This document shows, one piece after another, positions 1 through 64,000 of a stretch of DNA of 64,000 bases. Every line of letters starts with the position of its first letter. Position 1 is the stretch's first letter. A model generated the notes under the pieces. The model was not told the origin of the DNA, made no database searches, and worked only from the letters and a program-made list of their open reading frames with translations. The DNA comes from Chrysomallon squamiferum (Eukaryota > Animalia > Mollusca): contig CM022672.1 of assembly GCA_012295275.1 (NCBI GenBank), forward strand, positions 3,720,001 to 3,784,000, in the 5' to 3' direction. Made by a program: the position numbers and the translations under genes.

Positions 1-1707
1 CTTTTATCTCATACATTTAAAAATATAATAATAAATAAATAAAAAGATAATAATGGTTTAGTTTAGATTTATATTAGTGCTATGTAACTTCTTCAGTTTT
101 AAAGTTTAACATTTTATGGTGATCATTTTTTTTTTTTTTTTATTCCCCTCATTGAGTTTGTTTAAGATACTGCTTTCTTTTTCTTGTTGATAATTTTAAT
201 AATAATAAAAATATCTAAACAGGAAAAATATGTCTTGTTTGAGCCAGTTACATAGATAGATAGATAGATAAACAACAAACAAAAAAATAACAAGTAAAAA
301 GTAAATAAATAAAATAAAATAAATTGTTTGTTAATAATAATTATTAGATTATGTCTTGATTTAGTTCTATATTAAATTAGAAGAAGAAAAATAAATAGGA
401 TGATTGTTTTGATTTTTTCATACATAATTTTTCATTACTTTTGTGAAAGGAAAGCAGAAATTTAATAATGATAAAAAAAACAAAACAAAACAAAATAAAA
501 AATAAAATAAAAAATAAAAAAATAAAAAATAAAGAGAAAACAAATCAAATGCAAAAATAAAGACACCATAATTAGAACAATATCTTTCTGTTTCAGTCAT
601 ATTTATTATTACATAACTAATCAGTTATAATTATCTGAACCATGAAATATTTAAATTTAATATCAGTCATTACCGGTAGACAGTTTGTGTACAAAGTGAT
701 GTTATTAACATCATAGAAAACATCTTTTCATAAACCAGACCACCATTACATCACTGATGTGAACACAAGACAGATTTTATTACATGTAATTTGGTTTGTT
801 TGGGTTTGTCTGATGAAATCAATAAAAAAAATCTCATCCTAATTTAGACTTATTTCTAAGCTCCACTTGTTGAAATATCACTTTTCACATTCATTCATTT
901 TGCCTGGTTGTTTGTGTTTTTGTTGGAGCTTTTTTCAGACAAATAAAAAAAAAATTAAAAAAAATTAAATTATATAAATAACAAAAAAATAAAATAAAAT
1001 AAAATAAAATAAAATTAAATTAAATTAAATTAAATTAAATTAAATTAAATTAAATTAAATTAAATTAAATTAGATATAATTAAATTTAAAAAAAAAAGAG
1101 AAGGAAAATCGAAAAAGAAAACCAACAAAGATAAAACCACACCCAATGCCCAACCCGCCCCCCAAAAAATCAACACAAAACAACAAAAAACAAATAAAAT
1201 TTGTTATGGAAATAGGAAAAAAACAACAAAAAATCAGATAAATCGGTATGAATTATTAAAAAACAATCTTCTTGCCTGCTCTAAAAGAATTATTCTTTGC
1301 TTCTGAAATTTCTTAAACAAAAATACACATCACTCAATGTAATCAAGCATACTGACAAACAAAACATTTGTCATCATGTCAGAAATAACTAATTAGGATG
1401 TGAATTATTTATATTTTTATCAAAACTGTAATTATGACATTTAATTAATTAGCCTTATTTAACATTTCAGTTGAACACAAACAGAGTACCTGAAATGCTT
1501 TACATTTTTAATGTGTTTTATTATCTCATGATTATATTGTTGAATAAAATGTTAATTGTTAAATTAATGGTGAACTGTGCTAAGTGTCAGAGAGAATTTG
1601 ATGATGTTACATGAAGTATCATTGTTCAGATGTTGTATTGTCAGTATGTAATAATGAAACTATTAAAATATAATGGCCTTTGATTAATTTTTTAGAAACA
1701 CTAGCTT

Positions 1708-1980
1708 AGAACAGTAAAATGTACCAACATAATTTAAAATATCGTTCATTTTCATAACTAAATACTGGAGGTCAAAAGAAGCTTTTTAGGAGCATTAGGT
1801 AGAATATGAAATATACCAACATAATCAAAAGACCATAAATTTTGATAACTTAGTTCTGGAGCTTAGAAAAAAGATTTTTAGGAACATTAAGTAGAACAGG
1901 AAATATACCAGTATAATTTAAAATACAAAATGTTTTGATAAATAAATTCTGGAACTTAGAAAAAATAGGGTATATACCAA
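1708..1980. repeat. Degenerate tandem repeat, about 92-bp unit x3
   Basis: tagaa...aaat(a/g)tacca.cataat recurs at about 1708, 1800 and 1892. Confidence 0.75.
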
Positions 1981-4276
1981 TACAGGCACTGGAGAGGTTT
2001 TGTCCTCTGTGCTATCACATTTTGGTTGAATTAGTTATTCCAAGAGCTGCAGTCTGTTCCTGCTGCTTAGAGAGATGGAAATAAATAAAAAGAGGAATAA
2101 AAAACATTAACTGTCCCCATAAACGAGATTCTGAAGAATAAATCAATTGCCTTGAGGGTTTTGGACATTGGTCAGTAGCCACCTTACACGGTCAGACAGA
2201 AACTCAATCAGTGTCACAGAGAGAGAGAAAAATCAATATTAATACCAATTACAGGAAGTTGTTCTTTCATCAAAAACTGCTTTCTACACAAACAGTCGCA
2301 GTTGTAAGCCATTCACTTTATGGAAGGAAATCTGTAAGATAAATACAAAAAAAAAGGTTAAATTGAAAAGAAAGTCTATTAAAGAGTACTCTTCTAGAAT
2401 GTTTTTCTGAAAGATGTGTTGGTGCTTTTTTTTTTTGAATGAAGAATCCTTAAATATTCACTTAATGAGAATGAAAAGGCTGTTTACTTTAAAATCTATT
2501 AGAACAATTCTCTGGCCTGACAAGAAAGGGAAATTAACAATGGTGAATAAAAGAAAACCATTATAAACATTTAATTTAAATAAGGAAATCAGTAATATTA
2601 AAAACTTTTTTGTTTTGTTTTTTTGTCTACATCCATTAACAAATTTCAGAAAACTTTCATGTTGATTTCAAAATTTAAAAAAACCCCTAAAAAAGCCCAA
2701 CAGATACTTGAATGAAATCAGAAACATTTTTAATTTTTTAATTATATGTTTTACATTTTTTGGTGCATACTGCTTTAACACCTATTAATTGTTGAATTTT
2801 CTGCAATAATGAGGATAATAATTATAATAATAATAATTTTCTTTCTTTTTTCCTTTTTTTTCTAAATCTGTTAACATTTACCAAGTTTATTTGATGAGAG
2901 GAATATAAAAACAAAATGAACAACAACAAAATCCATCCAGATAATGTAAGGAAAGAGAAAATAAATAATACATATAATACAAAATATATAACTGATAATA
3001 CAATTTTTAAATTATTTCTTGTGATCTCAATCAGTCCTCTCAAAAGGTTAATTCAAAGACACAAACACAAATACATACATATACACACAGGGGTAGATCT
3101 GTAATGAAACTACTAAAAGCTTAAACCCCAGAAGCATTTTTAGTTCAAAATTTTGATCAAAATCTGACACTAAATTTTAAGCATCTGTTACAAAACAAGC
3201 CATAGTAGAAGACAATGGTGGTTATCAGGATCTTGTTGCTGCGTGTGAATGGTCAAAAATGTACGTATGCAAGCACACACAGAATGGAAAATAGAACTAA
3301 ATTACTTTATTGCTTATTAGAATTTTCCATGAAAAATTTCTCTGATTGAAAATAAATTTAAAATAAAAATACTATCACTCCACCTCCCACCCACCCCCAA
3401 AAGAAAGAATATCGGAATGTAAGAAATCTGAAACCTTTTTTCAAAATCAAAATAAAAACATTTTCCATACTCTTTGGAGAAACATTTTTTTCTCAGATTA
3501 AAAACAAAATCTTTGAAATCACATAAACCAAAAATCATTGGAGATTTTATTTAGTATTTTAACATGAAATGACTCGTTGGGAAATTGAATTTTCCAGACT
3601 TGGCAAGTTGGCAGTTGTTTGTACTTTATTCCATTAGTCATGGAGCACTAGTGTCAATTTGTTTGATAATGAGATTTGTTGGATGGGTCCACAACAAGCA
3701 TTAAGTATGAATGTGGAAAAATTTGTGACTGGTGCTCTTCGATTTGTGGCAAAAGGTGAAAATAATGCAATAACTGTGTCTGATTAATTCTGTAATCCAT
3801 TTTTCTTACATGGCTAAAAGCTTTATAGAGGGGCATTGGTTGTGAAATGAAAACAAGCATGATTTGTTCTTTTTCTGTTCAAGTTTGTTCTGTTTATATT
3901 TAAAACACAATTTTCCTTCTTTACTTTTCTTTATTCATAGTTATTATTATTATTTTTTTTGTTGATAAACAACCTAATTAATATTCAGACATTATTCTCC
4001 TGATTAGTTTTATCTAAGGTTGATATCAAGTACCCAAATAACGATTTCAAAACAGAGCAGATTTTTATTAGGCTAATGCAGCTGTATTATTAAAATTAAC
4101 TTTTAATATTAAAAATGATGATTTGGAAATAAAATAAAAAATTGTTATTAGTTAATTACAATTCTGTTTTTTGAATTCACACTGAGTATCGAAATAATGA
4201 TTTGGATGTAGAATATACGGAATATTTAGGTTATTACTGTTCTGTTATTTAAATTTATTTGTGTTTTTCTGTTCAG

Positions 4277-4561
4277 GCTGGACACCTGGGAGTGTGACCA
4301 GGAGGAGTGGACGCCCACAGAGCGAGTTTTACATCATCACAGAAAAACACTGTTAAATCACAACAGCGATACTAACAGACCAGCATCCAGCAAACGACGG
4401 AAAAAAGTGCATAAAGACACTAGTGGTGGGTACACTGTCATTTAGTGTCTTATTGTTCACCTGCTCATAATGCATATACATATTTTTAATTTTTTTAATC
4501 TTTTTTTTATTATTATTATTATTTAATTTTTAATTAATTTATTTTATTTTTTTTTTTTTTT

Positions 4562-4597
<36 letters not shown>

Positions 4598-4803
4598 CTA
4601 TTTTCATTTTTTTTTTTTTTTTTTTTTGGATATAATAATGACATCAACAATTAAATCTACTGCCATCACTTTATTACTTGTGTTGTGCTTTTTCATAAAC
4701 AGAAAATCATATGCTTTGATATGCCAGTTTTGAAACAATGTTCATGATCTACACTACTTTTAACCCTAGAGCTTTATATGTCCTTCTCTCCGAGGGAGGG
4801 AGG

Positions 4804-4881
<78 letters not shown>

Positions 4882-4928
4882 GAGAGAGGAGGAGGGAGGG
4901 AGGGGGAGGGAGGGGGAGGGAGGGGAGG

Positions 4929-4993
<65 letters not shown>

Positions 4994-7900
4994 ACCTTAG
5001 TTAGATATAGTAAAAAATGTGATGGTATGAATATAGATTTGAGAACTGATACTGAAGGTAGCAAAAGCAACAAATTGGGAAGCTGATACAGAATAATCAA
5101 TTAATAGACAGAAGAGCTGATAGATACAGGAGATTTGTAAAGTAGATTTGCAGAGCTGATAGAATGAAGAACACGATGTGTTTAATGTAAATTGGAAAGT
5201 TAATACAGAAACACAGAATACACCAGAGAATGGAAAGAGAAGAGGTTTTTATTTTTGCCAGCAGACAAGAGTTAACTGTGTTGCCAGGAAAGCTGGAAGA
5301 CAGATTACTTTAGTAGCTGATAGCCTGTAGATGATCAAAAGAAAATTGGTAGAACAGACAAAAGTGTCCAGTTTGAAATGTTTATACTGTAGACAGAAGA
5401 AGTACAATAAATTTAGGGTCTGAAATATTTGATGTGTTCATATAATTATTATTCAAATGTTCACGCAGTAGATTGGAATGTTCATTTTGTAGACAGAAAT
5501 GTTTGTACGGTAGACTGAACAATTCATACATTAGTTTGAAGTGTTCCTATACTAAATGGAATAGTTATACAGTACACTGAAATGTTCATACTGTAGAATG
5601 AAGTGTTCATATTGTAGAATGAAGTGTTTATACAGTAGATTTCAGAACTGATAAAGTAATTTTTGAAATTTCAGGAATACTAGATAATTGTTTGCTTTGT
5701 TTTTAATTGTACTTTTTGATCTCTAATTGTCTTACCATCTCATTTTTCTTTCCTTTTTTTTTTTCATTTCCTTATTAAATGACAGTATTAAATGTTGAAA
5801 GGAAACCATTAATTACCTGTCATTACCTGTTTATTTCCAACTAGTTTTCTTTCATTTTTCTATTTATCTACTTAACAGTCTTTATTCTGATTTCAGTCTT
5901 ACCTGTCACATTTCACTATTTTATTAATACTCAATTTGTTTTTCTTCAGTAAAGACAGATTAATTTCCGTCAGATTAGATAAAGATTTGTGATAATATAT
6001 AATTCAACAATGGCAATATTAGTCACTAATGTTTTCTGAGAGCCATATGTAGTATATATTATTTATGAAATTAAAAATAAAATAAGTAATTATAGCTTAG
6101 TAAAGAAAGACAAACACTGAAACAGATCTTCATAATATAGGCCATGGATAAAAAGAAAAAAGTGAATGAAAGTACAAATGTAATGTCAAATATTTTATTA
6201 CTAATGATTATTACTTGTGAAACACAATTTTCATAAGCTGATGATTTTTTTTTGTTTATTCTCTTCATTTTTGAGACTAAAACTAAAAGTCTATCTTGTA
6301 GCTTAGTCAATTTTCACTGTTAGGATAAAATAACAGTAGAAACCGGGGAAGTAATTACATAACTGTAATAGAAGTGGTTGCACTTATTTGACGTTAAACA
6401 TTCACAAAACAACAACAAAAACAACCAATCAAAAAAAGAACCAAAAAAAAAAAAAAAAAAAATATGCTGTTGTTGCTTAAATTATTTTATTGTGATTTGT
6501 GAAAAAGCACTCACCATCTATGAAACCTGTTGCTCCTAATCAATGATCTACTGTTATTGATTGCTAATACAGGCTGATAATCTTTTATCCAAAATACCTG
6601 GGACTGGAAGTATTTCAGATTTCTGAATTTTTAGGATTTTAGAATATAAAGAGATAGCCTGACAATAGGATCTAAGACTAAATATGAATTTCATTTATAT
6701 TTCATGTACAGAATACAGATGGCCTGCAGGATTTTCTCTATAATATTTTAAAATAATTTTGTGCTTAAAATAAAGTTTGTGTATGCAAAATGTTCCAATA
6801 ATTTTAAAACTCCAACATTTCTGCTGCTTGGAAAAAGTTTCGGATTACGGAGCTTTTTGGATTTTAGAATTTCAGATAATGGATTCTCAACCTGTAACAG
6901 GCCTTTCTACAGACAGGAATGTACAAACACATTTAATATACCAGACAATCATAAATCAGTGGCTGTACAGAACTAGGTGAATGTTTACCCCTTAAGGGAA
7001 TTGATCCTGTGATCTCTTGTTCCAAGGACAAGCTCTCTTGTAACACTGTGTTAACTTACACTTCCCTCTTGGCTAGCAGAGTTAATCAAGTGTCAGTGTA
7101 TTTTGTTCAGTTATTCAAACCACTGGTGATTTTATCAGACGGTGTGAAAACAAAAGTCAATTATCTGAGTGATCTGACAAATTCTGTGTTTACAATAATG
7201 ATTTTTCATATCTCGGTCTGACACAGTAATTTAATGATCAATGAATAAATGTATGTCTTAATACTTAATCAATGAATAAATATATGTCTTAATACTTAAT
7301 CAATGAATAAATTTATCTTTTAGTACTTTTACTGCACATCAACATACCTTAACATTAATTTTGTGTTTGAAATGGGCTGGTATAGTAATTTAGAGATCAA
7401 TAAATGAAAATATGTTTTAATCAATGAATACATATATTTTTTTTAGTACTTTTATTGCAGCTTAACAGACTTTAACATTAACATTATGTGTGAATCATGT
7501 TTGTTAATTTTAGGTTTTTAATGCAAAGATTATATAATACAGAAATCCTGTTCATGTTAGTCCACATTCTAAATCCTTAACTTTTTTTTTTTTCTTTTTC
7601 TTTTATTGTTACTGACCTGAATACAGATAAGAATGTCTTGCACCAAGGAATCACAAAACAGATTCTAGTACAAAGTAGGTAAAGGGATACCCTTAAGCAA
7701 ATTCATCTTGTGACTGTTGCTTCAAAGACTATCTATTTATCACACAACATTTATTTATACTTTTCTTATGATTAACAAATGAATCAAGAGCTAAAATATT
7801 CCATTACAAAATCATGTTATTTAAAACACTACATCTGATTTTATCATCTGCTGTTATTAAAAAACATCAACAGCTGTGTAATCTATCTGTCTGTCTGTCT

Positions 7901-9499
7901 GTGTGTTTAGCTTAATGATTTTTTTTTTTACTGCTCTTATCAGAGGTTGATGTTATTGATCTGAACTGATAGAGCCGACATCAGATCTCGTATTTTTCAA
8001 TTTCTCACCTATTAATTCTGACTGGAAAGTTCCAGGCGTAAAACGACTAAGCAGTGACAGTATTATTTATCTGTGTTTTCCTTCCTTCTGAGACAGCCTA
8101 GCGAGAAATCTCATATTGATTTGAAAATAAGTTTGGCAGACTTAGAGACTGGTTAATTTGGTTTAGAGATGTGTGGAATATTAATCTCCTAGTTTATAAC
8201 TCTCATGTTGAGGTTGTTGCTTATTTCTGGCACTTGATGGGCTATGTGTTTTAAATGTGCATACATGCATGATTGGGTGAACAAAATAGCCTAAATATAC
8301 TTTGACTGTATCCTAGTAATTGTTAAATTATTTAATAGAGATCACTAATCTTTGATGATAATAATAAAGTTGAAAGAGGACACATTACAAACTCCTTTTT
8401 AAAAATATTTTATACATAGGCTGAGATAAATAAATTTCCAGTGATTTTAATTTTTCAGTGTCTCAGGAATTTGAAAGCTTTTTTAAAAAAGTATGATAAA
8501 ACTATATTATTTGCCTAAATGTCTCATCAGGCTTGTGATTTTAGTGTTATACTTTATTGTTAGCAAATGTTGATTTTTAACTACTTATCACTAGATGTGA
8601 TGTAGTTATTTATGTCTGCTAATCCAAACTATTTTTGAATTCTAATTCTTATCCTGCTTTTTAATCAGATCATCAAAAGAGTAATATTAAAAAAAAATAA
8701 TAATAAAATAAAAAATCTGCTAGATACATGAATGATCATTCAATGAAAAGCAATTGGTACTTCAAAGATCCACCTATCATTTTCCTCTCTGTTGTAAAGA
8801 GATAGCTTTTATGGCACTAACCCAGAAAATCTGTTTATCTGAAACAAGCTGTGAGATTCTGGAACCATACCTCAAAAAAAAAAAAAAAAAACCTACAACA
8901 TTCTGGCCACCAGAACTAAAACACTATCAGATAAGTAACCAGTGAGGCTGGTGAAATACCAGTTATGACCACAAAAAAGCTACTAAAGCAACTTTTACAG
9001 TAATTCTGTGCCAACATTTCCTGTGCATTATGTGGGAGTTGTGTGGGTTCCTTTATGTCCTGACATGTTAAAATATGTAATTGTTACCACTCACACTATA
9101 AAACACAAGTGTTAATCAATAACAGTCTTTACATTCTCTCTTACATTTATCAGTCTTTCTTTGACTGTCTCTGTGTGTGTGTGTTTTTGTTTTTGTGTGT
9201 GTGTGCTTGTAAATAAATGCATGCATGCATGTATGTATGTACGTATGTGTATATGCATGCATGTATGTATGTACCTATGTGTATATGTATGTATCTATGT
9301 AATAATATATGCATACATAACAGATGAAGGTATGTATTCATGTATGTATTTGTACATTTATTTGCTGTTTATATTTATGTTAATATCTATGAATGTATAT
9401 GCATAATGTGTTTGTGTGTTTATGTATGTATGTATGTGTATGTATGTATGTATGTATATGTGTGTGTATGCTCTATGTATTAACATATATATATATATG

Positions 9500-9534
<35 letters not shown>

Positions 9535-12261
9535 ACACACACACAAACACACAAACAGACACACAGATATTACACCCATCCATCTTAATCTACTGATATC
9601 TTTGTTTCACCTCCACTGTGGCTATCAAATAGACTGACTCAGTTATACGGAGATGATAAGTATCTGATTCCTTTTTGTCCAACAAAACTTGAAAGATAAA
9701 CATATATACTTCCTGGTTAAGTGGTTATAGAAGCATGGATTTTTTTTTTTTTTTTTTTTTTTTGTGAACAAATAAGTTTTTTCACAAAAATAAAAAGTGC
9801 CCTGATTAAGTGTTTAAAAGGGTGGGCTTAAGAAAACAGAAAAGAAAAATGGATTAAGTAGCATAATGAAAACATTTTAAATACAGTAAGAACATTGATA
9901 ACATTATGGATGGATTTATAAAACATTATTTTTATTATTATGTGCAGACTGTTGGATCAACATTGTCTGAAGTTTGTTTTATTTAAAGACACTCTAGAAA
10001 ACACTGATTTATTTTCTATCTATGTCACTTCTTTGAATATTGTTGAGGATTTCCTTGTATGAAGTCTTCAGAAGACATCTGATAATTTAGCAGTGAGGTC
10101 TCTTCTGTATACACTTTCCCGAGAAACCACGTAACATAGGTTTTTGACAAATGAATTGTGAGCACTAGCAGGAACAGGAAATTGCCAGCAGTGCAGGTTG
10201 ATCCTTGCAACTCATAATGCCACCAACCAGTTTTAGGCACAAAGCTACAGCATAATATTATATAACAGAGAATAATTAAATAACAAGCATGTCCATGCAT
10301 TCATAAAGTATTGGCAGGCAGGACTAACACACTAATTACCAGTGTAGTACTAATGAAAATTATTTATTCACTCAGTTGTGTATTATATCACTGTAGTCAG
10401 TAACTGCAATAAAAATTACATATGTTTCTGATGTAACTAGATGTACATTATGAATGTACGAACAGCAATTAATTTTGTAATTTCTAACCAGCAACTGTAA
10501 AATTACAATTTTTACCTACAGGAATAATTTGAATGTTTCTCAGTATTCATTCTGGTTTGTGTATTTGTATAGATGTGGAATTTTTCATTTACAATTTGTT
10601 CTGTGTGTGTGTGTGCGTATGTATGTGGGTGTGTAAAATAATTTTTTACATAGATCCAAAATGTCAAGGAAGACCTCTTCACTATTTGCTCCTACCCACA
10701 CTTTAGAGAGATATAAAACCACCAACCCTTCTCTTCTTTTTAACTGATACTCCAGTTGTCTTGAAGGACACACATGATTTTAATGAATGTACCTGTGTGA
10801 ACAGTGCCAGTGAATTCAGTTGAGATTTAAAACACCTACACCTGTAACTGCCGAAGTGCTCTACTCTTAAATGCTACTTCAGAACTTGTGTTCTGTCTGT
10901 ATTGTACATAAGGACTTTAAGATTGTTCAAGTACTAAGATATTAACAGGAAGCTTTAGCAATTGCTTAGACTGTAAATGAAGGTTTCGTTCTAAAGAAAT
11001 TTATGATGGTCTGCTGGATGTACTTAGGCATTAACTTCAAATATTGCAAATTGCTTAGGTTGTATCTCAAGGCTTCATATTAAAGAATGTTCAAACAGCC
11101 AGTGCTATAATTGTACTTAGATGTTTATTTCTGACTTTGGGATAAAAAACAAATCTTGACTGTAGGCCTATCTAAGGTCTTTGTTGTAAAAAAAAAAAAA
11201 AAATTGTGTCAGTCTTTCTGTACATTGCATTTTGTGAATTACTTGGGCTGCAATAAGATCTTCATTGTAAAGAATATTCACCCAGCCTATTATACATTCA
11301 TAGATTCCTATTTGAAGATTTTGGAATTGCTTCATTTTAACAAAAAAAAAAAAGTATTAATGTGGCTTGTTTAATGTGCTTGACAGAAATATTAAGAATC
11401 AATCACAAGCTCTATGTCTTTCTTTTTAAAAAAAAGCTGCTAGAAAAATGAAGGAAGTAATTGTGTGACTTTTGGAAAATGACAGTGCAAATAAAGAGAC
11501 ATTCAGCTCAGTGATGTTAATTGATTTCATCTCTGACAAAAGTTAATTAACCACTGATTAGATGTGAGAAAATCGATTGAGGCTTTTGACTCAGATTTTA
11601 TCAAATACTTATTTGTCATGATAATGTCAGCCGAACAAGACTTGGATGTTAATAGACTCTCATGCTGAAATGGTGATAATGTAATGACGTAGTAGAATGT
11701 TTTAATGATGAAAGTGGCTAAATTCTGATAGGAGTTTACACGAATGTTTTGATTTTATTTTACATTCTGTTGCATGAAGAGAAAAATAATTATACTGACC
11801 CGATAGTATTTGTCATTGTTTAATGTCATTTAATTTTAAGTTTTATTATTGTTTTTGTTTTTTTGTTTATTAATATATATTTTTTAATTATTTTTTGTTT
11901 TGTTGTTTTTTGTACAAACAAAAGTAACATTATTATGATGCTATATTATTTATTTTATTCAATGTTTTGTAAGTATGATTTAAAAAAATATTTTATAATA
12001 TTTTTGAAAATCAGTGAAAACACTGATGTTGATATCAGAACTTGATATTGTATTATTTTATCATACTTTTTTTTTCTGTCTATGGGAATACACCAATATG
12101 AGAACACTTACTGCTAATCTATGGGAATAGCCCACTGTAAGGTGATATTTGATTTTTTCTTTATTGTAATCTATAACCATTGTTATCTGGGTAGAAATTA
12201 CCATAATTATGTTTGTCATGTAGTGATTAATATTAATTTTGCTGAAATTTATTTACACCTG

Positions 12262-12294
<33 letters not shown>

Positions 12295-12946
12295 ATGCGT
12301 GCATGCATACATACATGTTTCCAGATAGTTCACTACATGTGGCTGGATTACATTGTGACTGAATGGACATTACTTGAAATTTACTTAAGTATCTTTATGA
12401 AATAGTATACAAAATATTCTCTCTCTGTATTTAAACAGTGTTTGATATGGAAAGGGGTTAATCTTTCAGTTTGCTTTTATACTTCTGTGTATTAGAATAG
12501 AGATGCTATTTTCTGAATAACAAATATCTAGAACAAAGTCTGAAGATATCAGATGTACTAATGGTCAGGTTTTCTTTGCCTTAATTTTACAATCGTTACA
12601 ATCTAGAAAAGAGGGAAAGAGATGACAGGGTTATGTCAAAAGTGAATGTATTTAACAACACCTCAAGCTATTCTAATATTAATTAACTGATGATATGTGT
12701 TGTCATATATAAATTTTCATGATAAAAATGATATTAAGAAAGGAAACCTGAGAAGCCACTCCATGGATTCTTCTTGTGGATTAGTAGCAAGGGAACTGTT
12801 ATATCCACCTTCCCATAAACAGGAAACACTGTATTAAAGCAGTTTCTTTCTTTCAAATATGAACAACTTTAATTAAATTCCATAATTGTTTTTTAAGCTG
12901 ATTTGTTAAGGTTATATCATTTTGTTTCGTCAGGTGGTTATATGTA

Positions 12947-13029
<83 letters not shown>

Positions 13030-13354
13030 CAGCTGGTTAATTTATTAATAAACAGAAAATATTTTACATTCTTTCCTAAATATATCACTTTAGAAAACCT
13101 TCTATTTTTTTTTTTTTTTTCCTATGGAGAAGTCTACTTATTTTTTTAATAAATATATATATTTTATCTATGGAATTTTAGTTTCTGAAGATACTGACTT
13201 GTTTATCTCTTTGACTTAATCATTAACAGAGTGTGGAAATCGCACAATCTCCCAAATTACCGAGATCTGGGTCAGACAGGGTAAAGCAGCTGAAACTAAA
13301 TATTAAATGTTATATTATCTGTAATAATAGATTGTTCTTTTATTCTTTATCTTG

Positions 13355-13443
<89 letters not shown>

Positions 13444-14462
13444 ATACCATATTTTGATTTCTTTTTTCTTCTTCCAGATGAACTCGTAAGCACAACACCG
13501 AATATATCAGTTGAAGATGAAACTGTACAACTTAAACTTTTGTGTGGTGCTGATCTCTTGGAATCATTTGCTGTCCCAGGACTCTGGTCTAATGAAGATG
13601 TGTGTTAAATACTCTTTTATTTTACAATTACCATGATATAAATATATGTTATTGATTTCTAAAACAGTTCATAAAGATGTATAAAACAATCACCATGTTC
13701 CATACTAGATCTACTGCAGATGTTATTTGCAGCTTATACATACACTAATAATTTTTCATTAACCTTGAATGTCAAATATTGCATAATTATACATTTTTCC
13801 AGGATCAATGGGTTGTCACGATAAATATTCATCAGAAAATCTTGAACATGAATGTCTGCAAATATCAGTGTTTTGGGATAATTTAAAGCAAATGTAAAAC
13901 AAATTTTACAAATTTAAAGGATTAATACCAATAGCTTCTCTGAAATTATTAAGTACAAAATTCATCAAACAGGATTGAGTCCTTAACCATTCACTCCTTA
14001 AGCTTCACTTGCAAAATTAAACTGTTTTAAACTGTATTTTCACTGATGTTATGTTTGACAGATTGAAGAAATTGTGGGTTCTTATGGTTTAGTGTGTATT
14101 TCCCGTTCTGGATCTAACCCGCAGAAATTTATATATGAATCGGATGTTTTGACAAAATTTCAGGTAAGTCACGCTGTATAATATATTTTTATAATTTTGC
14201 ATGTTTTTATTTATTATATATATATATTTTTAAGTATCTTATTGTTATTGTTGTTGTTGTTATATTATCTAAATCTAGTTCCAGTTTCAGCCAGTGCTCT
14301 TGTTTCTTGGATTTATCTTCAAAAATAAAATAAAAAATAAAAATACTGGTGAAAATGGTTGTGAGGTATTAAGCAAGCTCAGTCTTTTGAGTCTTTTCTC
14401 ACACACCATACGTGAAAAGCGGCCATGTTTTTACTGACTTCTTGCCAAGTAAGATTTTTGCT

Positions 14463-14513
<51 letters not shown>

Positions 14514-15148
14514 CATAATACACAACACAAAACACATACACACACAGGGCACATAAGAAATAACTGCAGGATAAAAAAACAAATAACTGGCTACAGTCTT
14601 AACATATCTGCTTTATCCAGCTCAGGTCGAAAGGTGATGCAGCTCAGCACAGACTCACTGCACATCAGCATTCTTGCCTTCACAGGATAAAACCGATATC
14701 TTTAGACAGTAACCAGTTATTGCCCTATTTGAATCAGTAATCATACAAACACAAATGACAAATTAATTTCTAATAAAACGTGTTTTCTGTTACATGCTCA
14801 GTTAGCAGACTGCAGAGGGATGCAGTAGATAAAAGCAAAATCATTTGACATATACAAATTATTAATTTTTGATGAGAGGACAAAATCCATTGATAAAGTA
14901 GTAATGCTATAAACAAGTGTAATGATACATTCTCCAAAACAAAACATGCTGAGCTTTTCATTTATTGGTTGCATAAAAAGTGTATGTGTTAACATTAATT
15001 TTTAGTTACTTTTTTAAATTACAAAATAAACTTAAGTATTTTTCTTTAATCTGTTTCATTTCACTACTGATCTGTATAATAAATAAAATGCCATGTATGT
15101 ATGTATGTATGTATGTATGTCTGTCTGTCTGTGTGTATGTGTGTGTGT

Positions 15149-15208
<60 letters not shown>

Positions 15209-18200
15209 CTGTGTGTATGTGTGTGTGTGTATATGTGTGTTGTGTGTTGTGTGTGTGTGTCATATAATTCTCTGAACATCTACAATAGATGGCTTTTTTA
15301 TTATTATTATTAAAGTATAGTATTTAAAAAAAAAAACAATAAAAAAAAAGCAATTAATTTTATTTGACTTTTTTTCATTGCAGTTTCTGATATTTGTAAG
15401 AAAAAAATCCATATTCTGAGAAAATAAACTGACAGCTTTACAAAATGACTTTCTGAGAAACAATGGACTGCATCTCAGTCTGGCATGAAAAAAACCTTTC
15501 TATTAATTAAATCCTCTTTAACAGGGTTCACATTTGATAGCTTTCTGCTGCGATCACAATGCACTGATATATTATTATCTATGTAAGACATTTCCTTTAG
15601 TTTTCTCTTCTTTTTTTCTTCTGAAATGTGCAACAGTTCATTTGCCAAGTATAGGCTTGATCTGATAAAACTATGTATAAATGCAGTGAGAAGAGAAAAA
15701 GTGAGTGTTGGCATATGACAGATCATCACTCATGCATTTAAAACCTGATTTGAAAAGAATTGGAGTTAGCTCTGTGATAGAAGTAGCAACTTTTTATATT
15801 TTTTTTAGACTTGGTTCATGTATAATGCTGAATTGTAGGCTTTGGGATTCATAGGAATAAAAAAAAATTAAAAGTCAATATTGAAACTAGATAGTTGAAG
15901 TCAGCTTTCATCACTTTCCAGTTACGAAAAATGGTAGACTCTTCAGTTACTGAAGGTACAAAATTTTCATGTGAAGAGAAAAGTCGTGTGAACTTACCAA
16001 GGAAGTTGTGTTCTGGTTGTGGTGCAGATTACTGGAAGAGTTCATAACACAGTGGCTTGTTTTAAAAGTGCAGAGGACATCATCATGTGACTGAATGTTC
16101 AGGCTGTGGCAGTTTTACTTTATAAATCTGAGACACTTTCATGTGTTTCAAATTAGCCGTTTTATGCTTTCACAAGCTGATTTGGTTATTAAATGCAGTT
16201 AATTTTGTTTTCATCATTTTTGGTCATAAAAGTTTGATATTAGAAAACATTGTATTATTTACAGTAAAAAGAAAGTACTATTTAGATGAACTAAAACTGT
16301 CTACAAGTGATTCTTGACATTGTATTTTAAACATATCATTAGAAGTTTCAAAAGAAGATTTCTGTTTTGTTTTAGGATTTTGAAAAAAAAAAAAAAACAA
16401 GCAAAAAAATCCCCCCAAAAAACAGTCTGTGATAAGGTTAAAAACAAGAATGGTAAACAACAGTTCAGTTTCAGGTTTCACAAACAGTATAGAATTTTGG
16501 GGTGTTTATGATTTTGTTTTCTACGCCATTTTCATTCTCACAGCCGCAGTCATTGTGTTTGGCAACGTCCTCATCATCATTGCAACAAGCCGCTTTAAAA
16601 TGCTCCACAGTGCCAACAACATCATGGTAGCATCATTGGCACTGAGTGACCTTCTGATCGGAGCAGTCTACTTGCCGATGAAGCTGGCTATCTCAGCAAA
16701 AGGCTCGTTTATTTTGAGTAAAAATCTCTGTCTGTTGAACATCACCATTTCATTCTTCTGCGTTGGACTGGCCATGACTTCTCTTTCCATGTTGTCCATT
16801 GAGCGTTTTTATGCTGTTCAGTTTCCTTTCCATTATCACACACACATGACTGTCACTCGGAGTCTGGTGTGGAGTGCAAATACTCTGTTTGCAATTCTTA
16901 TCATAGTAATGCCAATATTTTGTGGAATTGATTCATGGACAGAAGAGAAAGATTGTCTCAATTTCCAAATCTTGCCATTTTACTACATCTGCGCTGTTGG
17001 TTTTGTTATGTTCGCCATTCTCTTGTGTGGGTTTCTTTCTTTCATCCGAGTCCTTGTAGCAGAAATTCATGTCCGGAGACAAAACCGGACTCAAAACGTA
17101 ATGACTACTCGACATTACGATTCAGTGAAGTGCACTCTGATGCTCTTTGTTTATGTGTTTTCCATCACGTGTTGGATCCCTCAGATCATTTCTGTCATCG
17201 TCTTGGCTGTCCATCCTGAAGACAGCAACATTCTGGTAACAACGGTGGTTTCAGTTATAGCACTGTGCAGCTCTGGAGTTAACTGTTTCATTTACGGGCT
17301 GAAAAACAGCAAGTTTAGAGAAGCTTTCAGGAAAATGTTTGGTATGAAAGTTTCACCGACTACTGATGTTTCTTCAGATTCAGGTGCAAGTGCTGTGGCT
17401 CAGGTCATCAGAACATCGAACCTGACACTGACTGTGGTGGCATCCTCTTCTTGCTCTCTGCAAACGACCGAAAAAACTGAAAAAAACTGAAAAACGGAAA
17501 CGTAAAATGTCTGACAATACTTCAAGTTCTGGTAGCACTGGGGAGATGGTGTTTGATATGATTTGAACTGTTGCACTGCCAATTTTGAAATTACCATAGA
17601 TTTATTATCTCTTTTAAATACAAAGGAATAAAACTAACATATAAGAAAGACACAACACAAAAGAAATGTGAGAAAGAAAAAAAACTAAATCACTAGAAGA
17701 TCAGATGTTTTGAAAATTGAACAGGATCATTCTCCAAAATTGTAGTGATGTGTCTAATCAGTTTGTCTAAATAATATTTTTAATCAAATACCAAGGTGAT
17801 ACATTTTTCTACCAGTGGGACAAATGATTATAAAGCATCTCACACTGGCCCTAAGACTAATACAGAATTTCTTGATATGTATTTATGTTCTGTTTGTTCA
17901 TGTCTGAGATGCTAAGTCTGAAAGCAAATATTTATGAAACTGGTAAGTGTATTAAAACAGTGCATTAAATCAGGGGTTGTCGAATTTTTTTTTAATCTCT
18001 CTACCCCTTTGAAGATGCCATAAAAATACTGATATTAAATATTTTTTAAATCTGTTTTTATGAAGCATTTTTCAATAGAAATGATAAAGGTGTTGTATGA
18101 ACAGTATTTAAAAAAATGCACAGAGCACGTAAAAATGTAACTGAGCCAAATCTGATGTATTACCAGATTGAACTAAATATCATGCAAACCAAATGTAGAA

Positions 18201-19519
18201 AAATAATGAAAAGACTATTAAATAAATACTGTTCTTTTGTTTTGTTTTTTCACAATGTTCTAGAATCAGATTTCTGTTTTTATATTGAATTCATTGGATT
18301 AATTCATATTTTAATATTTATTGCATTAATTAATTTTGCTGTATTTTTTATTTATTTACTTAAGTACTTACTGAATTAGTTAATTTCAGCTGGTTATTCA
18401 ATGCATAGAACTGATTCTTTTTATTGTTATCATATGCATTAATATAAATACTTTTTACATCTGAATAATTATTTGATTATTTTTGTTTTGTTGTTTTGTT
18501 TTATTTTGTTTTTAGGTGTCAACTATAATATTTTCTAATGACAGTGTGATATAAATAATCTTCTGCTACAAAACATTGTTGTTAGAAGTTAAAAAGAATA
18601 CTGATCCACCAAAGAACAAACACTGGCTGAAACAGAAAACACCACAAAGCTTTTCCCCAGGGGAATAGTCCAAGTCATCCATCACTCACCCATTTTGTGT
18701 GCGTCTGCTTTGATGAAAAATATATTTTTGTTATAATTGTCTTACAAAAAGGAAAACAAAAGTAGACCAAAAGCAAACAGAAAGAAAAAAAATGAAGTAA
18801 ATAAAAATATAAATAAATAAATAAAAAAAATAAATAAAAAAAATAAAAATAAAAATACATAACATAAATAAATAAAAAAATTAAAATAAAAAATCTATAA
18901 TAAATATAATAACAAAAAAATAAAATAATAATAATAACAGTAAGTAAAAATTACTTATTAACAAATATTTCATCAAACATTTATACAGGCATCGTGCATG
19001 TTCATAAAAACTACATTACATGGAAGAATGAATTCCTTCTGCTTTGTCAAAGACTAGTTTTTCCTAATTAACAACTAAAAATCTTTTATATACATGATAT
19101 CAGAAAGAATAATACTTATTATCTTCTGTGGAACACTTGCTGGAATGGGAAATGCCATTTCTAAACTAACGAGAATTTTAATCATCTTTCAGAAACTGTT
19201 TTTCTTTATTGTCTTTCTTTGACAAGTGAGTATGTTTTGGTTTCTTTTCAGAATAACATTTTTGTCATCACAGAATGGATATATAATGATATCAGCTCAA
19301 CAAAAATTAGGTAAGTGTTTGATATTAAATATCTGTGTTGTGTTAATAGAAACTTAGAAAAGGTAGCATGAGGCTTGCAGAGTATTATGTTACATATTTG
19401 TTAAAATTTAATTTTAACTTGGTTTTATTTATTGTTTTAGTTTGTAAGAAATTTGAAGAAAAAAAATGTTTTTGTTAAAACAAAAATATATATCATGTAG
19501 AATAATGTTGTTGTTGTTG

Positions 19520-19569
<50 letters not shown>

Positions 19570-19676
19570 TCTGCAGGAGAGCTTTGAGAAGAAGAGAAAG
19601 TGTAAAGTATTTGGTTCAAGATTCTGTAATAGATTACATACGCAAACATCAACTGTATGGAGTCACAGACAAGTAA
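4277..19676 (+). CDS. NMNAT: Nicotinamide/nicotinate mononucleotide adenylyltransferase (NMNAT1/3-like), 5'-partial; exons 4277-4425, 13478-13599, 14062-14163, 19252-19310, 19577-19676 (short isoform)
   Basis: Hand-spliced GT-AG exons with consistent phases translate to (R)[23 protein letters not shown]...SKRRKK... / ...[25 protein letters not shown] / [34 protein letters not shown] / [20 protein letters not shown] / [50 protein letters not shown] and SVKYL...YI..H.LY are NMNAT hallmarks. The N-terminal GSFNP/HxxH exons were not found and presumably lie upstream of the window. Confidence 0.95.
4793..4989. repeat. (GA)n / GGGA purine microsatellite
   Basis: Direct reading. Confidence 0.95.
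5371..5640. repeat. Degenerate 21-bp minisatellite (consensus near TAGACTGAAATGTTCATACTG), about 12 units
   Basis: Visible periodicity, e.g. tacactgaaatgttcatactg-tagaatgaagtgttcatattg-tagaatgaagtgtttatacag. Confidence 0.8.
6570..6894. mobile_element. 325-bp non-autonomous Tc1/mariner-pogo (Tigger-like) MITE
   Basis: TA target-site duplication at 6568-6569 and 6895-6896; imperfect TIRs CAGGCTGATAATCTTTTATCCAAAAT and ATTTCAGATAATGGATTCTCAACCTG; internal GGATTTT subterminal repeats. Confidence 0.85.
7237..7330. repeat. 31-bp tandem repeat x3 (atcaatgaataaat.tatgtcttaatactta)
   Basis: Direct reading; a further diverged copy lies near 7420. Confidence 0.75.
9165..9565. repeat. Compound (GT)/(GTAT)/(TA)/(CA) microsatellite
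   Basis: Direct reading. Confidence 0.9.
12640..12845 (+). mobile_element. Decayed dispersed (SINE-like) repeat, copy A
   Basis: aggaaacctg...gattagtagcaagggaactgttatatccaccttcccataaacagg resembles the blocks at about 46915-47030 and 19020-19155. Confidence 0.5.
13357..13439. repeat. (CT)n microsatellite just upstream of the NMNAT exon 13478 acceptor
   Basis: Direct reading. Confidence 0.95.
16450..17490 (+). CDS. Intronless orphan rhodopsin-like (class A) GPCR nested in an NMNAT intron
   Basis: Seven hydrophobic segments, TM1 GN, TM2 LALSD, TM3 C...ERF, TM6 CWIP, TM7 NCFIY, helix 8 [10 protein letters not shown]-terminal sequon NNS. First ATG is at 16450 (the track ORF starts at GTG 16429). 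Ser at 3.32 (not aminergic) and Leu at 7.43 (not an opsin). Confidence 0.92.
   Translation: MVNNSSVSGFTNSIEFWGVYDFVFYAIFILTAAVIVFGNVLIIIATSRFKMLHSANNIMVASLALSDLLIGAVYLPMKLAISAKGSFILSKNLCLLNITISFFCVGLAMTSLSMLSIERFYAVQFPFHYHTHMTVTRSLVWSANTLFAILIIVMPIFCGIDSWTEEKDCLNFQILPFYYICAVGFVMFAILLCGFLSFIRVLVAEIHVRRQNRTQNVMTTRHYDSVKCTLMLFVYVFSITCWIPQIISVIVLAVHPEDSNILVTTVVSVIALCSSGVNCFIYGLKNSKFREAFRKMFGMKVSPTTDVSSDSGASAVAQVIRTSNLTLTVVASSSCSLQTTEKTEKN
19020..19155 (+). mobile_element. Decayed dispersed (SINE-like) repeat, copy B
   Basis: actagtttttcctaattaacaactaaaaatcttttatatacatg...tgtggaacacttgctggaatgggaaat; weakly similar to copies A and C. Confidence 0.35.
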
Positions 19677-19761
19677 GACAACTCTTATTATCTTGTTAGA
19701 GTTGTCTCTCTTCTTTTTTGCATTAGAATTGTCTCCCTGCATGATTAGAAGCTACATTTAC

Positions 19762-19803
<42 letters not shown>

Positions 19804-20691
19804 ATCAATTAATGTCTATTATTTATATATTGTGTGTATATTTTGTGATATTTTCAGTTCATACCATTATTAAAATTTTATATGTTTAATAATAGTAATT
19901 TACAAGGATTGTTTGTAATCATATTATTACCATTACAAGTGCCAGTTTTCTCAGGGTTTTTCATGTCCGTTTTGTGTTGTAAATTTTATTTCCTTGCTTT
20001 TTACTTTTTATCTGTTTTATTTTTTGTTTTCTTCAGACATCATCTTCAAACCAGTTTTAAGAGTTCTTGATCAATATCTTTGACAACTGACAAGAGTGAA
20101 GAAAAAAAATACAATCAGATAATAATAATAGTAGTAATAAAATAAATAAATAAACAAATAAAGTAAAATGAAGTGAAATGAAGTTAAATAATGAAATAAA
20201 ATTAAAAAAAAAAGAATCAAGAAATGAGAATTCAATTGCTGTAGTGAATCACTCCCTTAACTTTACATAGACTCTGGATTGTAAATAATGTAATGAGTTG
20301 TATATATGGAATATGGGTTATTACATTTTTTGTCATTGCATCTTCTCCCCTGTTGTATATTTCTTGTACATTGGTTTATGGATAGCCCCCCTTTTTTCCC
20401 ACATTAAAATATGTTTAATATTTTGTTGAGTATTGTACACAGTATGATATTTATCTTATTTTGTATTATTGTGATTATTATTGTTGTGTTTGTTATTTGA
20501 GTTTTATATGTTGTTTTGGTGTTATTAACTGGTTGGTGTTGATATTAATTTGTTACATTCTGTTGTGTTTTTAAATAGTTTTTATTCTATAATGTAACAG
20601 TTTTATTATTTTGAAATCCAATGAGAAAAAAAGAAAAGAAAGGAGGATGTAGAAAAAAATTATTAATAATAATAATAATAATAGTAATAAA

Positions 20692-20746
<55 letters not shown>

Positions 20747-20772
20747 TCATAATTATTAATATTGTATTCAGC

Positions 20773-20819
<47 letters not shown>

Positions 20820-21913
20820 CAACATTATAATCATCATTGTCATCGTTATCAACATTGTTATTGTTGTGGTTGTTGTTTTGTTGCTATGCTTTTAATTTTA
20901 TGCATTATTCATTGTTAAGAAAATTAACAACTAAAATGATCATAATGTGAAATTACATTAAATGCTTTACAGAGAAAAAAAAAAAAATATATTTTCATAC
21001 AATATACTTTATACTAATATTGTCAAATGTAAAATAGTACAGTAGTTACAACATGTCATGTAGCCCTTGTAAAAGTACATTATAACATATTAAAGTTCGA
21101 CAGATTAAAAGTAATCTAATAGAATTAAATGAAATATATTTTATACTTTTGTTTTGTTGTATTCTATTTCCTTTTTGTTATCTAAATGAACAAAAGACGT
21201 TGTTGACATCACAGATAATTAAAATATATTTTGATACCAATGAAAAAGAAAAATATCTGGTGTGTCATTTTGTTCTGAACACTGGATTTAACAGTAAGCT
21301 ATATAAAGCATTAGTTATATATGCAGTTTAATGAATCATTTTGTTTGAAAAAGCAGGATGCTGTTACCAAACACAATATGTTCTACTTTTACTCTGCTCT
21401 AAGAAAACTATACCAGATTATATTCTTTCGTTCTGTTTCTTTTGCAAGTTGTTACGAAAAACAAAACAAAAAAAAGTAAAAACATTAAGTGAAGTATTGC
21501 GTAGACTTCATATGTACCCTAATTATTATATCACTGAAGAAATAAACTGTATCCTTTCTGTGAGTTAAACTTTAGCAGCATGAGAAACTTTGTAAATATA
21601 CAACCAATCGTATGAACTAACATACAAAGAGTTTTTCATAAATGAATTGTAGGCCAAAGGCTGAAACGGTAAACAGCACAATGTCATAGCAACGATTAAT
21701 TTTGCTCTTTATCAGTTTGTCTGCGGTTTTGGCTGTTAGGATGAGGGCCAGTTATGAATAAGTCCTGCCAATAAAATAGATTAAACTATTACACAGACAC
21801 AGGACAAATAATAATAATAAAATAAAATACTATACATGTTTGTTTACAGTTTGAATCTTTCAAACGAGACGAGAAAGATCTCTTGACTCTGTTGATTATT
21901 CTGAAACAAAAAT

Positions 21914-21960
<47 letters not shown>

Positions 21961-23523
21961 CATTCCAACACATTTTTATAAGATCAAATAAATGTTTGCA
22001 GATCATTGAAAAACAATTAAATAAATAAACCTACGAAAACCCAGTAAACCTACTTTTTGTAACAGATTACTTACATTAACATCATTGCAATATTCATTAC
22101 TTAATGGAGATGAGACAAAAGCAAGCTTAAAGCATTCGTGTTTATGCGCGTGTAGAGTACACACACATTGTTTTATGTTATACGTTTAATTTAAGACCAT
22201 GCATTCAATAAAATCAATTCAAAGCATTATACAACACTCTCTTAATTCTCCTGTACAAAAAGTAATAATTGATTAATGAAAAAAAATACCATTTGAGTGA
22301 ATTAGGTTTTAATAGTGTAAAAAACAACAACAAAAAAAGAAACAAAAACAAAACAACAACAAACAAACAAACAAACAAGAAAAAACAACGACAATAATGT
22401 ATTTTGATAACACATTATATCTGAATTTAACCTGTTGGATACTGGATTACAAATTTTGTTAATGCTGTTGGAAAATGACAAATTTACCGATTCATTTGTT
22501 TACAGATTAAAAATAACAATACATAAACACTCTTTGGATAACATTTCCGCTGATCTTTAAAAAAAGACTGAAGGTCGTTAAAACGTATAGACAGAGTTAG
22601 TACTTACATCAGAATTTCTACCAATGCAGAATTTAAAAAAAAATAAAAATAAAAGAAAGAATTAGCTGAATTGGTCATGATGTTACACAGTAAGTGAAGC
22701 AACTGTACTTATAGAAAACAGAATGCAACTTAAGGTATAACTAATTCTACAGTATAATTATATTCTTTCGTTAATGTCATTAAAATTGTCAAACAAATCA
22801 TTAAACCTGCAAATGAACATTTTATTTACAAGCAGGCATTAATCGTGATTGGCGAAAAATAAAACGAAAATCTTCGACAGCGTTCATGGAAAATCATAAA
22901 ATATAAAAAGAGTTAAAAATAAATAAAACTCTTAATAAGGTAATATGCTGAATTACATGTTTTAAAATAAATGTCCACACAAAATTGTCTTTTCAAGAAA
23001 TAAAACACTGAACACATTATTATTTCGCTTGCTTTTATTCTGAGACTGCTCTCAGACAAAATCCCACTACTTGTCAAAAGCTTCCAGTAAAATATAAAAC
23101 TATAGTTAGAAACAAATACATAATACCATAATATACTCTTGATTTAAAACAAAGCTGAAATCAAGACTTCCCAAACGAAAGAGTAGATCAGTATTTTAGA
23201 TAAATGAAGATACATATTCCTCAGTCACCGATATTTTTCTTTCATTCTTATTGCTCTTAAGTTGTCTATCGTCCTACCACCAGTACCAACACTATTATTA
23301 CTATTACTATTATTACTACCACTACTAATACTACTAATACGACTATAGTAAACACTTCCATTTGATATCCATTATAACTTAAATACGGCGAATTGTTATG
23401 AGAAAAAAAACATTTGAATTACCTTACAGTATATAGAACGCATGCTCATTATGCATTTTTGGATTAATAATTTAGGTGTAATTCTATATAATTTGATATA
23501 TGTGAAATAGAAATAAAGTCTTG

Positions 23524-23554
<31 letters not shown>

Positions 23555-23744
23555 GATAATGATAATAATAATTAAAAAATTTCAAGTTACATTTGCATGC
23601 TTACTAAAAACAGATGACCAAAATAAAATAAAAGAACAACATGTATTTATATATTTATTTTTATCACGACGTAAGTACAGTTTAATAATGTTAAATGATT
23701 CAATTTAATTCTCATGTTTTTGTTTCTGCTTTCCTGGAATTCAG

Positions 23745-24081
23745 TAAGTACATCAACCACATCGTCCCGTCACCAAACACGGAAAACTACGAGGATTCGT
23801 CGGAAATGGAAAATCACGAAAATTCGACGAGAAGAACAACGTCATTAGTGTCACCAACCGGCTCCAACATCCTCCTCCTCTCTTCCAAAATGAGTCCAGA
23901 AGAAAAGTTGTCGACGACGTGGTCTGATGATAAACTGGTGTCGTCTCCAGCGAGGATGCTCAACAGCAACACAAGTCCTTGCTTGACTCCGCGAAAATCT
24001 CAGTGTTTGTCCGAGATCGGGATGTTAGTTCGGAGAGTGAGGAACGTTCGGCTTTCCTTCACGCCAGAGACGTGTGTATGA
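23745..24081 (+). CDS. NMNAT: Candidate alternative terminal exon of NMNAT (Ser/Thr/Pro-rich tail of about 112 aa ending ETCV)
   Basis: Polypyrimidine tract and CAG acceptor at 23742-23744. Phase 2 matches the donor AA|GTAAGA at 19672/19673, giving ...GVTDN-KYINHIVPSP...FTPETCV*. The exon is an open, GC-richer island in otherwise AT-rich sequence. Confidence 0.7.
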
Positions 24082-24145
24082 CGTCACCAGAAAGAGTTTC
24101 ACTAATTCCGTCTTCTGCTTTCTTTCAGGATAGGTTCAGGATAGG

Positions 24146-24256
<111 letters not shown>

Positions 24257-25085
24257 TATCCTGTCTCCTGCGAACAAAATTTTAGTTATTGTTATTATGT
24301 ATTATGGTCATTTAATCTTTATTTATTTATTTATTTTGCATTGGTGATTAATTAACTCTCTGCTGTTTGATAATATAAATGAAAACTGAGAATTGCTGCT
24401 CTGATTTGATGTAATACCAAATGCAATATAAATTATGCATTGCAAATTCACTGAAGTCACAACTGCTGTTGCAGTCGACTTTATTTTCCATATTATTTTT
24501 ATTTAATTAATATGCTTCAGTATTAATATTTAAAAAAATATATATTAATTATAAATATAACAATGTCAGCATATTTTTATAACTAACGTTCCTTTAGGTC
24601 GAAGAAGAAACAAGTAAGAAAAAAACCTTATTAAAAATAATGGTGGTTTGTGATTACTATAGTTAGAAAAAGCTCATATATGATAATCGTTTGGTAGTGT
24701 ATTGCAGGTGAATATCATTATGTTATAAATGTCCATCAAGTTATATTTTAACATCTTCGAAAAAATACTATCTAAGCACATTAAAACATGTATTTTGACA
24801 ATCTTGCCACCCGCCTCTTTTAATATAACCGAAGAAAAATATGCTACTGTCATTTGCAACAACAGCAACGATAAATAAATAAATAAACAAACAAATGTAC
24901 TGTTACATTTGGTAGGTAATTAAGAAAAAACAACCGCAGAACAAACATGCACGCACACACACACACACACACACACACAGACAAAACCAGAAAAAAAAAG
25001 AAACAAAAAATTCTTCTACCTAAAGAGACGTAACTAACTGTGTATGAACATCACAAATTCTATTTGTCACTTTCCTTTCAGTTTC

Positions 25086-25247
25086 TAAAACGTCGTTAAT
25101 GACATTAGAATTATATCCTGTACAGGTTATTGATCTACTTCATTCATTCTGTTTTGAACCGATAAATAAAACGTCGTTAATGACATTAGAATTATATCCT
25201 GTACAGGTTATTGATCTACTTCATTCATTCTGTTTTGAACCGATAAA
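25086..25247. repeat. Exact 81-bp tandem duplication
   Basis: taaaacgtcgttaatgacattagaattatatcctgtacagg...gaaccgataaa occurs twice, at 25086 and 25167. Confidence 0.95.
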
Positions 25248-25327
25248 TATATCAGTACACTGCGTCTTTCAGAATACATTTATATGTATTTGTATATATT
25301 TAATGGTTTCATTTTTGGATTGTGTGT

Positions 25328-25740
25328 GTGTTTGTTTATTTGTTTGTTTATTATAACTCTAGGTATGTATTTTCATTACTGATATTACCAAATGTTAGAC
25401 TGCTTTGTTTGTTTGTTTATTTGTTTGTTGATTATAACTGTAGGTACGTATTTTCATTACGGATGTTATCAACTGTTAGACTGCATTGTTTGTTTGTTTA
25501 TTTGTTTGTTTATTATAGCTGTAGGTGTGTGTTTTCATTATTGATATTACCAGCTGTTAGACTGCATTGTTTGTTTGTTTATTTGTTTGTTTATTATAGC
25601 TGTAGGTATGTATTTTCATCATTGATATTACCAGCTGTTAGACTGCATTGTTTGTTTGTTTATTTGTTTGTTTATTACAGCTGTAGGTGTGTGTTTTCAT
25701 CATTGATATTACCAGCTGTTAGACTGCATTGTTTGTTTGT
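25328..25740. repeat. 81-bp minisatellite, about 5 units
   Basis: Unit tgtttgtttgtttatttgtttgtttattatagctgtaggtgtgtgttttcattattgatattaccagctgttagactgcat; it produces the 27-aa periodic spurious ORF 25322-25777. Confidence 0.95.
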
Positions 25741-27075
25741 AACTGCTGTCGACAAGGCATACTTCTTCCGTGGCTGAATCAACTGTTGAGTATTTGCTGA
25801 TAAAATTACAAAGAGACACCAAAGAAAAATATAGCAACGTAAATTATTTATATAGACGTTTATTTGCATACAAACGAGTGTATAAGATTAGAACATCATT
25901 AAGATTGTGCGAGTCCTGTACAGTCTGTAGATTGATTAGTCACGTTAAAGTGTATTTATTTTTTAAACTTGTTTTACAGACACACACACACACACACATA
26001 TATACACACGTTGTCTTTTTACTGAATTTGAAAATAATTTATTATTTTTAGTAAAGAAAAATTGGTTTTGAAAATTGACTAATCACGTGTATGGTAAGTT
26101 GTTATGAAAAATGTATAAAATAAAATACATTTACTAATAAATCAAATTAATGACTGAAAATTAATTAACAGATGCTATGATTAGTAGAGAAATTGGGTGA
26201 CTATAAATAGAACACGCAGATTAGTGAGAGGAGAACCTATTTTGATAGAATAATATCTACGTTATAGTACTGTCTGTTTTATTTGTTTTTTTCTGTTTTT
26301 TTTTTGATAGGTTTAAAAACTGTTATCGAAATTATTATTGTTGTTGTTGTTGCTGTTGTTACTGTTGTTGGAGTCGTAATCATTGTTGCTGATACCGTTG
26401 TCGTCGTGGCTGCTGCTATTTTTATTAGACTGGTCCTGTTACTAGTTCTGTACATCACAGAAACTTGTTTTATATTTATCACCTAAAACTGTTTCATATC
26501 TTGGTTTTCTTTACAAAATACACGTAATTTAAAATATTTACTTTGTACCAAAATATCACCATGTTACAGATGTTTTTATTTATTTATATACACATTGTAA
26601 GTATATTTATGAGTGTATTTATTTGTTACCAGGTAACTGATTTTGGACTAAAAACTGGAAACCTTGCCATCTTGTTTCTTAATATCCTGTATCTTTATTC
26701 AGTTGGCATACTTTTCCTCTTAATTCGATTTTATATGTGTCTGTATATATATATATATACATATATTTCACAGATTCATAAAATACAATTGCTTCTTAGA
26801 TTTTTATACCAGTTTTATATAAATGTCTCTAACAACTTCGTAGGTATGCTCCTTGCTTAATGTTTTGTATGTTATATGCGTTTATGTATTGATTATTGTG
26901 TATCTACCTCATTTGCTAAGAATAAACTGCTTGTGTATATGGGTGTAGATAAGCTTAGAATTAAGCAGAAATTAATAAAATTTTGACTTTGACATGAATG
27001 GTGCTTATTCAAAGCTTTATACCAAACGTCGAACTGTTGACACCATTTGACGATTCTTATGAACGTATTGGTTTT

Positions 27076-27127
<52 letters not shown>

Positions 27128-27686
27128 ATGTATGACCATCAGGTACAAATCCTCATATGTGTATATATATTTACCTTGTACAATAAACAGATCACAATAC
27201 AATGTTCGTCTTATTATTTACTGATCCATTGCAAAATGTAATAATGTAATATTAATTCATAAGTATAGCTCAGTTTCTTCTGTATTCTACCACTTCTTCT
27301 TTCTTTCTTTTTTCTGCTACTTGTTGTTGCTGTGATATAACATTTTACAATTATTAAGCCTGCATTAGGCAACCCGTAATTACTTTGTCTGAAAACTGCG
27401 TGCTGTGCAGTGGAACGTCCATTTACAGATATCTACAGGATAGTCTAGTTTATTAATATCTGTATAAGTAAACCAAAAACAACATCAAATCCATTACACC
27501 GTGCTGGTGTATTATCTAAGAGTTTTATCTATTAACAAAAAGTAATTTTAAATTAGTTATTTTAAATTAGTTATTTAAGTTGTGGAGTAATCGATGAACT
27601 GCCGATGGTTTATTGCTAGTCTAGTACATCCACGGTTACCTCCCTTGGTTCGAAGGATTTTTTGTAAAAGTTGTGTTAATGTTACA

Positions 27687-27769
<83 letters not shown>

Positions 27770-28330
27770 GACAGACAGACACACAAAGAGCACAAAAAGA
27801 TGTTCTTTTTTCTCACACATATAAAATTATCAACGTAGATTGACGTCTATTACATGCACTCGTCATTTAACGACCAAGTTTCGGAACTAAGACCGGGTTC
27901 TTAAGCGAACTGGTCGATAAGCGAGAATCCGCCTCTTACCGATATTTCTAGTATGCTGTACTGACAGTGGGTTTTATCAACCATCTTTAGATATTTGTTT
28001 TAATGTTACCTTTTCAACAATTAAAAAAATATATATATATGTATGCTCTAATATGCATTACTTAGGTCTGGATGCTGTAAGTAATGGTAATCGTAAAAAT
28101 GTATTCTAAATAAAGTATAGGTTTAAAGGACACTCCAACTTGACAACGTTCGATTTAATCTCATTAACTTACTTATTACAGTACATAATAATACTATCAG
28201 CAAAAATTCGAATTTCTTGTAATATGAGGTGGATCACGCGGTAGAAATTCATAGACGAAACGTGTAGTCTTGGATATTTCAAACGTTAATGTTAGTGAAT
28301 ACATATAATTATTTGTAAACAATTATATAA

Positions 28331-28373
<43 letters not shown>

Positions 28374-28377
28374 AATA

Positions 28378-28424
<47 letters not shown>

Positions 28425-29095
28425 TGATGAAGAGGAGGAAATGTAATGTGCATACTTTATTACAAAAAAAAAAAGAAACTAACCATAAGAAACAGTATGC
28501 ATGTATATATATATATATATATATATTTTATATAAATTACAAATAAGGACTTAATGTTGTAAATAAATAAATAAATAATGATTACGATGTGACTAAGATG
28601 ATGATAACAGAACAAAAATTATTAACAAACATTGGCTGTTTCAAAGCAATATATATTTATATAAACTCATTTATATATATATTAATAACCACTATACAAA
28701 ATATTTATAATATATCTTATCTATTAATGTTTTCAATTCACACTTCAAAAGTATGAACTCTAGAAGAGTACTGTGTAAATAACAAAACACTTAAAAAACA
28801 TGTTCTGCGGTCAAGCTGTGAAATATTTAGTAAATGTTTTCATCAACGTCATTCCTGCACTCTGGTTTTGTTTTTTCATCCGTCTAAAATAACGAGTTTT
28901 TGTCGAACGAGAGAGTTCATTGATCTGTACGTGTGATACAAGTCTCCAGTTAAGGTTTTCTTGTAAGGTGATTGTGTTTCTGCAATTATTTCAGATAAGA
29001 AGTTAAAAAGACAAGAAGAAGAAGAAGAAGAATAAATGACTGGATGGATGGATGGTTAGACAAACAGACAGATAGATGTAGACATCTAGCTGTTG

Positions 29096-29425
29096 CTGCT
29101 ACCAACACTACTACTACTACTATTACTACTACTACTATTACTACTACCAGAACTACTACTACTACTATTACTACTAATACTACTAATACTACTAATACTA
29201 TTACTACTACCAACACTACTACTACTACTATTACTACTACCAACACTACTACTACTACTATTACTACTACTACTGCTAGTACTATTACTACTACTATTAC
29301 TGCTATTACTACTACTACTACTAGTACTATTACTACTACTACTACCACCACTACTACTACCACTACTATTGCTACTGCTACTACTCGTAACAACAACAAC
29401 AACAACAACAACAACAGTAACAGTA
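29096..29425. repeat. (ACT)n/(AAC)n trinucleotide array
   Basis: Direct reading; explains the poly-T, poly-L and poly-V ORFs. Confidence 0.95.
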
Positions 29426-29750
29426 ATGGTACTGCGACATGTTATTCTCTGAAAATACGTCCGGTTCGTTAATCAAAGTTAGAAAGTAACGGAAACGCCT
29501 GTCTCTTGTAGTACAATGGCCGCCTCCTTGTGAGTACCGGAAACGAAGTAAATGGACAGAACTCACTGGAATTTTAGTCAAGCTGGAATTCTTTAATGTC
29601 TGGAGTTCTGTCAGTATTCTGTTATTTTTTGTTTTTGTAAACGTCCGTACTTACAGTTTCTTTTCAGTAATCTTAAAATCTGTTCTTATCTTCTCACGGT
29701 TGAAACCATGCTGTTAATTATGAAGCCGTCAATTCAGTTTTAGCTAACAG

Positions 29751-29793
<43 letters not shown>

Positions 29794-30819
29794 AATCAGA
29801 GAAAATAGTGAAGGAATAAACTTACTGAAATAAAAGATAATTTCTATTAAATGAAATTGCTTATATAAAGTAACATCAATAAATAATAAAATAATGGGAA
29901 AAAGGATTGCCTTTCTCTCCTAAGAAAAATACCCCATCTTTCACGACATAAATATATTTATCATTTATTACTCATTGAATACGTATTTCTTGTACATGTA
30001 ATATACCTGCAAACATAGGCCTACATACCTAGATACACACACGATATTCATACATATTTCACCTGTGTTCATATATAATTATGTACATAAATGGTTCTAC
30101 CTGGGTCACTATATACACTCACCATTTTGTAGATAATTATTCTTTTTCATAAATCTTGTCAGGCTTCGTTTTTGAAATGAATAATATTTTAATAAAAAAA
30201 ACTTTGCACTTTTGTTAAGTTTATATAGAACTATTTTAATATTAACAGTGACAGATAATAAACAACATCTATTTTCTTAAGTAATTCGTAAATGAAAATT
30301 AATTAATTTAATGAGACGCTTAACATCGTCTGTATAGAGAGTTATCGATCCTGAGAAAAGCACAAGTTTTAGTTAAATCAAATCTCAAGATGTCTCTGTT
30401 GTTTGGAAAGGTATGTCAGTAAGTAATTGTTGTCATGACAAAAAATAAATTAAAAATTAGGTCATGATGACTGGTGAACTAATCGAGTAATCGGAACAGT
30501 GAACATCAAACCAAAATCTGAATTTTAATTTTGTATTTAATAAAAATACACTGAAACCATCTGTAACGAATCAACACCCAAAATGCTGAAATAACTTTCC
30601 ATAATGTAAATCTGATGTGAGATATAAAACTGGAATAAAAGTGTTGATTCTTTACTGTATGTATATGTATGTATATGTATGTATATGTATGTATGTATGT
30701 ATTTATATATTATTAGAAACAGCACTGAAATATAATTTAATAAAACATACATTAATACACTTCAATATCAAATAACGCAATGCAGTATATTACAAAAAAA
30801 ACAACAACAACACCAACAA

Positions 30820-31120
30820 AAAGTGCCGTACAATACGATACAGTAAATTACAACCATATACAGCACAGTGCAGTACAAACATTATTTCACAAAACATAAC
30901 AAAATACAACACTCCAGTGTTATACAGTAAAATACTACATTAAACATTACAACTAATCATAATACTGTATAGTACAAAACAATAATACAATACAATACGA
31001 TACGATACGTAATGGTGCAATAAAATACGATACGTTACGATACGATACGTTACCTTACGATACGATACGATACGATACGTAATTATGCAATACCATGCGG
31101 CACTCTACGATACGATAACA
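30820..31120. repeat. Degenerate pentanucleotide array (TACAA/TACGA)n
   Basis: Direct reading. Confidence 0.85.
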
Positions 31121-31989
31121 ATGCATATACAAACACCACTTAAAGAAATACCGTCAGACATAAATATTTATTATGCCATAAATACTTTACCTTCTGACAG
31201 TACAAACACACTTATAGACAGTTAACATAATCATTATTTTTACTACAGGGCCTTTCCTAAATCCTACTACCTATATTTTCGTCCATATTTCTAATCAAAA
31301 CAGTCTTAAAATCAATTACACCAGCATACAAGAAAGGATACGACAACACAGAGTCTAACAGAAGAATGGATAACATCAAAGAATTCTAGCTTTACTAAAA
31401 TTTCATGGAGTTTTGGTTGCACTTTCTTTATTTCCGGCATGCGCAATCAAAGGGCAAGTACGATTCGAAGGACAGAAATTACTTGATATCTGAGCTTGAT
31501 GTATTTCGATGCAAATTAAATAGTAAGAGGAGAAGATATATTAGTGTTGTTGCTGTTCTGATTGATATTGTTCTTGTTCTTCTTCATCTAAAGTTTATCA
31601 TCATCGCCATCATTATCATCATTATCGCCATCATTATCATCATCATCGCCTTTATTATTATTATTGTTATTATTATATTAAACAAGGAAAAATGAAGTCG
31701 AAATTTTGATTTTTCAAATATTTTAAAAATATTTATTTATTTATTTATTTATTGTCAAATCAGATGATGTACCAACATGACACTTATATATATTTTTTTA
31801 TCTGTATTTATTATTATTATTATTTTTTTTTTTTTCAGAAATAAACTAACAATGACAGCACTCCTCCTACACGTCGATCATGCCTTGTACAGGAATTTTA
31901 ATAGTAAAAATAACAAACTTGTGTATTGTTATACACACTGTATACTGAATGTTAGGCGGTTAATTAAGCGTGCATTTTGGGTCATCTGT

Positions 31990-32083
31990 AGCCTATCAGG
32001 TTTATGTATCGATTTAAGATAGATATTATATACAAAGGTCGCAATGATAGTTCTTCCTCGTTAACTTAGCATCAAAAAACAAG
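31990..32083 (+). other. Putative non-coding 5' UTR exon of GPCR copy 1 (5' boundary approximate)
   Basis: Block beginning gcctatcaggttt and ending AAG|GTAAGT is conserved upstream of all three copies; it would splice to the acceptor at 33706/33707. Confidence 0.65.
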
Positions 32084-33707
32084 GTAAGTTACAGAATTGA
32101 TTTGTTTTGTTGGTGTAATTCTGCTAGCAAGACCTTTTGTTAGGTAATGCAATTTATCACAGTAGATGGGTGGGTATTACTATTTTCCTCCATTGTTTGA
32201 ATATTATTATTTGAAGAAATATTTTTAGTTGATATAAAAATTATTAATTATATTATACATTGTTTCCATTTGTAATAAAATAATTTATCTCAAACTAGAT
32301 AATACGAGGTGTATTTTTGAATATGTTTTTGAATCGATGTCCACTTAGAGCGATTGTTACTTATGTAATGAGAATAAATCAGTGACGGATTCGTTACGAA
32401 ACAAAATGAATTTAAGTTTCGGGACCCCTGCTCTTAGAGGGACCCCAGAAGCGATTTTAGTCTTCACTGCTCTAAAGTTTACAAAATGAAATGAGTCTTT
32501 AAATTTACAAAATCTGTCATGGACGTTTTGCCATACGAGAAGAAGATAATAAGCGATACAAATACATTCTTATTGTTTTGGTTATGAAAATACTACAGAA
32601 ACAGAATTTTAAATACCCCTTCAAGTTAGTTTTAAATAAATATATTACTATTGTTTGGGGTAATAAAATAAAATAAATCGTTTGTATATTGTTGCTAAAC
32701 TAATGTCTAAACATGCTGTTTGTCTCTTTTTGTTCATCAATATCTAGTGTATGAATTTTTGTTATTTAAGAAAAGAAGGCTTTTTTAAAAATAATTTGTT
32801 CTTCTTCGTACTGAAAATCTGAGCTGGTGTTAATCGAAAATAATCATAATTCAATGTCTTAATAGAAATTAGTCAGTTTCTGATCTCAATGAAATTAGTG
32901 AAAAACACAAAGCGTCATTAATGTCAGTTCTTAAGGAAAATGTATTGGTATTTTTATTTTGTATAAGATAGAATGACCTCCACCGTTAACGCTGGAAGAA
33001 CTGTTATATGTAATTGAATAGATCATTAATTTTGTCGATAATGTATCTGAATAATATGGGGCTAAGTTTTAGTTTTATCTGTGCAAATAAAATAACATAA
33101 CATAAAATAAAATATAATAAACGAAAATGAATGAATGAATGAATGAATAAATAAATAAATAAATAAATAAATAAGAAAGAAAGAAAGAAAGAAAGAAATG
33201 AAACAATAGAAATCAGAAAGAATGAAGAACAAAACAAATAAAAAAGAAAAACGAGTTTAAGAAATTAATATCGGACAAAGCAGAATGGTTGAGAGAAATA
33301 TTTAATAAAATAAAGAGAGAAAGGAGAAAGAACGAAAGAATTAATGAAAGAAAAGAACAAAATTTGACAAAAATATTAATGATGAAAGATAATTAAAATA
33401 TAAGATAAAGAATGAAAGAAAAAAATCGAATGAAAAATAAAAGAAAGAATGAATAAAATAAAGATGAGAGAAAGAATCAAAGACAGAATTAAAATAAATG
33501 AATTGAAAGAAAGAAGATGAAGAAGAAAAGGAAAGATATAGTTTATTAATAGAATGTAAGTCTTAATGACAGTGAAATAATTCTGATGCCTTAACTAACA
33601 CAAATGACTATATATTTATGTAAGTAAATTACTAATTAAATAAATAAACATGTTTATGGAGTAATTTACAGATAATAAACTGTATTTATTTTATTTTATC
33701 TTTCAGA

Positions 33708-35237
33708 ATGTGTTTCCATAGTACGATATTGTTTATGTGTTTGATCGTACTGCTTTCATATTGTCAGAGTAATAATGTTATGGAAGAAAGTATCATAGAA
33801 AGAAAGATGACATCCAGTCCTAGCGCCAATAACATCGACAACTTTCAAAGAAAAACATCTACAGAGATGATACGAAAGACTACAAATGCGAAGAAAACAT
33901 CTGAATCAGTAACGACCGAAGCGATAGCAATTTCATCTTTAACATCTGGAGACTCAGCTTTATCTTCAACTACTGAAACCGTATCTGCTACCTCTTCATC
34001 GTCTGAAACTCTAGCTTTGACATCCGAAGCGAAGACAACTGTAGGAAAAATATCTGCCGCGATAACCGCTCTAACAACAAGAACTGAAGCTACGACGTCA
34101 TCGCTGAATGGAAACAACTCTGAAAATGTCTCCGAGTCCTCGAATAGTGCCGTTAAACGTTTCAAACTGGACCCACATGATTACCTTGACAAGATCGTCA
34201 CGCCTGTAACCCTAGTGGTAGGGTTGTTTGGCAATGCCGCAACTTTGTTTGCGTTACAAGGACATCCATTTAACAAAATACCATCTCAGTACGTACTGGC
34301 AGGTCTCGCTCTGACGGATTCTTTGGCCTTGGTGACGAACAGTCTGGGCAAAAAGATTGTAATCAATATGATGGGTTTCGACCTGCGTGCCTACTCAGAC
34401 ACCAGCTGTAAAATATTTATTTTTGCTGCACATTTTGCCAAAATACTTTCCTCGTGGTTTGTTGTGCTCGTTTGCTTCGAACGTTTTGTAGCTATCTGTC
34501 TGCCTCTGCACGCAAAGCGAATCTGCACGAAATCTAACGCTGTAAAAGGAATTGTTGCTACGTTGGTTATGGCAATAACGTACAGCGGAATCTGGACTCT
34601 GTCAACAGCAAAAGTAGGATCAAAATGTAATTCCAGTTACTGGACACCTGAAACGATGGTTCGTGGGAAGGCCATCATATTGATAGGATCTCTGCTGATC
34701 GGTGTCCTGCCTATGGCCATCATGGTCACACTGACGCCAGTAATGTGTGTGGTTTTACGACGAAATCGTCTCTCAAGAAAAGCGATTTCATCTAACCGCG
34801 GTAAGGAAGTGTCAAAAGTCTCAGCCATGTTAATCTCCATCTGTATATCGTACATCGTCCTTTTGCTGCCTCTTATAATATCTTACAATATGGCTTTCGT
34901 TAGAGGAGAGAATCTCTTCACAACGCAGTATCTTCCCTTGATGATTCTTGCCATCGTCGGAGTAAATTTCTCAGCCATCAACTACTCGTGTAATTTCTTT
35001 CTCTATCTCATATGTAACGCGGCATTCAGACGCAGGATGTTGGACGCTTCCCTTTTCAGAAAAAGAAAACAAGAATCTTCAAACTGCGTAATTCTGAGGC
35101 GTTTCCTACCCTTTCAACTATTTCTGGATAATATTTTTCTTCTTCTTTTTTGGGGGTTGTCCTTCTTGTTACTTATAATCTGTTACAAACTTAGTCAGAG
35201 AAGAAATTGTTCAGTAGTCACAAAATTTTATAGATAG
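33708..35237 (+). CDS. Class A GPCR, peptide-receptor-like (FMRFamide receptor/GPR139-142-type motif set), with signal peptide and mucin-like stalk; copy 1, C-terminus frameshifted relative to paralogues
   Basis: 509-aa ORF with hydrophobic N-terminal signal, Ser/Thr-rich stalk, GN, LALTD, ERF, LLLP and NYSCNFFLY motifs. Splice acceptor tttcag|A directly precedes the ATG. Confidence 0.9.
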   Translation: MCFHSTILFMCLIVLLSYCQSNNVMEESIIERKMTSSPSANNIDNFQRKTSTEMIRKTTNAKKTSESVTTEAIAISSLTSGDSALSSTTETVSATSSSSETLALTSEAKTTVGKISAAITALTTRTEATTSSLNGNNSENVSESSNSAVKRFKLDPHDYLDKIVTPVTLVVGLFGNAATLFALQGHPFNKIPSQYVLAGLALTDSLALVTNSLGKKIVINMMGFDLRAYSDTSCKIFIFAAHFAKILSSWFVVLVCFERFVAICLPLHAKRICTKSNAVKGIVATLVMAITYSGIWTLSTAKVGSKCNSSYWTPETMVRGKAIILIGSLLIGVLPMAIMVTLTPVMCVVLRRNRLSRKAISSNRGKEVSKVSAMLISICISYIVLLLPLIISYNMAFVRGENLFTTQYLPLMILAIVGVNFSAINYSCNFFLYLICNAAFRRRMLDASLFRKRKQESSNCVILRRFLPFQLFLDNIFLLLFWGLSFLLLIICYKLSQRRNCSVVTKFYR

Positions 35238-35717
35238 TTTTGTGTATGAACAGATAATAAGACTCAATTTCAGATTAATCCTAATCATAATGGAGAACTA
35301 ACGGAATGATTTTATGTGTTAATTTATCGTAAGGTTTGTGCTTGCGTATTTCGTTTGTAATAATGAATCAATCATTCATGGACAATAACCTTACGTTTTT
35401 AATCTAGTCGTTTTTTTTCTATATAAATATTTGTTATTAGCGTCAAAGTATTTCGGATTATAGAAATATAACTTATTAATGTTTTACTCGTTGATTTTCT
35501 GTTCTGTTTCATGTAAAATTGGTGGTTGTAATTTCAGTTCTGTCATATGTATTTGGAAAATAAAATATTTTTTAAATCGTTTTATTATTTGTTTTTCATG
35601 CACAAAAATTCAAATTCAAATGTCAGAGAGTTTAAGAAGATTCTTGAAAACGATGTAATTTTGGTAATAAAACTACACATCAGCGTATTTCATATTAATG
35701 AATTTTAATTGCCAGAT

Positions 35718-35809
<92 letters not shown>

Positions 35810-37429
35810 ATTGTACTATATTATTATTATTATTATTATTACTACACACATACGTATACTTACATACATACCATGCATGGTATCAGCTGATGAACTTACA
35901 GTTTAAAACATATTATACTAATCAACTACTGAATGATTAAAGATCTTTGTTACATCTACGTGCAACAGTATTGTCATGAACACCGGAACCTTTTAAACGT
36001 AACTTCAAAATTCTTTCCCAGAAAAGTTGTGAGTGTGCCCCTTTTATTTAGTATTTTTAATTTTTTTACAAATTTATTTAGGTTTTATTATTATTATTAT
36101 TATTTTTATTATTTTTTGAACATCTATTATACCAAAGAAAATACAAAATATAATAAGCTTCTATCCTGTTCTATCAGTCTGATATTAAAACTTTTTAATG
36201 TTTTCTGGATGGATTTTATTGGTACAATCGAATATTAGAGGTAAATATTTAATCAAACACTGTACAAATTAAAGCTACGTTCTTTAAAATATTTTAAGTG
36301 TCTGTGCAGTGACAAGAAACAATTCAGTTCTTTCTCGCATTCATCTTCTGATCTCAGTACACGTGTATCTAAGCTGCAGTCAAACACTCTACAGGCCATT
36401 TTCTCGATCAGAGGCCTTCCTCAGCCTGCACAAAAATACACAATATAACTCACGTGATATTTGAACGATCACAATCGTTTGGTTTGTTCAACTACCACAG
36501 TAATTTAATATGATAAAATACTGGCATCTTTTCTCAGTGTATTGAACACTGTAGAATTCGCCTGCCAGCGTCCTTGTTGTAGCAACTATTATATTATGGT
36601 CCACGTGAACCGTGTGTGATTTTTCAACAGTATCCTTTACATAAAGTTATCGTGTCCTTTTTGTCATAGTTCCCACCCCTCATCAGAAAAGCTGGATCGG
36701 CCTCATTGTGGATATTTCTGTATTTGAATTTGTATTCTGCCTTTTACAAACACAACTATAACATAATATTTTTATACAGCGTTTTTCTACAAAGTTTCTT
36801 ATTTCTAATCAGCCTCTGGTGTTATCGTTGTTGCTTTTCTCTTTTATCATCATCATCATCATCATCATCATTATTATATTAAAGAAAGATAAACACTTTG
36901 CGAATTTAGATTTTATAAATACATGAAACCAAAACACAAATGATTGTGTATATTATAAAAAAAGGTCCTTGTTGATATTATTCGGTCTCTGACCTGAAAA
37001 ACAGTAAATGTCATTAAACTTTGAAACCGTCTAAAAGTTGAAATCCTTGGAAATTTAATCCAAAATCAATTACATATATCAAATTGTTTTCATATATTAG
37101 TTGCAGTATATTGTTGTTTTTCTTTTTGTTGTTGTTTTTGTTTCTGACATTTCTGTATATAATGTACATTCAGTATTATTAGGTATCAAAACAAATCATT
37201 TGATTTATTTATTTGTTTACTGTCAAATCAGAGGACGTGCCCACAGCAAACACACTTGAACAGTTTTCTTACAGAAGCTTTGTAACAATTACACCACACC
37301 CCTTAAAGGTCGGTCGCGCCTTATATGGAAATATTATAACAGTAATAATACATGTTTGTGTTAGTGCATACGTTGTATGGAGAATTTTAGAATCTTAATT
37401 AAGCAAGTATTTTGAGTGTGTGGACGCAG

Positions 37430-37523
37430 CCTATCAGGTTTGTGTATTGATTTAAGATAAATATTACATAGAAAGATCACAACTACACTTCACTGTCATA
37501 ACATCAAACCATCAAACATCAAG
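37430..37523 (+). other. Putative non-coding 5' UTR exon of GPCR copy 2 (5' boundary approximate)
   Basis: Homologous block ending AAG|GTAAGT. Confidence 0.65.
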
Positions 37524-38997
37524 GTAAGTTTCAGATTAAGTATATTATTTTATATACACAGAAATTCCACTCTCAAGACATTTGTTACAGGTAATATAAT
37601 TTACCATGATAGACGGTATTTATGTTACTGAACTTATCTTTTATCCCACGTTGTTTGAATAGTATTATTTGAGGGAATTTTTTTTATTTAGCATTAAAAA
37701 TATATATTATAATTATGATGTTCCCATTTGCAATATAAAAATTAATCTCTAAATTTTAATTTACTTATAGCGATTTTCTTTTCCAATATAATAAATTTAA
37801 TAACTAATATTTGTTTCGATTAAAAAGCCAAAATATACTGAATTTGTGTCTGCGTCAAATAAAAGTTTATTATTAATCCATGTATTTGATATAGGTAAAA
37901 TATAACAAGATGTTTTTGGTTGTGAAACTATTAAATATATAAAAAGTTTACATGTATATACTGTATATACTGTAGCAAGAATAATGTCTAAAAGAGTCAC
38001 TGATACTGCATCAGCGAGCATGCATACCTCTAGCAGCATTTGTTTGTTTAATTGCAGAACGTTTTCGTAATAATTCATACATTTGATATCTTCTTATATA
38101 AACTGAAGGTTCAAACTGACACGCTATTTGATTGATTATATTCACGGATATTGCAAGACAGAAGAAAGTTATTTATAAAAACAGAAGAGTGGTGTCCACA
38201 GTCTGTGAGACGTGTCCAGTGACCTTCACTCACAGCTTGGGACACCATGGTAACGGGACCCTTAAAGTTAGGTGTTATCTCGGAATCCACACTCAGTTAC
38301 TGGAGGTCTTTCCCATCCGCCTTACTGAACTAGGGGACAGGGGAGAGAGAGAGTTGCTGGCAAAACAAAACAAGAACAAAAATCTCAACAAATCTTCCAG
38401 CTAATCCAGTGGAAATCTGAGAGTTTTCAACAAAAAGACAAAACTTGAACAAAATCTACACCAAACATACAGAAGTGTCCAGCTTATCAAGACAGGCTGT
38501 TTGGCTAATCGAGACTAGGTTTACATTTTTTTCCGCCAACTCTTTTCCGAGGGTAGTCGACACACTCCGCCATGAGTGTGTTCATATTCAGTGATTTTTA
38601 CTGTAGCTCCGCGTTCAACGGACGAGTGCATTTCGGAACCGTCAAATTTGTTTTCTTCTTATTTTATTATTTTTGTTTTTACGACTGCCATTTCACACTT
38701 TGCACGTTATCGTGACCTGCGTTTTCTGCAGTCCGTTCACGGAAAATATGAAAGAAATAGTTTATTTTAGAATATTAATGTACGTGTGTTGTGTATTTAC
38801 AATGTTTCCTCCATACAAACTACAGCTTTCAAAGAATCCTTGCCCTTTACCTATCTTCCAACAGATTTTCTTTCGAATAAATAATTTTAAAAAATTAAAA
38901 ATTAAAAAATAATTAAATAAGTAATACACTAATTGGATAAATAATCAAAGTTAACAAGTAATTACAGCGTATACATTGTATTTATAATATTTTCAGA

Positions 38998-40419
38998 ATG
39001 TATTTCTTTCCTACTACGATTTTAATGTGTTTGACCATTGAGTTTTCCTACTGTCAGAGTAATGACGTTATTCAGCAAGGTGAAGTGAAACGAACGTCAG
39101 TATCCAGTCTAAATATGAGCAGCATCGACAACTTTCAGACTCAGACACCTACAGAAAAGATACGAAAGTCTACGGATCCTGAAAAAACATCAGAATTTAC
39201 AGCTTCCGAAGCGTTAACAGCTTTAATTACAACGTCCGAAACTGTTACTAATTTGCCTTCAACGTTTGTAGCGATAACAACTCCAGCTACAACGTCCGAA
39301 GCTACGACAATTGTAGCTGCAACGCTTGAAGAGAAGATAACGAGTCCAACAACAAGGTCTGAAACCACATCGTCGCCGCTCAATGGAAATAACTCTGATA
39401 ACGGCTCAGAAAATGCTACTAAATCCTCGAATGGTTCGGTTAAACGTTTAATACTGGACATTAATGATTACCTTAGTAAGATCGTCACGCCTGTAACTCT
39501 GGTAGTAGGATTGTTGGGCAATGCCGCAACTTTGTTCTCAATTCGAGGTCATCCTTTCAGCAAAATACCGTCACAGTACGTACTGGCAGGTCTCTCTCTG
39601 TCGGATTCTGTGGCCTTGGTGACAAAGAGTCTGGGCAAAAAGATTTTCATTAATATAATGGGTGTCGACATCCATGCCTACTCAGACACCAGCTGTAAAA
39701 TATCTATTTTTGCGGCACATTTTTCTAAGATACTTTCTTCGTGGTTTGTTGTGCTCGTTTGCTTCGAACGTTTTGTAGCTATCTGTCTGCCTCTGCACGC
39801 AAAGCGAATCTGCACGAAATCTAACGCTCTGAAAGGAATTGTTGCTACGTTGGTTGTGGCAATAACGTACAGCGGAATCTGGACCCTGTCGTCAGTAAAA
39901 ATGAGATCAAAATGCAATCCAAGTTACTGGACGCCTGAAACGATGGTTCGTGGGAAGGCCATCATATTGATAGGATCTCTGCTAATCGGTGTCCTGCCTA
40001 TGGCCATCATGGTCACACTGACGCCAGTAATGTGTGTGGTTTTACGACGAAATCATCTCTCAAGAAAAGCTATTTCATCTAACCGCGGTAAGGAAGTGTC
40101 AAAAGTCTCAGCCATGTTAATCTCCATCTGTATATCGTACATCGTCCTTCTGTTGCCTCTCATAGTATCTCACAACCTGGCTTTTTTTAGAGGCGATAAC
40201 CTCTTCTCAACGCAGTATCTTCCCTTGATGATTCTTGCCGTCATCGGAGATAATTTCTCAGCCATCAACTACTCGTGTAATTTCTTTCTTTATCTCATAT
40301 GTAACAAGGCATTCAGACGCAGGATGTTCGACGCTTGCCTTTTGAGAAAAAGAAAACAAGAATCTTCAACACAGCGTAATTCTGAGGCGTTTCCTACCCT
40401 TTCAACTATTTCTGGATAA
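38998..40419 (+). CDS. Class A GPCR with signal peptide and mucin-like stalk; copy 2
   Basis: 473-aa ORF with the same motifs as copy 1; near-identical to copy 3; acceptor AG at 38995-38996. Confidence 0.92.
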   Translation: MYFFPTTILMCLTIEFSYCQSNDVIQQGEVKRTSVSSLNMSSIDNFQTQTPTEKIRKSTDPEKTSEFTASEALTALITTSETVTNLPSTFVAITTPATTSEATTIVAATLEEKITSPTTRSETTSSPLNGNNSDNGSENATKSSNGSVKRLILDINDYLSKIVTPVTLVVGLLGNAATLFSIRGHPFSKIPSQYVLAGLSLSDSVALVTKSLGKKIFINIMGVDIHAYSDTSCKISIFAAHFSKILSSWFVVLVCFERFVAICLPLHAKRICTKSNALKGIVATLVVAITYSGIWTLSSVKMRSKCNPSYWTPETMVRGKAIILIGSLLIGVLPMAIMVTLTPVMCVVLRRNHLSRKAISSNRGKEVSKVSAMLISICISYIVLLLPLIVSHNLAFFRGDNLFSTQYLPLMILAVIGDNFSAINYSCNFFLYLICNKAFRRRMFDACLLRKRKQESSTQRNSEAFPTLSTISG

Positions 40420-40995
40420 TATTTTTCTTCTTCTTTTTTTGGAGTTGTCTTTCTTGTTACTTATAATCTGTTACAAACTTAGTCAGAGAAGAAATTGTTC
40501 AGTAGTCACAAAATTTTCTAGATAGTTTTGTGTATGAACAGATAATAAGACTCAATTTCAGATTAATCCTAGTCATAATGGAGAATCAACGGAATGATTT
40601 TATGTGTTAATTTATCGTAAGGTTTGTGCTGGCGTATTTCGTTTGTAATAATGAATCAATCATTCATGGACAATAATCTTACGTTTTTAATCTAGTCGTT
40701 TTTTTTCTATATAAATATTTGTTATTAGCGTCAAAGTATTTCGGATTATAGACATATAACATATTGATGTTTTACTCATTGATTTTCTGTTCTGTTTCAT
40801 GTAAAATTGGTGGTTGTAATTTCAGTTCTGTCATGCGTATTTGGAAAATAAAATATTTTTAAAATCTTTATATTATTTGTTTTTCATGCACCAAATTCAA
40901 ATGTCAGAGAGTTTAAGTAGATTCTTGAAAACGATGTAATTTTAGTAATAAAACTATACATCAGTGTATTTCATATTAACGAATTTTAACTGCCA

Positions 40996-41070
<75 letters not shown>

Positions 41071-41358
41071 TCACAGACACAGATTGTACTATATTATTAT
41101 TATTACACACATACATATATGTACATACATACCATGCATGGTATCAGCTGATGAACTTACCGTTTAAAACATATTATACCAATCAACTACTGAATGATTA
41201 AAGATCTTTGTTACATCTACGTGCAACAGTATTGTCATGAACTCCGAAACCGTTTAAACGTAACTTCAAAATTCTTTCCCAGAAAAGTTGTGAGTGTTGT
41301 GGCTAGGGCGGATATTTCAAAGTTCCCCTTTTATTTAGGATATTTAAGTTTTTTACAA

Positions 41359-41393
<35 letters not shown>

Positions 41394-42134
41394 TTTTTTT
41401 TTTTAACATCTATTATAACCAAAGAAAATCCAAAATATAATAAGCTTCTGTCCTGTTCTATCAGTCTGATAGTATAACTTTTTAACGTTTTGTGGATGGA
41501 TTTTATCGGTTCAATCGAATATTAGAGGTAAATATTTAACCAAACACTGTACAAATTAAAGCTACGTTCTCTAAAATATTTTAAGTGTCTGTGCAGTGAC
41601 AAGAAACAATTCAGTTCTATCTGGCTTTCATCTTTTGATCTCAGTACACGTGTATCTAAGCTGCAGACAAACACTCTACAGGCCATTTTCACTCGATCAG
41701 AGTCCTTCCGCAGCCTGCACAAAAATACACAGTATAACTCACGTGATATTTGAACGATCACAATCGTTTGGTTTGTTCAACTACCACAGTAATTTAATAT
41801 GATAAAATACTGGCATCTTTTCTCAGTGTATTGAACACTGTAGAATTCGCCTGCCAGCGTCCTTGTTGTAGCAACTATTATATTATGGTCCACGTGAACC
41901 GTGTGTGATTTTTCAACAGTATCCTTTACATAAAGTTATCGTGTCGTTTTTGTCATAGTTCCCACCCCTCATCAGAAAAGCTGGATCGGCCTCATTGTGG
42001 ATATTTATGTTTTTGTTTCTGTATTCTGCCTTTTACAAACACAATTATAACATAATATTTTTATACAGCGTTTTTCTACAAAGTTTCTTATTTCTAATCA
42101 GCCTCTGGTGTTATCGTTGTTGCTTTTCTCTTTT

Positions 42135-42169
<35 letters not shown>

Positions 42170-42726
42170 TATTATATTAAAGAAAGATAAACACTTTGCG
42201 AATATAGATTTTAAAAATACATGAAACTAAAACATTTGAGTGTGTATAAAATAAATAGAAAAGTCCTGATTGATATTATTCGGTCTCTGACCTGAAAAAC
42301 AGTAAATGTCATTAAACTTTGAAACCGTCTAAAAGTTGAAATCCTTGGAAATTTAATCCAAAATCAATTACATATATCAAATTGTTTTCATATATTAGTT
42401 GCAGTATATTGTTGTTTTTCTTTTTGTTGTTGTTTTTGTTTCTGACATTTCTGTATATAATGTACATTCAGTATTATTAGGTATCAAAACAAATCATTTG
42501 ATTTATTTATTTGTTTACTGTCAAATCAGAGGACGTGCCCACAGCAAACACACTTGAACAGTTTTCTTACAGAAGCTTTGTAACAATTACACCACACCCC
42601 TTAAAGGTCGGTCGCGCCTTATATGGAAATATTATAACAGTAATAATACATGTTTGTGTTAGTGCATACGTTGTATGGAGAATTTTAGAATCTTAATTAA
42701 GCAAGTATTTTGAGTGTGTGGACGCA

Positions 42727-42821
42727 GCCTATGAGGTTTGTGTATTGATTTAAAATAAATATTACATAGAAAGATCAGAACTACACTTCACTGTCATATC
42801 ATCAAACCATCAAACATCAAG
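42727..42821 (+). other. Putative non-coding 5' UTR exon of GPCR copy 3 (5' boundary approximate)
   Basis: Homologous block ending AAG|GTACGT. Confidence 0.6.
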
Positions 42822-44299
42822 GTACGTTTCAGATTAAGTATATTATTTTATATACAGAGAAATTCCACTCTGAAGACATTTGTTAGAGGTAATATAACTT
42901 ACCATGATAGACGGTATTTATGTTACTGAACTTATCTTTTATCCCAAGTTGTTTGAATATTATTATTTGAGGGAATTTTTTTTTATTTAGCATTAAAAAT
43001 ATATATTATAATTATGATGTTCCCATTTGCAATATAATAATTAATCTCTAAATTTTAATTTACTTATAGCGATTTTCTTTTCCAATATAATAAATTTAAT
43101 AACTAATATTTGTTTCGATTAAAAAGCCAAAATATACTGAATTTGTGTCTGCGTCAAATAAAAGTTTATTATTAATCCATGTATTTGATATAGGTAAAAT
43201 ATAACATGATGTTTTTGGTTGTGAAACTATTAAATATATAAAAAGTTTACATGTATATACTGTAGATACTGTAGCAAGAATAATGTCTAAAAGAGTCACT
43301 GATACTGCATCAGCGAGCAGCATACCTCTAGGAGCATTTGTTTGTTTAATTGCAGAACGTTTTCGTAATAATTCATACATTTGATATCTTCTTATATAAA
43401 CTGAAGGTTCAAACTGACACGCTATTTGATTGATTATGTCCGCGGATATTGCAAGACAGAGGAAAGTTATTTATAAAAATACTAGAGTGGTGTCCACAGT
43501 CTGTGAGACGTGTCCAGTGACCTTCACTCACAGCTTGGGACACCATGGTAACGGGACCATTAAAGTTAGGGGTTATCTCGGAATCCACACTGTGTTACTG
43601 TAGGTCTTTCCCATCCGCCTTACTGAACTAGGGGACAGGGGAGAGAAAGAGTTGCTGGCAAAACAAAACAAGAAAAAGAATTAAACAAAAAAAATCTTCT
43701 AGCTAATCCAGTGGAAATCTGAGAGAGTTTTCAACAAAAAGACAAAACTTGAACAAAATCTACACCAAACACACAGAAGTGTCAAGTTTTAAGACAGGCT
43801 GTTTGGCTAATCGAGACTAGGTTTACATTTTTTTTTCCGCCAACTCTTTTCCGAGGGTAGTCGGCACACTCCGCCATGAGTGTGTTCATATTCGGTGATT
43901 TTTACTGTAGCTCCGCGTTCAACGGACGAGTGCATTTCGGAACCGTCAAATTTGTTTTCTTCTTATTTTCTTCTTATTTTTTTTACGACTGTCAATTACT
44001 TTGCACGTTATCGTGACGCGCGTTTTCTGAAATCCGTTCACGGAAAATACGAAAGAAATAGTTTATTTTAGAATATTAATGTACGTGTGTTGTGTATTTA
44101 CAATGTTTCCTCCATACAAACTACAGCTTTCAAAGAATCCTTGCCCTTTACCTATCTTCCAACAGATTTTTTTTCGAATAAATAATTTTAAAAAATTATA
44201 AAATTAAAAAATAATTAAATAAGTAATACACTAATTGGATAAATAATCAAATTTAAGAAGTAATTACAGCGTATACATTGTATTTATTTTATTTTCAGA

Positions 44300-45706
44300 A
44301 TGTATTTCTTTCGTACTACGATTTTAATGTGTTTGACCATTGAGTTTTCCTACTGTCAGAGTAATGACGTTATTCAGCAAGGTGAAGTGAAACGAACGTC
44401 AGTATCCAGTCTAAATATGAGCAGCATCGACAACTTTCAGACTCAGACACCTACAGAAAAGATACGAAAATCTACGGATACTGAAAAAACATCAGAATTT
44501 ACAGCTTCCGAAGCGTTAACAGCTTTAATTACAACGTCCAAAACTGTTACTAATTTGCCTTCAACGTTTGTAGCGATAACAACTGCAGCTACAACGTCCG
44601 AAGCTACGACAGTTGTAGCTTCAACGCTTGAAGAGAAGATAACGAGTCCAACAACAAGGTCTGAAACCACATCATCGCCGCTCAATAACGGCTCAGAAAA
44701 TGTTACTAAATCCTCGAATGGTTCGGTTAAACGTTTAATACTGGACGTTAATGATTACCTTAGTAAGATCGTCACGCCTGTAACTCTGGTAGTAGGATTG
44801 TTGGGCAATGCCGCAACTTTGTTCTCAATTCGAGGTCATCCTTTCAGCAAAATACCGTCACAGTACGTACTGGCAGGTCTCTCTCTGTCGGATTCTGTGG
44901 CCTTGGTGACAAAGAGTCTGGGCAAAAAGATTTTCATTAATATAATGGGTGTCGACATCCATGCCTACTCAGACACCAGCTGTAAAATATCTATTTTTGC
45001 GGCACATTTTTCTAAGATACTTTCCTCGTGGTTTGTTGTGCTCGTTTGCTTCGAACGTTTTGTAGCTATCTGTCTGCCTCTGCACGCAAAGCGAATCTGC
45101 ACGAAATCTAACGCTCTGAAAGGAATTGTTGCTACGTTGGTTGTGGCAATAACGTACAGCGGAATCTGGACCCTGTCGTCAGTAAAAATGAGATCAAAAT
45201 GCAATCCAAGTTACTGGACGCCTGAAACGATGGTTCGTGGGAAGGCCATCATATTGATAGGATCTCTGCTAATCGGTGTCCTGCCTATGGCCATCATGGT
45301 CACACTGACGCCAGTAATGTGTGTGGTTTTACGACGAAATCATCTCTCAAGAAAAGCTATTTCATCTAACCGCGCTATGGAAGTGTCAAAAGTCTCAGCC
45401 ATGTTAATCTCCATCTGTATATCGTACATCGTCCTTCTGTTGCCTCTCATAGTATCTCACAACCTGGCTTTTTTTAGAGGCGATAACCTCTTCTCAACGC
45501 AGTTCCTTCCCTTGATGATTCTTGCCGTCATCGGAGATAATTTCTCAGCCATCAACTACTCGTGTAATTTCTTTCTGTATCTCATATGTAACAAGGCATT
45601 CAGACGCAGGATGCTCGACGTTTGCCTTTTGAGAAAAAGAAACCAAGAATCGTCAACACCGCATACGTCTGAGGCTTTTCCAAGCCTTTCTACTATTTCT
45701 GGATAA
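44300..45706 (+). CDS. Class A GPCR with signal peptide and mucin-like stalk; copy 3
   Basis: 468-aa ORF with the same motifs; 15-bp in-frame deletion in the stalk relative to copy 2; acceptor AG at 44297-44298. Confidence 0.92.
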   Translation: MYFFRTTILMCLTIEFSYCQSNDVIQQGEVKRTSVSSLNMSSIDNFQTQTPTEKIRKSTDTEKTSEFTASEALTALITTSKTVTNLPSTFVAITTAATTSEATTVVASTLEEKITSPTTRSETTSSPLNNGSENVTKSSNGSVKRLILDVNDYLSKIVTPVTLVVGLLGNAATLFSIRGHPFSKIPSQYVLAGLSLSDSVALVTKSLGKKIFINIMGVDIHAYSDTSCKISIFAAHFSKILSSWFVVLVCFERFVAICLPLHAKRICTKSNALKGIVATLVVAITYSGIWTLSSVKMRSKCNPSYWTPETMVRGKAIILIGSLLIGVLPMAIMVTLTPVMCVVLRRNHLSRKAISSNRAMEVSKVSAMLISICISYIVLLLPLIVSHNLAFFRGDNLFSTQFLPLMILAVIGDNFSAINYSCNFFLYLICNKAFRRRMLDVCLLRKRNQESSTPHTSEAFPSLSTISG

Positions 45707-46764
45707 TATTTTCTTCTTGTTTGGAGGGTTGAAATGGTTAAGAGTTAGTGTTTTAGTTGTAAACTTTCCTAATAGTTCTCTCATATTATCTTGTAAGAAG
45801 ACTCGATCCCAGTAAATCCGAATCACAAAGCCAAAGTTAACCGATGTAGTCACCTTCGTAATCTGTTTGTGCAGAGTAAAGTAAAACACATTATAACTGT
45901 TTTAAGTGTAGTAGATATCGGATTCGTTTCTCTGGTGCATATTTTGCCGATTCATAAGTAACTTTTTATTATTAGCGTCAAAGTATTCGGATTAGAGAAA
46001 AACAATCTCTTAACATTTTATTTATTTTGTTTATTTTTTGTTTATTTAATTATTTTTTATTTTTATTACTTTTTAAAAAAAATATTTTTTACGTAATGTT
46101 AGTGTTTGTAAAATTAAATGTTAATTCCGTCTCCTATGTATAGATAATAAAATATTCTTAAAATCATATTTTCTTGCATGCCACATTCATTTACAGGTTC
46201 CAAACCTTTTATCAGGATTCCAGAAGTGTATTAATTTGTTTCTAATAGTATTTTGTTGTTTACTTTTTATTGTTTATTTTATATTTTAAGCGTAGTAATT
46301 TTTATGTTAAACCTTATTTCAGAAAACCAGAAAATCTAGATTTCTGAGTTATATCCGATCCCAAGCTTGTCGAATACATGGTCTGGCATTGTTTTGTTCG
46401 TTTTATCTTATATAAACATATATAAACGCAAATGAGATTTAAAAACCAAGTTAATTTTTGTTTTAATATTGAAAATGCTCTTAATTAATTATTCTGAAAC
46501 ACATTTCTACAGTAGGCACTTCTGATGAATACACATTTTAAAAAATATTATACTAAGCAACTTTTTTAAATGTAACTTCATAATACGTTCTTGGACATTT
46601 TCGACGTAGATATTTCGTGATTTTCGTGTTAACGGTAAGACCAGTGATTTATCAATAAATTATATTTGTTTATGACATATTAGTGTTTTTCAATACTTTT
46701 TGTTAATTTTAATGTTTGTTTTTTCTTCTTTTTTTTTTTTTTTTTTTACTTTTTTTTAAGTAAA

Positions 46765-47035
46765 TGTGAATAATTTATTTACTAACAGACTCAACATATT
46801 TTTAATCATCCTGTTTATCTATATCTACATATTGTAAAAGATCGAAGAGTAAACAGAAATATTATGTTACGGGTTAGAGAGTAAATGGTTTAAGAAAATG
46901 TTATTAATATGTACAAGAAGAAACTTACTGCCTCCAAGCGACAGGCTACTCTTTTCCGATTAGTTACAAGGAATATTTTATGAATTTATTTTCCTATAAG
47001 CAGAAAAATGTATAGCAGAGCCTTTGATGAACTAA
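46765..47035 (+). mobile_element. Decayed dispersed (SINE-like) repeat, copy C
   Basis: aagaaacttactgcctcc...aggctactcttttccgattagttacaaggaatattttatgaatttattttcctataagcag...agcctttg; similar to copy A. Confidence 0.5.
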
Positions 47036-48707
47036 TTGATGTCTGTCAAACACCAGTTCGTAAACACTGAAGAAAAGAAAAAGAAGATATCTTAACTCTT
47101 CATCTTAGAAACTCATTTTAATATACCTTTCCATAGAGACAAAAAATACAATATGTTGAAAAATTGCTGAATGGAAATACTAATAACATAATAGGCACAT
47201 CGAGTGTAACTGACACAGCAGCTCTTTACGCCTCCATAATATATTAATAAGAAGTAACAACATCAAGATGAAATATCGTTTAGGCATTTATAAACTAGCT
47301 CAGTATATTTGATGAATCCAGAATCTGGAGCAGCGTCCAGCATTCAGCTGTTGACTGAAAAAATACGTTATAAATGTATTGACCAGTACCAAATCGATCA
47401 AGTTAATTAAAGTAAATCTCAAGTTCTAAATGTACAGTAACTAGTTGATATTTGAGATTTGGCTTAAACATGCTGTGTATGAACGCGCGTACAGAGGAGA
47501 ACTGATCTTGATATCTATTACTCCTCATCGTCCGAAGTTTACCAATATCATATTTCAATCCTACGTTGTAACCAGTGAACAAAATCTTCACCTCTAGCAA
47601 TCCTCTTAATTCAGAATATGCTAATAAACATTTCTCATTAGCAAAGTCAGACAAAGCTACTGACGGCAAAATAATCATCCTATAAAAGAAATCCGTGATT
47701 TACCCAGCTATTTGTGAAAAATCTGTCTGCAGATAAACAAGACGGCTTCAGTAATAAACGTGATGTAAAGGAAGACTGATTAAAAATTATAATATCCATT
47801 AGACTGTTTGACACGTGTGAACAGAAATGATTATAGTTTTTATTATGAGTCAAAGTAAACCTGGTGTTAGCAAGAATGAAATACGTAAAAGTAGATGATT
47901 GAATTCTAGCTTCCAAAACTCTGACGTACCTTTAACTGATAGTGACAAACACTTATGTCAAGCCATAAATATACTCATAAACATAAATACATATATAAAT
48001 ACGGACAGAATGAGAAAAGAAACAGGAATACAGAGAAAAAGAGAGAAAGAGAGAATGGCTGGTGTAGTTCAGACCTTCCATATAAAGAAACATGTGAAAG
48101 TGGTGATTATATAAATTGCTAATATATATATTTATGGTGGAAATTTGGTTTTGAATTGGGATAATTTATTGTTTACACTAAAACTGACAACAGCAAAAAC
48201 TTTACAATTTGGTTTTTTATAACTAGTAATTCTTTTTTTTTTTTTTTTTTATCTCCCTCAAATAACCAGGCATCATTTCTGATTTATATAATTTATTTCT
48301 TACGTAATGGAGTTTTAAATAATTTTGTTTCTTTCGATAAAATCGCACACTTCCCTACTACTAAACGTTACTTTGAAACGTACAGTTGCCTCCCTTGGAT
48401 CATCCTCCTATTGATCATGTTGAAAATTTACAACAAAGACAAATAATTACATGAACAAGTCATTCATTCACAATACCACTTACAACATTACTGTCATGTA
48501 ATGTACTTGAAATATGAATATTGATATATGCTCTTTACCTTTCATAAACAGCTCACCAAGAGCCCATTTTTCGAGGACGAATTCCAGTATTAGCCACTCT
48601 GAAGTTGGGATGTCATCAGTCACCAGGTGATTCCTTTTTGCTGCGTTTAAGAATGGTGTATAATGATATCGTCGTCCGCCATATAAATATATGATAGCAA
48701 AAATAAA

Positions 48708-48739
<32 letters not shown>

Positions 48740-48873
48740 AAAAGCGATTACTGGACGCTAACCTATATCTAGCAGACCCAGCAATATCCGTGCAGAAGTC
48801 CGCATGAACTGTTCTCAGCTGTAGGATACTCGTGCTGTAAGTTTTGCTTACATAATATGCTTTTATTTCATTC

Positions 48874-48916
<43 letters not shown>

Positions 48917-49670
48917 TTTATTGATGATAGGAAAACTGGTAGGATTCGGACATTGTGTGTGCGAAGTAATCACATACGTCTGAAAAACGACCACAACGAC
49001 CGGGCAGTGTAAGTGGTGTTCATACATTATGTATGAAGTGTCATTTTCGATTAGAGTTAACCTTGTCACCCATTTATTATACATTACATGCGATGTACAT
49101 ATATTAATTAAGATCTTACAGCTATGAAATGAGCTTTACACATGTGTTTATAACTCAGGTCAACAAGTGTCGTTTATATTGATAAAATGGAAGAAAAGTA
49201 GCAAAAGAAAAACACAAAGAAGAAGAAGAAGCAATAAGAAAAACGAATTTCGATTATTCTGAATGTCTAATAACAAGTTTTATGTCTGATGTGTGTGTGT
49301 GCGTGTGGGCGTGTATATGTATGTATGTATGTATGTATGTATATATATATATATAAAACGTATCTTACTATATTAATACAATGATAACATAATTCAGTAT
49401 ATTAATAAAATTGTAAAATAGTTTCAGAAAAAGGTATGAAATATTCATTGCCCGGTAACTAGATCCAAACATGGTAAACACACTGATGAGACGATACTAC
49501 ATGGACGATACAATATGGATATTAACTGTTGAAAATGAATATAGAGGAGAATCATGTTAGTACATTTTTATAATACACTAACATATTTAAATCCTCCAGT
49601 CAACCATATGCAATGTTCTTTAACAGGTTCCAGAAGGCAGGCTGGTCAGAGGATCAACGGCTGAAACTCT

Positions 49671-50564
49671 TCATCGAAGAAGTTGTTTGAATGATTGTCT
49701 GAATCTACTGTTTTTGATTCCATAGATAAAAAAGTTGGAGCCTGAGCTGCAGAGCCCCAGGACAGACAAAGCTTTTAGAGTAACAAGGCTGGACACAGTG
49801 GGATTGAAAGCGCTCCAGAACACATAGACTATCTGAGGCATCCAGCACATCAGAGAAAAGCTGTACACGATGATCATGAGCGACGATTTTACTGTGTCCA
49901 TCTGTCGAATGTCGCTTTGAAACTGAAACTCACTGTTTCTTTTCCTTACTTTAATTTCGGCTAACACGACTCGAACGAAGGACAAGAAACCCGCAAACAT
50001 AACCAATCCCATAATTGACAGAACAGTCCAGATGTAGTATCTGGGCAAGATGTTCGTATTAAAACAGTACTTGCCGTAGGCCCATGTGTCGATTCCACTG
50101 ATTATAGGCATCATTAAAGCTACAATTCCAGCAAAGATGACTCCACAACATATTATGCTTTTTTTTATTGTAACGTGCGACAAGTAGTGAAACGGAAACT
50201 GAATGGCGTAGAATCGTTCGATCGAAAGAAGAGACAAGAATGTCATTGCCAAAGCGATACAAACGTAAGAATTGAAAACATTCACCAGACATGGGATTTT
50301 TGAAAAGTTTGCAGGGCTTGACAAAAGCTTGGTTGGTATGTACACAGCTCCCATGAGAAAGTCGCCAAAAGAGAGAAACGCCACCATGACGTTACTTGGA
50401 TTCTGGAGCGTCTTGAAACGCCACACGGCGGTAATCACAAGACCATTCCCTCCAACGATGATTGGAATAAGACTAATTTCAAAAGATATCATGACATAAA
50501 CTGAAGCACCATATTCTGGTAAGTTGGTTGAGTTCGATAACGACACATTTATATTTTCAGCCAT
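49671..50564 (-). CDS. Intronless orphan class A GPCR, paralogue of the nested GPCR at 16450
   Basis: 297-aa ORF with GN, LSFGD, SIERFYAIQFPFHY (versus [14 protein letters not shown] in the paralogue), CWMP and NFFIYGIKNSRFR; N-terminal sequons NVS and NST. Confidence 0.92.
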   Translation of the reverse strand: MAENINVSLSNSTNLPEYGASVYVMISFEISLIPIIVGGNGLVITAVWRFKTLQNPSNVMVAFLSFGDFLMGAVYIPTKLLSSPANFSKIPCLVNVFNSYVCIALAMTFLSLLSIERFYAIQFPFHYLSHVTIKKSIICCGVIFAGIVALMMPIISGIDTWAYGKYCFNTNILPRYYIWTVLSIMGLVMFAGFLSFVRVVLAEIKVRKRNSEFQFQSDIRQMDTVKSSLMIIVYSFSLMCWMPQIVYVFWSAFNPTVSSLVTLKALSVLGLCSSGSNFFIYGIKNSRFRQSFKQLLR

Positions 50565-52004
50565 TTTAGTCCTTCACATTTTAAAATAATTGTCAAATTT
50601 TTAATTGTAGTAAATATTTCTTGCGCACAATAAAATATGGATACATCAACAGCACAGTAAAATATTGATAGCTGATAACTTATTGTTCAGCGATACATAA
50701 TGAAGTATCTGTAGAGTTGATGATTATCTTTTTTAAGATGCACACTGTGACGTAATGTTTTATTTCACATTTTTGCCCCGCGAAATTATTTCCGTACTAA
50801 CAGAATTAACTGTTATTCCAGTTTTTAAACTAAAAAAACAAACAAAACAAAAAACACAATGTTCCTTAAAAAGAAATCTTCATACTCTGGTAAATCTTTA
50901 GCACTGAACATTAATGTAACTTCGACTATTTGAACATTGTGGTACGTGTCTCGGTTTTTTTTTTATAACAAAACGATCCCTGCATTTTATTTTGACGGAC
51001 GTAAAGCTTCATTCTTTCTTTTATTTTAGACTCGTATTCATTCTCTGCCTATAATACAGTTAAAAGAAGACCATTATTTCTGATCAATCAGCTTCACGGG
51101 CGGGTTTAGGTACACATCCGTTCCTGCAAGCATATACGGTATGATTCGTAACATCTTTCATTAATTTTGGTTTATGTTATTCATAAACGTATGGCAACTT
51201 CTTATCACCACCCCGAAAGGTGCTTGAATCTGCATGAACCTAAATACTGTAAACATCACCCCTTTGTAAACTATAGCTCAGCCCCTGTCACTGGTAGTAC
51301 GATGAATAATTTTCATCAGGAACTTCAGAAGAAATCATCAATATATCTGCCACGCTATTGCTTTGACTGGGTGTAAATGCCTTTTTGTAGAAACATTTCC
51401 CGTATAAAAAGCTTTTCTTTGTGAAGCTAAAAAAAAAAAAAAAAAAGCAGCAATATATTAAATAACAAAGTTAATGTAATCAACTATTGTTTCTTTTCTT
51501 TTTTAAGAAAGAAATAACAAGGCCTAAAAATAATGGAAACTAACATATACTGTTATTTTCTTTATTAATTAGAAGAAAGTTTATGACACACATCCCATGA
51601 AGAGAAAAGTGTAAGGACACATAAAATTTTAAAATATTGCAAAAATGTTCACCTATATTAAAGGTGTTCAAATTCTCTTCTTTAATAACTAGCAATAATT
51701 GAAAAATAATTAGTATCTTCATAATATACAAACTTTATAAAATTAAGCCAATACACCAACATTCATAAATAATACACAATATCAGTTAATATTAAAATAT
51801 ATTAATCCTTGACTGAGAACAAGTAGCCATAATTTACTGTCTCATATGACAGGTTCTTAACCATAATAATTATGCAGCTAAATCATAGGTTAAAAATGTT
51901 GATACATTGTTAAATAAAAATATTGTTCTTCCTTAATAACCATCAAAATTAATGTGCTGATGGACATAAAAAATATAAAAAGAGATCTATATATATTTAT
52001 ATAC

Positions 52005-52063
<59 letters not shown>

Positions 52064-53361
52064 CAAATATAATAATAATAATTTAAATAACAATGTATTA
52101 ACAAGTAACCTAAACAATAACAATAACAATGTTCAGTTTGTTATAATTATTTATTAACATAATCACACCATTAACATAAAAAGCAAAGGCAGAAATGTCT
52201 GTAATGCTTGGAACTGTCTGGTAATGGATTTTGATGTTAATTACATTTAAAAGTTTGACATCACTCAGTAAACCTTTGATGGCAATTCTATTATCAGTTC
52301 TTTAAACAATTTTAATCAACTGCTGTCTTGGTACCAGTATAAATTAATACAGTTTCTGATGCAAAATATCTTTGTTATTCAACAGTGTGTTAGATATAGA
52401 TGTATCAATGTGTCTCTGTTATTTGGAAATTTCGGTCCAAAGCAGGTGCATCTGATCATCGCAGATATTATCATTTATTATTTTATATTTTCTTTGAGTA
52501 AATTAAATCTGTGGATATTTATTTTAAAATATTTTAAAAGAATAATAATAATAATAATAATAATAATTATAATCCAGCTAAATAATTGTTTGTTCACAGA
52601 ATATTAATAATGCAAAGATGTACACAAATGCAATGATTATAACAATAACAACAATATTAACCTAAACAATAACAAAAGTATTCACTTTCAATTATAATTA
52701 TTTATTAACACAGATGATTCTCTGAAACATAAGAATAAAAACAAAACAAAAACAAAAAACATCAACACAAACCTATATCTCCCCATCCCCCCCAAAAAAA
52801 AACAATTAGTTAATTTAACAATTTAGTAATGAAGAATGCTTTAACAATAAAGAAGCACACAGGGCATTCTGAGATAGTCTATAGGGAATCAGCTGATCTC
52901 TGCAATGAATGAATCAGAACCATTTGATATATTGACCCCTCCCCCCAAAAAACCCCAAACAAACAAATAAATAAACAATAAACATTCAAACAAACAAATA
53001 AACAAAACAAAAAACTAAAGCCAGTATCAATTCACTAATATAGAAATAATAGTATATATTCCTCTATATAAGACAACAATATAATAATGCAGATGTTCCT
53101 AGTTTTGATCTGATATAATCATGTTCCCTTGGGGTGATTTGATTTTATGAACATGTTTCTAGATGATAACCTCTCTGTTCATATTATAATAATATTATCC
53201 TTTATGTAATTTCCTGAACATATATGTAGAAGGTGATCTGTCTGGCTCTCATTATTATAGTGTTCACCTGTCTTCTTCACACTACATTAATGTTCCATTT
53301 TTTGTAATTTTATGTTTCTCTCTGGTTCATATAAAAGTGTTCCACTTTCTGTGATTTGAAC

Positions 53362-55037
53362 TTATGAACATGTTTCCAAATGAGCCCAGGACTTGCCTGC
53401 ACTTAGTGATATCAAGATAGGAACTTTCAGTTTAACCATATCTCCACACAGTTCATCACAGTTCTCCATTACATCTTTGACAATATCTGTATAAATTAAA
53501 ATCCCAGTTTAATATCACATTTATAATAATTCAAATTTATATACCTTTCTTAATTAGTTGTTTATTGTTGTTGTTGTTGTTGTTATTATTATTATTTTAT
53601 TTTAAAAGAAATATTTAAATAAATATAATTTAAAAAAATTATTAAACAGTAAATAAAACTTTAAAAGTATTAATAATAAATTTATTGAAAAGAAATATAT
53701 TACATCAGAATAATAATAATAAATGATTATATATCATTATGATTTTGTTTTTGAAAATAACAATTTTAGTTTCAATTTTATTTAATAATTTACATTTTTG
53801 ATGATGATATTGTTGATAATGATATATTATTTATCAGCAAATTCAAAATTTTTATTCAACACATTGCCTCGTACCTTTCACAGTATCTATTTCACTTTCT
53901 GGAACTTCCCACAGTAATTCATCATGTATCTGAATCAAAAGCCTGAAAACAGTGATACCCAAGTAAAAACTCGGTTAGCCTTTGTCTTATATAAAGACAT
54001 AGATCTTTTATTTAAAATACAGCATCAGATTAGGGTTTGCCTGATTAACAACAGATTACCAGATCAATTCAGTTCTTTATGTACATTAAGCTTTTTCTAT
54101 TTCATCAGCTGTTTTTACACTTTCAACATGGCTGCCTTGTAAAGATTAGCAACTCACGTCATATATGCCATAAATATTTTTATAAAACCAAAAAATACAA
54201 AAGTTATAAATCTAAAAAACCACTAAGGCAGATTATATTAAAAGTTTTAACATGTACTATTCTGTAACTAGAATGTGCATATAAAAGATTATTTTAATCT
54301 GTTAAGAGTGATATCAATGGGTTTCTTTGGTCATTCATACATTTTCAAGTCATTTATCAGAAATCTAATAACCATCAGTATAAAAATATTAAAATAATCA
54401 TTCATTGATTCTCATATTTTAATAGTCTTTACTAATGAAAAACTAAAAATTTCACTTAACTCATCACTATTTTTTTTTTATGAATTATAACTTACATATA
54501 AAAGAGAAATAAAATACAATGTTTTTTTTATACATGCATATTCCTTATTATCTGCTAGCATTATTGACACTGCAGTCAGGCAATCTAACTCTCGAGAACA
54601 TAAAATTCTTCAGTTTTTGGCAGATATATATATATAAATACATAACCACTACTACAAATTGATAGGCACAAGAACTGAATACTGATATCAGCCCATTTCA
54701 GCAGCCAACAGCTTTGTTTTCTGTAACAAATCCGTTAACACACTAACACTGTTTTGGCAGACTAATCAGGCCCCTGGAGTGTGTGGCAGACAAATGATGT
54801 TTTAAACAGTTTATTCAAAAATAAATGATGAATTAAATTAATAGATTTTAAGAGGATATTGTTACTTGTTTTTAGAATTAATATTAAAAGAATTGACTTA
54901 AAAAACTTACTTAGTATGAAGACTGCAATGAAGTCTGAGCTGTTTTTCCACTTTCAACATAGCTGCTTTACAAAGATCAGCAGCTGATCCTATATGTCAT
55001 AATGAAATTTAAAACAACAACAACAACAAAAAACCAC

Positions 55038-55075
<38 letters not shown>

Positions 55076-58000
55076 CAAAATAAATGAATAAATAAATAAA
55101 TAAACAAAACATGGAAATTGTTTTTTAAATTTTCAGTTTTTATATAATAATTAGAGCTGTTATCTTTTTAAAATAATTCATTTGAAGACAATAAAACAAT
55201 TAACATTAAAGTCATACAAATATATGAGACCTTGTTTCATTTACTGTTACATAATGACAATTTTAATTTATACTGTCAGTTTTTCCTAAGCCTAAGCTTT
55301 TGGAGATTTTTCCATTTTAAGCATCTAAAATCTGCTTTTGCCACAGAGTTATCTGCTCCCATCCAAAACTAACCAAGCTGAATTAAATATTATTAAATAA
55401 TAAAATGATTTACCTTGAACACAGAAGTTGACTGCTTGTCTAGCAGCCTGTGCTCTTAGTTGATAAGAAGGATGTTTAATATTGGGTATCTGGCGTCTTC
55501 TATTAAATATTGTACAAGTATAACCTACAATTTAAAATGTATACAAGTTTATTAGATAAAATAAAATACACCTGAGAAAATGCCCAATCAGATATTTTCT
55601 GTTCTGCATAGACAAAAATATAAAATATTTAATAATAATAATAAGAAGAAGAAGATGAAGAAGAAGATGAAGAAGAAGAAGAAATAATAAAAAGAAATAG
55701 GACTCCCAAGGCCTAAAAATGATAAAAATAACCCAATAAGCTGGGACAATTATTGTCATGTTAACTTATATACTAAGAAAAAACTGGCCATTGGCTTTGA
55801 ATGAAATACAAAAATTGGATATAAATACAATAAAAGATACATTTTTAAATGTTTAATATTATAATGATATTAAATTTATATGAATTAATGTCTTTAATGA
55901 ATATTAAAGTTGGTTATTTTCTTTAAACGACATACCATGTTCTTGGCAAAATTGAACACATTTGTTTGTAAAGCTATTTATTGCAGGAAACTTCACTGGA
56001 AGGAAAAAAAATAAAAATAAAAATAAATAAATAATAATAACAATAATAATAATAAAATAAATAAAAAACTATAAGCAAAATTAAGTAAAATATAGTGAAG
56101 TAAAGTAAAACAAACAAACAAATAAATAAATAAATTTTAAAAAGTTAAAACTCTTTCTGCAATATATATATAATAAATATTGAAGTAAGAGTTTTTTAGC
56201 ACATATGACAATAACAATAATACTGCTTTATATTAACCAAGAAAATGAAGATGGAACTTCAGGGTGTTTTTATACATGTTATTAAATACTGTCATAAAAT
56301 TAAAAAAAAAAATTTCATAAAAATAAAAAAAATATAGAAAAATAAAACAAATAGACCAAGCTGTTCGGAAAGTTTTTGGTAAAGTTACTGCCTTAAAGTA
56401 TTATAATTACAACTTACAGAGAAAACTTTCCATTACACCTTTCGCATTGTCTGGACTAACTTTAAGATACTCAGACAATCTTTCCTTCCCTGTAAAATGT
56501 AAAATGAATGAAAAATTACACTTGATAAATGCTAGTTCAGTAACATGTTGATTTACTTAAACCAATATTCATATTACTCTTTTGTAAAGAATTTTGCTGA
56601 TACATGAATATAATGTGAAGAGATAACTGTAAAACTGTATAATAAATAAAAAATAAAAAACAAGAATAATTTTATACTGTGATAATAATGAACTTAATTT
56701 CAAACATTTCTACTTGTAAAAAAAAAAAAAAAAAAAAAAAATGAAAAAAAGAAAGAAGTTTTAAAAAAAGATTAAAAAGTCCAGAGCTAACCTACTCCAT
56801 ACATGACAGAATAAACAACTCTTTTTGTCTGTTCTCTCTCTGCAGTGGTAACATCACATGCTTGTTTCTTCAACCTAGCAAACAAAACTAGTCATAAATT
56901 GTTATATTTCCTTTCTTTAAGTATTCTTTTTATTGGATTAATTTATTAGTCATACAGTCAAGATAAATCTAAGATGACTAAAGTAATAAGAAAACATGAT
57001 ACATCTCATAATCAGGATTTAATATGGGCATGAGTGTCACCATGGATCATTACAGTTTGAAAAAGTCAATTTTTGTTGTTACCCAATCTTATTATAAATA
57101 AACATTTGCAAATATAACCTAAAATCTGAATATATCTATAGTCTGCTTATTTAGCAGTATAATCAATAGTTAAATACCAGTTAAGATCATAGTTAAGCAT
57201 TAATATAATTATTGCTGTCTGAAAATGTTAATTTCAATCATTTATACTTTTTACTGTCTCACCATTGTGATGTCAGCTGAATAAAAATATCTTCATCTGT
57301 TTGTGTTCTGAACATGTTGAGTAAAGTTGGGTCATCAGACAAGTGTGCCAACAGTCGCAACTCAATCTGCTGGAAGTCTTAATAAATTTAACAAAAACAA
57401 GAAAAAACATAAATAATGTTTTGGATTTTTTCTTGTTTTCTTAATTTTATTAAGACTTAAATGCTGTTCTTCAAAACAAAGTCACACTAATTTTTAAACA
57501 TACTATTAGAATACCAAATATGACAATGCTTTTGGGGGGATATTGTTAACTTTCATACAAAGACTGTTAATGGCATTTGATTCTTTTTTGAATAGTAAAA
57601 TTATTTTTCATAGTTTTACAAATAATAAAAAAAGTAAGAAACAAAGGATTATTCAGTACTTCTTTTTTTCTTTAGTTGTCTTTGAAATTCAGAATATTTG
57701 ATAATGTTTATTTGTACTCTGTTACAGGAAGACTGATTACTTAGTAAGTCAGTCACTCTGTCACTGAATGACTCTTAAGAAATGAAACCTCTTTGTTTTA
57801 TGTAATTGATTTCCACTATTCACTGATGATTCTTGAGACACTATTTTATAAATTAATTTACCTGCAGCTAGCAGTAAACATCCATCATGGCTAATGTAAG
57901 GCTCTCTGGCAAATATCTCCATCTTCTGATCATTTGCATTTCCTGAAAAACAAAGATAACATACTAAATTTTATTGTTACATTGTTTTTAAACAAAATTT

Positions 58001-61000
58001 ATTGAGTATTGATTAAATTATTACTGTAATTTGTTTGTTATTGCAACAGTGAGACTTTATAGCAGTTCAATGTGAAAGTTGTAGAAATAAAAAAAAATTA
58101 AAAATATATATGTCTCGGTGACATTTTTAATACTGATTTTTTCTGATAGGCATTGACATATTAGTAAAACAGTTGTCACAGATAATAATAACCTGCAATA
58201 TAACTGACTTCATATTCTGAAACTATCACTGATGTTTTGGGTATTGCCTGAACATTTGGCTGGTAAGACGTCAGTCGACCTGTGGCAGCGGCTGTTTGAT
58301 CCCAGTGTGTTTTGAGGTAATCGTCTTTGACCCAGACCAGCATTCCATCTACATAGGTAGACTTCAGCTTCTGAAGCTAGTCAATAAGTAGAGAGATATA
58401 CTGAGCCTTGGTAACATTTTATATTAATTGTTTAACTGTCCAAAATACAGTTGCAAGAATTACCATAAATGTAACAGGATAAAGTAAACAAAATGTTTTT
58501 TTTATTAGAATAAATGTTATGATTATACAGTGCGGATGTTCTTTTCATTTCATTACACATCAGCTTCAAGTACCTTTTTAACTGATTTTACTTTTTGGAG
58601 AAAATACTCCTAAATTTGATGGCAGTATTTGTTCTATTATGATAATGCACATAATTATTACTTGTCTGTACTCCAGCACAATGGAGGGCAGAGCATGTAT
58701 CTCCACCAGCTGATTCAACATGGCCTCTGATGTGGACTTCTCATGAGTGATATTTGTTTTAGAGATTTTAGTCTTCAGTGGTAGTTTCTTATCTAACTGA
58801 AGTTCTTCATACAGAACCTGAAATGGATTAAAACAGATCTTAAAAATTCTATTCCAAAATTAAGACTCTGAAATGGTATGAAAATAAATGATAGTAATAT
58901 GACAGAAACTGGGCAGTTATAGATCAGCATTATTTTTTCAAATTGTTTCAAGTATTGAGGCAGTTCTCTTAAAAGGCTAATCTGAAAGATAATGTTGTCC
59001 TTTGTTTTTAATGTATTCTTTGATTCTTAGTGTTGTCTTTTATTAAATCTATGACTACTAGTATTCCAATACATCACAAAATGCCTTGATATGATTTTCA
59101 AGATTAACATCAATGCCACTTTCATAGTCAGCATGCTATCCAAATTAGCCAAAACCAGGCATGAGTAAGATACACAGAAAACAACAATAATATAAAATAC
59201 ACCAAGAGAAATGTGAGAACTATACCAGGCATTAATATAAATTCAGTTTACTGCTGGAATTCCATTCATTATCAAAGATCTGAATGGTTATTTTAACATC
59301 AATTTTCTTTTATTACTCACTTGTCTAAGCTGTGGATGGCTGTTCAAACAGAAATGATGACCTACACAACAGAAAGCCTTTTCCTCCAGCCTAGATAATT
59401 TTTTCTGAAATTATTATTATTATTATTAGTTTCATGCCCCAAGTATTGATAAAAGAAAATGTATATATAAAATAAAACAATTTCAGACATCACAAATATT
59501 TTATTTTTGTGAATTTAGGGGAAAAAAAGCATATTATTTTCAAAGCTATAAATTAGTAAACTAGTTCACTATTTTAAATTTTACACTTTTTAATTTTATT
59601 ATGTATCTGCTGGCTTATATATTGTTGTTCCCCCCCCCTCTCTCTCTATCTTTCTCTATCTCTCTCTCTGACTGTCTCTATTTCCTTATTTATTTATTTA
59701 TTTATTTATTTACTGTTTATTATGCTATTATTTGCATACTTATATTATGCTATTTGCATGCTTATGTTCTGTGGTTTTCAGTACCTTTAAGACATCTGAA
59801 AATGTTATAAAAGTTTTAGAGTCCACTCGGATAGGATTCATTTCCATCACAGCCAGTAGAGAGATTAAAGGACATTCTACTTCAAAAAAAACAGTTCCCA
59901 TATGTCCTGTGATTGTAGTTTCTCTTTTAGTGAATCCATTGCTAGATGCATTAGTTTAAAATCTGTATTCAGATTTTCAATCCAGTTTGATGATTCATCC
60001 TTAAATCAGATTTCAGATCTTATAACTACTATTACAATTACAAAAATGTCTACTACTATTAATTATAATAAATAAACACACAAATACATTTTACACAATT
60101 AATGTTAACTATTTGGAATCAAGGTTTTTATGTTTAATTACCAAAGACAAAACAATTTCACAATTATTTTTGTGTCTTTGTTAATTCTATCTCTTCATAT
60201 TTAAAATGGATTTTGTTTTTCTTTATTCATCTGTCTGATCATCTCTGACTAATCACGCTTGCAAAAAATACTAGTTTGTGCAGGCTTGAATTGAATAGCC
60301 TAAGGAATGAATCCACAGTCTAATACATATTGGACTAGGTCAGAGAAACTTAATAATCAACATTTATATATATATATATATATAAAACTTCTATCTGTTG
60401 TGTAATAACTTATAATGAGATAAATGATATATTCTCACAGTCTTGGGGAGGTCCCATCCCAAAATGAACAAGACATCTCTTAAATTCTGCACTGCTTTTT
60501 CAGAATTCAGCAGCCAGGCTGCTACTGTGGGATCCAGGACAAACCATGATTCTGTACCTGAGAATTGATAAATGTTTTTAAAGTAAAATTTGTTTTATTT
60601 ACACTGATTAATTTCCTATCAGCAGTCAGACATTTATAGTCTGCAGAGGATACCTGCTACTGTTTATCACTAACAGAAAGGATTCTTTTGTAAGCTCTTT
60701 TCTACAAAGGATATTAAAGTTATGAATGAAAGCACAAGTAAATACATTTTTGATGTTTTGTGTAATATATCTGAAAAAAAACTGGAAACCAATTCTATCA
60801 CAATAATAGCTAATCCTACAGATTAACAGGGATGAATCTTTTGAATTTAGATGCACCTTTTCATAAACTGGATATATGCAGTAATTTTTTATACACAAGT
60901 CAAAGTGCAATACCTCCTTAAAAAGAATTCAGCTACAGCCTGCTTCTTTAGATTAGCCAGAATACAGATGAAAACAAATATATTTTATCACTTACAACAG

Positions 61001-61150
61001 ACTTGAGAGTGATTAATGAAAAGTGACATCAGTTCTACAAACACATTTTTTGCATTCAAAATTATTTTCTTTGGCTGTTTCTTTGTCATGAAGTCATTAA
61101 TAAATGCTCTGAAATGAAATAAAAAAGTAAATAAATAAATAAGTAAGAAA

Positions 61151-61182
<32 letters not shown>

Positions 61183-62885
61183 GAATATAATAATGAAAAA
61201 ATTAATAATAAATAATAGCTTTATTACCGTTAACTTTGTTTTTGTTGTCATTACTACTGCTACTGCTACTGCTGCTACTGCTATTGCTGCTGCTATTACT
61301 ACTACTTTTATTACTATTACTTTTATTACTATCACACCTACTGCTAAGATACTATAATTATAATAATCTAAATGACTCAGAGAAGTTAAGAATAGGAAAA
61401 TTATATGTAATATCAAATTATGAAACAGCACAAATTAATATTTAAATTTGTCTTAGTGGTATAGATTTTGATATAAATTTAAATTATGCATGTCATATCA
61501 GAATATTTAGCTTCAAATACCCTCAAAAAACCAAAACTGCATTTTATAACTTAATAAAAAATCATTTACAATGATGTTTATTAGATAATATTATTCATGT
61601 AAAAATTAATATACCTGAACCATTGCAAATAATCCTGATCATTATGCTTCAGTGGAAACAAAAAGATTTTCTTAGATTCTAAATAACTCATACAATCAAC
61701 AATAATCTTCATTGCTAAATAGGATACCTGAAATATGTCACAAAATTATCATTCTTATTACAATGAATGGGAATAAAATAAAATTAGAAAATCATACTTG
61801 TCAATACAGCTGCTCATACACTACAACAGCCCAAGGTTCTACTTTACATAAAACTTAATATTGTTATAATGATCATCAAATGGCTGTATTAACATGTAGG
61901 ATATGAATTATTTCTAACATATTTCTAGTACTGAATGTAACAGCCAATTGTTGATCTATACACTCCATATTATTATTACTCGTATCAAAATAGTCACATT
62001 ATTCAAATTAATATTTATTGAGAACACTTGCAAAACCTGTATGTAATCTTATGACTATTACATTTTACCTTCTTAGAAGAACATCCTGATTTCTTCTGAA
62101 AAATAAATAAATAAATAAATAAATGAAATAATAATAATAATGCTACTGTTACTACCACTACTACTACTATTACTATTACTACTACTCCTATTAATAAATA
62201 CTACTACTAATAATAATAATGCTTATTATCATTATTATTATTACTATTTTCATCATTTTCTCCTTCTTTGTGATAAATGTTATGATAAATGTATTTAACA
62301 TTTATAAACTGACCTTAATTATACAGGTATCCATTAAATGATTAAATTATATTTAATAAATCATTTAAACACAATGAATATATATGTAATTTAAAACAAA
62401 CCAAAACTAACATCAACATCTAGTTGAAACAAAATAAGTGCCAGCTTTAGTTAAGTGCAGATGTTTTTAAATATTGGTAATTACAAATATATTAATAAAT
62501 ATACATATTTAATTATTGTAACAAAAAAAAAAAAAATAATAATAATAATAAGAATAATAAAAAAACATTCAAAAAATAGTATTAAATAACAAAAGTCTGG
62601 CATATGATATAGAAATTTGACTGGATTTCATGTTTCTGATATGTAGTGTTCATTATTATTAATATTTTTGAATTTCTGACCTAATTTGTCAGTTTTTAAT
62701 TTTTCAATTTTACATACTGATGGTTCACATGTGTGTGGATCATCCATCATGGTAGAATTATCAGAAAAGCTGAGTGTCATGCAAACTGCATCAGTATCTA
62801 GAATGTGTGAAATCAGCTTGGTTTTTTCTACATCTGACAGTAAACTTACATCTGTCCACTCAACTGTGGAATTTAGTACAGAAAT
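53362..62885 (-). CDS. POLN: DNA polymerase nu (family A), 5'-partial; exons 62885-62718, 62095-62069, 61727-61615, 61108-60996, 60557-60439, 59999-59785 (frameshift in a T8 run), 59404-59321, 58817-58662, 58376-58193, 57942-57862, 57377-57263, 56874-56792, 56489-56418, 55995-55936, 55524-55414, 54989-54911, 53942-53875, 53486-53362
   Basis: Phase-consistent GT-AG exons translate to [21 protein letters not shown]...[35 protein letters not shown], motif [22 protein letters not shown], motif [34 protein letters not shown], motif [14 protein letters not shown] and the C-terminus [22 protein letters not shown]. The REQTK-VVY motif B and SAGxSW ending fit POLN better than POLQ or POLG. Confidence 0.93.
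54107..54180 (-). pseudogene. Degenerate duplicate of POLN exon 54989-54911 (pseudo-exon)
   Basis: agctgtttttacactttcaacatggctgccttgtaaagattagcaact aligns with agctgtttttccactttcaacatagctgctttacaaagatcagcagct. It translates [15 protein letters not shown] versus [16 protein letters not shown], and the acceptor AG is lost. Confidence 0.8.
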
Positions 62886-63259
62886 CTGAAGAAAAAAGAT
62901 CCAGTAAACAATAAATAATTATAAATAAATAAATGAAAGAATGAATGAATGAATGAACAATAATAATAATAATCATCATGTAAATAATGATGATGATGAA
63001 GGTACTAAAAATGATGGCACTAACATTATAGCTAGAAGTCACATTAGCATTAAGAACCAAATAAATTGGTTATTTATAAGTAATACAAAACTTATTTAAA
63101 CCATTTGTTTATAGCTTCATAGATACACTTGACAAGAAATAAATAAAACAATAATGTGAAGTTACATAAAATGTAATTAAGCTTTTTGTTAGCTAGAGCA
63201 CACTTAAATATTATTAAATAATTAACTTAAAGAATTATTATGTAATAAGTAATCAATAC

Positions 63260-63388
63260 ATCAGATGAAAATATTGTGTCTTTAGATTTCTTGTTAACAA
63301 AGATGGTTCTTGGAAAGTGCTCTGTCTTTTTCTTGAATGTTTATTCTGTACACTGAGATCTGAAGGCTTTTTTGATATACCATTAGAT
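63260..63388 (-). CDS. POLN: Probable further upstream POLN exon (low-complexity N-terminal region)
   Basis: Good acceptor (tttgtttcag) and an open frame SNGISKKPSDLSVQNKHSRKRQSTFQEPS, but the phase at the GTATTG donor (2) does not match the next exon (0); an indel or different boundary is needed. Confidence 0.4.
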
Positions 63389-63567
63389 CTGAAACAAAAT
63401 GTAAATAAATAAATAATGTTATATACATATGGATATTAACTTATATTTATCATTATACACCTTCTATTTAGAAACAATAACTAGATAAACATAATATTTG
63501 TTTGTGATATTGCACTGTAAATTGTACATTTTTACACTAGGGTTCAGGAAACTTGTTATTTGATCAA

Positions 63568-63627
<60 letters not shown>

Positions 63628-64000
63628 TAAAATAAATAATAATAAAAAATAATAAAAAATTTAATAAAATAATTATATATTGTTAGATACAATACCTTTC
63701 ACTTCTTTTAACAATGACTTCACCAAAGTTAGATTTGTGAAACTATAATTACATGAAAATATTCTAATCAATTTTTGTTCTTTTGTTTGTATATATTTGT
63801 ATTTGTACATATATATATGCATTCTGCATGGTCTTTATCTCTGACTGTGACTGTGGCATGTATAAACATATACATATATAATTTAAAGTATTAATTAAAT
63901 ATGAAATAAATTTATCTTTGAAAATAAGTGGCCTTAACAGAACTTATTAAAGGTTTTGTTTAGGATCATTTGATACCTCCAATAAATTAACCTTTTTAAA

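Follow-up and report, generated by a model that had tools for sequence, protein, structure and literature searches.

A distal alternative exon of NMNAT in Chrysomallon squamiferum encodes a tail, conserved in Lophotrochozoa, that ends in a predicted PDZ ligand

The window analyzed here, a 64,000-nucleotide stretch of the Chrysomallon squamiferum genome, carries an NMNAT gene in which one donor, after position 19672, is joined in RNA to a proximal last exon at 20037 and is likely joined also to a distal last exon at 23745. The reading favored here, held with somewhat better than even confidence, is that the distal exon adds a tail, predicted to be disordered, whose terminal ETCV, a predicted class I PDZ ligand, would keep the enzyme out of the nucleus. 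The place of NAD synthesis within the cell would thus likely be set by splicing. The site of NAD+ synthesis decides axon survival and nuclear signaling and, outside vertebrates, the literature found describes a mechanism of NMNAT localization for the fly only. The terminal ETCV is kept in molluscs, annelids, and nemerteans and is removable by a second splice site, which predicts a scaffold-tethered NMNAT; the nuclear long form of the fly is suggested not to be the general invertebrate state. New here is the putative second donor within the distal exon of many molluscs, and the gene has more endings than had been noted earlier.

The NMNAT gene and its shared donor

A total of five exons in the window, all on the forward strand, match NMNATs by tblastn and do so in the same order: 4277-4425 (the first within the window), 13478-13599, 14062-14163, 19252-19310 (encoding ISSTKIR), and 19577-19672 (the last constant exon). 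Some 100 N-terminal residues, where the (H/T)xxH nucleotide-binding motif of the family would fall, are encoded by exons upstream of the window. The LLCG-D-LESF and ISSTxxR motifs of the NMNAT (PF01467) core are present and collinear with those of family members, the protein is 78% identical to Gigantopelta NMNAT over 175 aa, and in a phylogenetic tree Gigantopelta NMNAT is the sister of the window NMNAT (support 100/99). The internal, NLS-like KRRKK proposed in the initial annotation was found at 4392-4406; it sits in the constant exon 4277-4425 and in the same place in many relatives.

The last constant exon ends in GAC AA/GTAAGA (splice sites are marked by a slash), a shared phase-2 donor, and read-through gives a TAA at 19674-19676, that is, an Asp-Lys-stop ending (19673-19676) like the D-K ends of relatives. 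The strong donor described earlier within GAC AAG TAA is confirmed, and it is used, with RNA contigs leaving the exon at 19672 in two of four runs (X1 and X4). Overlap of stop codon and donor as a special design was considered and rejected. A phase-2 donor of the form AA/GTAA reads Lys-stop by construction, so the overlap is not independent evidence.

The RNA data comprise four shallow contig sets of unknown tissue from which rare variants had been dropped, with no silent control stretch. In X1 and X4, contigs contain the splice from 19252-19310 to 19577, cover exon 19577-19672, and continue past 19672 without branching; all 30 loose letters behind that position match window positions 20037-20066, and this 30-mer is unique in the window. 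The proximal alternative last exon (20037-20070, forward strand) encodes a 10-codon tail, HHLQTSFKSS, followed by TGA, and AATAAA occurs nearby at 20136, 20145, 20157, and 20195. The depth of the proximal junction contig is 4.1. Read-through to the TAA was not seen in any of the four shallow contig sets, none of which has cover past 19672; absent cover past this position, and in runs X2-X4, was not counted as absence. A short form is seen in RNA, but it ends in exon 20037, which had been overlooked, and not at the overlapping TAA. Where two endings had been claimed, a third option is the one seen spliced. The proximal exon is unlike the N-T-[TIA] short exons of other molluscs, and a search for such an exon among 175 AG sites yielded eight N-T starts, none convincing.

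The distal exon and its conservation

The distal alternative exon (23745-24081, forward strand) is entered through a ttcag/T acceptor in the matching phase 2 that opens 1 nt, 111 codons, and a TGA, in agreement with the initial annotation. Among the 175 AG sites in the interval, this acceptor has the longest phase-2 frame (112 residues; the next has 73) and ranks seventh by pyrimidine content. The other five frames of 23746-24078 contain 3-5 stops each, and the GC content of the exon is 48%, versus 25% and 30% in its flanks. Moreover, four of the five tail differences between run X3 and the window are synonymous (P=0.012). Coding constraint on the distal exon is shown at the level of its sequence. 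The tail begins with NKY..PSP, continues as an S/T-P-rich linker predicted to be disordered, carries a conserved Cys 25 residues before its end and a basic LVRRVRNVR block, and finishes in TPETCV. The seven S/T-P sites previously listed for it (shuffle mean 2.2, P=0.0005), TPRK, RRVRNVRLSF, and the ETCV end are all present as described. ETCV stands directly before the TGA at 24079-24081; its Thr at -2 and Val at the free C-terminus fit the class I pattern of S/T at -2 and a final V/I/L.

In relatives, the distal exon continues the NMNAT reading frame after an identical D-N-K-Y junction. ETCV or ETRV ends were found in gastropods, bivalves, a chiton, cephalopods (octopods), two annelids, and two nemerteans, while the length of the linker varies several-fold among the tails that keep this end. 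A search with the tail alone returned three matches among 121 candidates, all of them NMNATs and all with 100% tail coverage, and an HMM built from 28 lophotrochozoan tails, with the window excluded, scored the window tail at 81.6 bits versus 6.1 for the best of 155 shuffles. The tail alone had no match in the ESM Atlas or in Pfam and is without a Pfam family, and a scan of JGI metagenomes with the tail alignment gave 246 pattern matches, none of which was confirmed. Of 120 listed proteins, 114 could be parsed; [ST]-x-[VIL] closes 25 of the 58 long tails and E-[ST]-x-[VIL] closes 23, versus one of 56 short tails with the C-terminal motif and an internal background of 3.0% and 0.12%, respectively, counts to be read in light of a search that started from tail-bearing proteins and of kin that are not independent. 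Sequence comparison shows this exon fused in frame to NMNAT across Lophotrochozoa, and the distal exon is a real NMNAT tail rather than part of a different gene. The NKY start and the terminal T-x-V, whose conservation had been put forward for testing, are kept far more widely than had been guessed.

Short and long C-termini from one gene occur in the RefSeq isoform sets of Biomphalaria, Physella, Haliotis, Pomacea, Aplysia, scallops, Mytilus, and Littorina. Predicted isoform models include Physella X1/X2, Biomphalaria X1/X2, Haliotis X1-X3, Mytilus X1, Lineus X1-X6, and Octopus, and the mollusc, nemertean, and annelid NMNAT isoforms in RefSeq and GenBank share with the window the junction, the distal exon, and the ETCV end, several of the ETCV-ending models being GenBank predictions whose RNA support is not visible. 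In one Logan cluster, nine of ten members are NMNATs of 350 aa that include the tail, and their contigs, 1.6-3.0 kb in length, presumably represent spliced mRNA. Tail sequences are already held in databases as automatic models; literature searches found no published description of an NMNAT ETCV tail.

In many molluscs, gene models place a second donor within the distal exon, by which ETCV is replaced by another ending. Among 28 matches with the basic block, 16 end in ET[CR]V; the other 12 diverge at V[RK]N, or two residues later, into an ending of the type Y-[NS]-[LFV]. In the window, the position of this internal donor (24043-24051, forward strand; AAC/GTTCGG after 24045) is a weak donor match, and neither a strict pattern nor tblastn found a YNLR exon. 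A weak candidate for a further YNxR exon (TAG/Y-N-G-R, 29512-29577, forward strand) is the single match in 24046-33647, where 0.04 would be expected, although the pattern was loosened after the match had been seen. The predicted PDZ ligand would be switchable at two levels in many molluscs. In nemerteans, the N-V-R in which the second donor sits is missing, but the tails retain PETCV; the ETCV motif is therefore not explained by that donor. In Sinanodonta (P0052) and in the P0016 cluster, the end is extended and closes with ETCV once more, behind an internal ETRV, a sign of selection on the terminal position.

Role of the conserved end and use of the distal exon

Class I PDZ ligands conform to the consensus E-S/T-x-V. 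With these, the tail shares Thr at -2, Glu at -3, Val at the free end, and placement on a predicted disordered tail; in the AlphaFold model of a Babylonia protein, pLDDT is 41-55 over the tail, and ETCV is, to judge from sequence and from this relative's model, kept at the end of a tail predicted to be accessible and disordered. Short forms retain the constitutive KRRKK and would likely be nuclear, whereas the long form would likely be tethered at membranes, junctions, or synapses via ETCV, possibly aided by the conserved Cys and the basic block. Proline-directed phosphorylation of the linker could tune this tethering. S/T-P sites number 2-10 per tail in 24 tails and characterize the tail as a whole rather than marking a conserved position; TPRK as a conserved CDK site was rejected, since its stretch is missing in four aligned pulmonate tails. 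In many molluscs, the second donor would strip the last ~11 residues, which would remove the PDZ ligand but leave the linker in place.

The tail differs from class I ligands in that the Cys at -1 is unusually constant. This residue, one before the end, is nearly invariant although a plain class I ligand would not require it, and the tail end may have a different use. The last 25 residues of a real tail could mainly form a lipidation site or membrane anchor, a PP1-docking RVxF motif, or a degron rather than a PDZ ligand, and this is regarded as rather unlikely. Cys at -25 and -2 occurs in most ETCV tails, and the two Cys and basic block may be likened to the palmitoylated region of vertebrate NMNAT2. 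The RVxF motif is defined as [RK]-x(0,1)-[VIL]-x-[FWY], and 10 of 12 ET[CR]V-ending tails contain a match within their final 20 residues, but RVxF is missing in Sinanodonta, Ridgeia, nemerteans, and octopods. Moreover, E-T-x-V stays at the free end even after extension (P0052, P0016), and Plakobranchus ETRV and chelicerate ETAV present the class I pattern without Cys. A test of the basic block as an amphipathic helix, covering 14 of 20 tails, gave P of 0.05-0.20 in 13 and <0.001 in one.

The proposed check for RNA joining 19672 to 23745 found no joining contig in any of the four runs, all shallow contig sets with rare variants dropped. It is conceivable, but improbable, that splicing to the distal exon is rare or has ceased in this species, and that the exon is transcribed as part of a lengthy 3' UTR or of an intron left unspliced after the proximal exon. 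The proximal junction is the sole one seen; a 251-nt contig in X1 (23641-23891) is unspliced over the acceptor and includes 104 nt upstream of it, at a depth similar to that of the proximal junction contig (3.7 vs. 4.1). Nevertheless, the 111 codons are open, both conserved ends and the acceptor are intact, and the X3 differences are mostly synonymous. Translation of the exon alone from an in-frame ATG at 23695 (ORF 23695-24081, starting with Met, 128 residues; the unspliced contig starts at 23641), or as part of another gene, is very improbable, given that relatives have the exon fused to NMNAT and that in four of four ORFs extending upstream the residue before KYI is Ser, as a YAG/T acceptor gives, and the residues further upstream are unrelated; these ORFs are probably genomic.

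Comparison with fly and vertebrate NMNATs

The favored reading, a splice choice between a short form and an ETCV-tethered long form, has its nearest described counterpart in Drosophila Nmnat. There, constant 5' exons are followed by a proximal short ending in exon 5 (RB/PD) or distal longer exons 6-7 (RA/PC); the endings set the C-terminus and localization, with an NLS (KKQK) in the distal tail that makes the long form nuclear and the short form cytoplasmic, and the switch uses a stem-loop (PMC4674693; PMC13092977). Both systems have one gene with constant 5' exons, a proximal short ending and, here with a junction seen so far in models of relatives, a distal longer ending, but the fly NLS lies in the distal tail, whereas here the NLS-like KRRKK is constant and the distal tail, which has a basic block and no KKQK, ends in a predicted PDZ ligand. 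The logic of localization is therefore predicted to be reversed relative to the fly. In a search for a stem-loop, the 25 longest of 511 inverted pairs were ATT/AAT or A/T-rich simple repeats, and a short unique pair may lie among the others; a pair bracketing the proximal exon (19758-19805 and 21912-21959) was treated as chance, such repeats being everywhere in the window.

A broader, tentative proposal, with perhaps a modest chance of being correct, is that protostome NMNAT carries a two-tier splice switch for a PDZ or membrane anchor that predates the mollusc-annelid-arthropod split. The ETCV form would then be the invertebrate counterpart of vertebrate NMNAT2 and would provide axons and synapses with NAD+. 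Chelicerates and insects, whose tails have a like NKY..TPSP start and end in ETAV, ETIV, or ESIV, would use the same device, and the NLS tail of the fly would be derived. With the HMM, arthropod tails other than that of the fly scored 7.0 bits at best, no meaningful gain over the best shuffle at 6.1, and homology was not shown by this comparison. Vertebrate NMNAT1 matches have short tails without a class I motif. In vertebrates, NMNAT2 is anchored through palmitoylated Cys164/165, and NMNAT1/2/3 provide NAD+ synthesis by compartment through targeting signals added to one catalytic core, as proposed here, including an internal basic NLS in NMNAT1, like the NLS-like KRRKK here; unlike here, they do so from separate genes with internal or N-terminal signals (PMC12470169).

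The NMNAT gene and the partner of donor 19672

The window is AT-rich animal DNA in which five plus-strand NMNAT coding exons (4277-4425, 13478-13599, 14062-14163, 19252-19310 and 19577-19672), each with in-frame joins and NMNAT protein matches, form a single stop-free frame collinear with NMNAT proteins; the N-terminal part is encoded before the window begins. Among 192 fetched proteins the best match was the NMNAT of Gigantopelta aegis (78% over 175 aa; next ≤65%), which was also its sister in a tree of 44 rows of selected cores (support 100/99), so the host is probably a gastropod related to it. An intronless rhodopsin-family GPCR gene (16450-17490, +; PF00001, E=3.6e-23) is nested on the same strand within intron 14164-19251. 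Three further intronless GPCR ORFs, whose N-termini are long and rich in Ser/Thr, stand in tandem on the plus strand (33648-35237, confirmed as PF00001, and the near-identical duplicates 38962-40419 and 44264-45706), and another on the minus strand (49671-50573; PF00001) looks related to the nested gene. Minus-strand exon fragments at 58578-58859 and 62628-62918 weakly match DNA_pol_A and the pseudo-exonuclease of DNA polymerase nu, neither match reaching the curated cut-off, and likely represent a POLN gene.

The initial annotation described a donor overlapping the NMNAT stop codon. The donor after 19672 indeed reads AA/GTAAGA, with TAA arising on read-through; this overlap calls for no explanation of its own, since AA/GTAA used as a donor in phase 2 encodes Lys-stop. 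A search with 23600-24130 returned four sequencing runs of this species, all as contigs (X1 to X4; three RNA runs that share a study, and a fourth whose type is not on record). Over 19572-19764, contigs from X1 and X4 cover exon 19577-19672, entering from 19252-19310 and exiting at 19672, and X2 and X3 have no contig. The 30 letters past the donor are identical in X1 and X4 and equal window positions 20037-20066, a 30-mer occurring once in the window; donor 19672 is therefore used, and its RNA-demonstrated partner is a proximal exon at 20037 (+). This exon codes HHLQTSFKSS up to a stop at 20070 and has a strong acceptor, with AATAAA signals 3' of its stop. None of the contigs over 19572-19764 extends past the donor into 19673.

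The distal exon (23745-24081, +) was correctly read from the sequence: its acceptor at 23745 is phase-matched to donor 19672 and opens 111 codons, and the tail contains TPRK, a basic block, a terminal ETCV (a predicted class I PDZ ligand) and seven S/T-P sites (20,000 shuffles, P=0.0005). Over 23555-24145, a single X1 contig (23641-23891) reads straight through the acceptor without splicing, X2 reaches from 23854 to 24020, X3 covers 23555-24086 as one piece and X4 has no contig; across the four runs there is neither a joint nor a loose end at 23745. This counts against the proposed 19672-23745 junction in these samples, but carries little weight: depths range from 3 to 13, rare forms are lost from contigs and the tissue is unspecified. 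The two-form model requires a third exon at 20037, and its distal junction has no read in this species.

The X3 piece differs from the window at seven letters, five of them within the tail frame, and at four of those five the change is a synonymous one in third position (expected share 23%; P=0.012). It agrees with the window up to 24086, 5 nt past the tail stop, and the 30 letters beyond that point are different, reflecting either a divergent 3' UTR or inserted sequence beside an AT/AG microsatellite. The distal acceptor, CAG/TAAGTA, holds a perfect GTAAGT donor motif (23744-23749) because of the conserved AG/T-Lys-Tyr start; no use of this motif as a donor was seen. Downstream of the tail exon, a direct duplication of ~80 nt (25085-25250) and a tandem array of ~80-nt units (25330-25750) were noted by eye.

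Conservation of the distal tail

The distal tail is a real and deeply conserved alternative NMNAT tail. A tail-only query matched three pulmonate NMNATs over the full tail length, a tail profile retrieved 9 proteins among 7,991 scored, and unindexed sequences yielded six unnamed ORFs with the tail, five ending in ETCV and one continuing past it. A whole-protein profile gave 1,476 matches, of which 120 were listed and 114 of these parsed; Lineus, one of the six unparsed, ends in ETCV. Among the parsed proteins, 58 have tails longer than 35 residues, ending in [ST]-x-[VIL] in 25, E-[ST]-x-[VIL] in 23 and ET[CR]V in 18, compared with 1/56 among short tails, counts that are descriptive, since tail-bearing proteins served as seeds of the search and related sequences are not independent.

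Carriers of ETCV or ETRV include heterobranch, caenogastropod and patellogastropod snails, Mytilus, Sinanodonta, the chiton Liolophura, Octopus and Argonauta and, beyond molluscs, the annelids Ridgeia and Owenia and the nemerteans Lineus and Tubulanus. Both the NKY start and the terminal T-x-V are kept across these groups. The plan is constant: the tail opens with NKY..PSP, runs on through a variable linker rich in S/T-P, carries a Cys that usually lies 25 residues from the end and then a basic LVRRVxNV block, and closes with PETCV. The window tail scored 81.6 bits against an HMM built from 28 such tails. Arthropod long tails have a similar NKY..TPSP start, and some end in ETAV, ETIV or ESIV, but against this HMM they do not score (best 7.0 bits, shuffles reaching 6.1). 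AlphaFold, run on an alignment of 36 rows headed by the Babylonia protein, gave a pLDDT mostly >85 in the core and of 41-55 in the tail. Further, one unnamed Logan cluster grouping with octopods holds full 350-aa proteins with the tail on 1.6-3.0 kb contigs (one sequence on 77 contigs). Since the NMNAT exons of the window span 20 kb, these contigs are probably spliced mRNA, and the long form would therefore be expressed in at least one relative.

Alternative endings in relatives

Isoform sets part at one shared Asp-[Asn/Lys] point. Of the 120 listed proteins, 14 (8 from Logan contigs) have a read-through D-K end, as do two Mytilus-cluster contigs of 2.8-2.9 kb; such ends may come from genuine short isoforms or from transcripts that retain the last intron. 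Short exons with an N-T start are found in Haliotis, Pomacea, Littorina, Biomphalaria, Aplysia, scallops, oysters and Ruditapes. The shortest Haliotis isoforms (proteins P0026 and P0028) end in KTTV and KQTV, and KTTV also fits the class I PDZ pattern.

A further ending, Y-[NS]-[LFV], terminates 12 of 28 basic-block proteins, the switch falling at or just after V[RK]N. Physella has both this and the ETCV-type form (RefSeq isoforms X1 and X2), and Biomphalaria and Pomacea have both distal endings in different records. The position of the switch suggests a second donor within the distal exon, at the Val codon, which would remove the PDZ motif in relatives; it is deduced from proteins alone, a metagenome search for relatives' DNA of the tail having found none. 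In the window the corresponding sequence, AAC/GTTCGG, makes a weak donor; the pattern behind the candidate partner exon at 29512 is post hoc.

Proposed function and comparison with known systems

The most probable reading is that short endings and a long disordered tail are alternatives in this gene, the KRRKK motif being retained in all forms. Short forms would go to the nucleus, and PDZ scaffolds would hold the long form through its predicted ligand, the conserved Cys and basic block possibly helping. The conservation and, apart from the distal junction in this species, the splice choices are observed; binding, localisation and phosphorylation are predicted from class I PDZ, CDK and RVxF motif definitions. 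The main rival keeps the distal exon and would make its end a lipid anchor or a PP1 site. Behind a similar junction, crinoid NMNAT isoforms (P0130, P0149 and P0116) carry a short Cys-rich, GCCLC-like tail that may serve as a lipidation anchor in deuterostomes.

Databases already list tail-bearing sequences as automatic isoform models. No published description of the tail was found in the accessible literature, although subscription papers or supplements may mention it; PMC6468476 speaks of PDZ in connection with PTEN. A doubly switchable predicted PDZ ligand on NMNAT is apparently undescribed. Vertebrates have three NMNAT genes, and NMNAT2 is anchored via palmitoylated cysteines (PMC12470169). 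In Drosophila Nmnat, constant exons 1-4 are followed either by proximal exon 5 (RB, cytoplasmic PD) or by distal exons 6-7 (RA, nuclear PC with KKQK), a switch controlled by a stem-loop and microRNAs (PMC4674693, PMC13092977). The layout of the window gene resembles that of the fly; however, the fly carries an NLS in its distal tail and the window gene does not, and for this reason it is not classed as a fly-type switch.
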